A stretch of DNA of 64,000 nt from Blasia pusilla (lineage: Eukaryota): positions 19,902,001 through 19,966,000 of the forward strand of contig CM114271.1 of NCBI GenBank assembly GCA_050084515.1, read 5' to 3'. Position 1 is the stretch's first letter; every line of letters starts with the position of its first letter. Under the pieces are notes generated by a model. That model was given only the letters and a program-made list of their open reading frames with translations. It did no database searches and was not told the origin of the DNA. This document shows, one piece after another, positions 1-64,000 of this stretch. Made by a program: the position numbers and the translations under genes.

Positions 1-398
1 TCAATGGGCATGTTCATGTGGATGGGCAGCCAAAGAGAGAAATGCTATGGCCCCGAGACACTTCTTTGTGGTGAGTCAAATGGATATGTGGAGCCTAGAA
101 GTACCATGATTGTATCCACCAGTAGTTTTGATTGATGCCACTTTCTGCTTGTACTTGAGTGTTCAAACCTCAAGGTGGCTACAAACATCTGTGATTTGTA
201 ACCAAGTGGGTGCTTGCGTTTTGGTTAATTGCCTATGTGCATTTGATAATTAATTGTGGAGTTGTATTTCTGCAGCGGATTTGGCCTTGCGTATTATTCG
301 AGAATTTTGATCGGTCTGTTTTTTCTCTCCAACGAACTGCTCCTTTTATTGCTAATAATTTGACTCTTGAGCTAAGACCTTTCTTTCCTTGGTTTCAG

Positions 399-3300
399 TT
401 GCCAGGGGAGAAGCAGAATGGATCTCGAGAGGTTTCCCTTTTGATGACTAAGCAACTGGCAGGACCATCCAACTCCTCAGGTTCCTCTGGTGATGAGATT
501 GGCTTTGAATTCCGGAAGCAACAGTTCATCTTTTCCGAAGAGGAGAGAAAATTCTCAAAACTCGGTTATCCATCAAAAGAATTGTTCGGAACTTACAGCA
601 AGTTCACCGGTCATGGATCAGAATCGAAAGCCCAAGTTGCTATGGAGAAATGGGGTAGAAACTTGTATGTCAGAACTTTCAAAATCTTTTTTTGCCACAC
701 TCATCCTGCCTATAGTGCTTTGGGCTCTGCTGCCAAAGCTGTTATACAATGCTGTAGCAAATCACCTGTCATGTTTGGATTGAACATTGAGATTGCAAGA
801 GTGTCAGATATGTGCGCTTAACTCTTGCTCGGAAATGTAAAAAGTCAAATTGAGGTTTGTAATTCATCTTTGTTAGCCTTGATCACAGCTTTGCCTTTGT
901 CCATGTTCAATAAGTGAGCATTATTGATCTCTTAAGTTTTGTGTTGGTCCTCTGCAGATTTGAGTTTCCTCAACCAACCTTTGGAAATCTTATGAAAGAG
1001 CACTGCATGGAGCCATTTTTTGTATTCCAGGTCGGATTCAGTACTCAGTGGAACAGAAATTGAGTTGAAAATCTGGAGTTTCGCTGTAGACTTCCTCATA
1101 CCTGGATCCTAGCTTTCTGCTCTTGGCGTGTCCTTTTCCCCTTGTCCAGACAGAAGTAGGTTCATAATGCTTAGGTGAAGTATGCTCTTTAATACAATCG
1201 TGATTGCTCCAGATATGGTATCAGTCTCTCTAATTATAGCTGGATGCAGTGCAGGTATTTTGTGTTGGGCTGTGGTGTCTTGATGACTACTGGTACTACA
1301 GTGTGTTCACCCTCATCATGCTAGTGTTGTTCGAGTCAACTGTAGTTAAGAGTCGCTTGAGGACTTTACAAGATTTAAGACGAGTGCGAGTGGATAGCCA
1401 GACATTGATGGTCCATCGGGGAGGAAAGTAATTATTCTACCCATCTTATGAACTTCACTGACCCTATTCACTTTCTCTGTAGTAAATAGTTTGTATTGAT
1501 GTTCATTGCAGAAAATATACTGCACTAGCAATTGGGTGGCAGCTTGTAGATGCAGTGGAAATATTAAATTCCATTTCATGAAGGATGATTCTTGTGTTGA
1601 GTGATTGGAACATGGATATGATTCAGTTACTTAATGATGCACTCATGGCTGTCTGTGCTTTTAGGATTGCCAATGTGAGGTGATATGTTGTCTAAAACAG
1701 TAGTATGTGTTTTTTGGCCCAGGTGGGTCAAGTTGTCTGGAATGGATCTGTTACCAGGGGACTTAGTTTCAATTGGTCGCCCAACTGGTCCGGGAAGCGA
1801 AGAGAGGACTGTCCCTGCAGATATGTTACTGGTTGCTGGTAGTGCAATTGCAAATGAAGCACTCCTCACTGGAGAGTCTACTCCACAATGGAAAGTATGT
1901 ATTACTTGGTCTAAACATTGAAAGTTGTCATCTGATGATTGTGACTATTCAGCTGTTTGGAGAGAATCCAATGAATGATGACTTCGTTGGGTGGCTCTGA
2001 TGTGTTTTAGGGGTCTATTGTAGGCCGGGATCCCAGTGAAAGACTATCAGTAAGGCGAGATAAGAATCATGTATTATTTGGTGGCACAAAGATACTGCAG
2101 CACACGGCTGACAAAGTGAGCTTTCCTATTTCTGGAAATGTTAATGTATGTTTCTTGCTGGTTTGTATCTGAATTAATCATTGATGTCAATGCTGTCTGC
2201 CTCATAATTGTTCTCTGATCATGTAGGGTCTAGTGAATCTGCTATATGTATGGTGGTAGGATGTCTCTAATAAATTATCCTGAACTGTTGTAGACTGGAT
2301 CGCTAAAAACTCCTGATGGAGGCTGTTTAGCTTTGGTTTTACGGACAGGATTTGAGACAAGTCAAGGCAAGCTGATGCGAACGATCCTTTTTTCCACAGA
2401 ACGGGTATTAATTCCTCTCAATCTTCTCTACAGTTTTCAATTAATCAAGTTCAAATTTTCTGTGAATCTCTGCTGATTATACCATGGTTCAAATAAAGCT
2501 TTCATTTTTGTTATAAGTGGTGAACTATATTTTGATCAATAGGAATCTTAAACAGTTTTGGTCATGTCTGATATCTGAAGGGAAGGTGTGACAGTTGGCT
2601 ACTTGTTTGATGTTGTGTTGCACTCCTGTTAAAAGTCTATTTTGTGACTGTTAGAACTGATTATCAATTTTACCATTGTGGCATTGACAACTAACAATTG
2701 TTGGAGAATGTTTTAAATGGATTTCAAAATTACATTTCTCAATGGAGATTTAAGTGAGGCAGTTTATTTTGACCGACGGAGATCTGATGGCACCTATGGT
2801 TGTCTTAGAGATTTGATCGGCAAGTGTAAACTTTGGCTACTTGTATGATGATATGTGCAGTGTCCTAAGCTTTTGAGTGTTGTAAATATATGAGAAATGC
2901 AGGACACTATGGCAATGATACGATAGCAGAGCTGCTTATGAACTTTATGGAGAACTTCGTAGACTATACTCATCCAAGCACCAGACTATATACTAGTCTG
3001 GATGGTGGCTAGAGACAAGATAGCCTACTAGTTTTACAGCGCCTCTTTTAGCCAAGTGGCTAGATGGGGAACCACTAAAAGTAGAGCGTGAGATGGTTCC
3101 AGGTATTGAAGCCTGAAACCTCATCTAAAAGATACAGTGCTACTTTAGCCAAGTGGCTTAGTGGCTAGTTAGATGAAGGACTGCTAAGAGTAGCAGCAAG
3201 AGAGAGTTCCTTTAACAGACATTCAGTTTAAGCCTGATACCTCTATCTAAGATGTATTTATCTAACTTTGAGTAGGTCTAGTCGCAGAGATTGGATGGGT

Positions 3301-6300
3301 TCCATGATTTACGAAGAGTTTCAAATTCATATGCTTCAATTCATGTCGAGAAATAATCCAGTCGCAGAATGGCACATGTTGGGTATACTTTTGGGCGTAG
3401 TCTGACAAGAAAAGGGTGGGAGGGGGAGGATGTGAAGAACCATTTTTGTGGAGCATATCAAGAAATATCTATACTCCAGAATTTATCCAACAGAAAATAA
3501 ACTGTATTTGTACTGTTCCTGGATTCAAATTAACCCCATGTTTTGAGAAACTATGCTTGCAGGTGACAGCAAATAATTGGGAGAGTGGACTCTTTATCTG
3601 TTTTCTGGTGGTATTTGCACTCATTGCAGCTGGTTATGTCTTGAAGAAGGTTAGTTCTGTCCGCAATACATTGTCTGGATATGATGATTGTCATCATGTT
3701 ATTAGGTTATACTGATATTTCTGGTCTTGATAGAAGTATCTTATCTGTCTTGGTGTAGTTGTACTAATCGCTCTTGCCATAATCTGTAGGGCTTGGAAGA
3801 CCCGACCCGCAGCAAGTACAAGTTATTTCTCAATTGTTCCCTGATTATCACTTCAGTGATTCCTCCAGAGCTTCCAATGGAGCTTTCAATTGCAGTCAAC
3901 ACATCTCTAATTGCCCTTGCCCGGAGAGGAATTTTCTGCACTGAGCCTTTCCGGATACCTTTTGCTGGCAAGGTACCAAGAGGGCTAAACTGTTATTAAC
4001 TTAAAAGATAACTTGTGGCACTGAATCAAGAATACGATTATTAGAATAAGTCTTATTGCAGAGTTGATCTGTAATGGTTAAAACTTGTGAATTTGTGCTC
4101 CTCTTGACATGATAACAGACCAAGGTCTGTGAGTGATTACATCTACAGTTTCAAGTTACAGTTCTTGTAAGGAAGAAAAAGTCCCACATCAATTTTGACG
4201 TGGGATACATGAAAGGAGTTTCTCTTTGAATTGGGGATGCATTTGAACTGAGAATGCGATCATGGTCTAAATGTGCAGGTGGATGTCTGCTGCTTTGACA
4301 AGACTGGGACTCTTACAAGTGATGACATGGTACTTGAACTGGGCACACTCGTACAATGGGCCATTGGGATGAATTGCCATACATTTACTGTCAATGTCCC
4401 TTCATTGGAGTCAATCATTTGTGACTGGTGCTTGTTGAGTTTAAGCCCCTAAAGGAAGGGCTCCTAGTCATTGGTGGTGGAGCAACATTCCAACAGGCAT
4501 CTTGCATGTTATACTTAGGTTTTAATGAGAGTGCCTTGACTTGCTTCATCTGTGACTGGTCTGGAAAACCCTCAGGAATTTCGTGGAGTTGTGGTTCTCG
4601 TGGGCAATTCACATCTTGAGATAGACTCGACCAAGTTTCCAGACCCCACTGTCCAGGCTTTAGCTGCATGCCACGCCCTCGTTTTTGTTGATAACAAACT
4701 CGTAAGGTTCTCTCTCCTAATTGTCTTGTCAATCTATTTATGCTGTAAACTAACTTTCATGTCTACCTCATGGTAAGTTTTTGTGCTATCTCATGCCGTC
4801 ATGTCCTACCCAATTCCTCGCTCAATTCATTGTCTAGATTGACAACACAATCAAGTCAAGACTGTTAGCAAATTGATTGTGTTGTCAATCTACGAGTGTA
4901 GGATATGTAGGGCAAGACTTAATCCGGCCAGCAATTGGTGTGATGCAGGTAGGCGATCCCTTGGAGAAAGCTGCATTGAAAGGTGTTGATTGGAGCTATA
5001 CTTCAGATGAGAAAGCTATAGCACGCAAGTAAGTTGAGTCTTATCTTGTTGGAAAGAACTCTCTCTTCATGAGTAGAGTGTCTTCGTAGAAGCTAGGTTG
5101 TAAGCAATAAAACCTCTCAATCAATTGCACAACCACTCCAACACACGTTTGTTTGAATCTCAATGGGATCAACCTGAGTCAGCAAACAAAGTTGGCAAGA
5201 ATCAGATTGGCACTTCACACTCACACTTGAAGGAGAACACTACCAAAGTGAATCAACGCAAAAGGGGACCTTAATACAGTGTGCACGGATGGAACCCAAG
5301 ATTGGCCATTGCTTACATATGTGTGCCCTGGAGGAAAGGCTTTAGTTCTTATTTGATAGTCTGGCTACTTGCCCTAGTTTTTCCCTTAACCCAAAGTTTT
5401 TAGTCCAAATATCTAGGACTTAATCTTAATCACTCGAAACTTGAGTTTTGTGAAGCAATGGATTGAAAGTTACAGACTACTGTATTTTATGTCTGGACTG
5501 GGCTAGGTCTTTCCAACAGACCTAAGCTTGAGTCCGTTGAAGATGAATGCACAGGGATTTTGTATTACAGTGTGCTGTGTGTTCATTCCTACATTTGTCT
5601 GCTTGTGGCTCTTGGCCCTCACTTTTTAACTGTTCCTATTCTGATGCTGTGTTTGTTATCCGATGTATTTATGGGAAATATAAGCACACTTAAAACTTGT
5701 TCAAACCAGGCCTACCCATTCATTGTCCCATATCCAATGGCACCAGATGATGTGGGTGATGCAGGGGCAGTGCACCTCCTGTACAGATTATTGCACGCCA
5801 TCATTTTGCTTCACACTTGAAACGAATGGCAGTGGTGACTCGGATCCAAGAATGTTTCTATGCTTTTGTGAAGGTAACAATTTTTTGGTGGTTGCTGTTT
5901 TAGGAAAGGATTCTATAGAGAGTAGAAAGTGACGATTTTGAAAAACGAATACTTGTGGAGACTGTCCTACCTTGGGTGCATTCTCATGGTGGCTTGTGAA
6001 CCTTTGTGCAGGGTGCACCTGAAACAATTCAGGAAAGACTTTCGGAAGTGGATCCAGGATATGTGGAGACTTATAAGGAGTATACTCGTCAAGGTTCTCG
6101 AGTCTTGGCACTAGCTTACAAGCGTCTTCCAGATATGGCAGTATGTTTTCTGTTTATCTGTTTACTGTTGTGTGTGTGTTTTTTTTGTTTCATGCTAGTT
6201 TTGACATTTATGCCCAGGTTTCCTTGCTACCCAGGTAAGTATGGTGCAGTTGTGAAATTGAAGCTGCCAGTCAGTAGGTCTAATTAGACCAGTTGTATAT

Positions 6301-9131
6301 AAATATGACACAGCAGTTCTTTATAGCCAGTACTTCTGTTGTTTGGTTTGTGCAGGTTGGAGAAGCTAGAAGCTTAGATCGTGAGGTGGTGGAGAGTGGT
6401 CTGACCTTTGCTGGCTTTGCGGTATACTTCTGGTTGGCCTGGAATATCTGTGCGTTCTCTTTTGGTGACGAAAGTGAGTTGGATTGTCAGAGATCATCTG
6501 AAAGCTGGATTGTGTGAAGGGGAGATCGTGGGGGCTTTACTTCAATGCCATTCTTCGTACCCTCTGATTAAGATCTGATTCATGTTGGGATCTGCTACAG
6601 GTTTTTGCTTGTCCACTTCGTAGTGATTCAGCTGTGGTATTGAAGGAGTTGAAAGAGTCATCACATGACCTGGTATGGATATGATTCTCTTTAATAATTT
6701 TGAAAGGGAATTTATTTATGGCCACTATTGCTTAACCCATGTAGCATTGGTATTGGCGTGAGCATATTCCACATTTTATTTTCTCCCCTACACTACATTC
6801 AGCTGGCCGTCTGTCTCGTGCTGAAGAGGGTTCTTTGCGTGGTGAAGCTTGTGCTGTGATTGTTGACTGCTGGCAATGAAGTATGCGAAGTAGATGCAGT
6901 GGTCCGGGTTTCTATTTGCTGATGGAGTGTTTCGATGTTGCATCTGAGGAGACTTACATCTTTTCATGCTGTTTGCAGGTTATGATCACTGGAGATCAAG
7001 CGCTCACTGCTTGTCATGTTGCAGCACAAGTCCATATCATCACCAACACGGCTTTGATTTTGACACCCCGGGCAGAAGATCCAAATGGAGCCTGCTTTGA
7101 TTGGATTTCACCAGATGAGAGAATCACACTGGCTTATAAGTATGAAGTGGACTTTGATTCAATCACTTTCACTTTCTAGCTAGAAGCTTTTGTGTATCTC
7201 CTCATGTCTCCAGTCTTTACTGATTATGCTATCATTGTATATGCCAAGTGTTACTAGCGGCTAATGCCTCCTTTGTGAGTGATTGTAGGGAAGAGGAGGT
7301 TCTTGAACTTGCAAACACATATGATCTCTGTGTCGCGGGAGATGGGCTTGGCATGTTGCAGCGCAGTAATGCTTTGGAGCTTGTGGTACCCTCAACCAAG
7401 GTTGGTCGATGCTGTTTGTAGTTCCTTCTGACTTGGTCTTCCCCACTTTGACAAGAATCATCTTTTAACTTATATTTTATATTCTTAGGTCTTTGCAAGA
7501 GTTGCTCCTGATCAAAAGGAGCTGATCTTGACAACACTGAAAGCCGCTGGACGCACTGCTCTCATGTGTGGAGATGGGACTAATGATGTTGGTGCACTCA
7601 AGCAGGTAAATATCACATGTTTCACATGGTGTCTCACATGCTTATAATGTTTTCACTTGTGGTTATCTAGGGTGTCTTGTGCTGGTTCTTTAGTACCAGC
7701 AAGGATTGTTGTTTTTCTAATCAGTCTGTGAGTTGCAGGCACATGTGGGAGTTGCCCTTTTAAATGCCATTCCTCCTGTCCAAACTCCTACTGCTGATGG
7801 TTCGGATTCACAGTCAGGGACTGACAGCAGCTCTGAGACCGGATCTGGTAAATACTCAAAAGGTTATTCATAGTTCCCTTGTGTACTTAGTAACATGTTG
7901 AGGATGTTAAGGAGTGATTGAATACCCTAAGGCTTCAATAACTAGATCTTTTTGTACACCTCATGATCCACTTTTGATGTTCAGACTTCTCAATTTTTGC
8001 CACCTTGACTCAGATTATTAATAGTCTTTTTCCTATGTAGGTTCTCAAATTGCCTCAGGCGGGCAGAGTAGCAAAACCAAGCGATCAAAAAGTGGTATTC
8101 CAGGGCCTACAGGGGTTGCAGGGGCCATTCCAAGCTCTTCTGGCGTTGCAACACGACCAGCTAGGGTTGCGTTACCTACTGGCCAACAGACTTCTCCCAA
8201 AGGGCCTTCCACAAGTCAAGGAGGTCGTCCATTAACTCCAGCTGAGCTCCAAAAATTAAAGATAAAGAAAATGATGGATGAGCTAAATGAAGAGGGAGAT
8301 GGAAGGAGCGCACCAGTTGTCAAGCTAGGGGATGCGTCTATGGCCGCACCTTTCACAGCGAAACACTCTTCAGTCCGACCTACAACTGATATCATAAGAC
8401 AGGGTCGCAGCACTCTGGTAACCACATTGCAAATGTTCAAAATTTTAGGCCTCAACTGCCTTGCGACAGCATACGTGCTCAGTGTCATGTACTTGGATGG
8501 AGTGAAGTTGGGCGACATGCAGGCTACCATAAGTGGTGTTTTCACTGCAGCTTTCTTCCTGTTCATATCTCATGCCAAACCCTTGAACACGCTTTCGTCT
8601 CAGAGGCCCCATCCCAATATCTTCAGTCCTTACGTTATTCTTTCATTACTTGGTCAGTTTGCAATCCATCTGACTTTTCTTGTCATAGTAGTGAATGGTG
8701 CACAGAAATTCATGCCTGAGGAGTGTATTGAGCCAGATTCTGAATTTACTCCCAACCTAGTCAACACTGTGTCATACATGTCCAACATGATGATCCAGGT
8801 TGCCACCTTTGCGGTGAATTACATTGGGCATCCTTTCAACCAGAGCATTCGAGAAAACAAACCCTTTTGTTTTGCCCTCACGTCAGCCGCAATTTTCTTT
8901 ACGGCTTTACTGTCAGACATGTTCAGGAGTCTGAATGATTGGTTGAGATTAGTGCCCTTACCCCAACCATATGGTCGCCAAGTACTTGCTTGTGCTGCTG
9001 CCATGGTGTTGGGTTGCTTCTTGTGGGAGAATGCTCTCCGCTGGATGTTCCCTCCCAAGATGCCGTCAAACAAGCATCGTCAACGTCGGAGAACAGTCAT
9101 GAAGTCATCAGAGCTGAAGAAAGCAGATTGA
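399..9131 (+). CDS. PDR2: P5A-type ATPase (PDR2/Spf1/ATP13A1-like ER transmembrane-helix dislocase); multi-exon, N-terminal exon(s) upstream or unresolved
   Basis: GT-AG exons read manually: ~399-664, 958-1030, 1255-1427, 1723-1894, 2011-2115, 2294-2404, 3563-3649, 3790-3972, 4279-4329, 4576-4701, 4949-5028, 5765-5873, 6012-6140, 6356-6421, 6601-6672, 6979-7139, 7289-7400, 7489-7605, 7739-7862, 8041-9131 (stop). Motifs: LTGES (A domain), VIPPELP (P5A signature), CFDKTGTLT (phosphorylation site), [29 protein letters not shown]. The first exon boundary is approximate. Confidence 0.95.
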
Positions 9132-10588
9132 TCCTTAGATTCAATTTTTTTACCAGAAGTGCCATGGTGTTGAGCATGGTCCCTGCAGGTAGTAAAATCT
9201 CAAATGAACACACAGCCTTGTCCGAAAGCGCACAAGGATTTATGCTGGGATGTAGCACCGAGAAATCTTTTTTTGCGGAAGGAAATGACATTTCACCCTG
9301 ACTTGAAATCTTTGAGGGAACATCCGCACCAGAGTGGGTGTTCAGGAATCTGTAGCGGAGAAATAGATTTTTAGCCTTCTTATTGAAATTTGTGGCCAAG
9401 CCTCTTGATCTGATGTCTGGTTCTTTATTTACGGTTATCAAAGTTTGCCCTCATTGATGTCGGCTTTCCTTTACTGCGATGAAAGGGTATGCTTGTGTCG
9501 CCGTCATTGTGATGGGCCAAAGTTAAATAGTGTTTATTTGTCGGATGGTACATTTCGCAAAACTTATCTTCAGGACTTCCATTTGGCACTCCTAGCGGAC
9601 TACCACTCGGAAATAGTAGGAATGATTTCAATTTCGAGATACTGATCGATGAATCTAGGGTCGCGAATGAATTTGATGCGAGTTGGTGGACTAAACTTTC
9701 ATGCGGATGTGTGGGACGAGTACTGCCCATTGATGTAGAACCATTCAAGGGCATGTTGAATTCGAGGTATCGCCAGCGAATCTTTGACCTACACCGAGCA
9801 TCCTCAGGCGTCCTTCATTATGTTCCACCTCATGGTATTTAAGTCCACCTAGTGCCACACCCAATTCTACTGATTTCGGAATCGGTGCAGGTTCTCTAAC
9901 CTTGGAGGAAATGTTGTAGTTCAACCCCGCAGCCGCAACTCATGACACCCTAAACCCCTTTACCCTCAAAAAGTAGCCTACCGTATCCCTTGTCGTGGTT
10001 GTCTCATGCAGCCGTGGATATCTCGAGAAGTTTCTATATTCGCTCAAGAGTGCAGGTGACAGGAGTACATGTGGCGGGCCCCCCCCCCAAAAGCGGTTCG
10101 ATGCATCTCGAGCTCATCCTGTCTGCTCCACTTAGCTTAGTAAATCTGCGACTCCGGTAGATCAGGTGCAGTAAGACGTGGCAGTCGGGTGTTTCCGGGG
10201 TCGAAAGCCCAGGAAGGGTGCGTCAAATTTCGCCGGCTCCGACATCCAGGAGCAGAAATGGCACTAGCGATCTGCAGCGCAATTCGGGATCGGGATGCTG
10301 TTCTTGAATTAGATTGCAGTGGAGAGGGTACGAATTAGGCTTACGTTTCTGCCTGGTATCTGCCCACTTAAATTAACTAATCTAGAATCATCCTGACGTG
10401 AAAGGTCTTCGACCATACCTGGATCGTGGTATGTATCTTAGTCTCAGCGGTTCCCGGGTAATAGCTGCCCACGAAGAGAAACTGCGGTACAAGAGAAATC
10501 AGACCCGGAGGTGGGGAGGCACCTCCGTTTCAAGCCGAGACAGGCGTTCCTGCAAATAAGTACAACCAGAGAAAAAGCATGATTCGAA

Positions 10589-12538
10589 CTAGACATAGTG
10601 TGAGCTCGAGCGAGACGGCGTGCTGTGAGGCGAGCTCCGACCAGATCGATGCGATGGAGATGGGGTGCAGCGGTCGCTAATATTCGTGGGACGTTCCTGG
10701 GACCCTACGTAGCAGCCCTGTGCTGGTGGTAATGAGCTCCCGATCGGCCTAATGTGAACCCTAAGTTTTGCCCCTTGAGTCTCTATTTGGAGCGGGTTCG
10801 ATAGAGGCCGGTATCCGGGACTGCGGTCCTTGGGAGAACTAATTCTGCTGCGGATCTTATCCGGCTGCCATGAAGTGAATGAAGGCTGGTATCCAGGACT
10901 GCGGTCCTCGGGAGAACTGCTTCTGCTGCGGATCTTATCCGGCTGCCATGACGTGAAGGAAGGCTGGTATCCATGACTGTGGTCCTTGGGAAAACTGCTT
11001 CTGCTGCGGATCCTAGCCCGCTGCCATGAAGTGGAGGAAGGCTGGTATCCGGGACTGTGGTCTTTGGGAGAGCTGCTTCTGCAGCGAATCGCAGGCGGCT
11101 GCCATGAAGTGGACGAAGGCCGGTAACCGGGGGGGCTGTTGTCGGCAGACTTGCCCTGTCCACGATTCTTGTGGCTGGAATAGGTCGTAGCTCCAGCAAC
11201 TCTTCGAAAACCGCTTCCTGGGCTTGCCAGTTTCTTTTTCACTTTCGGGGATTTTCCCGGGGAATTCTTACCAGTGCGGGCAGAACTTTTGATCACCCTA
11301 CGGCCCGAGCCTACGGGAGAAGGCGGTCTACTGCCCGCGAAACCTCGGGGATTCGGAGGTGTGCTCCGACGGACCGGACTTTTGAGGCTGTTGCGCGGTC
11401 CTACGGGGGACTGCACGAGAGATATCCTCTTGGGCCTTGGGAGCGGCGCTTGAGGAGATTGCCGTGGACTGCCATGGAAGCCGCGCTGAGTTGCAGGCGG
11501 GGGAATGTCGCGACTGGGAGAATGCTGACGAGCGGACCTCTGGATTCGCAAGCGTACGGCCGGTCTAATGTAGGTACGGCCATCCGACGTCCTAGGAGGG
11601 TACACACATTCTGCATCTTCGGGATCTGAGATTGGAGACGGGGGAGGTCTGACTGCTGGTGCGCTCCGCGGCCTTTCCTGGTCTACGTGGGCCCTGGCTG
11701 CAACAGACCTCGCCCGTCCGGAAGGGGTTTCTTCCCTCCTGGAATTTGCGACCCTGCCTATCCCTGCTCTAGCAGTCCAACCTCCGCCCGGGCCTTCGTT
11801 CTTTCGGAAAAGCGCCATCGTCTCTGTGTTATCTAGCATCCGGGTTTCGTGCCGCGGTCGGGAGGCGTACTTGGATGGAACTTTGATTTTGGGTGGAGTT
11901 TTATAGCGCTCTCGGATGAAACCCCAAGGAATCCCCGGTTCCTCGGGACTTCTCGGAGGGCTGGGATTTCGGGAATGACCTGTTGGAGTCCGAGAGCGTT
12001 CTGCGAGGAGGCGGCTTGGATTTTGCCCATGTCGTGGCGGATTAGGTGAATGCTCTCGGGCAAAGTCCCAAGGAATCCCTGCTTCATCTTGGGCATGAGT
12101 TATTGACCAGCCTCGATCACTCCCGGTCTGACCGCGATCTAGCCAGCTTTCCTCGACTTCGTCAAAGGGTTCCCCGGTGCGCCGGAGCTGAGCCACGAGG
12201 TTTCTAGGGCAATCTGGAGCGTTCAGCAGGAAATTGTTGAACGAGCGCTTGTCACCTTTCCAGTTGTTCCTATATCGCACGCGGTCATGGTAGAGCATCC
12301 CAATTCTGCGTGTGGTGGGGCTGGGATCTGGGCTGCCCAAGCAAGCCACCGGGGAGAGCGATCTGAAGGGTGAAGGAATACCAAAACATGATATTATAGC
12401 TTGTTCAATTCGCGTCTGTGTGTCGTCACTTCGAGGACTCCCTCGGCTCTGGTTGCTAGACATGTAGCTCACGAGCATCCTCATCACAGGCCATCTCGGA
12501 TGCCATGGAGATACGATTAATCCGAAGGGACGTTCCAT
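10589..12538 (-). CDS. Uncharacterised Ser/Pro/Arg-rich, probably disordered protein (649-aa ORF; may be one exon of a larger gene)
   Basis: ATG-initiated 1950-nt uninterrupted ORF in GC-rich sequence with SP/RS-rich composition and internal in-frame repeats; no recognisable domain. Confidence 0.55.
   Translation of the reverse strand: MERPFGLIVSPWHPRWPVMRMLVSYMSSNQSRGSPRSDDTQTRIEQAIISCFGIPSPFRSLSPVACLGSPDPSPTTRRIGMLYHDRVRYRNNWKGDKRSFNNFLLNAPDCPRNLVAQLRRTGEPFDEVEESWLDRGQTGSDRGWSITHAQDEAGIPWDFAREHSPNPPRHGQNPSRLLAERSRTPTGHSRNPSPPRSPEEPGIPWGFIRERYKTPPKIKVPSKYASRPRHETRMLDNTETMALFRKNEGPGGGWTARAGIGRVANSRREETPSGRARSVAARAHVDQERPRSAPAVRPPPSPISDPEDAECVYPPRTSDGRTYIRPAVRLRIQRSARQHSPSRDIPPPATQRGFHGSPRQSPQAPLPRPKRISLVQSPVGPRNSLKSPVRRSTPPNPRGFAGSRPPSPVGSGRRVIKSSARTGKNSPGKSPKVKKKLASPGSGFRRVAGATTYSSHKNRGQGKSADNSPPGYRPSSTSWQPPAIRCRSSSPKDHSPGYQPSSTSWQRARIRSRSSFPKDHSHGYQPSFTSWQPDKIRSRSSSPEDRSPGYQPSFTSWQPDKIRSRISSPKDRSPGYRPLSNPLQIETQGAKLRVHIRPIGSSLPPAQGCYVGSQERPTNISDRCTPSPSHRSGRSSPHSTPSRSSSHYV
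10806..11135 (-). repeat. Coding tandem repeat, 78-bp unit (26 aa, SPGYQPSxTSWQPxxIRSRSSSPKDx), ~4.3 copies
   Basis: Units starting ggc(c/t)ggtatcc recur about every 78 bp (near 10807, 10885, 10963, 11041, 11119) and keep the frame of the 649-aa ORF. Confidence 0.9.
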
Positions 12539-14940
12539 TTCAACTTCGATCGCTCCAGCTCATCGGATTATTCCAGTGCGAAGAAGCAATTATCCGCACT
12601 CCCGAACACAAATTGAACTATCCATCTCGAATGCCTCCATTCCAGGACCCTGAAAGGCCAATCCATGCTGGCCGTGCCTCCCCACTCTCCGACCCTCCCA
12701 TCCGTTTTCTTTCCCACCCTTGAACCACCAACGACACATGAGATACTAAATATGCCCTCTTTCCCAACCGTCGCGACTGTCGGCCGCACCAGCCTTCAGG
12801 CAAGGCAGGTAAGTAGGGATGAAGGAACTGACGATGTGGATGGCGGCACACAGAATATTCCGAAGGATGATTTACATCCCTTAAACCCAGCTGCGATGCA
12901 GCCGGCTCGAATCCGTCACTAATCAATGCTCCTTGGGGCATAGGATTGATGATGTGCCCGAATTCCATCACCGCTGCTCTCTCGATCATGGTTTCTAGTG
13001 CCCCAAGTCCTTCACCGATGCTCTCTCCCTCTCTCCGGTGCACTTTTCTGTCGTAGACCACTCAGGAAAGGCAGTCTCGCTTCTCTCACTGTACACTTCC
13101 CGATGCGATAAAAAATCCCGAAGAAAATGGCCCACCACCTCGCGCAAGCATGCGACAAGGATCAAAGAGTCTTCAAGGAAGGGACAAGTCAGCGAGCGAG
13201 AGTGACCCTCTCACTTCCAGGACACACCAAATAGTAAACGAAGCTTAATTCGCTCACTCTGTCATCCGCAGCTCAGCACCTACCTCCAGCCCAAAAGTCC
13301 TCCGAAACCCACTCCTTTCCGCTTTCCAGTCCGAAGACGGAACGGCCCCATCCGTCAGGCTGCCAACGATCTCCATCCGGTAGATCGAGATCGCAAGAAG
13401 TTATAGCGGGAGAGTTCGCCTGCGACAGGAATATGGTCCCACAGTTGCGAGATTTTAGCACTGCTCTCCAAAATAAGAATCCTACCTATATTCTGACATG
13501 ACTCCAGAGAAGAAGAAGATATTCGCGAAATAGCGGATAACAAAAACGTAACTCTTCTATTTTTCGTGTGGGAAGACTAACGAATGATAGTTTCATTAGA
13601 GAGCTCGTCAAGATGAGTCGAGACTGGGCTAGGCCCAGATAGGGTTTGGCAAGAAGCTTAACCAGTCATGGCACAACTTACAGCCCACCTTTGACCGGGG
13701 TTTCGGTTCCCCACCGTCTTGTGAGTTGCCTCCTGGTAGATACGCATTAATTCTGTCAATTCCTAGACAAAGGATGCCGCAGGCCCACATATCTGGCCGG
13801 CATTTTCGTCCATGTTTCCAGTCCTGGAAGTGATCCTCAAGCACTGGACGCATCCACTTCTCGGTTACAGAGAGGGGCCCGTCCTTGGGATCCAGAACTG
13901 CATTTCGTGTGGGTTTCCACGTGTGTGGCCGTCCGTAGATTTCGCTTCAAAGGCTGTTCGTCGGTTATTCGCTGTGGCCCTCCCATCGAGCATTTGCTAC
14001 GTTTCATGCCGACGTTATAGAAAATCCAGTCCCATAGCGACACCTGGCTGGTGAATCAATTTCCCTCCGGTCAAGTCGGACTCTCCGGCCTTCATTTAAT
14101 CCCAAAGCTGCATCAATATTCGGTAATTTCTTTGGAGTGCGATCCCAAGTAAGTTTAAGTGTAACCGTAAACAGTTTCGTGGAAGACATGTCCGCCCTCA
14201 TATTTCGCTGGAAGGCGCTGTCCGGTTTCGGATACCGTCAAGTGTAACGTCGAAACGATACGGCAAACAATTCTTGGTTATATCCTGAACGTGCTAAGCT
14301 ACCTGATATCTCTACCCTTATAGTACTGCGGAGGGATCCGAACCAGCGTCATTGCAAAATATGAAAACATTCATTAGACACAGTACCATTCGTGACACGG
14401 TACCATACGTGACACACTCTCACACAGCCACAATCTAAATCCCCGACATTGCAACTGACAGTCTGCAGAGCAGAACACAAGAAGCAGGTATTTCCCATCC
14501 CAATGTACACATTTATAATTGACATCGAAAATGTAGGTGATCTGGGCCGGTCACCGATGTTACAAACTCCGTCAAGCAGTCCATGCCTCACGGAACAGTG
14601 TGGACTCACCTACCACATAGTTCCTGATCAAAAGAAACCCATACTGACCTCAGCGGAAAGATTCGAAGCCTATCCTACAACAGATTGATGTTGGAAACCC
14701 AGTAAGAGAATCGATATCAAGAAGTGCCGGAGCAGAACCCTCTGATAGGGAGAGGTTCTTCGCTTTGAAATATTAGGAATTAGACGCGAGTGAAAGAACC
14801 AAGAAAGTCCGGCATTTGGAAGAATAATACAGAATGAGAAAGCCCCATGGAAGACTACTCCGCAATACTACACATTCATTGGATCCATTCTCCTGGATGC
14901 ATGCTCAAAGAAGAGTGAAGCGAAACGATTAAGATCGGCA

Positions 14941-17900
14941 TCAGACGCACTGGGGTGTTCGATAACTACTGGAACTAATTAGAGGGTTCACCCTGTCTAA
15001 ATCATCTAAATCATGTAATCTATCAATATCAAGCTTGTCATCAATGTTATTCTCTAGGGCAAAATGTGGAACAGGGAATCGGTTGCGTATTGGTATGTGT
15101 AGTGGCGGTAAGATCTTCGAAGAGTTTGTACTGGGTGAATGTGAATTGCTCTTACTCAGCCTGGAGCCGGCCTGATTGGTTGCCCTCGCTGAGCTGAACT
15201 CCTGGCTCTTGCTCAGACCAAGTGAATGTTTCCTAGCTTTTGGAAGGTATTCCATTTCCTTCAGCATCTCTTTGTCCTCTTGAGAAAGCTCCAATAGACT
15301 GTGAGGGCTCAGTGGACAACTCGTCTGTGTACTTTCAGCATGTAGGACACTCTCAGAGTGAGAGCATTGATGAAAGACATCAGCAGGAGGTGAGGGCGGA
15401 AGAACCAACGCCAGACTAGCAGGGGGTGAAGGAGGAATTGACTGCGTTTCAGTTGGGGACCTCGGAGGTGATTTGTAACGACCATTCATTGCACTGCGTG
15501 TCCTGCTAACTAGATAGTGGAGACCCACAATCAGTTCCAATATGTACGCCTCCACACACTCCTGATCAGCATGATGTAGTGTTTGTAATAATGTCAGCTC
15601 AGTATGACCAGCCAGTCTTCGGTCTACTGATGACCTGCATTATGACGTAAGACAGACAATTTCTTTGCTTCAGTTAACTTTTGATTTAAAAGAGTGCTAC
15701 CTCGGACGGAGTCCAAGCCACCGAATTCCCAACATAATCAAACTGATCTCTTCAAGCAAGATTACTTATCACTGTTTGTGTTAGTACTCGACACAGCAAC
15801 TCAAAAAATTGACGGAGACATACAGAACAAGTAACTGATCATAGAAAGAGACAGAAAAATTACCCAGTGTTTGCCCACTCTCCAACCCATCCAAATCCAT
15901 GATGCGCTCTGTCATGTACATTGCACAAGTAGTTAACATCTCTTCCATTCCATACAAGATGCATGCGTTCAATTAATTCACATCATCCATTTGATGGTCA
16001 ATGGAGAGAACGTGGAATATGTATATCCAGTGGAAATCTTTTACCTACTTTCAAACAAACTCAGCAAACAACCTTCAAATAGAACCCACACTTAATCAGG
16101 CACAATGGCATCCCGTATATTTACCACTAATACGGTCTATTCAACACAGCAAAATTCTTTTGAACATGAAGTTTGTGACAGACTGAAATATACTTTGTGG
16201 TATTAGCAGCAACAGTCACCAGCCAATCAAGTATCTTTTCCATTTCTCCTCTAATTTCGCCAGCAGTCAGCTGCAAAAAGCCAAAATGCAGAGGATTGAA
16301 TAGCACATCCAATAAAGCAACCGTGCATATCAAGAAGAAACAGGATCGTCAAGCCCAGAAAGACCAACCTCGGAGAGCAGGACCCATCATGATATTCAAC
16401 TGTGGAAGAAAAAACTCATGAGACCGTACAAATGAGAAATTTGTACTTATATGATGAAAGTCCCCTCCCATATGGTCTTGGATCACTGAGGTGGAAAAAG
16501 TTCAGTTGTTGAGGATCCTACCTCATCTTTGTAGGAAGCTTGCTGCAATCGACTGCGTAAAGATGCCTTCATACTTGGTGGCAGGCCCTGATATAGCGAA
16601 TCTCGTGTGTTTGGGGGAACAGAATTTGGTCTTGACACCTGTAGAATGAATAACACATTAGAGCAAATTGCATAGAAGAAATACACGTCAAGAGAGACAG
16701 CTACCGATGGTTTTTTTCAAGTCTGTCAAGGTTGTGCACCTCTCTTTACAGAGCCATCTACTTCTTCCACTGCTACATCACGCCATAATGGAAGTGGCAG
16801 AGGAAGGTCATGAGCACACATTAAAGTGTCATCTGCACATGTCTATGGTGGACAGAAACCTAAAAATAGACTTTTAAATTGTGAACCAGCAGGATTAGAT
16901 GGTTGCTCAAATCTCCCCCCTTCATCCCAATTTTCAATCGTCATGCATATGATGTTCAGATTCTACTGATTAGTACAACTACATGCATCTGAACTATTGG
17001 CAAAAATACCCTCTAAGATTTCTGTCATTTGTGAGGTTACTTGTCATAGAGATGATGACTTCTTTTCACATTAAAGACTACTCCAGGATGTGTGGTACAA
17101 ATGTCACAATTGCATGATAACAAACGAAGTGATGGTGCCAACCACAGGTGAAGAGACATCAAAGAAACAACCACAACATCTTGAAGGACAATCAAGATGG
17201 TCCATGACTTCTCTTATCAGTTGATCAGACCAAGAAAACTTACCAGACTATCAATTTGATTTATTATATTAGCGTAGTGTAAAGAAAGTCCTGATGCTCC
17301 CAACTTCGGGTGCTGGATTTCTGTTGTGGAAGCTGTCGCAGCTCTGGTTACTACAAAAACTGCAATTCGAGTTAGTGGGTGAAACTCAACCAATAACCTG
17401 ATGATCAGAGTTATACGTTCTCACTATGAATATTAGAGGATTTCTGATTTCAATTTTGGTCATTAAGAACCTGCAACTCAAATTCGTAACTCAAACTCAA
17501 CACAATCTACTTTGACTCCACAATCACTGTACAATCCTTGTGTACAAAACAGACATCACAATCCTCCCACACTCAGAAATAGAAGATCCCATGGTCACTG
17601 GACAGACTCAAGGAATCAACAAGATAAAAAAAATGTAAAGATTTACAAGAATAATCATTCGTTTCTTTATTCTCAGATTTAGAGAGATCATCTACCCTCC
17701 TCTGCATCTCAAGGAGATACATGAGAATAATGAAATACTTTTTCTGTCCATACATGTCCATAATTATGTAACCTGATGCTATGTTCTCTTTATTTTCAGG
17801 CCTGATGAGTGAACTTTGATTGGATTGGAGACCATACCAGAATTACCAAAAGCATTAGTGATTTCTTGATGAAGATAGTAGACCATATCCACCAGCTGCC

Positions 17901-20900
17901 CCATCACCTGCATTTCAAGATTTGTTCATTATCAGAGTTCTACATCAAAACAACACAACACATTATTCGTACTATAATTACATGAGCATGGCAAATCTGA
18001 GTGGAACTAAGTTTGACGGTCATATCCGTCGTGAAATTGAACCAGGTCTGATATTGTGTTTATGAGGTCACCTGTCGAGGCTGATTGATAGCAGGGATAT
18101 TCATGTAATTTTGACGAAGTACATGATACTTCATTACTCTGGCAGTGATGGGAAGCTATAAATGAAACTTGCTCCAAGGTGCACACAACTACATGTGTAT
18201 GTATGTCTATCAGGTCACATTTACCATCCTAAAGATCAGAGGTAGAATGTACCTTTGGGTAATTGATAGACTCCTTGGATGTCATCAAGAGAAAAGTATG
18301 GCAGAAAACAAGTACCTCTTCTAACTTCTTTGACCATAAAGATCTCTTCTTCAAATGCTTGACATGCTTTTGCTGCTGCCTCAAGTCATTCCTGAGAAGA
18401 GCGATGTTGTCTCCTGCAGAAAAGTTTACAAACCAGATCTTTCAGTAATGAATCTTCTTCTAGCCAGTACTTTACAATTGTTAGCAACTGTCCTGTATGC
18501 AAACTTCAAGAGAATTACAAACACAAACCAGCTTCCAAATAATGAAGATCTCAACCGTGGTGATGAGACAACTATAATGTTTGAAGTCTTTGCTCGTTTT
18601 CATAGGACCAACTGATCTCCTCACCTCGATGTGGACCACTGAATAACTCCTCTTCTTGTAGCTTGCGCCGAAGTTCCAACCCAAATCGATCAAGTGCATG
18701 CAATTCATGATACAATTCCTGGCAGGAACACACAGGGTTAGAGATCAACTGTAAGACAAATCGGATACATTGTGCCGTCTATGTTATTCTCTCACACAGG
18801 TCATGCGCAGTAACTTGTCAACTATGTTTAGTGATATTTCCTCAGATATAATGCCCCAAACTGTGATCATTATGACACGTAAGCATGACTAATATTGGCA
18901 TTGCAAAGACACAGAAGCATCTCACAGGTGCACCATGAAATGTGTAGCCATGTCCAAGTTACATACTGCTGTATATTGTGCAAGATTCATCAAATTATGC
19001 ATTTCCATATCAGCTTGCTCTTTACTTTGATGGGGAATGGTTAACTCCTCCGTACCCAACCTGAAAGATTCCAAAGCCATGGTTTGAGATATTGCTCATA
19101 TACAATAGATACTCTACCACTGGCTTCATAGATCAGTTTCCAATGAGCTTTTCATTTTACTAGGATCATCTTCTAGCTCCATGACATTCCTGCACAGTTC
19201 CACTTTGAAAACGAGAAATATTCTTCAACGATGAACCAGAGTGTGGGTGTACTTATTGAATATGCGATCCAGTCGATGCCATTGAGGATCTTGGCAATGA
19301 TTTCCAAATCTAACCACTTCTCCAGCAAAAATTTTAAGTTCCTCCCTAGAGTCATTTCCAACAACACCACTCACATGTCAGATGACAAATCAGTTGTTAC
19401 ATATTTAACTACACCAGAAATCTACATCACATGACTTAACAATCTATATAGGGACCAGTGCTATCCCATCCTCTCAGCTCATACCAATCTCGGCCTCCAC
19501 CAAACATTGCATTTTGCAGCTTCCCTGCATCATTTTGCAACAGGCAAAACCCCTGTAGGGAACTGGAGGCCACGGATCAGATTGTGTGTCAAGTGGTACC
19601 GAGGGTTCCCGTGAATTGCAAAAGGAAAGGCAAGGTGAATCTTTTCAAACCTCTTATCAGCTGAAGCAATCCTCAATAGTTCACCCATATCTTGGGAAAC
19701 TAAACGTTGAACGCCTTCAGATACAAGTGTCTCCTCCTTCAGAACCCTCAAGTCTTCTTCTGACAATGACTGCTTCAGGTTCGAGCCCTTAACTATTGTG
19801 TTGGCAACCTCAAATGCCAAGATGCCTATCTTAATACCTTTGGGTGCCACTCCAGATGCAAATCCACCACCTATATTTGTTAAGGTACTTCCAAATGTAT
19901 CAAGAGCTTCCACCGCCTTTCCAAAACCAGCAGTTCCAGCCCGCCCTATGAGAGAACCCACTTCTGACACCTGGGGACATTATAAGTTGATTAGAAGAGA
20001 CACTGAGACAGCTGCATGGGATATTCCTTCCCAATTCAAGGGAATACAATGCTCTTTAAGAAGAGAAAGACACATGTGTAATTGTCCAACCTGTAACAGA
20101 GCTGCAAAACCCCAAGGCTCGTCATATCAGGCGTGGCCTGTGCCAGGGGAACGAGTAACGTGAATTGAATTCAGTCTATAACTGTTCACCGTACATGGTG
20201 AAATTGTGTACATGAAATTTGAAAAAACAGGTACATACGGTTCAAAAGGAGCAGTACACTCAAACGTTCACCCGAGACTCCTCGGGAAACATCTTGGCAC
20301 GACTTGGTTGAACAATTGCTACCTGTAATTAATTTTGAAAAAGAAAAGACTGAATGTGCAAATCAGTCCGGATGCTGTATCTTTTTGGAATCGGGGGAGT
20401 TGGTTACTGCAATTAAAACGCTGTGGAATTCTTAAAACCACACCAAGTACACACAATGTGACCCTCAGGGCACAGTGCAATTTAGTAGGGCACATTCTCC
20501 CTTCCTTATTATTTATTTAGATAGTAGCACCACACGCACAACGCGATGAGTAGGAAGGGCGACATCGGATGACAAACAAAACCCACCCCCAGACAACAGA
20601 ATCAGATTTTTGATACTTCGGAATAATTAGTGGTATTCCAATCAGTGTTTGTTACGCAGCTACGTACTGAACTTTGAAACTTTCCATCCAATGTTAGCAG
20701 ACTCTTGGGTATTGGCACCGAGTGAACATGTATTTGCCCACGGATCTGTACAATTTTTCATTTGAATTTCTACAACCACGTCTGTTTGCACACTGAAAGA
20801 TAGATGTACTCCTTGACACGGTCCACAGGGTTCATGACGAAGCATCAAATCAACGTATTTGTAATGGCATGGTGATAGAGATGTCGTCCGTCTTACCCTG

Positions 20901-21341
20901 GTGACCAAACAGCCTAGGCGGGGGCTTTCCCACTCTCATGACATTTACCAAACATCATCGTTTATGAGAACCACATGCTCTTGAAAGGAAATAATCAATC
21001 TAACATGCAGGAGTTTTCAGAGGTTTGAGTGTGTAGTTAGTGCTTCAACACCGCGGAAGTTAACGGTGTCGCACCTTTTGAGCACTCTTCTTCGCAGCTG
21101 TTGATGTCTTCGATGTCGCAGTCCTGGCTCTATCAGAAAGAAGTCTTCCTAACTTCTTTTTCTCCTCCTTGTCCGCTAGGGCAGACATCGATTCTGATAA
21201 GGGGTTTGATGATGCGCCTTTCTTCCATGGAAACCCAGGTTCAAACATTCCCTTATCCAACATTTCATGGCGTGAATTCTTCCTGGGCAGATCGTCATCG
21301 GAGTTCTCAACAGCTGAGAATTTCGTACACAGACAACCCAT
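14941..21341 (-). CDS. PSI1: DUF3475/DUF668 protein, PSK SIMULATOR (PSI1/2/3)-like; 12 coding exons
   Basis: Exons (minus strand): 21341-21075, 19970-19651, 19345-19253, 19060-18967, 18718-18625, 18413-18316, 17907-17838, 17359-17244, 16638-16522, 16270-16194, 15908-15864, 15634-14941. Motifs: MGCLCTK, KIGILAFEVANTIVKG, FGNHCKDPQWHRL, ELYHELHALDRF, LGASGLSLHYANII, PPNTRDSLYQGLP, AHHGFGWVGEWANTG, TLHHADQ. The paralogue within PSI1-3 is not resolved. Confidence 0.92.
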
Positions 21342-24300
21342 TTCCTGGCTTGTGATGACTTCAGATTAACTAACAGCGGTTGGTTGAAAAGATCAAGGTT
21401 AATCTATTACAAAGGTATGACCACGAGCCTCAAGTTTGCCACGGAATCAGCTTTGGTTACCCAGGGATACACTCGAAGGAAAAATTGGGATCAGGAGGAA
21501 GACAGTTCAGTAAACCGTAGAAAACAATGTAGTGATACGAGGAATTTGTCCGACCAAGAACCTCTGGCATCTCTCCCTGCATTGAATCACACAGTCATCC
21601 CATAAGAAATTCCAGCTTCTCAAACGGGTGCTCATCCAAAAAGCCTTCCACCCTTCGTGTATCAAGCTCGTTCGGACTTCAATGAGTGTTAGACAGCTTC
21701 CTCCACGGAAATAGCTGGAGCAACCACAGAGAAACATGTCGTTGCTGGTCCTTCATATCAACGATAAATCCATCGTCTATCCGTTACTCTGTTCGTGAGT
21801 TTCATTGCCGACGAGGTACATTGTCCGTTGTGGTCAACTCTTGCAGTTTCGTCTTCAGACGACGTGAGATTCTGATGCAGACCACGTGTAAAGCGCGCGT
21901 GAGAATTGTCGACAAACATACGAGAGAACTACATGCTGCGATTCAAACTACCACACAAGACGTGGGCCAACCGCTTCTAACGCGTCTTACCCCACCGCTT
22001 CCGATTAAGTGAGCACGTGACCCACGAAGGAAGTGAAGAACGGGGACCAATGACTTCGACCAGGCGTATGCGTGATTGCTAGGACTCAGCTAACGAATCC
22101 TGCTTTCACGCTTTGACATAGCTCAACACACTGGCGCACCGCACCATGAAGTGAAGGCTACAACCTCTAGGACCATACGACGAGCTATAATTGCCGTGCC
22201 GAAAATCTAGAGACTACGTGAACGGACCTGAACTAGATGTCACTCACCTGGAGGAGTGCCATCGCCCCAGTGAGCTCGAACGACGACCCTCTCATAATAA
22301 ATCCCGAGAGCGAGCAATTCAAATTCCCTCTGACGAAATACAGATAGACACCGAGCTGCTGCAAAAACAACTAAATCTTCACTCTAGGGCAACTCCTAGA
22401 GCGGACGACCACCGACCGCATCGAAGTCCTAATCACACAGTGCTCGTAATACCTCATCGGAAGCCTGCATAAAAGCCTACCTATGCCCCATAAGCTCTGT
22501 ACATTAACACGGCCGATCTACCTCCAAAACGGCCCAAAATCTCAGGAGGAGCAGCCCGTTTACATTGTTATTCTCTGGTGATCACCGCAGGATCTCTCGC
22601 CACTCCTCTTCCTTCTCCTCAAGACGACCTCCACTCCAAGAACAACATCCTCAGCATCATCCGCATCGTCCACCAAACATTTCGCGTCCTTGCCTACCTG
22701 CCGTCCGGCTCTCTCTCTCTCTCTCTTACTTACAGACAGAACGATGCGCAGTGTACGAACTCCACCCCCACCTCGGCTAGCAGCTACCTGGCTCCGCGCG
22801 CTTTCGAAGGACCATCGACAGTCTTCCAAACGGAGGAGCATCGACAACGAATTGAGACGTATAGGGCCTCCGGAACGAACGAAGACTTTTTCCACCGTAC
22901 AGTGGATCATCCAGCTCCCGAGGCATCCCTTGACTTCCCGTGGACGACCAATACACGTGGCAGACTAAAACTGGCTGCTACCCACAGAGCGCGGTAGGTA
23001 GTATGATCGCACCGAATCGTGGAGTGCCATGTGGTGCGGAGGGAGGGAGACTTCAGTCCGTAGGAATGCCGGCAGGTGGGAGAATAGGGGGCGCGCTATT
23101 TCGGCGGGACCTTGTCGCGCAGGCAATCCTCTATACCTGGCGCGAAGGGGGGGCAGTGCCGTTGATTTGTCGGGTAGGCCAGAAGTGGCGAACTTGGCGA
23201 CAGCCGGGAAAGTGGGAGGGAATTTAAGTCTCGCGCATTTCCGTTGACCTGCGGACAAGGGCCCGGGCAATGACCGTGGCGTCTTTAATGTGGGGGCTGG
23301 GTCGCTAGCCAGGATAAAGCCAGCTCAGTCTGCCAGACCTAACAGGTCCCTCTATACGCTATAGCCCCCCGTCCCGAGCGTCAGAACTCGGGCAACGGGC
23401 AGCCCCGTGTTGAGGTTAGCCACTGACCGCCGCTAAGGTTAGCGGCGTTCTCGTCGCCTCCGTTGAATTTCTCTCCGTTTCTTCGCGGACACGGAGAGAA
23501 ATTCGTAAATCTCAATGGAGACGAATGGAAACTGTGAAAACACTTTTTCCCCGTGTCATGTCTTAAATCGGCTACGAACTACAGTGGACACCATCAATAT
23601 GCACATGTCACTGCTCGGAAACAGCGATGGGAATAACGACCCCTGACTGGCTCACTGACAGCGGGACACGCAGGAAAGAGTGGATCAAAACCCCATGTCC
23701 GTCCGTAGTTGACGCCAATTCGGATTCGAAACTTTGGCCCTTACCGGAGTGTCATCGCTCGTCTCCTCCTCGTCGGGAAGAACGGCGAATGTGCATGACT
23801 ACCGCACATCACCACACATCCAACAGCGAAACAACGACGTCGATAATATGTGCACGTCAAAATGATTAGGAAAACTGGAACTCGTCTTTCCATATACGGG
23901 CGCGATCTATCCGGCGATAATAGCATGTAGACGCGAACACACACACACACACCCTCGCGATATTTTCGGCCGTGACATCTGGTCAACCCGATACGCTACC
24001 CTTCGTGCTGCCGGCGCTGCGTGTTTCTGGCAGGACATGACGAATCCGCTGGGAATGCTTGTGTACTTCTCGACCGTCCGCGACGAATCCAGTCTTGCGT
24101 TTCTCTCTGACTGTTTTCATGGCGCATCTCGCTTTCGGATAGCGCAGCGTCACAAAGCTCAGCTTCACCGGTCTGCTCCCGCAGAATTCGCGTTCCTCTC
24201 AATCCACTTCTCCCTTAATGCTGGGGGCTGGGAGCACAGATGTGTCAATCCACTGCCGCTGGGAAGGGAGATCGGTCTAGTCGTTAGCGCCGCGTAGGCT

Positions 24301-27300
24301 TGATCATCATCATCGATTCCCCTCCGAAGCGCACACCGGGAATCATCGCGCGGTTCCAGCGCTCGTGTGCCGCGGATTCCGCGGTCCTCATCGATCCGCC
24401 CCTGAGGTGAATCTCAAGTCAACCCATGTCACTGGATAGCAAGAAAGCATTCTTTACTCGAATCCATTTTTAACGACGGTGAACGGGCGCAGACTAGAGT
24501 TCCACGGTCGCCATGGAGCCGAGGCTCGTACAGCTGTGGGCACGGAGCATCGGAGTTGTTGTATGCTCGACATCGTTTGTTCCTGCCAATCTTATCTCGC
24601 GTCCTGGAACCGCGTGTATTTGTTTTCGATAGGTCAATCGGCCGCACCTGTATGCGTAGTGCGTATGTGTACAGTGATTGATCCTTGGGCATGTTGACGT
24701 GTGGATCATCTGGCTAGCTCTCTTCCCCGCATGCTTCGGTCTTCCGGTACTTTGTCACTTCAAGAAAGAACGAGAACGACGCGGAATATTCACGAGGAAA
24801 TACAAGAGAACTGTGGGAGTCAAAGACGAATAAAATTAGGTCGCAAGAAATATGCGGCTAGGGCCCCATATTGGTAGCATAGAAACATAGGGCTGTGATA
24901 TTTTTATCCGGACGTGCAAAATGGACCGAAGGTACGTGAGGGGCGGGCCCGAGAAATTGGTCAGCTCCTCGTGGAATTGTGTTCCCTTGCCATCCATCAC
25001 ACGGACCTCTCTTTCGAGATTTATACCCTTTTGCAAAAGCGGATCTCAATCCTGCAAAAGTTTTAATTATCCCCCTTTTTCAAAAGCATTAAACATGATA
25101 AGTGTTCTTGATTTCTTGATTTCATGTCACCTGTGTGATGTGATTGACACATGCCCGTGAAGGCAACGAACTAATATTTTAGTGATGTCGGTAACAAGAA
25201 AAAACTTTCTTTCATTCATTTTTGGGAAACTTAATTATTGCTCCTCTGCATAGGAAGACACTAGTCCTTGCTACTCATGGTGTCCCATTGCTCTTTTGAC
25301 CAGAAAAGGTCTCCCATTGATGCACTAGGGACGAAAAGTTCGTTCAAATGCTCAGTCTTTTCATTTCTCCTCTTGTGCTTTGTGTTTGCACTTTGTTTTG
25401 CTCTCATGTGTGCTCATTTTGTATTCTTTTGTTTAATTGCTCCGGTGGGATGTATTGTCATGTGAGGGAGAGCTACCATGCCACTTTATTCCCTTGAAGA
25501 ACGAGACTCTCCTTGGGGGTTGAGTAAGTGCTCCCACATATTAGGGAGCACACTAGCTCGTTTGGAGTTTGGGGGGGTTGTATAGACTCTATGTTTGCAT
25601 GGAGACGTGATTGAGTAAAAATCGCCTCCTTTTTTGCATCAAAAGGTTTAGCCCTCGTATGGTCATATGAGAGAGAGAGCTCTCATGCTCCTTCATTCTT
25701 TTTTAGGATAACACTCACCTTACTCCACACCCGCTGCCGATATTCCCATTTCATTGCTATGTATTATAGTCAAGTTGGGGGTCGAAATATTGCTCCCAAC
25801 AATTAGAGAGTAAACCACTCATTTGGAGTTTTGGGGGGCATCATAGCCTAGTTTTCTACATCATGGAATGGTCGGGTCAAAATAACCTCGTTTTTCACAT
25901 CAAAGAGGTTTTTTGATACAAAAATGATGTCAAGACCTCATACAAAACATGGAATTAGCTTCCTTGCCCGTCTGGGTGCATTCTCATGGGGTGAGGCATT
26001 AGGGATCTCAATAAGAAGCTATGTCCATAGACATAACCCCGAAGTAGGTTCTCCATTCCAAATTATGGTCCTAGGCCTAGCCCATTGGAAAGATGACATT
26101 GAGGAAAGTACTTTTGATAGTAAATTTTCACAAATTGATGTTATTTATGCAAAGGTTCAAGGATTCCATCCTTAAACCTCCAACTTCCATCCAAAGTAAT
26201 GTTTTGGAAATTGGTTACAATAGGTTTAGTTGTATAGTTTCTTTCAAGGCCATAGTTTGGGAATCATCTAGAAAGGTTTTGGTCTCCAATGATGGCCCAA
26301 GGTGTGCACGCACCTCCACTTTTCGGAATGCACATGCTTCCACAATTGTCTTGGGTCTTATTGATTCCAATTTGATTTTAACAATGAATGACATCTCCTT
26401 GTACTTTTGAGACCCTACAAAGAATCCATAAGAACTTTCCTTAAGTCTTGCACTCAAAAAAAATGATGCGTCCTTGTAAGATCCATGTTTCATAATTGGG
26501 AACCTTCCCAGTAAATGGGGTTGAGATTAGCATAATACTTTATTCATGCCCAAAGTTTCGTCAATCTGAATGTTTTTAAACAATAATATATTATTGCAAC
26601 ATTCATACTCATGGGATGCAGAAGTAAAAATCACACCATATAATCTTATTACATTTAAAAAATTCCCCCAAAAAGCAAGAAGACCCATGTGTCCTATTCA
26701 ATTGTAGAAATCTTCAACCCAGGAATAAACATCTCAAAGATCTTTAAGAATCTCCACTTTGAGGAAGACCCATATTGCTTTAATTGTATAGATGTAGATT
26801 CTTTCCTAGATTACCATGTAGGAAGCCTATAGACTAGTGGGAAGAACCTTCCTTTCACATGGATCCAACCAAGCCCTCGTTGTTTTAGGTGAATAGTTTC
26901 TTGTTTTAACTTGGGCCTCACAGGCAGAGGATGTTTAGTTGTGAAGAAACATTCAAAGCCCATGATTTCATATGGAAACATAAAGGTTTCAAATTTAAGG
27001 TCGAAAACCTCAATATTTTATAGGTATACAAATAATTATGAGCAGTGAATAGTAAGGTAGTGTAAGGTTTAGATTTAGATGTAAACTACAAGCGTTATAT
27101 TGGGTATCCATGAAAAGAAAACTTGGGAATTTGTGGATGAATTTATGCTCAAGACTTCTCAAATGTGTTCGGAAAAAGTTTGAAGCAATGCAAAAAAAAA
27201 GGGGGGTCTAACTAGTGAACTCAATACACCAACTTGAACAATCAAACACAAGTGATAGATTAGAATAAAAGATTAGTGCTAGATGGTCGAAAGAGTCTCG

Positions 27301-27528
27301 GAGAGTAAGTCACTCATGATTTGGATTTGGGGAGACCATTTGGTTATGTGATACTAAGAATTGACAAGTGATAGCATTCATTACAAGCACAAACTATGAT
27401 ACCATGACTTATCCAACACATGTAAAAATTCCTTTAACCAATCAAATACTTTGAAAAAGCTTAAGGCAATATGAATGTTGGATACATGTGTAGAATAAAC
27501 ACAAATCAATATAGGGAGAAACTAAATC

Positions 27529-27661
27529 ATGCAAAGATATATGCAACAAAATACTATATGAAAACCAATGACAAGACTTATTATGGATATAGAGAGAAAA
27601 TTCTATGCAAAGATATATGCAACAAAAGACTATATGAAAACCAATGACAAGACTTATTATG
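27529..27661. repeat. Local direct duplication, ~57 bp repeated with 76-bp period
   Basis: atgcaaagatatatgcaacaaaa(t/g)actatatgaaaaccaatgacaagacttattatg at 27529 and 27605. Confidence 0.85.
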
Positions 27662-28876
27662 CACGTATAAAAAGGCAAGTAGGTGCACCCTTGAATGATT
27701 GTCAAATAAAGTAATATTGAAAACAAGAGACATCCATATTGGAGATCCAATGATTGTGTACACGAAAGGTGTAATGCGGATATAATTGGATGAGCATTAT
27801 TCTTAGTTCATTGAGCATAATGTAACATTCCCATCATGAGGAAAGATTTCTACAAAAACATTGGTGTTGTTTGAGGAAATGTAAGAGGGTCAGTAACCTG
27901 CAGCGTAAAACAACATGTGAAGTTAGGTTTAATGTCCAAGGAGGAAGAAATTTGGTGTGAATAACCACTAAACTAAACTAATGTAGATATTATGGAGGCT
28001 ATGGGTGATTTTGGGGTTTATTATAAGATAAGTCTCAAACTATGAGAAAGTAAAATTTATCCATGAGGTTGAGGGGTAATTCCAAATTGACAAAAAGCCT
28101 TGATACAACCACAAGACATCAAATATAACAAAGCATGTCATAACACTTACACCAATTAAGATAAGTGTCATAAGACAAAACTTAGTCATAAAAGCAAGAA
28201 CCATATACAAGAACAAGGGGATGAGATAAGACGAGAAAAGAATTTCAAGTGAGCCTTGAGTCTAGAGAGATGCCCAAGTAATGTAGTTGAAGTGTTTAAG
28301 ATTCTCCAATGCAAACGGTCACCGGTTCAACCCCCAATATAGATAGTGAGAGATAGTCTTAACCCCCAAGTAGTAGCATCCCCTTCATAGGGCATGAATA
28401 ATCCATACTTGATAGAAAGATGTGACACTATAGCTATTCAAACAAGAGTTTATATTGTGGGTCAATAGAATAGCTACATTAGCAATTAGGAGTAGTGAGG
28501 CCAAACATGACCTACTAGTCTCCCTTGGTGACTTGTGTTTACAAGTAACCCTCTAGAGGCTACCTTGGAACCTCCTTGGAATTCTTTTGATGTTCTTGGT
28601 TTAGTTAGCAAGATATTATGATGGTTGAGGTAGCATGTGTGCACAAGTCAACTTCTCAAAGCCTTGAGGATGGCAAGGGGATATACCCCAAGTAGAGGCT
28701 TGAAGAGGCTCATCTTTCCATGATTGAGCCTTCCAATGCAAACACTTGCTAGGGCATGTTGTTATTAGCATTGCATTACATGTGGATCTCTTCTCTCAAA
28801 ATATGCACTTAACTCAATTTTAATGCAATGATTCAAATGTCATTGCATTACATTTGATTTTCACAATACAAAGATC

Positions 28877-28928
28877 ACAGTAAAATCAACCAGTGTGTAA
28901 ACACAGTAAAATCAACCAGTGTGTAAAC
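28877..28928. repeat. Tandem duplication of ~26 bp
   Basis: acagtaaaatcaaccagtgtgtaaac occurs twice in tandem. Confidence 0.8.
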
Positions 28929-31900
28929 TCCTTCGTCATTAAGTGTTAGACAGAGTTTCATTAGTATTAAGTAAGTTGGCTTAGAAAAAAGAGATTCTTA
29001 TGTTTAAACCTCTTTATGGTGCCTCTTTTATGCGGGCCCAACTTTAGGAAAAGGATGTAATAAATAAAAGATGATTTTATAAAAGTAAAGTAGTTGCTTT
29101 AATGAAAAGCAAAAGTAGTCTTGGTTGGTGGCTAGGTTAGTTGGGGTAATTTGGAAAATATCATGTGGGTAAAAGAGGATATTTGGAAGAGATAAGAGGA
29201 AATCTACTTGTGTCAAAATGTGATTGGCTAAGCCTTGAGAGGAAGCCATGTGGCACAAGATAAGATAAGCTCTATTTCGTACTCTTGTGGATCCCTTGTG
29301 AGTATATAAAGAGGAGGGACCTTCAAGGGTTCATCACCTTCTATTCCACATCTTGAGTCTCTCGTGTCTCTCTTGAGTGTATGGCTTTGGGATTGCTTGC
29401 TCTTCCAATGAGAGTGGATCACCCCTCTTGGGAGAGTAACTTGCCCATGGTCTATTCTTCGAGAGGTTTCTAGAATGTGTGTGTGTGTGTGTGTGGGGAT
29501 GAGAGGTTTGTCACCATAGAGGAGTTTAGTCATACTAAAATAGCGGATGTTTTGGCTTGTTACTTTCCCAATGAGAGTGGATTACCCCTCTTGGGAGAAT
29601 AACTCCGCCAAAACCCATTCTTGAGGAGAGTAGAGAATGTCTGTCAAGCATGGATAGGGGTGGAGCACGAGCTGTGCCCGACTTTCCTTTCCTCAATCCT
29701 TACCATGTCAAGGTACTCTTTGTAGATAGGCACTGGTTTACTCGCTATTTAGTTTATCACTTTGGGGAGGCGTTCATGAACCAGGTCATGCAATCTCCAA
29801 CTCCGGTGGTTCTTCCTATCGTCACATATGGAAGGACATGGGATTGTACTTTGTATGTCCTTATATAGCGATCCATGGATGTCAATAGGCCTGGTCAAGT
29901 AGGATTTAACACTAGTTGTGCTATCTTCCTCGTGTACAAGCGTAAAATAGTTTATAGGGATTTTATAATTAGGAATTTTGGGATCCGATGTTATGAAGAA
30001 GTGATCGCCTCGGCACTTCCATTTGTGATACCTATCGTGAGAGAATGGAGAGTGTACATCATAATTTTATATTGAAAAAGGAGAACTTATTAGAGAGTTC
30101 ACCTTGCATCGACCGCATCTACCGCAACTAGAAGGCCTGCCCTTGCTCGAAGAAAGATTCTCGACACCACAGCGTTAAGGAGAGGTTTAGTTATATGTGA
30201 GATGGTCATCACAGTGTAGGGTCCCAATATTGCTTCCATGCTCAAATCTCTAACATATTCTCCTACAAAAAATAAGCACAGTGAGGAAACCGCTCCTCGG
30301 GAGGAAACACTCAGAGGAAGGTTTCTGGGAGTGGTTCAAGAATACCACTAGATGAACTATCCCAAACCCCCATCCCAGATGTTCTTTTTGGATGGGATAT
30401 TGCTCTAATTCCCTAGTAGATTAGTATTGTTGATTGCTACATCTTCACTTTAGTGGAGCATTTTGTGTTATAGATTGTTGCACGATAGAATTAATCCGCT
30501 CTACATGGCGGAGCACCAAGAGAAAAAGGCAATCGTGGAGCGTATGGAGAAGTCAGAGGTAGGCCTCTCCCAGGCACATGGAGATGGTCTACGACCATCT
30601 TTAGTTTCACTTTCGTGAAGAGCAAGCAAGATACACATACAATGGCTCTAAGGATAGGGCCAACTATGGTTGATGAGGTAGCAATAGCTCAAGTCATGGG
30701 GCAAGGGCAAACCAAATCAAGGAGGAAGATTATGTTGATTCAATCTAAATATCCAAAAACGTAAAAGGCAAAGAAGTTTCGTTGCTTGATTGTTCGGTAG
30801 GTGTGCAAGTAGTGCATTTTTGTGCTTGATGTGCAAAATGGGGCTAGCATTTTTCAAACTACATGCAGATGATGATGAGTAGGTTCACTTCAGATCATCA
30901 TCATTGTATGACACCATCAAAATGTGAGACAATGTTGGGGGCTTCAAAGTTGTAAGAGAAGCAAGAAGCACAAGTGTTGGCTACAACAACACCCTAGACT
31001 ATGACATAGCTTCATGGATGATCATATTACAAAGGGAGTTGGCAGCAGTAGGAGACCTATTGATAGAGCAGGTATAAAAATAACAATTTGTGGAGGCATG
31101 TCGTTCGTCTCATGCATCAAAGAGAAATCATACCTTTGGTGAGTTCTCTAGAGAAGAGGCATTCAGATATGCCTTTGTAAGTATCTCTTACCTCATAGCA
31201 CCCTAGAAATGTAGGGTTAGTTAGTTTATATTTTACAACAATTACTTAACTATGTGGGTACCTTGTGTAGTTTACAAGGTGTTGCCATGGGGAGTTCCCA
31301 AGTCCTAAGGCTATGGATAATGTGCAACGGGTCCAAAAGACGAGAGGATGTCTTTATTGATCATGATATCTTAGCATTGATGGCAGGTTCCTAAAACTCT
31401 AGTCCTAATGTATTTTCTTCCATTAAGTTATTTTCAATATAGATACCAACTCCCATTGCCTATATGGTGCAACATGACATGTTGTAGCTTGGTTAACCAA
31501 ATGTAGAGGAGTTTCTTGATCGAAAATGGATATGGATGGAAATGTGGATTGGATCGGATCTATATACGTCATCAAATCGACTTGTAGGAGGAGAAAACCA
31601 CTTGGATGTTGGCTCCTACTATGAGGTTGAGGAGGACCAGGATAAGGAGATCTAGCTAAGAGAGCATCCAGATGCTCTAAGGCATATTAGGAGATCATCG
31701 TCGGATAGTGCACCTAGTGGATGCACGAGGCATGTCTATGGTAGGCATCGCCACACACGATTTAGTAGAAGTCGCCCCATCAGAACGACTACTTCCAAAA
31801 AACAAACACATACAACGAAATTGGCTATTGGAACGTCTTCAAGAACTAGATCTTCTATAGATCTAGTGTGGCCCTTCATGAATGGCACATTAGGTGCACA

Positions 31901-31962
31901 TCATTGATGTAGGTAAGAGTTTCAAAACTAGTGTCAATGTCATTGCATAAGGGATTTTATAC

Positions 31963-31967
<5 letters not shown>

Positions 31968-32020
<53 letters not shown>
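31968..32020. repeat. (CT)n microsatellite
   Basis: Direct reading; abuts the left end of retroelement copy 2. Confidence 0.95.
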
Positions 32021-32023
<3 letters not shown>

Positions 32024-32508
32024 GTGCGCATACACATCGTTATCACGGAATACACACACAAACACACAGGATCCCATGCTAACTCATGGCATCCAAACAA
32101 CAAGACAAGAAGTACTAAAATATCTCTAATAAAAGTAAGATCCAATCTTTGTCTACACCATCTCACACCATAGCTCTCAAAGGTGTGCACTCTCTCTCAT
32201 GTCAAACCAAACCCACTCTCCTAATGAGAAGTTTGGGTTACACTCACAAGGCAACGGAGCATAGCTCCGCCGCCTTATGCCAAGAGGTTCAACCCCTCTC
32301 CCAAGCTCTCTTCATGGTAACCTATTCTCCCAAGTCACCTCCTTGGCTCTTGACCTGATGTAGGAGGTCAAGGGCCACTTACCAAAAATATAAAGTCGAT
32401 CACATATTCAAAATGGTACTTACCTAAAATAGTAAGTTCCTCAATATGGCTCCAAATGAGCCGAAACGAAGGGAAAACATGCTCTCTCAATTTTTCAAGG
32501 CCTCAACA
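32021..32508 (-). mobile_element. 3' terminal repeat of retroelement copy 2: partial A' (~32130-32508) plus terminal B' (32021-~32130)
   Basis: 32160-32508 matches 43559-43949 in the same orientation (with a ~45-bp deletion) and the reverse complement of ~59300-59715. The minus-strand end ...gtgtatgcgcacaac resembles the copy-1 terminus ...gtatgcgcacgaca. Confidence 0.8.
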
Positions 32509-34065
32509 TGGACACCTGGACATGGTGGTAGAGCACCACCAACAGCCAGAGGAGATGGAACAAGAACACCAGAGTCGGAACTTCTCTCACGCATCGATCA
32601 GTTGGAGCAGAGGATTGTTGCCATGACGATGATACAGCTTAGGGAAGGCACGGAGTGCGAGCAGCTAGTGTGACTCCAGCTTCTATCTCTTACCCTGAGT
32701 TATGTATAGTGCAGCCCAAGTTGAGGCAGCTGTAGTGGTGACTCGGGGTGCTGGGAGAGGCACCGAGCCATTGAGAGGTGGAGTTGAGATGGACCCACTA
32801 GAGGGGACCGATGGGCGGCAGGCCAGTGTTCCATAGTCATTCACATTGTCGGAGGCACTACACACACCATCGATGGTGCCTCGACGACCAGCGGTGCCTA
32901 TAGCTCAGGCACTTAGGTCGGCGTCACGAGGGGTTGGAGTGACAACTCCTATGCCGGCTCGAGTGGAGTCACCGTCGACCACAGTGTTGGAGGTGGCCAC
33001 TAGAGTGAGTCAGACTCCACTATTTTCCGCCATAGAGTTGGCGACGTTGGGAGTTGGACCAGTTGAGGTGTTATGGCTGGCCGCCACGTTGTGTGAGCGT
33101 GGAGAGGTGACTGCTTCTTGTTTAGAGGTAGTTGAGGAGGTGGTGGACTTGCCCTCAAAGCCGCTGCTCGGGACGTTCCCCATAGAGTCATAGCATGTGG
33201 CAGCGGCGAAGTTAGTAGATATGCCAGCTCAACCGGCCATAGAGCGAGCAGTGGTGACACCTGGAGTAGTGTTAATGGATAACCGAGTTGGAGTATTTTG
33301 ATTGGTTAGTCCGACGGGGATAGTATACCACTCGTAGCTCGTCCTACTTGATTCGGGAGCGCAACCCTTGATGTTAGGGAAGGCGGCGTGTTTAGTGTTG
33401 GGGTTACGGAAGGCTGATATTGAGCCTTGTCCCTTCCAGATAAAGACCTCAATCGGGGGCGTGTCATCCACGCAGTATCTGACTTGACAGGAGATAGTTG
33501 TCAGAGTCCAGCCAGAGCATGCGACGGATAGTGCTATGGTGCGCACACGTGCGATTACAACACCAGCTCAGTCGTACGATGTGTTGGTGGGGAGTACATT
33601 GTTATATCCCCTAGGATTCATCATTGACTTCTGGGAGGAGACCGTTGCTTATCGGCCAAGGTGGAGTTCAGGTGAAGACCGGATGATGCAGTTACCCGTG
33701 CAATTTGCGGGATGAGGTGGTCGATCACAAGGCGAGTCTATGACCACGTTGGCAGCTTTCACAGGTAGTGTTAGCTGGCCAGGAGAGTTGTTGGAGGGGA
33801 ACGCACATGCAGAGGATGTCCCAGTAGCGGATAGTTCCACGAAGAGACAGGCCATGACGGTTATCTCTTCCCATATTGGCGAGACCTCTTCACCATTATG
33901 GGATACGACTCGAGAGCTATAGAGGAGTGCCGACGACCTCGTGAGGCAGGCGTGGAGTCATGCTTTTATCCCGGAGCAGCGAGAGTCACGTGGCGATCGG
34001 GCTCTTGTAGTGGAGACGTTGACCCCACTAGATACCACCCCCGCCGTGTGGCAGTGCCTGAGGAG

Positions 34066-35020
34066 GGTGTTAGGGTGTTAGATCTCTTCGGAGGGATTAG
34101 CACCGGATTGGCTGCAGTATTGCAGGCGGGCATACGGGTGCATCAATACCTTTATGTGGAGAGAGATGAGATCGCATGGCGAGTATCATTACGTCACGTG
34201 GCGAGATTGGTCCAGAGGTATCCTGAGTTGTTGCCGGTAGCTGTAGTACTGGGATATCAGCATACACTACCCGCCGACATCTCTTTGGTGGGTGCGCAGG
34301 ATCTGGATAGAGTTGGCACCATTCATTTGGTGATTCCTGGATGGCCATGTCAGGGTCATTCATCAGCTGGCCGAGGATTTGGATTGCAGGAACCGAGGTC
34401 AGGGATGTTTTGGGAGATGCTACGAGTAGTTCAACACTTGCATGAGAGTCAGACATGTTCTCCAATCTACATTTTGGAGAACGTGCCATTTTTTGGAGAC
34501 ACTCGTGCACGTGTGATGACAAATGTGCATCAGGTGAGGTCTTGGTTGGGACCTGCTGTGTTATTAGATGCGGCAAGAGTTGGATCACATGCCCATCGTC
34601 CATGACTGTGGTGGTCAAACCTGATACCATGAGAGGTACTGAGTCGAGCATACGATGGAGTCCAGAGAGCACCACATCTCACAGTGGATGATATTTTGGG
34701 CTCAGGGCGTCGATCTCAGGTGGTGACACGGGATGATAGACCACCGTTCGCCATGGCCAATAGGGTGGGGGATTTGAGGGCAGCCTTACCTACGTTGGTG
34801 AGCTTCCCAGCATCCCATGCCTTTCGTCAAGGAGGGCCAGGCATGATTTGGGATGAGGTGACCGAAGCATTGGAGGAGCCTATAGCAGATGAGCGCGAGC
34901 GCGCCATGGGGTTCGCTACCGGTACTACGGCCGTGCTAGGGATGACTGAGGCATCCCGGAGATAGGTGTTGGGGCAGGCGATGGACCTCAACTGTCTCAC
35001 ATGGATAGTCAGCCTAGGTA
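34066..35020 (+). pseudogene. DNMT3-like DNA (cytosine-5) methyltransferase domain inside the retrotransposon pol polyprotein, with in-frame stops
   Basis: Motif I VLDLFGGIS (34075), II YVE, III DI, IV GWPCQ (catalytic PC at 34345-34350), VI ENV (34477), VIII AHRP*LWWSNL (34591), IX ERERAMGF, X RR*VLGQAM. Same reading frame as the downstream RT fragments (33898, 34684, 35320, 35686, 35890 and 36103 are all in frame). Confidence 0.9.
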
Positions 35021-35319
35021 TGACTGAGCAGAGATGGATGTGAGTGTCATCCATGCCGTCACGTCCACGAGTTGGACCATTGCCTACAGTGTCTGTACAT
35101 GCATTGGATGGGGGCGAGAGGAGGAGAGATAGGCACCCATGGACTTCCTGGGACGTCGTTTGAGCAGAGAGTGCAAAGGCGGCCAGAGTAGCACATGTTC
35201 ATTTTTTGGATGTAGAGCATGGTGTAGGAGGTCAGAATGGAGTGGTTGTTGCGGAGATGGCTAGGGTTGCTACATAGCAACCAAAGCCGCAGGTTGCGTC
35301 CTTTCTGAGTGAGGTCACG

Positions 35320-36640
35320 ATGGAGACTTGGGAGCCTATGATAGGTCTCAAGTTGATAGGAGGAGAGCGACGGCAAGTTCATAGGTTTCTGAGAGGGCAT
35401 GTCAATTTTTTTGCCTTCAATATGAGAGACTTGGGTACGCTGAAGGGTCCCTGGATACGGATTGAGTTGGCTAGTGATACGCCAATCTTTCGTCGACCCT
35501 ATAGGTATTCCGATATGGAGCGAGCCTTGATTCAGAGCAAGAGTCAGGACTTGTTGGAGGTAGGACTTGTGGAGTTATCACATGGGGAGTATGCATCTGC
35601 CACAATCATGCCGGCGAAGAAGGATATGTATGGCAATTGGACGGATAGGCGGATATGTGGAGATTACCGTCCTATCAACCGATAGATGAGGTCAGATCGG
35701 TACGCCATGCCTACTCTTGAGGAGATCTTTGATGCGGTAGGGCATGCAAAGATTTTCAGTACTTTAGATCTCCGTGATGGCTATCATCAGCTTCCTATTA
35801 GGTTGGAGGACAGGGAGAAGATAGCATTATGGGGGATAGATCAGTTCGGGAGAGATTGCTTGTATCATTAGCGGTTCTTACCATTTGGGTTGAAGAACGC
35901 GCCTGCAGAGTTTGAGAGAGTGATGGATAGGATTCTAGCTGGCTTGGATTTTGTACGATGTTACATAGATGATATTCTTATCTTCAGTTCCAGGGTTGAG
36001 GAGCATGAGCGAAACTTGGAGGAGGTGTTTCGGCGATTGCAATTACATGGACTGAAGTTACATCCATGCAAGTGCAGATTCTTTCAGGAGTAGATTGAGT
36101 ACTTGGGACACACCATATACCCGAGTGGGTTAGGCATTCAGCAGACGAAGGTAGAGTCTGTTGCGCAGATTCCACGCCCTACAGATGTGAGTCGAGTCCG
36201 AGCATTTTCTGGGCTGGCGAACTTCTATCGACGATATGTCAAGGGTTTTAGTGCGATCGCAAAGTCTTTGATCTTGTTGACGAGACTTGATCGGGTTTGG
36301 TTGTGGGGAGATGATCAGGAGCGAGCATTTCAGGAGCTCAAGGACATATTGACCTCCTCACCCATTTTACAGAGACCAGTTAGGGGTCGCCCATTCTAGT
36401 TACATACGGATTGGAGCATGTTGGGTCTAGGAGCAGTGCTTACTCAGAGGGATGACGAGGGAGAGTGCTTGGCTGCAGTGTGGGCCGTGGCACATTTCAG
36501 GTGTTATTTATTCGGCAACCCTTTCACACTTATCACCGATCATCAGCCGTTGAGGTGGTTGATGGAGTCCGACAAGCTTACGAAAAGCTTGTGAGATGGG
36601 CTCTATTACTACAGGAGTATGAGCTGGTTCATAGGCCAGG
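35320..36640 (+). pseudogene. Reverse transcriptase / RNase H of retroelement copy 1
   Basis: ORF fragments 35320-35685, 35686-35871, 35890-36093 and 36103-36399 with RT motifs including YIDD; RNase H carries a 72-bp deletion relative to copy 2. Confidence 0.92.
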
Positions 36641-37059
36641 TCGGCTAAAAAGGATGCGGATGGGTTGCGTCGTAACCCATGTCCGAGTCAAAGAGACGAC
36701 ACAGGAGCTCGATGGCACGGAGAGAGTGATGAGGAGATGGTGCCCGGTTGGCATGCATCTGCCTATCTTTGTTGGTTGACTATGGCAGGTCAGCCATAGG
36801 TGATGACTCTAGTGGTGGGGTTGGATGATGAGTCTTTGGATCCATAGGTTAGTGAGGAGGCAACAGATGGTCGTGATATCCATGACGACGTGGAGGTTGT
36901 GGAGTTCTTGTGCACTGGCGTCATAGCGAGTACAGTGAGTGCTAGGGAGCGGGATCGGATCCTACAGAGAGCCAGGAGGTTCAGGTGGGAGGGGACTCAC
37001 ATTTTGCGGGTCTGGGGAGATGGTAGGATACGAGTGGTACCTCATCCTTCCCAGAGAGC

Positions 37060-38317
37060 ACGTGTAGTGCAACATGCCCATGAGGAGTTGTGATATTTTG
37101 GAGTAAAGCGTACTTACAACTTACTTCAAGTTCAGTATTGGTGGCGCGACATGCATACTGGGGTACAGTAGTTTGTGGCCAGATGTATGGTATGTGACAG
37201 AGTGCGAGCATCCTTCAATGCTCCCACTCCGCAATTACATCCTTTGCCGATTATGGGTTTAGATTATCGGTGGAGTTTAGACTTTGGGGGACCTTTGCCA
37301 TTGACGGGGCATCATCATAGGTACGTGTTGGTCATGATGGAGCATTTCTCCAAGTGGATAGAGTTGGTGGCACTACTAGATAAGGCGAGCAAGGGAACAG
37401 CTTATGCATTTCTAGATCGTGTGCTTAGTCACTTTGGTGCACCGGCGGAGGTGTTAACTGACCAGGGTACAGAAGTCAGGGGAGAGTTTCAAGCCTTGTG
37501 TGATCATGCGCTGATAGATCACTATACCACGTCCAGAGATCATCCTGAGGCGGATGGGTTGGCGGAGAGAGTGGTACAGACGGTGAAGAGAGGATTGCGC
37601 AAGTATGGCTTGCAGCGGGGACAGTTGAGGGAGTAGGACCTATAGTTTCCATGGTTGGCTATGGGTTATCATTTTAGTTGGCAGGCATCCTTGGCGTCAT
37701 TTTCACCGTATTTTTTGCTCTTTGGGAGAGAGCCAGATTTACATGCAACGATTCGACGTGACATGAAGGAGGTGTTAGATCTTGATGATCCAAATGTGTG
37801 GGTACAAGCATGTTCTTAGAGGGCGGAGGTTTTTTGTAGAGTTATGCCTATGGCCTTTGAGAACTTAGCTATTGCCCAGCATAGAGATACATTGAGGTAC
37901 GCGACCATTCGTGAAGGAGGTTATCGTCCAGGGATTAGGAGTTTTCATCTTGGAGATTACGTGTATTTATAGCAGGCGGCACCCACGACACTAGATGTCA
38001 CTACAGGGCACAAGATCCTACGTGTGCGCGAGGTATTACCGTCCGGAGTCCTCATGTTGGAGGCATAGGATGGTATGGTTTGGAAGGATCATGTGCGCAA
38101 TTGTGCGCAATGTCATCTTTCGAACGTAGATGGGATGGTGGATCCGAGCTTGGAAGTGGTACCTGCAGGCTTGAGGTGTATGTTGTGCGGATCTACGAGG
38201 GGTGCAGCCATCATGTTGGTATGTGATGGTTGTTCTCGAGGGTGGCATATGTCATGTCTGAACCCCCCTCTTGATGTGGTTCCCACGAGACGATGGATGT
38301 GTCCGAGATGTGTATAG
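37060..38317 (+). pseudogene. DDE (rve) integrase with C-terminal PHD finger
   Basis: HAHEEL...CMVC zinc-binding region, WSLDFGGPLP, EHFSKW, VLTDQGTE, HPEADGLAERVVQTVK. PHD: CMLC...CDGC...WHMSC...WMCPRC. Confidence 0.9.
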
Positions 38318-38393
38318 GGTAGTAGGTCATGTTAAAGAGATGTGATGGTTTCTATCTAGAGTTGGGGGGATCCAACTTCCAGCTAGGAGGGCG

Positions 38394-39153
38394 GTTGTGT
38401 GATCTCCATGTATATGTATGAGTTGATTTTTGTACATGTGTGGATCGATCCGTGTTTAGGGAAGATCGGTGTTGTGTGGTGTAGATGTGACCAACAATAT
38501 ATGTTGTGTAGGGGTATGTATGCGCACGACAGCTGTCACATCTGAGTAGCCGATAGGCCAAGATCTATTATGGATAGGGCGTAGGAGCCAGCGGACTATC
38601 TTGAGTGTAACTTTGTCCCACGGTGTCGGATGAGGTTGAGGATAGGTCCATTGTGTCAGGAACGTCGTTTCTAGAAACTTTCATGTTGAGGTCTTTCACA
38701 GTCGGATGACTTGTTGACCAGGTCATCCGCCCTTGGTAACCTGTGCGTGCAGGTTACCAAGGGGAGGGCTATTTTTAGAGAAAGAGCCTTTTGGCTCTTC
38801 CCAACCCTATATAAGAGAGGAAGGTGGCTTTTCTAAGCCATCTTTCTCATGTTGGGCTGTTGGAGCACCTCTCTTGTATATGTGTGAGATAGAAATAGGG
38901 TGCTAGCGTCCGGATTCCTTGATAGCACAGGGTGGACGAGGCTCGATATGCCGATGTAGATTGAGGAGTGGAGTTTTAGGCCAGGTGTGCCGTTTTTACT
39001 ACTCTTTATTTTTTGTTGTGTAATCTCCATGTATATGTATGAGTTGATTTTTGTACATGTGTGGATCGACCCGTGTGTGGGAAAGATCAGTGTTGTGTGG
39101 TGTAGATGTGACCAACGATGTATGTTGTGTAGTGATATGTATGCGTCACGACA
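38394..39153 (+). repeat. 3' terminal structure of copy 1: B1 (38394-38531), gc spacer, A (38534-39014, starts TGTCAC, TATA-like ctatataag near 38807), B2 (39015-39153, ends CA)
   Basis: ~138-bp direct repeat gttgtgt(g/a)atctccatgtatatgtatgag...atgcg(t)cacgaca at a 621-bp offset; junction gacagctgtc. Confidence 0.85.
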
Positions 39154-44176
<5,023 letters not shown>

Positions 44177-47100
44177 ATTTCTAATTTTTTAATGGAAATA
44201 TTTTTGCAAGCATGAAATTAAACCCAATTTTTTTCTAAAACAATTGCAAGTTGTTCGCAAGTTGGATTTACAATCTGCTCTCATTGCAACCCCTAAACTG
44301 AAAAATTTTCCAATCCGATGCAAGTTTTTTGCAAGCCAATTACAATGCATTTGCAAGTAGATTATGAGTGTTGTAAAACATGGCTTTCAAGTCAAATCAC
44401 TAACTATAAGTCAAATTCTCAAAGAGTAAGTGAGTATGTCAATTTTGCAAGTGTTGCTTTCGCAAAGTTACGATTGAATTAGGGCTACATTGCAAGGAAG
44501 GTACGGCTCTTGAGACTTGCAAAGTTGTTGCAAATATAGTAGTGCCACCAATTCCATGTAAAGATGAGAGTGCACCATTCTTCTTAATTGCAAAGAAAGC
44601 AATTGAAAGGAAGATTAAGAAGGCTTCATCACATGATCTATTGGATGAGCCTATAGCTTTTCCGAGTGTTTTCCTCCCACAATGCTGAGCCAAGGCTAAT
44701 CTACCATACTCCTTCAATTTACCATGTTGTATGAAGGAAATTATCTTCACATTCATGGTTCCATAGACAAAAAAAGAGGCTTATCTTCCTTTACTTATTC
44801 TAGATATTTTACACAATACTCGTCTTGTGTAAAACTCAAATTCTTTCCACTAAAAAGTACCCTAGCATGCATCTTAAATCTTTGCTTCAAGAGGCTCAAT
44901 CACATCCATGTTATCATTTTTGGAACAATCTACTTCTTCTAGATGCTTATTGGTTTGTTACCATTTTGTATGAAACCCTAAGTCTACAAGAGACTTATGT
45001 TTCTTATTAGAATTAGTGTCCATTGGGGTTGCTAAATATGTAGGATCTATAATTTTTTCCTTCAAAACACTTACAAATGTATTGATGTTGGGGTGTAAAC
45101 AAGAAGAAAATTCACTTTGAGTCAAGATGACTACATTGGTATAGAATGATACAAACAATGAAATGGAGCGAATTTTAAAATAGCACAGTTGCCAATAATC
45201 AACAATAACTATATGAGAAATTTTTTGTAGAACTGGAAAAATGGACCAAAACTAGTGACTTGCAAACTTTCAAGACAAGGTGAACAATGGGAGCATAGTT
45301 GCAAAAGTTGTTGTAGAAATGGAGCAAGTTGAAAACTAAGGGGATAAGAACAATCCTAGAAAAAAATTGGTAGACCCTCAAAATTTATCTAAGTCTTGTG
45401 CAAAAGCAATGGAGCGGAACAACAAACATTGTGGCAAAGTCTGGGAGGGACTCAAGTTCACTCAACGAGGTACACTTTGTCACTCAAGGATGTAGGTTAT
45501 ATAGGAGGAGCAAAAGCATGATCAACTATGACAAACCCTCGAAGAAACCTCAGGTCACTTAATGTGGAATTTGGTCGTACATAAAAATTTAGAAGATGCT
45601 TGTAGTTCCTGAAGTGCAAGCTCTTAAAGATTTTGTATAAATTTTTTTAAAGAAGCAACAAAGAAGAGCATACCAACAAAACTTTGCCCCGCTTGCGATT
45701 GTGATAGTATGTCGCGGAGTTTAGCATACCCAAAAAACTTATGAGAAGAACTTTAGAAGGCAAAGTAGAGACAATCACAACGGAATGGTCATAAGAGCTG
45801 CGAAGCTTGCGTGGAGCCATTGAATGAGATATAGTACTCATGCATTGTTGCGTGATTTGAATCTAGACCAAGAATGGGAGTTGCAAGAAGCAAGAGAACC
45901 TTAAGGCAACAAGAAGAGAGATGTCCAAAAAATGAGGAAAATTGGAAGGGGAGGGAGACCACCCCTCCCAACTTTCTGTGAGTCTAGTTGCGGATGAGTT
46001 GCTTATGACCCAGCCTTGACATGAAGAACGCAACCAGCGTTGCCCTCAACCCACCTGTCCTACTTTCAATGGCAAGATTGGGCCACACAAGGCCTAACTG
46101 GCCTTTAAATGCAACCCCTCCCCCATCCCCGGATTGGTCCGACCACTACCTTGTAAACTCGACTTCTTTTGGCACTTAGAAACCTTGTCGGGTAAATTAC
46201 CAACTTCTTACATCCCATGCAAGTTTTTCTACTATCGAAGTAAAATGCTCTCATCCTCCTTCTGGATTTCCCTCTATCCCAACAGTCTCCCCTCCTAAAG
46301 TTCATTTCTCTTCGCCAGAAAATACCTTGTTGGAACCAACACCCTTGATAAGGAATGCATGTTTTGTCCAAGCCTTGGTCTAACCTTCCTCTCATGGCAT
46401 TATTAGGCTTCTAGTACGAAGTTTTAGTTGGATGTTAGTGTATATGTATATGCGTATCAACAATGTACGCTATTTAATGATATATTTGTGCATCAAAGAG
46501 AATCCCTTTCATGTGTTTGTGACTTGACTATACACTAGTATTAAGGATTTGGATAAAAATCCAATCATTCATTAAAATAAATTAAAAAAAAAATCTCAAT
46601 GGGAATCCCAAGAAAAAATGCTTGAATCTTGATATGAAGATGCATGTCAAATGTAATGTCATCATCACATATACGCAAGGTGTCCTATGGGACCCTAAGC
46701 TCTCTAGGCATTACATTAGAGAAACTTGAGCTTCACCCTTCTATACCAAGTGGGATGAAGATGGAATCTACAACTAAGGATGCCCTAAAAATATCCCTTC
46801 CACTCACTTGTCAATCGGCCTCCTTGTAACATTGGCTTGGTATAAACTATGGTCCAACTCCAAAAACCTCCCACTTTAAAGGATCCAACAAGGCAAGTGC
46901 AATGAGAGCTCATGATCATTTTATTTTTTTGAAACAAAATAAAGGAATGCCCATTATACTTAACATGTGAGAGGCAATGGAAAAACCTAGTTGAAGTTCC
47001 AAAATCTTCACTTCCTAAATTGCCATATAAGAAGTTGCTCAAGCTACACGCTATATCTTTCGTCGTCTTTGAGGTGAATGGACTTTTATGGGAAGATGGT

Positions 47101-47408
47101 GTAGATCTCCACACATAAAGGAGCCATCGCAAAGGACGATAAAATTTTCCATTTGCAATAAAATGTAGATTGCATGAAGTGCCACTCTTTGATGTTAGTG
47201 TTCCGCAAACATCAAATGAATTATTGAAGATAATAAATAAAAGGGTTTCCACTATTTTATACTAGTATGGCTATATGAATTTTGTTGCAAGAGGATAGAG
47301 AGATCTTTGCTCTTGGGTTCAAACCATCTACAATTGAATATTATGTATACAATTTTTTTTCCTAAGACACCTTAATGGAATAAATTTATGTAGAATGTGA
47401 TTTTCACA

Positions 47409-47441
47409 TCCATGCATCACATGGAGTAAGTTTAAATTAGT
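47409..47441 (+). mobile_element. Degenerate Helitron-type 3' end
   Basis: Hairpin tccatgcatcacatgga followed ~11 nt later by ttag|t; looks like a deaminated version of the 56464-56492 motif. Confidence 0.4.
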
Positions 47442-47985
47442 ACCAATTGTAATCATATTTGTGTTGAGACCTTGACTTCATTTCATGGTGAGATTATCCA
47501 TTCATCTACGTACATACTAATGTTAGAGATAGGCCTCACAACAACAAACATCTCCCAATTTCTCACTTGTCCTCTTGGATGATCTCCTATTGTGATACAT
47601 GTCCCATTTAATTAGTTCGTCATGTCTAACTAAATTAGAGCAAAGGAATGTAGCAATGATAATCATTGCTAGTCTCTGCATGGCACAAGCACTCTCTAGT
47701 GTATGATTAATGGAGTACATTTTCTTGATTTATCCACGTCCTCTAATATTTGACATGTATTTAGGAAAATATCCCCATACATGGGAACCATGAGCAACCT
47801 ACTAGCTTTGAGTAATCATGTTAACTCCATGTATTGCTCCACATTTGTATTATATATGTTGGCTCTTGTCTCCATTACAACATCAACTATTCTTTCTCCA
47901 TATGGCTTGAAATTGTTAAATTGGCTTTACTAGAGCTAATAATTTGGAAACATTCCTCATATGTAAGACACCTAACTTCGTATTA

Positions 47986-48358
47986 GGGCCTTATCCCATG
48001 GGCCAGCATCGCTCACCAACGTTGGCCGTTAGACAAGATGACATTGATCTTACGGATGATATTGATCAAAATGATTTGATTTCTGCCGAAGTTGCGGAAA
48101 TTTAACGAGATCGCTGGGATTGCTCCCGCCCAAAAAAATTGGGCACGAGAAAATGCCTTCATCCTTGTGCCCTCTCAGTCGGTGAAAATTTTCAAATAAC
48201 CGGCTGCTATCTATCAAGAATTTGTTTTTCTCCTTTCACTTACGAAAATGGCAGCCTTAAACTAGATGAGAACTGCCGACCAGCCGGTTGTTTCAGCCAG
48301 AGGGTCGTTTCGTGAGATCGTCCGCAACCCCAAGAAACAGGGTCATGGGATAAGGCCC
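47986..48358. mobile_element. Tourist/PIF-Harbinger-like MITE, 373 bp
   Basis: Perfect 15-bp TIRs GGGCCTTATCCCATG / CATGGGATAAGGCCC flanked by a TTA target-site duplication (47983-47985 and 48359-48361). Confidence 0.9.
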
Positions 48359-48361
48359 TTA

Positions 48362-48594
48362 ATGGCTTGATTCCATGTGCGCTAGATCACAACGACCACA
48401 TACGGTCGCCAACTTTTACGCGCCTAAAACTTTTGGGTGTAGAATTGGCCCAACATCCTTGCGATCTTATTTAACGAAGGACCAAAATTAACGAATAGAG
48501 ACAAAAACAAATTTCTCCATAAACCGATGTATAACTTTTTGGGCACAAAAAATGGATCGCCACAACCTTCACAAGCATCCCTGGAATTGGCTCT
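48362..48594. mobile_element. Degenerate Tourist-like MITE
   Basis: Imperfect TIRs (ggcttgattccatg / ctggaattggctc) between TTA/TAA sites. The left ~90 bp is similar to the reverse complement of 57010-57094. Confidence 0.55.
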
Positions 48595-48597
48595 TAA

Positions 48598-48827
48598 GAG
48601 CCGGGTCCCCTTGGCGGGTCGTCACGACAACCTTCAAGGGTCGCCACTTTTTTTGCGTCCAAATTTGTTGGGCGCAAAATTGTCCAGAGTTGTCACGACG
48701 CTTCTCATTACGTATTTATTGAATTTGCCAAAATCATTTGTACTTTCTCGGCTTGTCCTACGGAAATACAAAATTGTCGCGGAAATAAGGTCGCCATGAC
48801 CCTACGAAGGCCCATGGGACCCGGCGC
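48598..48827. mobile_element. Tourist/PIF-Harbinger-like MITE, 230 bp
   Basis: TIRs GAGCCGGGTCCC / GGGACCCGGCGC with TAA duplication (48595-48597 and 48828-48830). Confidence 0.8.
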
Positions 48828-49273
48828 TAAGAGTTGTGAATATTCGACTCTCATAACTCACGACTCGCAACCCTAACTTTCCGGCCAAGTTTCAAAAAAC
48901 CTCCGTAAAAGGTGAGGGCCAAGAGAAGTGCAGTGGGACCACGAATGGAATATGTGTATCAGGGTTTATCAGAAACGACAAGAGTCTCGCAGTCTCCTGG
49001 CGAACGCGGATTACAGCATCGACCGGCCCCGCAATACAGAGGACGCCCAACGAAGAACCCCGCCCCGCCCAACAAAGGACGGACATGAGGCAATCGTTGA
49101 CTGCGTCTTGCACACTCAAACCCCAAATATTCAAATTAGCCTTACCATGAGTCCAGACGTTGGAGCCTTGTGGGACGACAGGCAGCGCATCCGTTCAAAG
49201 CGTTTGGAGCAAGATGCCATCGTTCTGGAGTGAAGGAGTAGTCCAAGGCGGCCATCGCACTCCACCTGACGAT

Positions 49274-49410
49274 GCGGTTTTCAAACCATGATCGAAAAGT
49301 GGGCGACTTCCAGTCAAAGCATGCGGCAAACGGATTGCGGTTTTCAAACCATGATCGAAAAGTGGGCGACTTCCAATCAAAGCATGCGGCAAACGGATGT
49401 GACTTTCAAA
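49274..49410. repeat. 63-bp tandem repeat, ~2.2 copies
   Basis: gcggttttcaaaccatgatcgaaaagtgggcgacttcca(g/a)tcaaagcatgcggcaaacggat at 49274 and 49337. Confidence 0.9.
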
Positions 49411-50451
49411 CATTCGCGTGAAGAAAGGTGCCATCGCAGTCGCACAAGGCGGCAAACTTGCGATTTCGTGGAGAGGTCGCTCAAGGACGCTTTACTTCTT
49501 TCCTGCGGTGGTTTTCAAACATTCTCGGAGTAAAGTATGCAACCGTCAGACAAACAGAGCGTAAAAGTTCAGATTACGCGGATAAGTCGTTACCAGCCTG
49601 GAATCTCCTTTGAACCTGTCCGGGTAAAGTGGTGCGCTATTCGCTGCGAAGATCTGATGAAATCTTGTGTGGACGGCCATCTCTTACGGCAACGAGCCTC
49701 CACCGAGTCCGCTCCAGAATACCCCCGGAAACTCGGCGTAAACAGCCCTCTTTTCAATGGTGTGGGGGTAATTATCAATTGTCAAGATCGACCCACTCAG
49801 ATGTGGATTGCAAAAAGATAAAACCGAGGAGTCCAAATACAGGTCTCTACAATAGGTACCATGGCATCACGAATTTGCAATGCAGGTTTGACGGAAGGAA
49901 TGAAACTCATGGTTGGATCCAAGTACTCCAATAAAATTCTGCACGATCGCCCTATTATTTCCAACCCAATTCCTTGTAAATGAATAGTGTGGCAATCAGT
50001 TCCTTTCCGCCTGTTTTAACGGCGCTCAACAGTAGTCATGAGACTTGCCCTCGTCTTCTCCACAAGATTCTTCGAGGTATCGCGCAGCATCGCTTTGTAG
50101 ATTCTTGACATAAACTTCCAGAGGGGCATGGGCTATTATCATTGATATCTTGCAAGTTCAGAACTGAAACTGCTAAGAGATCTAGGCCAAGCTTGGGGAC
50201 CTGTACCCAGCCAATCAATTTGTATAGCTGACTTCAACACCAAAAACTGAAGTGCAAGAAACCAGTTGTGTCTTATTGCAATATTGAACGTCGGGGGAGG
50301 CGTTTCATTCCCAGTGCCACTGACAACGCAGTTCGAAATATAGAATTCTTCCTGACTTTGTGACTGATTGTGAACAAATGGTGGACAACACCGATGAAAG
50401 AAAACATCAGCAACGCAGTGCCGTTACAGTGTGGCATAGGCCTAAGACTGT

Positions 50452-53400
50452 CTACCTTAAAGCTGCCACAGCCTTTTCCGCAGCATCATCAAGGTCTTCA
50501 GCAGTGATAATCGTCATGCCACTTTCCTGCCAAACCACCACAGTGACATCCCACTGTCTAGTGAGTATTTCACCCTCTAAGAAAATCAATGAGAGACACA
50601 AGAGGTGCATCATAAGGAATGGTTCTGCAATTGAAATTCTCATGGGAAACCACCTTTAGAATAGTCTTGCCCAGGTCCACATTCGTTCCTTCCAATCGAA
50701 CTATAAGCGGTACTCTTAAAGACACCTGCGACAAAATAAACAATATCCTGGTTCTTCAGTAATACCACAGATGTCTATTCTCCATGACATTTACCACCAA
50801 AGTGCATATGGCCCTAAATCACTGCAACAACTCTCTACATGACATGACTGGCCACGAAAGTAAAACATTGACCCACTGACTGCCTTGTTACAGAACAAAA
50901 CAGACCTCCGCACCTCTTTTGCAGCATTAACGATGCCACTCGCGATCACATCACATTTCATGATACCCCCAAAAATATTCACCAAGATAGCTTTCACTTT
51001 ACTATCTGATGTGAGGATTTTGAATGCCTCCACAACCTGGAGAAGACAACTCCAAAATTTAAAGTTCAGATTCAGGCAATCTGATTGTTACTTCTATTCC
51101 TGTTGGGCTGCTTCTTGAACTACATACAAACAGCTCCTCATGCCAGACATACATACAAACTTATCCCATCAACAACTCGTGCAAATTACTTCATCACTTG
51201 CAATCTAGCCTCCGAGACATTGGACAGTGAAGAACCAAAGATTTTTCTGTGAAGTGTAGGCCATGCCAATAGATAACCATTTTCAAGTACCAATACATTG
51301 TTGAGATAGTGTTACATTGCTGAAGAAGAATGGGTTATTCTTCTTGTGCATGATGCAGCTGAACTTGGCGAAAGATGCTGTACACGTTCTCTATGACTAT
51401 ACCTGTTTTTCAGAGGCGTTGCCGCCAACATCAAGAAAATTCGCAGGTGTCCCGCCATGCAACTGGATGATGTCCATGGTAGCCATGGCAAGTCCTGCTC
51501 CATTGACCATGCACCCAATTTCCCCGAACAAGCCAATATAGTTCAAGTCTGCAGCTGCGGCAGCCACCTGTCCTACACGGAACCAGAGAGTGAATCCAAA
51601 GTTGAGGCTGGCTTCGACCAAACCACAAGTACCTTAACTCTCCATGATACAGCTAGCATCAGAAACAGGACGTGACGACCCACACACATGTCCATTTCAG
51701 ACTTCCTTAAAAGACCTCAAGCCGCCAGTGAAGGCATCTTCTCTGATCCATCCCTCCTGTCATCTATGTTTATATTATCATCAGCATTGGATCTTAAGGG
51801 AGGTTTAATACTGCAAGAACGCCACACAAAATTGTCTTTCCACAGTCTGAATTGTATTCGTCTATTTTCCATTGTTGAGATTTTTTTCTGGCAATCTTCC
51901 ATTCCCAGAAATTCCTACTTTTGTCGGAATTATTCTTTTCTGTTTCAAACCGCCAGAACTTTTCCTGTCCTCCTTTTGAATTCTTCTTCTCTGTTTCCTC
52001 ATTGAAGAAATTTATCCTTGTTACAAATTCTTCTCTCTGCATCACTCGCAATTCAAACTAGTGACCGTGAAAAGATTAGCAAACCAAAGAAAGTAGCAAT
52101 GGTTCGAACCTCTCGCGGGTCCTCCTGTGATTTGTCACGAAGGGCAAAGATTTCCTTTTGGCGGTATGCAGCATTGTCATCAAAGTTGAGTTTGGCATCA
52201 GCAGCTACCATTTTTCCCTCGGCTGTTTCTGCTAACGGATTGATCTGCTCCATACATGGCATCACTATTATTAGAGATTGCCTCCTGCAGTCAGGAAGCT
52301 CTCAATAAAGTACTTAAGAGAAAGTTGGATATACCACTACTATGTTACAAACTGTTGATGGATTCTAAGACATACATATTTAAAAGGTCACTGCTAAATA
52401 CCATAAACCATAGAAAAAAATGGACATGACAATTAGATAGTTCCAACTACTTACGGCAGAATTCTAGAGTGTCCAAAAAAAGAATGCTGATAGTCCACCA
52501 GTTTAAACCATGTTTAACCCTGAGAAACCTATGGTACCAAGTTATGAAGACCAATATTCGAAATGATGAAAACCATAGCTCTCACACAAGAATGCAACAG
52601 ATGATGATTTATGATAGGTGAATTACTGAGACAAAACATCGGTCAACGATTCTGTGGCTGGAAGCCTACTTCAACAAGAGTACAATCTGACTTGGTGAAC
52701 AATGAGTAGATCTTCTTGACTTGCTCCATGCATTCCTCCTTATTCGCCCTCTTTGGATCCAAGCCTTCCACCACTCTTGCAGCCTCTTCATCCGTGATGC
52801 CGGTATTGATGTTAACTGCAACCTACATGATGAGCCATCACCCCAAGTTGACTTTCAAAAATTTCAAGAGAACAATCAGACTTTTTGTCCCATTTTCAAA
52901 TTCCTTGTTACGTATTTATCACATTCATATGCACCCTTATTGGATCAATCAAACTCCACTTGATAACCTACAGCAAGTGACAGCAAGTCACACCTTGATG
53001 ATCATATGGGGGTACTTCTCAGCAAGATCTTCGATACTGGTACCACCCTTGCTACATGCAATGATGACCTGCATAAAACCCATCCAGTATCACTTCAGGA
53101 TCCAGTAATCCACAGCAGTTTTCTGTCAACACCGAGTACGTAGGCCATCAGGTAAAAGAAAATGAATAAACTGCAGCCTCCAATATATTCCAGAAACCAA
53201 AACAATAATAAGTGGTCGTAAGAGACAATGCCAATCTGGAGTGACTTACAGGGCCTGCACTGGCTCGATCAAGGGCTATTGCAAAATACATCTCATTCAC
53301 AAGGTTCAGTTTCTCGCAAAGGAAAACCTGCAGTCAGATATAATACATTAGATATACCAATTATTTCATCTACCGCATGCCCACTGAAAAAAGGAATGTA

Positions 53401-55536
53401 GACAAAGCACAAGTGATTTGGTTATCATTTAAAAGACATAATAGTATAATCCAATTTGGCACGATGAATCCTGCAGATCAAGAACTCTGGACTTGGAACT
53501 CATGGACACTGCATCCTAGAAGACGTTTTGATGTACACAGCATACGATGACAGTCACTAGGAACACACTAACCAGAAGCCATGACTATATTTGATCAAAT
53601 ATCATAATTCTATACATTAGTCTAAAGGGTTACATTTGTCCAAACGCAGTAGAAAAACCAGAAACCACCCCATATTCAAAAGCAGAGTCACTAGGTTGAT
53701 AACGACAGAGAGAATGGAAAAATCAAGACGACTGAGTTGTAAAACTAGACCTTGTTGACAGGCTTGCCCTCTGCTCCTGTTTGCTTGGTCACCAGAATTT
53801 GCCCCAGCATCTTTTCTGAAAGACTTCAAGATTCAGGTAACTCACAATTCATAATTTAAACACAAATCAGCAGACACTTGAACAATCCACCATCCACCAC
53901 AGGAATGACCTGCTATGTAGAACCTCAACGAAACTAATCCGATTGGGTTCAACCCAAACCAAAGACAAGACAGAAGAACTAAAGGAAGTCAACTAAAAGG
54001 TCCACAATAAACAGAGGTGATCAAGAGAATTTTCCAATCAAAAACCAATCTATATTTTAACAACACCCTTACCTGCAAGCTCTTCAACTTGAGATGTCTT
54101 CACAATATGTACCCCACCCTTGAGTCCATTCTTGAAAGTTCCCAAACCTCGTCCACCAGCCAAGACTTGACTTTTGACCACTAACTAGATCATCCAAGAC
54201 GGGAGAGTCTACTGTAAGTATCTCATGTATGTGATTGTCCACAAATCTAATCAACGAAAACCCAGCACGGTACAAATTTTGGTCCTTGATGAGTTGTATT
54301 GGCACTGAAGAGAGTCTCTTGACTATGTCTTGTAATTTCCAGTAGCAATATGTATGATGCACGCACTAAGATTGAGGTCACAAACCTCAGCCTCGTTGGG
54401 AAAATTTCTCTTGATGGCCTCTGCAATTTCTGTACTCGAGGAAACAACCACACCTTTTGGAACGTTCACTCCAAATTTGCTCATGAGACTAGCTCCCTGC
54501 ATCACAAAGTACATAATATTAGGTCCAGCTGTCGGAGCAGCCACACGAAAAAAAGTCATCATGCGTTTCAAAGCTTAGTTAATTACCGCGCTCCAGCTCC
54601 CCTAAAGAAACGTCATGGAAAATGTAGTAATAGAGGACATCCTCGGTCTAATGTGCCCCAATGCAGTAATTTCCGTAGGTAATATTTTATTCAGTAATCG
54701 AGAACCGAAGCTTTAATAGAATTGCGTGCGATACAGGTGAAATGCATCAGAAAGGGATTCCTAATCGCCCATGCGAGAGACCTACCTAGATCGGAAACAT
54801 CACGAACCGTAGACGTTTCTCTTTCTAATTTCAACACGAGTTTAAACCGAAAAAGAATCAATAAACGATTCTATCACTGTCATCGGAGGCAAAGAACGCC
54901 CAATTTTCTGGGACGGGAAAAAATAGCAGTAGAGCCCATTTGATTGTGTTAGGGGTTGGAGAGACGATTTCCCATTCGGCCATTCAAGCAGACCAGACCG
55001 TGGTCACTATGGTCAAATGCACTGACGCGGGAGGGATATTACAAACTCTAAAAAAAAAAACGAGACCGCCCTGCTGGGAAACCTTGTACAATGTGAAGAA
55101 AGAAAATTTCCTAGCGCACGATACCATCAGACAAAGCGATTGATAAGTCCTCACAAGGGCCACCACTGCTGAAGAAGTAGAACCTAAGACGCTTGTCAAA
55201 ACTATGTCGAAAAACGCTGAATTAAACCTAATTTAATGACCAAGAATCCCGAGATTGCACTTCCACTGCGACAGCTTTGATCATTCTGGAAAGCCCATGT
55301 CTCACAGCATGGAAATCTGGAGATCCTAAGTTGTGCTGACGACGATCGGCTACGTACGGCAGACTCCATGGGAAGGTGGCATTCACCTGATATTCATGAA
55401 TATTAAGATTCCGAACTTGCTGCTCCCATGCATTGTGACCTTCAACACCTGCCAACGAACCAGGAGATCCACAGATGGCAGATCCGAGCGACTTCCTAGC
55501 GCGAAGGGCCAGTCTAGCAGCCGTTCCTCGCGCCAT
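50452..55536 (-). CDS. sucC: Succinyl-CoA ligase beta subunit, mitochondrial; 12 coding exons
   Basis: Exons (minus strand): 55536-55387, 54496-54386, 54184-54073, 53815-53751, 53327-53250, 53068-52994, 52822-52670, 52244-52110, 51567-51403, 51036-50914, 50725-50654, 50526-50452. Arg/Ala/Ser-rich presequence, then [73 protein letters not shown]. Confidence 0.97.
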
Positions 55537-56006
55537 GGCACCAACTCGTAAAGCCTCTAGATGCCGCCGATCTAATGAGGCAGCGAATTAGAACACGAGC
55601 AAAATAGACCAACGACCTCCAAATCGACGCCCGGCCTACACGCAAACTCTCGCGAAACGCAAGAACATTCCAAGTCACAGCACAAGCTACCGGTGCACCA
55701 CCCCCGGATACGATCGATCGCGCTCCTATACTCTTTTCCACGCGCAGAAACCGAATTCCTGTTCGAGCTGGGCCAATTGATCCTGCTCTCCTAGACTGAT
55801 GCTGCGAATTCTGAGCACGGGGAAAGGAGGGAGGGAGGAGCGGGCCAGAGTTCCTATTCCGATGCCGGCTCTTCCCAGAGAGTTCAGATTCGCGATGCTC
55901 GAGGGATATGCAATGAGAGCCGCCGAATATAAGATCCAACGGTCAAAGGATACCGACTCACCGTCGGAACTTGGAAGCATATTTCTTATGCTTTTTTTTT
56001 TAGCAA

Positions 56007-56043
56007 CTAGTTAATGCCCATATATGCCCTCCGTGCATATACG
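56007..56043 (-). mobile_element. Helitron-type 3' end (minus strand)
   Basis: The minus strand reads cgtatatgc-acggagg-gcatatatg (hairpin), then ggcattaa, then CTAG|t. Confidence 0.5.
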
Positions 56044-56463
56044 CCCCCCCTCTGAAATACGTAGTGATGTGTAGGGTTTCTTTGCATTTGCAAATTATAG
56101 AATAGATAAAGGTGTGACTCCCGTGGAATAAGGAATAGGAATAAAAAAAAAATTAGTAAAATTATATATTTTTAATCTACATCACTATGGGAATGTGCTT
56201 TCTTGATTTGCAAACATCTCTCCGTTTAACATGTGGCGAATGAGTTGCAAGAAAAATATTTTCCATTCGATGGGCAGAAAAAAAATTTGTGTACATTATG
56301 ATTAGTCCCTACACTCCGGTGTATAGGATTAGAGGAAACCCTTTTCAAATGTTGACACATATCTTTTTAAGACCCTTCTATTGTTGACACATGTTATTTT
56401 GAGACTCTTCTATTGTTAATGGAAATCATTTAAAAGTAATTAAATTAAGGGGAAAATTTATCA

Positions 56464-56491
56464 CCCATGCATCGCACAGGCAACATACTAG
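56464..56491 (+). mobile_element. Helitron-type 3' end
   Basis: cccatgcatcgcacagg hairpin (close to the plant Helitron CCCGTGCAxCGCACGGG), 7-nt spacer, then CTAG|t. Confidence 0.6.
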
Positions 56492-57009
56492 TTATCATAG
56501 TAGGGGTTGAGGCATACACTGGTAAGGACTTACCCTGCCGGGTTATGTCAAAGGATTCATATTGTGACTGCTTTTAAGATCCCCTAGTTCAGTATCCAAA
56601 CGCTTGTTGCCAATCGAGGTTTGGTGAGGTTTAGTGAGAAGTGCAAACTCGTGGACGAAGGGTCTCACCTCTTTTTCGTTAGAATTTTTATGGCAAAAAA
56701 AGTATTACAACTCGGCCCTAAGGATAACAGGGTCACGCCAATCCCAATGAAATCAAATCCTGAACTAGAGCACAAATTCAGTAAGTGTTTCATGGGGTTG
56801 ACTGCAAGGGAAGGTAACGTTGCCATACAGAAATAAAAAAAATTTCCAATGGATAATAGAAAAATGTACGGCCCTTACAAGTATTCGTAGTTTTTTTTCT
56901 CACCAACTAGGTTATCCTCTTGTATATTAATGACTTTCTTCCCCCACCCCTCTCAAAGGGCCGCACATTGGATTTAATATGAAGCTAGTAAGGTCACCGC
57001 AACAATGGA

Positions 57010-57094
57010 CATTTTCTCCACCCATGAGTTTTGGGCACGTAAAATTCTGCAACCCCCTAGCATCGTTGCGACCTAGCACGCATGGTATCAAGCC
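57010..57094. mobile_element. Terminal fragment of a Tourist-like MITE, same family as 48362-48594
   Basis: Ends catggtatcaagcc|tta; its reverse complement aligns by eye with 48364-48450. Confidence 0.55.
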
Positions 57095-59210
57095 TTAAGG
57101 GAAAGGGCATTGCTTAGGTCATGGTCTTGCAGTCTCCTAGGTACATCCACTTGTCTTGAGAAGAAGTTGCGAATTTGCACCACACCAAAGCATGATGCCA
57201 ATTTGAAAATTGTAGCAAAAAGTCATGTTTCGTTCTTAGTCCTAGGATGAAATTACATTAAATCTAAGTCTGACTCTCAAAGACAAATGGCACCAACACC
57301 GTCCAAGGGAATGGTGTGGATGAAGGAGGTCATACGCCTTCCTATGTCTCTTCCCGAGCACAACACAAGTGAGATATTCCATCCATCCATCATTTATTAG
57401 GGTCATGTTTGAATTAGAAAGGTCGTGGGATTGAATTTGAATAGGTTATTGCTCATGCAATATCATCTTTCATTTGAAAATAGTCAAGGCATTACTTTTG
57501 CATATGCAATTGCTCTTCTTGCACTATGTTCAATCTTACTTTATGGTGTAATAAGAAACTTGTAAACTCACTCTCAAGGTTAAATATTCATGAAGTTGGT
57601 TTTAGTTTGTAAGACGTGATTAACAAGTTTTCCCCCTGTGTGTAGCCGTCAAATGTCTTAATAGAATGATTACATACAATCTTACCTGCAATCACTTCTT
57701 CAAGTAATTCATATTGATAGCAAATATCTAAAAATGTATAATATTTGGCCAATTGTGAAAGGACATATATTAAGGTTGTGTACTATAATGGTGCGTCAAA
57801 GACATAAATCTAGAAGCAAAGCAAGAAAACAAAAAAACAAAATGGCAAGAATAAGAAATTTCTTATCGACTTTACACTCTGATTTGCACAAATATCGCAT
57901 TTATGTTGCATATGGAGAAGTGTCTCAAAGCCAAAACGTTCATGAACTTACAAGTTGATTATAAGAGTCGACTTTGTCATGTAACATTAAGAAATCTTGT
58001 CGTTTTCAAATTTAAAAGTAAAAATCTTACTTTTGCAAGAATAAGAAATTTCAATCTTAAAGATGTGTTTTTTTTTCCTAATTTCATTTACATTCATTGT
58101 CTTTTGATTGGAGGAACACTCTCATTTACACATTTCCTTGTTGCCTATGTTAAAGATGTATTTTTCCCCCAATTTCATGTACATTTCATTGTCTTCTAAT
58201 TGGAGGAATGATTTCGATGTAAGGTATTTTTTAGTAATTCAGTTCAAAATTTCTTAACAAGAAAGATTGTATGAGTAGATTATCTCTCATCTTTAGGCAA
58301 ACTACTATGCATCATTTATTAGCATTTCTACCATGGCTTTATCCCAACATATTCTACAAGTGGCTTCATCTTTCTTTATGAGGTATAGGCACATATTTAG
58401 TGATGTGTACTTCATCTTACTTTATCTCTAGGCTATTGCACTCTTTTAGTTTATTAGCTATGGATAAGCCTCCTTCTAAAAGTCTTCCTTTTCCTATTGG
58501 AGAGGTATTATACTACTTGGTTAGTAGATCCCTATGCTTGCAATTTCATTCCCATTTTAGCTCTAAATTTCACTTTCACTTTAGAGTCCCGCGACCCTTC
58601 CTAGTAGTTGTGAGACCTTCAATTAGGATACACCCCACTTTTGATATTCATCCGCAATGCCTTGCAATTCACATCAATATGGCTAGCACTTTCGATCCAA
58701 CTTCTCGTTTGGTCATATTTGAGGATTTCAATACGCTTTGCAAAAGAAATACTAGCAAAATCTTATTTCATTCCTTCTATGCTTGTGATATGCCCATTAT
58801 CTATCCTCATTGTGTTACATCCAAAGAAAAAATTATTCTCTAATTAGCTTGTGGCTTGCATCAAGGTGATCATGTTGGTGGCTTACTTTTTTCAATTGAA
58901 ATTTTTCATGCCTTCCAAGTATTCTTATCTTTTCTATTCCCTTCTATATATTTTGGATAATATCTACATTGTAGGTCCTTCTTCTCAAGTAGTTCATATT
59001 TATACCCATTTTATGAAGTAATTCTTTGTCTTAACCCCTCAAGCCCAATTTTTTTAAAATGTGAGTCTCCTTCATGCTTTCCCTAGGCATTCACCCCATC
59101 TACTCCTAATTTGAACCATCTATATCGTGAGAGTTGGAGTTCTTGGTGTCCCAACTAGCTTCATAGATTATGTATCCAAGTTCTTGAAGATAGTCATTGT
59201 AAAAGATATT

Positions 59211-62200
59211 TGTCACGTCTCTTAGGATAGATCGGTGAGATCTAGTAGAGCGCCTTCGTGAGTAGCGGAGGATAGGCTCAGTAGGTCAAAGATGACCTGC
59301 TGAGGCCCCGGGAAACTTGAGAGAGCAGGTTTCCCCTTCGTTTCGGCTCATTTGGAGCCATATTTAGGAATTTACTATTTTAGGTAAGTACCATTTTTAG
59401 TATGTGCTCGACTTTCTATTTTTGTGGCCCTTGACCTCCTACATCAGGTCAGGAGCCAAGGAGGTGACTTGGGAGCATAGATTACCATGGAGAGAGCTTG
59501 GGAGAGGGGAGGGGTATACCTCAAGGAGAGACAGCTTGAGAGCTCATTCTCTCTTTGTTGAACCTCTTGGCATAAGACGGCGGAGCTATGGTCCCTTGCC
59601 TTGTGAGTGTAACCCAAGCCTCTCATTAGGAGAGTGGGTTTGGTTTGACGTGTGAGTGAGTGCACACCTTTGAGAGCTATGGTGTGAGATGATGGAGAGA
59701 GAGCTTGGATCTTATTTTACAAAGAGAGAATGAGAGAGTGAGAGAGCTTCATGGGGGAGCTCATTGGTCACTTGTTTTTTTTTGCAAGTTGGGGACTGTG
59801 TTCCCCATTCAACGGCTCATGGGAGTGCTCACCGGAGCAAGGGATGCTTTGATTGTTCTTTGCATTTGCCGATTTTTCGTGTGGAAGAGTGGCGCATTGA
59901 AGCGATGCCCAATTTCTGATAGGGATTGATTATGGGGTAGGTTGCCCCATACTGGTGCTCTTGGAAGCACCATGTAGCTTGCTAATTTGTATTTTTACAG
60001 GTTTTACATTTTCGTTGGGAGAAATCAGCGCAAAAGCACTACCAAATTTTGTGTAGGAGAAAGAGATATTGGGCTTTATGACAGTCCCTATAAGTTTTTA
60101 CAAGAATGTTTGATTCCAAATATTTTTTGACACTATTGTAGATCGTGAAGCTATGCATCTTGTGCAACAAACGATGCGCAATTTGGAGTTGCGAGTAAAA
60201 AGTTATGGTCAATCTTGCAAAACTACCATTGCTAGGCGATTTCTATGGTTAAATTGTTCAAACCCTTAACCAACCGCCACGACGGCGGCGGCATCCGTCG
60301 CGTCATAGTCATCGTCAACAATCAACGTTCAACCATCACAATAAACGGTCAACTATCACTGTCACCGGACGGCCATCACCATCAACGGTCAACCGTCACC
60401 GTCAACGTTCCACAGTCCGTTGTCCACCCTTTGGTTGTTATTGCCGCCGTTACGGAGTGGAGGGTCTTCCACGATGTTCGTTGATTCTATGACTTACGTC
60501 GCCACCACTTACTTTGTTTTGGGTGCCACCATCATCAAAGTTTTGTCATCAACCAGTCATGGCAAATGACAGTACGGGAGGAGTATGACTTGCTGATTGG
60601 AGGAGTTGTCTCCACGACCGAGTTGGGGTCGAGATTTGCAGTTGCTGAGGAGCGACATTGACATGTGTTCAGGTTACCCATTCTGGTCCATTACCCTACA
60701 CGCATGAGGATTTCCGGGATTTGGGTAGTTTATTTGGGGATATTGGATTGTGTGGATGTTGAGAGCATCATTTATGTATGTGGTTTAGGGGACATAGACC
60801 TATGTGGGATGTCCGAAGTTGAGGGTAGTTTTTCGATGAGATGATAGTCTGGTCGATTTCCCGCACCACGCCGCTTGTTGCCGCACGTTACGTCTCAAGG
60901 AGGGAGAGTGTAGATCGAGTGCCGTATGTTTGGGATGAGTGATTGAGGGATTGCTCATGAGGTTGAGAGTGATTGGGTGAGAGGGTCACGAGGGTCATCA
61001 CGGCGTCCGTTCGGGACTTTGAGAGGCGAGGTGGTGAATCTGAGAGTAGCTCTAGAGGTTTTACGCGGAGTGGCGCAAGGTTCCGAGGGTCTCCACGTGA
61101 GGGACCACCTCAACCTCCTTCTATGTCATCGTCAAATGAGGAGGAGGGTGTAGAGGAGTTTGTGAGCACATTGTCACACATTGTGAGTGGTCATACGAGT
61201 TGGGCGTACGAGATGGACGACCGGGATAGAGGAACGCATAGGTTTTCAGGTGCAGTAGGCACGATTTCATAGCAGAGTTTAGGAGTTGGTGCGACTTCCA
61301 GCGAGCTAGGAACTCTAGAGAGTTCAACCCGTTTACACCATGGAACGATATGTTCCAGTATTTTGAGGGGGTGCCCATGGACGATTACCATGAGTTCTCC
61401 CACATATATACCCAGGAGATTGAGGCATGGCAACTCTACTATGATCCACACTATGTATCATGGACAGAGCCATTCCTAGATGAGGAGGAGGAGTCAGGAG
61501 AGGCTACTTCCTCTTCCACTAGTGATGTTTTAGGAGGGGTCACTCACATTGGAGCAGTTGCATCATCTAGTCGGGTTCGTCTGAGGTTCAACCCCATGGT
61601 TGAGTTCTTCGCTGAGTTGAGGGCCAGCTCCCAAGGGGTATGGACGGAGAAGTTGCGAAGCATCCACGACTTCTAGAGGCGCCCAGGTGAGAGTTTGCGT
61701 GAGGCTTACACTCGCTTGCGCGGGTTGATCAACGTCACTCGAGGGGTGATAGAGGCTCAGGCTATCCAATCATGGTACGCGATGTTGGATCGGACCCTGC
61801 GAACACGGATGCGGGAGGGGGTACTTCTTATGAACACCTCCCCTACATTGAGAGATGTTTTTAGGACCACCAAGAACATTGAGCGCAACATGGTGGAGGA
61901 GAGCGTAGCCACCATGGATTCTGGGCGAGAGCACTCACGATTGTCTGTACCACATATGCAACAATGTGGACTCCGAGATAGGTTGACTGTGGCACCACGA
62001 TCTTAGGGAGGATACCGTAAGGCCATGCCACATAGACGTGCACCTTCATATGTGGCTCAACAACAGCCGCCTACTATTACTTGTTGGTTATTTGGTAGAG
62101 CCCATCATCAGCGCGATTGCACTCGTCAAGATCATGGACGTGTGCCTCAGCATGGAGGAGGAGATGGTGCTGCACCAGGAGGTTATCAGTGTGACTATTG

Positions 62201-64000
62201 TCAGAGGTATGGTCATACACGCTCTAGGTGTTTCAATTTACATCCTGAGTTACGTCCGGACCAAGGGCAGAGAGGGCACTAGAGCGAGTAGCCGGCTCGG
62301 GTGGGCCTAGAGATCATGCACCGGGTGGTTCCGTTGGGGGACGAGGAGTTGGAGTTGCCCAACATGGTGGTGAAGCTGCCCGTGGAGGAGGTAGAGTACC
62401 ACCACCTAGACGCGGCGAGGGAGACGTTGGACATGAGGCTGGGATGGCTGCTCAGATACAGCAGTTACAAGAGCAGATTGTTGCAATAGCATTGAGGTTT
62501 CCCGATGCCGGATTCATGGCATCGACATCATATGGAGCAGCCAGAGATATGGAGGATCCTGGTTGGATGTGCGGGGTTGCCCAGATGGAGGCCGCCGCAG
62601 TTGTGACGCGTGGAGCAGCGGTAGAGTTGGATCCACATCGAGGGGAAGCTAGAAAAAATAGGCTAGGCTTCCTTAGTTTTCACGTTGTCCGAAGCGATGA
62701 GGACCCCATCGATGGGTCCTCATCAAAGTTCCTGGAGAGTTGGTGATGTTGTTGGTGTGTAGGCACGGAGGGCAATGGGAGAAGCGAGTGGGACGACTCC
62801 TATTGTTGATGCTCATGAGGGGCATGTGTCGAGCACGTTGTTGGGGGCGACCACCATTGTGTACCGCACTCCTTTATTTTCTGCTTCCGATGTTATGACG
62901 TTGGGGGGTATGCTTGCCAAGGCTTTTTGGCTAGCTGCTTCACTATGTGAGCGCCGAGTTGGAGTTCCTACATCACGTTCAGAGGTGATTGCAGAGGAGG
63001 TGATGGACCTGCCCTTGGAGCGGATGCTCGGGCCATCCACGTCAGATTCATGGCAGGTTGCGGCTGTTAGGATGGTGGAGATGCCCGCTAGACGCGCGAT
63101 AGGGCTTGCCATGGCTTCTCCTGATGTTGTGTTGCTGGATAACCGAGGAGAGGTCTTCCAATTGGTGAGTCTTAGAGATAGAGCTTTTAGTCTGCAACAC
63201 GTCTTGTTGGATTTAGGAGCGCAACCCCTGATGTTGGGGAAAGCGTCATTGAGAGGATTGGGCTTGACGAGAGCCGATGTGGAGCGTTGTCCATTCTGGA
63301 TACAGACATGCTTGGGTGGAGCGAGTACCACACAGTATATCACCCGGCAGGAGGTTGTGGTGAGGATTCTCCGGGATATCCTACAGATGAGTCCGTGGTG
63401 CGAGCCAAGGCGATAGTGACTGATGTAGAGTCCTACGACGTCTTGGTTGGTGGAGTAGTGTTATACTCGATGGGGTTTGCCCTGGGTTATTGGGAGGAGT
63501 AAGCGTCCTACAGACCAGGATGGCAGTTAGGTGATGGGCGCCTTAGCTCATTACCTGTTCGATTCACAAGTGTAATAATCGAGCAACGGCCACGAGAGGT
63601 GGCGACCTTAGCAGCACTTAGCAGTGCCATCACTTGGCCTAGTGATTTGATTGAGGGATATGTCCATGCAGAGGATACTCCCATTCCTGATATTACTATG
63701 GAGAGGAGTGTTATGGTAGCCGCATCATTCCGTGGAGGAGAGGTGCAATTGTGGGGCTCGATTGAGGAGCTTCGACGATTGGTAGATGAGCACGTGCAGA
63801 CCGTGTGAAGCAAGGCGTTTTCACCGGAGCGTGATGGGGCTGAGGAACTCGAGATAGCAGGGAGTGCTACGATGACACCCTTGGATACCACACCCATTGT
63901 GTGGTGTATCCGGGAGGAGAGTATTTGAGTGTTAGATCTCTTTGGAGGGATTAGCACCGGGTTAGCTGCTCTTATGCAGGCAAGAGTGCAAGTGCAGCAG
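59211..64000 (+). mobile_element. Ty3/Gypsy-type retrotransposon copy 3 (same subfamily as copy 2; runs off the window): 5' repeat A', long leader, gag, protease, start of DNMT domain
   Basis: Starts TGTCACGTCTCTTAGG at 59211. Gag fragments at ~61000-62300 with CDYCQRYGHTRSRC knuckle; VLLDLGAQP protease near 63201; DNMT motif I VLDLFGGISTGLAA at 63929-63970. Colinear with the reverse complement of copy 2. Confidence 0.92.

Follow-up and report, generated by a model that had tools for sequence, protein, structure and literature searches.

A PHD finger at the C-terminus of the integrase in a decayed, nested Ty3/gypsy copy of Blasia pusilla, and its association with a DNMT3-like methyltransferase in green-lineage relatives

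The 64,000 nucleotides of Blasia pusilla DNA analysed here (contig CM114271.1, positions 19,902,001 to 19,966,000), called the window below, harbour a C4HC3 zinc finger that is almost certainly the C-terminal PHD finger of a Ty3/gypsy integrase (INT), carried by a dead, 5'-truncated copy (copy A) nested in an older element of this streptophyte host. The element is a member of a large green-lineage clade in which a PHD finger ends or follows the integrase and in which a DNMT3-like cytosine-5 methyltransferase domain (DNMT) is nearly always present. The overall explanation that fits best, and which we consider probable, is that the PHD finger of the window belongs to a dead copy, that the finger of the family tethers the integrase to histone H3 and that the methyltransferase is made separately.

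The finger was matched by the Pfam profile PF00628 over profile positions 1-47 of 47 (E 6.9e-12, 45.6 bits vs. a cut-off of 24), with canonical C4HC3 spacing and 8/8 zinc ligands, and PHD-type zinc-finger families were the only ones that Pfam returned for the finger at E up to 0.01. A preliminary description of this DNA, made without database searches, had already recognised a true PHD finger; this was confirmed, and its peptide is encoded exactly at the position and on the strand given in Table 1. The finger shares its reading frame with the integrase, since upstream of it this frame matches the Pfam profiles Integrase_H2C2 (E 3.5e-13) and rve (E 2.5e-13), and stops occur in all three frames of the strand opposite the finger. 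An AF2 model (mean pLDDT 82.3) places the predicted finger (residues ~150-198) C-terminal to an SH3-like barrel with strands at residues 80-124. The modelled finger superposes on solved PHD fingers (BHC80, ATXR5, DPF3, BAZ2A/B) with an rmsd of 1.2-2.0 A over 45-49 columns.

The window offers a sample of three copies and a single nesting event, too small for statistics, and the domain order PR-RT-RNaseH-INT, with H2C2 and rve, is that of Ty3/gypsy elements. Copy A is devoid of a 5' repeat and of gag and retains only the 3' set of terminal repeats, of which B1 matches B2 at 89.6% over 154 nt in a blastn self-comparison. Its protease motif gave no Pfam match at E 0.001, and motifs I, IV (PCQ), VI (ENV) and X are readable in its DNMT. 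Its RNase H underwent an internal deletion near 36455 that leaves ~22 residues fewer than in copy B, and RNA reads show a different sequence ahead of 36455-36457. Copy B, which has repeats at both ends (the 3' repeat is 79% alike to 43551-43962, in the same orientation), encodes a gag with a zinc knuckle, as read in translation, and has lost most of its DNMT. It is interrupted by copy A at ~39154-39170, and 23 to 38 RNA reads per run carry a different sequence ahead of 39154. The preliminary description considered this nesting consistent with targeting of TE-rich chromatin; copy A does lie inside copy B, but a single event is no evidence for such a preference. The integrase and PHD finger of copy C are not seen because this copy leaves the window within its DNMT region. 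The window also holds an ORF with the plant domain DUF3475.

Table 1. Coordinates of the three element copies and their features in the window (position 1 is its first nucleotide).
Feature	Position	Strand	Remarks
(CT)n microsatellite, left flank of copy B	31967..32020	.	Partner 44032-44120
Copy B 3' terminal repeat	32021..32521	-	A2-type 32123-32521, plus ~100 nt to flank
Aspartic protease active-site motif LLDSGA, copy A	33344..33361	+	Read in frame 32501
DNMT3-like cytosine-5 methyltransferase, copy A	34051..35040	+	Pfam PF00145, E 4e-07
In-frame TAG followed by CAA CCA, DNMT/RT boundary	35275..35283	+	Aligned with the TAG of relatives
RT and RNase H, copy A, other frame	35656..36585	+	RVT_1 (E 1.4e-27), RT_RNaseH, RT_RNaseH_2
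Integrase, decayed	36761..38176	+	Pfam Integrase_H2C2, rve
Integrase parts	~37046-37210; ~37265-37546; ~37958-38092	+	H2C2 zinc finger; rve core; SH3-like C-terminal barrel
PHD finger (C4HC3), last domain in copy A Pol frame	38177..38311	+	Pfam PF00628; all 8 ligands
TAG stop closing the Pol frame	38315..38317	+	Single Val codon between finger and stop
Copy A 3' terminal repeats	38394..39168	+	B1 38394-38546, A2 38547-39014, B2 39015-39168
Copy B, older host element	39169..44032	-	5' repeat 43551-44032, gag, PR, RT, RNase H
Copy C, family of copy B	59215..64000	+	86.6% to copy B over 2.4 kb

Copy A is a pseudogene, and its finger is an inert relic that does nothing. Seven in-frame stops (1 TGA and 6 TAG) interrupt the 438 codons of the integrase-PHD stretch (37001-38314), nine are counted over 36761-38314, and the whole coding path includes 26, among them the native TAG discussed below (~25 being acquired), together with at least three frame changes. 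The PHD finger had been described as intact, which is correct for its 45 codons but not for the integrase that precedes it. At the stop density of the integrase-PHD stretch, a run of 45 codons remains free of stops with a probability of ~0.49, and the intactness of the finger in copy A is therefore uninformative on function. As side observations, TAG stops are many and G+C is uneven in the window, for which a RIP-like fungal origin was considered and then discarded in view of the plant-domain ORF and of a charophyte as closest named relative. An excess of G over C on the sense strand amounts to 0.21-0.25 in the window copies and to a weaker 0.11-0.17 in intact relatives; since these intact relatives present it too, the skew is not simply the product of decay.

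A pseudogene whose finger had an even chance of escaping stops is also what one would expect if the cysteine pattern were fortuitous, or a relic functionless in every copy. Such an explanation is extremely improbable given the strength of the PF00628 match, and it was refuted at the level of the family by conservation and substitution ratios. Indeed, a complete C4HC3 was found at the homologous position in 137/150 of the best library relatives (<50% mutual identity), which places the motif beyond chance. An integrase followed by C4HC3 occurs in 249/273 family proteins, and the eight ligands and one Trp are invariant in 20/20 proteins of the window's subclade. The dN/dS of the finger is 0.044 between the relatives L001 and L002 (19 synonymous and 7 non-synonymous differences, dS being saturated) and 0.12 between L001 and L003, compared to 0.06-0.08 for the whole ORF2; judging from these ratios, the finger is under purifying selection in the family. 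Intact, transcribed ORFs argue further against a universal relic: the transcriptome of Coleochaete scutata contains a complete RT-RH-INT-PHD ORF that is 66% identical to the window stretch, and Tetradesmus deserticola has a complete, transcribed RT-RH-INT-PHD relative.

The closest named relative of the window element is a charophyte, and the named members of the clade are Coleochaete, Haematococcus, Volvox, Pleodorina, Tetrabaena, Scenedesmus and Tetradesmus. In intact relatives, integrase and finger are read in one frame, either in ORF2 (L001, L002) or in a single ORF (P0182, P0316), as the preliminary description supposed. That description was equally right in locating the finger where chromoviruses carry a chromodomain, which occupies residues 2051-2102 of 2119 in the related chromovirus P0327. 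The finger is generally close to the end of the protein: no more than 20 aa follow the PHD in 32/43 RT-INT-PHD and in 3/3 DNMT-RT-INT-PHD proteins of the window's subclade.

What such a finger may bind is suggested by its nearest solved homologues. Among the 60 PDB sequence matches listed, out of 79 at E up to 0.01, the nearest are CHD4 PHD2, PHF12, DPF3 PHD2, KMT2C/D, KDM5A/B PHD1, PHF21A, UHRF1/2, BAZ2A/B and AIRE. Matches to readers of the H3 tail have E values of 1e-14 to 1e-8 and span the whole finger, from the MLLCD strand through the Gly-aromatic-His motif to the P..G.W.C end. The model likewise superposes at 1.2-2.0 A on BHC80, ATXR5-H3, DPF3, BAZ2A (in complex with an unmodified H3K4 peptide) and CHD5 PHD2, and its predicted fold matches UHRF1 bound to the unmodified H3 N-terminal tail at 8.8 A over 65 columns. 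Unmodified H3 peptides appear in the entry titles of 4q6f, 5t8r, 3t6r and 5hh7, and the near PDB entries include several readers of the unmodified H3 tail. Going by this likeness, the putative ligand of the finger would be the unmodified H3 tail.

In known readers, an acidic stretch contacts H3K4me0/R2. Such a stretch precedes the MLLCD strand in the chlorophyte-type majority of the clade (P in 120, D in 114, D in 91 and E in 91 of 206); the window's subclade retains little of it and the window's finger lacks it, and the specificity in this subclade may therefore differ. Some PHD fingers bind non-histone partners, and the missing acidic stretch would agree with a finger that binds a host chromatin or import factor or nucleic acid, or that forms a small E3-like module, and that aids nuclear entry or the stability of the integration complex with no reading of chromatin. 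A structure of the UHRF1 TTD-PHD with Stella peptides, among the top fold matches, would suit this explanation as well. We nevertheless judge it unlikely, as the finger resembles H3-tail readers both in sequence and in fold (rmsd <2 A) and as Pfam recovered PHD-type families exclusively.

Our preference for active copies goes, by a slight inclination, to a finger that tethers integration to H3K4-unmethylated chromatin in a chromodomain-like role. The finger would bind the H3 N-terminal tail, most likely with K4 unmethylated, and the complex of integrase and cDNA would be tethered to nucleosomes away from promoters marked by H3K4me3. The PHD finger would then be the counterpart of the chromovirus chromodomain, which acts as an H3K9me tether.

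The second module of the family is the methyltransferase. Matches to the family DNMT were obtained with phmmer in 137/273 proteins (E down to 2.9e-78), and the DNMT of L002, an intact relative, matches DNMT3A/3B/3C best in the PDB (E ~2e-07), ahead of bacterial enzymes. The co-occurrence of PHD and DNMT across the family, which the preliminary description had proposed to verify, was observed in 83/131 proteins having both RT and INT, and a DNMT is present in 23/26 metagenome loci whose sequence extends 1.6 kb or more beyond RT on its upstream side. Its place varies: in the window's subclade, which is of streptophyte type, it precedes RT, and in the chlorophyte-type majority, represented by 79 RT-DNMT-INT-PHD and 46 DNMT-INT-PHD proteins, it occupies the interval between RNase H and INT. 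Alignment columns indicate constraint on the enzyme, the catalytic Cys being kept in 107/110 and motif VI retaining its E and N in 106-107 of the 110. Among volvocine algae, the DNMT regions are weak or undetectable (Pleodorina, E 4e-23; Volvox reticuliferus, E 5e-15; Tetrabaena, none). Finally, 4 'noDNMT' and 3 'gapNoHit' members among 244 tips bear a PHD finger with no detectable DNMT, and the finger was therefore kept in them without the enzyme.

In the window's subclade, the element is ordered as gag-PR-DNMT3-like, then a TAG, then RT-RNaseH-INT-PHD. A single in-frame TAG separates DNMT and RT in five (L001, L002, L009, L011 and L073) of the six loci having one or two open frames across this junction, as well as in the window. 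It is followed by CAR YYA in L001, L002, L011 and L073 and by GGG in L009. By its alignment with these relatives, the TAG of the window marks the native boundary of gag-PR-DNMT and RT-RH-INT-PHD, and we propose that it is a leaky stop. The preliminary description had joined reader and writer in one mobile polyprotein; both are indeed present in the family, but, because the conserved TAG splits DNMT from INT-PHD, a single polyprotein would exist in the window's subclade only after read-through. The DNMT of this subclade would reside in an abundant gag-PR-DNMT product, and it would work independently of the integrase that carries the PHD, not as part of a fused reader-writer enzyme. In L006, P0182 and P0316, DNMT and Pol share one open frame, and the majority has its DNMT directly before INT-PHD, so that a physical coupling of reader and writer is possible there.

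The ADD domain reads the unmodified H3 tail, the very mark read by the solved PHD fingers nearest to that of the family. The finger could accordingly be imagined to serve mainly the element's own DNMT3-like enzyme in the manner of the ADD of animal DNMT3, sensing an H3 tail unmethylated at K4 and licensing the new copy, or the DNA around it, for methylation, with integration targeting being secondary. The frequent co-occurrence of the two domains, their adjacency in the majority architecture and the constraint on the DNMT would all agree with such a coupling. We however regard it as improbable, since in the window's subclade the two domains lie ~1100 residues apart, usually with a stop codon between them, and since the seven tips mentioned above keep a PHD with no detectable DNMT. 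Moreover, the preliminary description had drawn a parallel with the ADD that guides animal DNMT3, but the finger is not ADD-like, as no ADD of DNMT3 or ATRX is found among the 60 listed of the 79 PDB matches. Tethering of the integrase by the finger, with a separately made DNMT, remains the explanation we retain. A bolder and rather doubtful extension of it is that an old clade, common to chlorophyte and streptophyte green algae and to plants, kept an H3-reader integrase and a DNMT3-like writer through a long span of evolution as an autonomous module that picks H3K4-unmethylated chromatin for insertion and methylates its own new DNA. In such a module, the writer of the window's subclade, encoded ahead of a leaky UAG, would be produced as abundantly as Gag, and the writer would have moved within the polyprotein at least once with the pairing being kept.

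Retrotransposons bearing a reader or a methylase show mobile DNA adapting to or exploiting host silencing, and in the present case both modules travel together across a large green-lineage clade. This touches on two open questions, namely why a retrotransposon should encode a DNMT at all and whether integration is steered by PHD fingers in the way it is by chromodomains. A Gypsy element with DNMT3 and a Gypsy element with a PHD finger are each already published; we found no text describing the pairing of PHD and DNMT3 in one element.

The first of these, KnitGypsy-Dnmt3 of Klebsormidium nitens, is a Gypsy LTR element with an intronless DNMT3-type domain in its coding region (PMC5890265, de Mendoza et al., 2018). 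According to its published description, it resembles the window's element by its streptophyte host, by the DNMT3-type domain in the coding region and by a repeat layout of A-coding-B-A-B. The window presents B1-A2-B2 of this layout, A1 being missing because of the 5' deletion of copy A, and the full pattern A1-coding-B1-A2-B2 is found in the relatives L041 and L026. The DNMT is given there as part of the Pol ORF (PMC5890265), whereas the TAG described above puts it with gag-PR here. PHD is mentioned neither in the main text of that article nor in one text supplement, which contains no PHD or Gypsy term. The second, Gypsy-7a_cRei of Chlamydomonas reinhardtii, encodes a Gag-Pol with a PHD finger and has LTRs made of sub-parts and an internal region of 11.3 kb, and its authors suggest that the finger steers insertion (PMC9940879, Craig et al., 2023). 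Its intergenic insertion reached 2.6 times the expectation, which according to the authors may reflect selection in culture (PMC9940879); with this reservation, the bias is a hint in favour of tethering. It is similarly a green-algal Gypsy element with a PHD, a likeness taken from the published description that does not imply membership in the clade, and it differs in that a DNMT is not among the domains listed for it in the portion of the article considered.

Cellular proteins offer two further points of comparison. The H3-tail PHD fingers of BHC80/PHF21A, CHD4/5 (PHD2), BAZ2A/B, DPF3, KDM5A/B (PHD1), AIRE, UHRF1 and ATXR5 provide the best sequence or fold matches; they belong to cellular regulators, and the window's finger differs from them by the lack of an acidic stretch before its first strand. 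The ADD of DNMT3 and ATRX may be compared by analogy only, as a zinc-finger reader that accompanies a DNMT3-type enzyme, whereas the finger of the window has no GATA-like part and is joined to the integrase instead of the methyltransferase.

Among mobile elements, chromoviruses such as MAGGY are described as having an integrase whose C-terminus is fused to a reader of histone tails, as here. RT, RNase H and integrase core are collinear between the chromovirus P0327 and the PHD element P0175 (42% and 32% identity). The reader is a PHD here and not a chromodomain (Pfam yielded no match to Chromo in the window's element), and by analogy the expected mark would be unmodified H3K4 vs. H3K9me. The EpiLTRs of Cymbomonas and Euglena combine a chromodomain, a Dam-like adenine methylase and a DNMT4-related enzyme (bioRxiv 10.64898/2026.05.21.726589). 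Domain searches detected no adenine methylase in the window's element or its relatives. As far as the description of EpiLTRs consulted here goes, the two groups are alike in being LTR elements that pair a histone reader with one or several DNA methyltransferases, and they differ in the partners, which are here a PHD finger and a DNMT3-like enzyme.

The peptide that the preliminary description took for an intact C4HC3 PHD finger is encoded in copy A, one of three related Ty3/gypsy LTR retrotransposon copies (A, B and C) of the window, and is a PHD finger by the Pfam search proposed there: PF00628 is matched over the whole profile with an E-value of 6.9e-12 and 45.6 bits, for a cut-off of 24 bits. 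When stops are read through, Integrase_H2C2 and rve (Pfam) precede it in the identical frame, so that the finger forms the final domain of the integrase (INT) frame, as had been suggested; on the opposite strand no frame is open, all three being closed. The same fusion exists in an intact relative from the charophyte Coleochaete scutata, a complete and transcribed RT-RH-INT-PHD ORF with 66% identity to the window stretch. The finger of copy A is the only PHD finger in the window, since copy B has lost its INT-PHD and copy C stops short of its integrase.

Features of the element and its neighboring copies (window-based positions unless a locus is named)
Feature	Position	Strand	Remark
Copy A	about 32522-39168	+	order pre-PR/PR, DNMT, RT + RNase H, INT, PHD
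Protease motif LLDSGA, copy A	33344-33361	+	
DNMT, copy A	34051-35040	+	
Conserved TAG	35275-35283		gag-PR-DNMT / RT-RH-INT-PHD boundary; at L001 4661, L002 5083, L011 4509, L073 9938, L009 848
RT + RNase H, copy A	35656-36585	+	
PHD finger, C4HC3	38177-38311	+	exact match to the peptide first described
TAG stop	38315-38317	+	one Val codon 3' of finger
Repeat B1	38394-38546		3' of finger
Repeat A2	38547-39014		3' of finger
Repeat B2	39015-39168		3' of finger
Copy B	32021-44032	-	copy A inside
5' repeat, copy B	43551-44032	-	
(CT)n microsatellite	31967-32020 and 44032-44120		both outer ends of copy B
Copy C	59215 to window end		86.6% alike to B; ends short of its integrase

The intactness first claimed does not extend to copy A itself, which has neither a 5' terminal repeat nor gag, has lost part of RNase H near 36455, and follows a coding path with at least three frame changes and 26 stops, only one of which is native (the conserved TAG). 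Seven stops fall in the 438 codons of the INT-PHD stretch. At the stop density of this copy, a stretch of 45 codons remains open about half the time, and the open finger is therefore luck and not maintenance. The element adds one more member, a dead one, to the Gypsy-DNMT3 kind already published.

The nesting of one copy in another, also noted previously, was recovered. From its 5' repeat down to about 39170, copy B presents a gag that includes a zinc knuckle, then PR, the remainder of a mostly deleted DNMT, RT and RNase H; a repeat at 32123-32521 has the same orientation as this 5' repeat and the same (CT)n lies at both outer ends, hence the boundaries of copy B and the inclusion of A. The absence of INT-PHD from B and that of the 5' repeat and gag from A can both be accounted for by one subsequent deletion. 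In each RNA run, 23 to 38 reads from related copies part from the window sequence precisely at 39154. Given the same (CT)n on both sides, copy B inserted into a dinucleotide repeat, which is one case only. Copies B and C differ by 212 transitions and 78 transversions. The sense strand of all three copies presents a skew of G over C of 0.21-0.25 (33790-38314; 41000-43405 on the reverse strand; 60817-63228), and intact relatives one of 0.11-0.17.

Used as query in a full HMMER scan, the INT-PHD stretch of the window (438 residues) gave 45277 matches with E no higher than 0.001, 598 of them no higher than 1e-30. Among the best 150, most span the query as far as the finger, and 137 of the 150 have a complete C4HC3 at its place; among the 273 proteins collected, INT is followed by a C4HC3 motif in 249. 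The sources that have a name belong to the Chlorophyceae (Haematococcus, Pleodorina, Volvox, Tetrabaena, Scenedesmus, Tetradesmus), except in the window's closest group, where the only one is the charophyte C. scutata. The eight zinc ligands and one Trp are invariant across 20 proteins of the window's subclade. Between the intact metagenome loci L001 and L002, the finger shows 19 synonymous and 7 non-synonymous differences with a dN/dS of 0.044, dS being saturated (0.059 for ORF2 overall). In gene models of Haematococcus lacustris (P0152, P0001), one annotated protein combines the A and B domains of retinoblastoma with a PHD and two integrase cores, most likely where a gene model runs on into retrotransposon insertions.

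The finger does travel with the DNMT3-like methyltransferase (DNMT), as had been proposed. A region homologous to the window DNMT was found in 137/273 proteins (E down to 2.9e-78); among the 131 proteins with both RT and INT, 85 bear a DNMT, 127 a PHD and 83 both, and 37 of those lacking DNMT are ORFs starting <170 residues before RT, too short upstream to contain it. All five window-type proteins extending >280 residues upstream of RT contain a DNMT, as do 23 of the 26 metagenome loci that reach 1.6 kb or more upstream of RT, the exceptions being L020, L037 and L048. Exceptions among 244 tree tips amount to four "noDNMT" and three "gapNoHit" proteins. The enzyme is constrained, judging from 110 aligned family sequences: 107 retain the catalytic Cys and 106-107 the motif VI residues E and N; at motif IV, 58 have ECQ and 21, including the window, the canonical PCQ. 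The best solved matches to the DNMT of L002 are DNMT3A/3B/3C (E about 2e-07), which outrank M.HaeIII and M.HhaI. In volvocine members (Pleodorina, Volvox, Tetrabaena) the DNMT region is much weaker or unrecognisable, possibly an enzyme in decay.

Two architectures were distinguished. The majority, chlorophyte type is RT-RH-DNMT-INT-PHD with a tail of some 300 residues that holds no Pfam domain, its DNMT lying at the RNase H/INT junction (for example in proteins P0066, P0015 and P0199), whereas the streptophyte type of the window is DNMT-RT-RH-INT-PHD, with the DNMT upstream of RT (copy A, P0182, P0227) and the finger at most 20 residues from the end. In an INT-PHD tree (FastTree, 244 tips), the window's type falls into a single 47-tip clade (support 0.998) nested among the majority type, which suggests, for a tree rooted by midpoint only, that the DNMT moved within the polyprotein and the tail was lost in this clade.

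Reader and writer had been thought to form simply one polyprotein, which does not apply to the window's subclade. In five loci (L001, L002, L009, L011, L073), DNMT and RT-INT-PHD share one frame broken by a single TAG, read at the aligned place of the window as TAG CAA CCA. Four of the five present TAG CAR YYA, which we take to be the tobamovirus-type read-through context, and the exception, L009, reads TAG GGG, after which comes an inverted repeat rich in G+C. With this TAG between the DNMT and RT frames, most of the subclade would then have the writer in an abundant gag-PR-DNMT product and the reader in a rarer, predicted read-through Pol. L006, P0182 and P0316 are open throughout, without interrupting TAG.

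The nearest solved fingers by sequence, among the best 60 of 79 matches, are those of CHD4 (PHD2), PHF12, DPF3 (PHD2), KMT2C/D, KDM5A/B (PHD1) and PHF21A, along with UHRF1/2, ATXR5, KAT6A/B, BAZ2A/B and AIRE; no ADD of DNMT3 or ATRX occurs among these 60, and the analogy once drawn with the ADD domain was abandoned. An AlphaFold model of 37721-38314 (41-row alignment, mean pLDDT 82.3) is made up of helices, an SH3-like barrel and the finger. Searched with Foldseek, this model as a whole retrieved Tudor-PHD cassettes (PHF1, MTF2, UHRF1) at poor rmsd, and the finger alone superposed at 1.2-2.0 A on BHC80, ATXR5-H3, DPF3, BAZ2A with unmodified H3K4 peptide and CHD5 PHD2; UHRF1 with unmodified H3 tail was matched at 8.8 A over 65 columns. 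By analogy we infer that the finger would tether integration to chromatin, probably at H3K4-unmethylated nucleosomes. This ligand is less strongly indicated for the window's own group, because the MLLCD strand is preceded by an acidic stretch in the majority architecture but not in the subclade or the window.

Three RNA runs of the organism placed 166 to 241 reads on 31500-44500, mostly 95-99% alike to it (212/229 in run X21), about half or more matching only partly; other copies are their main source. Provided that the libraries are stranded in the usual way, the direction of the reads agrees with sense transcription of A and of B. Depth in the bin holding the finger was 0.2-1.7. The family is highly repeated, as one DNA run shows with 135213 contig pieces matching the stretch, where depth is not a copy number. 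At 38211, within the finger, the window letter differs from 4/5 and 5/5 RNA reads (two runs) and from most DNA contig depth, and the window copy is there a minority variant.

Elsewhere in the window, a 78-nt unit is repeated in tandem five to six times (10727-11194) inside an ORF of 656 codons (10592-12559, reverse strand) without Pfam match, in a G+C-rich stretch. An open frame at 19533-19979 (reverse strand) matches DUF3475, known as a plant domain, with an E-value of 5.2e-23; it probably represents an exon from a plant gene, and no other clear part of a host gene was seen among the ORFs scanned. Together with the charophyte source in the window's closest group, this makes the host a streptophyte.

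Retrotransposons bearing a PHD finger have been described before (Kapitonov & Jurka, 2003, and Perez-Alegre et al., 2005, as cited in PMC6673714). Two sources (PMC9940879, PMC8557442) report one in Gypsy-7a_cRei of Chlamydomonas reinhardtii and term it a common accessory domain among Chlamydomonas TEs, and PHD and Chromo are, according to a preprint, the reader domains most frequently fused to TE domains (bioRxiv 10.1101/2021.11.30.470311). DNMT3 within a streptophyte Gypsy is likewise known (PMC5890265; PMC12344493). A 2026 preprint lists known TE-borne DNMTs and adds chromodomain + Dam + DNMT elements; its available part does not name a PHD-DNMT3 pairing (bioRxiv 10.64898/2026.05.21.726589). 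No description of the PHD-DNMT pairing was found in the literature searched by full text, and figure 4c of PMC5890265 may show the finger. The clade-wide pairing, the moved DNMT and the putative leaky TAG are worth pursuing. As to the terminal repeats, the full layout A1-coding-B1-A2-B2 is found in L041 (1768-2074, 10378-10971) and L026 (1676-1975, 10238-10805) and is that reported for KnitGypsy-Dnmt3 of Klebsormidium nitens (de Mendoza et al., 2018; PMC5890265). A similar split repeat order characterizes DIRS elements, from which the element described here differs by its DDE integrase.

Follow-up and report, generated by a model that had tools for sequence, protein, structure and literature searches.

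A Gypsy family of Blasia pusilla with split direct repeats, a self-primer and an internal CA-GC-TG site that may be opened after the cDNA tips are joined

How does a retroelement that encodes a DDE integrase come to end in split direct repeats, and where on its DNA would that integrase act? The question is raised by a 64,000-nt stretch of Blasia pusilla DNA (contig CM114271.1, positions 19,902,001 to 19,966,000; the window), for which a preliminary description had proposed an A...B-A-B element whose circular form is opened by the integrase at a palindromic CA-NN-TG junction. The coordinates that it gave for the right end of copy 1 were borne out. A purine tract (PPT; 38381..38393, + strand) is followed at its 3' boundary by B1 (38394..38531, +), the first part of the LTR defined by reverse transcription, which ends CACGACA. 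Then come a gc spacer (38532-38533), A2 (38534..39014, +) and B2 (39015..39153, +), the right terminus. B1 and B2 align at about 92%. The 10-bp palindrome GACAGCTGTC (GACA-GC-TGTC) is present as described at 38528..38537, and we regard it as a putative internal attachment site. A2 contains a putative promoter with a TATA-like box (38808..38815, +), a self-primer (38839..38852, +) that is the perfect complement of the 14 nt after A1 in full-length copies, and an R/U5-like end. The A2/B2 joint (39010..39020, +) is where the two cDNA ends would have met.

Three decayed copies from two subfamilies (families 1 and 2) are present in the window. Copy 1 (family 1; 32509..39153, +) has lost its 5' part and sits inside copy 2 (family 2, − strand). 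Copy 2 retains a 5' part with gag to RNase H and a mostly deleted methyltransferase (39154..44032, −), an A'1 that lacks its own end and primer-binding site (PBS; 44032-43551, −), and a 3' remnant with the terminal B'2 and a partial A'2 (32021..32508, −). Both of its ends adjoin (CT)n microsatellites (31967-32020 and 44032-44160), and its terminal TG/CA bases are lost. Copy 3 (+) starts TGTCAC at 59211 and, as had been reported, carries A' alone: A'1 (59211..59718, with a self-primer at 59543-59558) is without B', and no TGG-type site follows it. It is followed by a self-priming PBS (59719..59734) and by the leader, gag, protease region and start of the methyltransferase (59735..64000; motif I at 63935). 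The 5-bp target site duplication (TSD) atatt proposed for copy 3 was wrong; because paired flanks match over 4 bp, we predict tatt (59207-59210), its left flank. No matching 3' end of copy 3 was found in the 30 kb past the window, where the copy is interrupted by inverted copies, and the layout is shown on other full-length copies in its place. Elsewhere in the window, a tandem repeat of about 78 bp (10805-11149) lies within a 656-codon open frame (10589-12559, −).

The family encodes gag with zinc knuckles, a protease (PR), a C5 cytosine methyltransferase (DNMT), reverse transcriptase (RT), RNase H (RH), a DDE integrase (IN) and a PHD finger. In copy 1 (+) the methyltransferase domain has an open stretch at 33835..34605 (Pfam DNA_methylase, E=4e-8) and is broken, with motif I at 34081 in a different frame. 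RT and RNase H are decayed (35314..36618; Pfam on sister copies), the D, D and E residues of the integrase core are visible (37172..37636; Pfam rve, E=6e-14, and translation), and the C-terminal PHD finger and stop lie at 38177..38317 (translation; Pfam PHD on relatives). The Gypsy order gag-PR-RT-RH-IN was found with Pfam on the intact relative L261, whose protease match is below the cut-off, and on stretches of the family's own genome. The methyltransferase is PF00145, and the best solved-structure matches of the L261 enzyme are DNMT3A/B/C (E about 5e-8). No tyrosine recombinase family is among the Pfam matches of L261's two long ORFs, in which rve was found. A chromodomain after the integrase is absent; the PHD finger stands there instead.

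In 13 of the 14 own-genome matches, as well as in three relatives (L261, 5083; L263, 4661; L243, 4509), an in-frame TAG stands between gag-PR-DNMT and RT-RH-IN-PHD. It is followed by CAA CCA, or by CAG TTA or CAA TCA. In the window, it lies at the DNMT/RT boundary of copy 1 (TAG CAA CCA, 35275..35283, +) and at about 40567-40559 (−). Its context resembles the TMV-type readthrough signal. Thus, the stop is probably read through, and the methyltransferase would then be produced in amounts like those of Gag.

The closest named protein relatives are in Marchantia and Calypogeia, and family 2 groups with them in a FastTree RT tree (support 0.999; 33 of 35 sequences). The link in this tree to the Klebsormidium nitens protein P0033, which we infer to be KnitGypsy-Dnmt3, has a weak support of 0.66. 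L261 (9,317 b) and L263 (8,399 b), relatives at 48% identity, have long intact ORFs. L261 has a single PPT-B-NN-A-PBS unit and seems to wrap round; it may represent a circle with one LTR, or else an assembly that has collapsed. A broad RT-RH-IN-PHD clade takes in liverworts, Closterium, Klebsormidium, Haematococcus and further contigs. Some of its members have a C5 DNMT, and two (P0136 and P0151) have a Dam-type domain.

We are nearly certain that the layout A...B-GC-A-B is family-wide. In full-length copies the order is TSD-A-PBS-gag-PR-DNMT-RT-RH-IN-PHD-PPT-B-GC-A-B-TSD, and the TSDs are 4 bp long. This layout, which had been predicted, holds for both subfamilies and for a third family on metagenome contigs, where L264 and L253 are full-length (TSDs AAGG and TCTC respectively). 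An 18-letter B-NN-A junction pattern has 1,097 exact matches in the 390 Mb of genome searched (26 contigs), versus 0 for a control. Samples of loci were picked by likeness to one copy and are non-random, except for 30 junction loci taken in order of position. Of the 30 loci with the best match to A+B, 17 run from internal sequence through PPT, B1 and a two-base spacer to A and B. The other 13 are solo A+B units (11 with exact 4-bp TSDs, one with a mismatched TSD and one without), which may stem from direct insertion or later recombination. The contrary case named in the preliminary description, two identical A+B LTRs, did not occur: internal sequence follows A+B in 0 of these 30 loci, and B after A, or A-B before it, was found at 0 of 57 A+PBS 5' ends.

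Pairing the two ends of single copies gave the same picture. An intact A1 was reached in 10 of 16 upstream fetches, as A alone and then the leader; in these 10 pairs the 4-bp TSD matches the flank after B2 (eight exactly, two with one mismatch). Of 30 loci with an A end and leader, 19 have A-B and a TSD at their far end (the TSD is exact in 16, and B1 was visible in 18), one ends at B1, three have internal deletions and the ends of seven were not found. Family 2 is alike, with four of nine pairs closed by a TSD, one of these ending at B1. There are also copies of the form A-internal-B: 11 of 30 PPT+B1 loci stop at B1, and the TSD was confirmed in five of the 10 that were followed. These copies show that B1 can serve as a terminus, via direct insertion or B1/B2 recombination. 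The first base of the tabulated TSDs is A or T in 31 of 39, and the target motif is not fixed. The family has the TG...CA ends, DDE integrase and short TSD of Ty3/Gypsy elements, but lacks their two identical LTRs, as its left end is A only and its right end is B-GC-A-B. Its variable 4-bp TSDs are unlike PAT/Ngaro elements, which have no variable target duplication.

Some loci depart from the simple form. The head-to-tail copies L215 and L228 have one common B-NN-A unit followed by a PBS (two of 111 junctions), and in L229, L072 and L256 an inverted A or inverted internal repeats lie beside the element end. The genome also has at least one further subfamily, which is transcribed and shares the terminal motif but has another B (L031 962-1220, L231, L234 and loose read ends).

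That the junction palindrome exceeds chance follows from its conservation, seen in the exact genomic matches that the control lacked, and not from the palindrome by itself. As evidence alone the palindrome was rejected, because the window holds 86 perfect 10-bp palindromes. CACGACA-NN-TG is kept in five of the 25 metagenome loci examined (L264, L253, L240, L261 and L263), in relatives at 48-66% protein identity; the set had 39 loci, of which 14 under 4,400 bases were left out. The site was not seen in the other 20, not all of which may reach the 3' end. In family 1 the spacer is GC in 18 of 40 junctions, AC in 10, GT in six, AT in two and something else in four, variants that fit methylation decay of a single GC. 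The CG in CACGACA is kept in every family seen.

How is reverse transcription primed? The preliminary description was right that there is no TGG-type tRNA site, but a PBS does exist, and it is self-priming. In family 1, A positions 306-319, which lie 31 nt after the TATA-like box, are perfectly complementary to the 14 bases that come next to A1 on its 3' side. The complement measures 14, 16, 17 and 16 nt in family 1, family 2, L264 and L261, respectively, with unrelated sequences, and in four of four families the match begins at the first base after A. In a control of 100 shuffles per family, the longest match was 8-10. The missing tRNA site has thus very probably been replaced by a Tf1-like self-primer. 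At the other end, the PPT lies directly before B1 in 107 of 111 junctions. Given where the PBS and PPT lie, the LTR that reverse transcription defines must be B-GC-A, an LTR without usable ends. In the available portions of the papers, self-priming has been described for Tf1 and Tj1 (PMC4600332) and predicted for the plant element Tcn1 (PMC6317226).

Because a minus strand begun at the self-priming PBS never reads past A2, B2 and the A/B joint must be rebuilt. The joint lies exactly at both primer boundaries, with A at the PBS side and B at the PPT side. This exact boundary-to-boundary form is the commonest, being letter-exact in 43 of 94 family-1 rows (four of the 94 are spurious motif matches) and 16 of 35 family-2 rows; the other rows mostly have substitutions. 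Some joints keep PBS-side bases (ACA in L014, a single A in 10 of 31 family-2 joints) or PPT-like bases (12 nt in L087, G in L153 and L154), one has a 19-nt filler (L253) and some delete a few bases. Retroviral circle junctions also keep primer remnants.

Within single elements, B1 and B2 have minor transversions or indels in common (10 versus 1.2 expected, n=40 elements; maximum of 5 in 2,000 permutations), and a second set agrees in sharing minor variants (3 versus 0.3 expected, n=12). Five shared variants are private to their element, and a fixed B1/B2 difference is absent in family 1. This likeness could also come from post-insertion gene conversion. A1 and A2 diverge less within an element than between elements (0.043 versus 0.056, n=23) and share variants (86 versus 27.6 expected, n=23). 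Such sharing is absent in the last 80 nt of A (2 versus 1.4, p=0.43), a stretch in which L042/L019 differ at a heritable variant. A test for inheritance of the joint type on the copy tree gave p=0.50, and a control, whose label is imperfect in three rows, gave p=0.16. Joints with an added A are somewhat commoner in one A' subtype. We think it probable that the A/B joint is made afresh and that the DNA is cut internally.

Three RNA runs that carry the same species label and come from other individuals were aligned to the family-2 locus L215; the reads mix many decayed copies and show a tendency, not the genomic RNA itself. The RNA is sense-biased, runs through PPT-B-GC-A and drops in the last 100 nt of A. 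Sense reads are 104-199 deep across B and the junction and 156-228 deep at 1872-1925; the depth is 57-86 where A ends and 22-57 within the leader. In the three runs, the sense reads that join A to B number only 9, 4 and 3. These results suggest that the RNA ends mostly inside A. No read-start peak was found at the predicted RNA start in the three runs on this locus. A skip at 1333-1820 of L215, present in the RNA only, has no GT-AG ends; we read it as a deletion in an expressed copy.

Based on these sequences, we propose a model that we consider reasonably likely: the integrated form would be a circular permutation of the element's own cDNA, whose tips are joined and whose internal CA-GC-TG is opened by the DDE integrase. 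The RNA would begin in A1, some 30 nt past the TATA-like box, and finish in A2. Its first 14-17 nt would anneal to the site that adjoins A1 and, as in Tf1, serve as minus-strand primer, and the plus strand would begin at the PPT before B1. Ordinary strand transfers would then yield B-GC-A-internal-B-GC-A as linear cDNA, with no attachment site at either tip. For these steps the case is strong. The tips may then be joined, either through end joining by the host or through a template jump of RT, and the A/B joint would thus be new in every cycle. The integrase may nick after CA on both strands of the left-LTR CA-GC-TG and insert the ends, while the right-hand CA-GC-TG may stay uncut and template the next round. 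One such cut would give two recessed CA ends with 2-nt 5' overhangs and lose the spacer; the spacer is absent at TSD-flanked ends, as the mechanism expects. If a one-LTR form were opened, or if recombination occurred, dead-end A-internal-B copies would result. In the accessible text of PMC11054761, 2-base extensions are the usual integrase substrate, and in that of PMC1180852 the foamy-virus integrase cleaves circle junctions. Thus, the earlier proposal that the integrase opens DNA at CA-NN-TG is supported, but CA-GC-TG does not appear to be the meeting point of the cDNA ends. The evidence supports a templated attachment site inside the RT-defined LTR, with cDNA ends that meet at A/B, unlike the PAT/Ngaro analogy that had been drawn.

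That the joined molecule is a closed circle seems somewhat likely. A 2-LTR circle has two equal sites, so a second permutation, A-B-GC-A-internal-B, would be expected about equally often; A upstream of B was found in 0 of 111 junctions and this permutation at 0 of 57 5' ends. This asymmetry, in which the right-hand site is never used alone, is the main gap in the model. Most joints are exact, more uniform than the products of typical end joining often are, and this too counts against it. In addition, the circle-precursor model was rejected for retroviruses, as the available part of PMC11054761 relates. On balance, we give a little better than an even chance to a streptophyte Gypsy lineage with an obligate end-joined 2-LTR circle that is opened at the internal CA-GC-TG.

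The asymmetry would be explained if the element's own Dnmt3-like enzyme picked the site on this obligate circle by marking the CG of CACGACA. The DNMT, made at Gag level before the readthrough stop, would mark the CG at one site. Old and new strands would lie on opposite sides at the two sites, and one site would thus be protected and passed on. This is speculation, and we hold it to be quite doubtful; its basis is the conserved CG and the CG activity published for some such Dnmt3 enzymes (accessible text of PMC5890265). If true, it would also explain why methylases recur in elements with an internal copy of their own ends.

Alternatively, cutting may precede joining. The left CA-GC-TG would be opened in the linear cDNA and both processed ends inserted while the short B piece is held, and host repair would join the free tips at A/B with no free circle. 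Every sequence feature, including the primer remnants and filler at A/B, is accounted for equally well, and the missing permutation could be due to the left site being nearer the DNA tip (138 versus 480 bp). However, a double-strand break is needed for each insertion, and frequent large losses are predicted at A/B, where most joints are exact. We consider this order of events rather unlikely.

We give still less credit to a templated restoration of the PAT/DIRS kind, which we think very unlikely. Here, the RNA would run into B2, A/B would be copied and B1-GC-A2 would template the ends of a circle. The repeat layout is that of PAT/Ngaro (available text of PMC7192593), the joints are mostly uniform, a few RNA reads do cross from A into B, and the bias of added-A joints towards one A' subtype is in keeping with a templated joint. 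But the PBS after A1 and the PPT before B1 give ordinary transfers that never read B2, B2 has private variants of its own B1, joints bear primer remnants and the RNA ends mostly in A; this model fits the sequence poorly. Finally, an ordinary two-LTR Gypsy element with B-A-B as a one-off tandem or deletion product has next to no chance of being right, for although the solo A+B units with TSDs (13/30 loci) resemble ordinary solo LTRs, it is opposed by the lack of internal sequence after A+B (0/30), by the 1,097 genomic junctions and by an identical layout in three families.

To our knowledge, the accepted view for every LTR element and retrovirus studied is that a linear cDNA integrates and that its tips serve as attachment sites. 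In our preferred model of joined tips and an internal cut, the priming sites are uncoupled from the attachment site, which requires that the tips be joined and that the DNA be opened at another point. The family functions like a self-priming Gypsy element that has its ends permuted via an end-joined intermediate, and it is not a member of PAT/Ngaro.

Among known systems, KnitGypsy-Dnmt3 of K. nitens (de Mendoza et al. 2018; PMC5890265) has Gypsy domains and a Dnmt3-like methyltransferase in Pol; the legend to Fig. 4c likens the arrangement of its repeats to that of DIRS, for which the legend to Fig. 1e gives A-coding-B-A-B. The Blasia family has a Dnmt3-like methyltransferase and A-coding-B-A-B repeats too, and K. 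nitens P0033 (DNMT-RT-RH-IN) is 43% identical to it across 260 aa in the DNMT region, with 36-45% identity in RT/RH. KnitGypsy-Dnmt3 is from an alga, and its TSD, priming site, attachment site and mechanism are not given in the accessible text, whereas the Blasia family has over 1,000 copies in a land plant. No mechanism for KnitGypsy-Dnmt3 was found in print, although the figures and supplementary figures of PMC5890265 may show more, and its name was found in no further paper (most subscription papers, theses and Repbase were outside the search). In their available parts, other sources mention streptophyte Gypsy-DNMT3 (10.64898/2026.05.21.726589) and a PHD-bearing element, Gypsy-7a_cRei, with LTR subparts in an apparently different layout (10.1101/2022.06.16.496473). 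No account of the priming, attachment site or integration route of Gypsy-DNMT elements was found in the accessible text of the literature searched, including PMC12344493. Thus, the split-repeat layout was already known from one alga (PMC5890265); its occurrence at high copy number in land plant DNA, the self-primer, the conservation of the internal site and the signs of fresh joints were not found in print and appear to be new.

PAT, Ngaro and SymbioDIRS-Dnmt3 elements share with the Blasia family the A...B-A-B plan, an internal copy of the abutted termini and often a methylase. The Blasia family differs from PAT/Ngaro in having a DDE integrase instead of a recombinase, a 4-bp TSD, and a PBS and PPT; its abutted site is templated and the new joint is A/B. 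In the IS30 and IS3 families, a DDE enzyme cuts abutted ends about 2 bp apart in a circle. These are bacterial DNA transposons whose transposase makes the junction, and the likeness lies in the DDE cut at abutted ends with a spacer of about 2 bp. Tf1/Sushi elements and plant Tcn1 are also without a tRNA site and have a PBS complementary to a region near the RNA 5' end (PMC6317226, PMC4600332, available parts). They have two ordinary LTRs and mostly chromodomains, whereas the Blasia family has a PHD finger, a DNMT and permuted ends. As we propose for Blasia, integrase opens a palindromic CA...TG in continuous DNA in the retroviral 2-LTR circle model and in foamy-virus cleavage (PMC11054761, PMC1180852, accessible text). 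The retroviral site is the tip joint, has a 4-nt spacer and belongs to a side route; the Blasia site is internal, has a 2-nt spacer and appears to be obligatory.

The 2-LTR circle was put forward as an integration precursor by Panganiban and Temin in 1984, and the model was dropped in the late 1980s, as recounted in the available part of PMC11054761. The integration route suggested here is thus one long dismissed for retroviruses and their relatives. With this family, which is natural, transcribed and present in many copies and has Marchantia relatives, the circle question can be put to the test. Such elements will be overlooked or misannotated by LTR finders. The family also offers a route from an ordinary LTR to split direct repeats, and a concrete hypothesis for the unexplained Dnmt3 that transposons carry.
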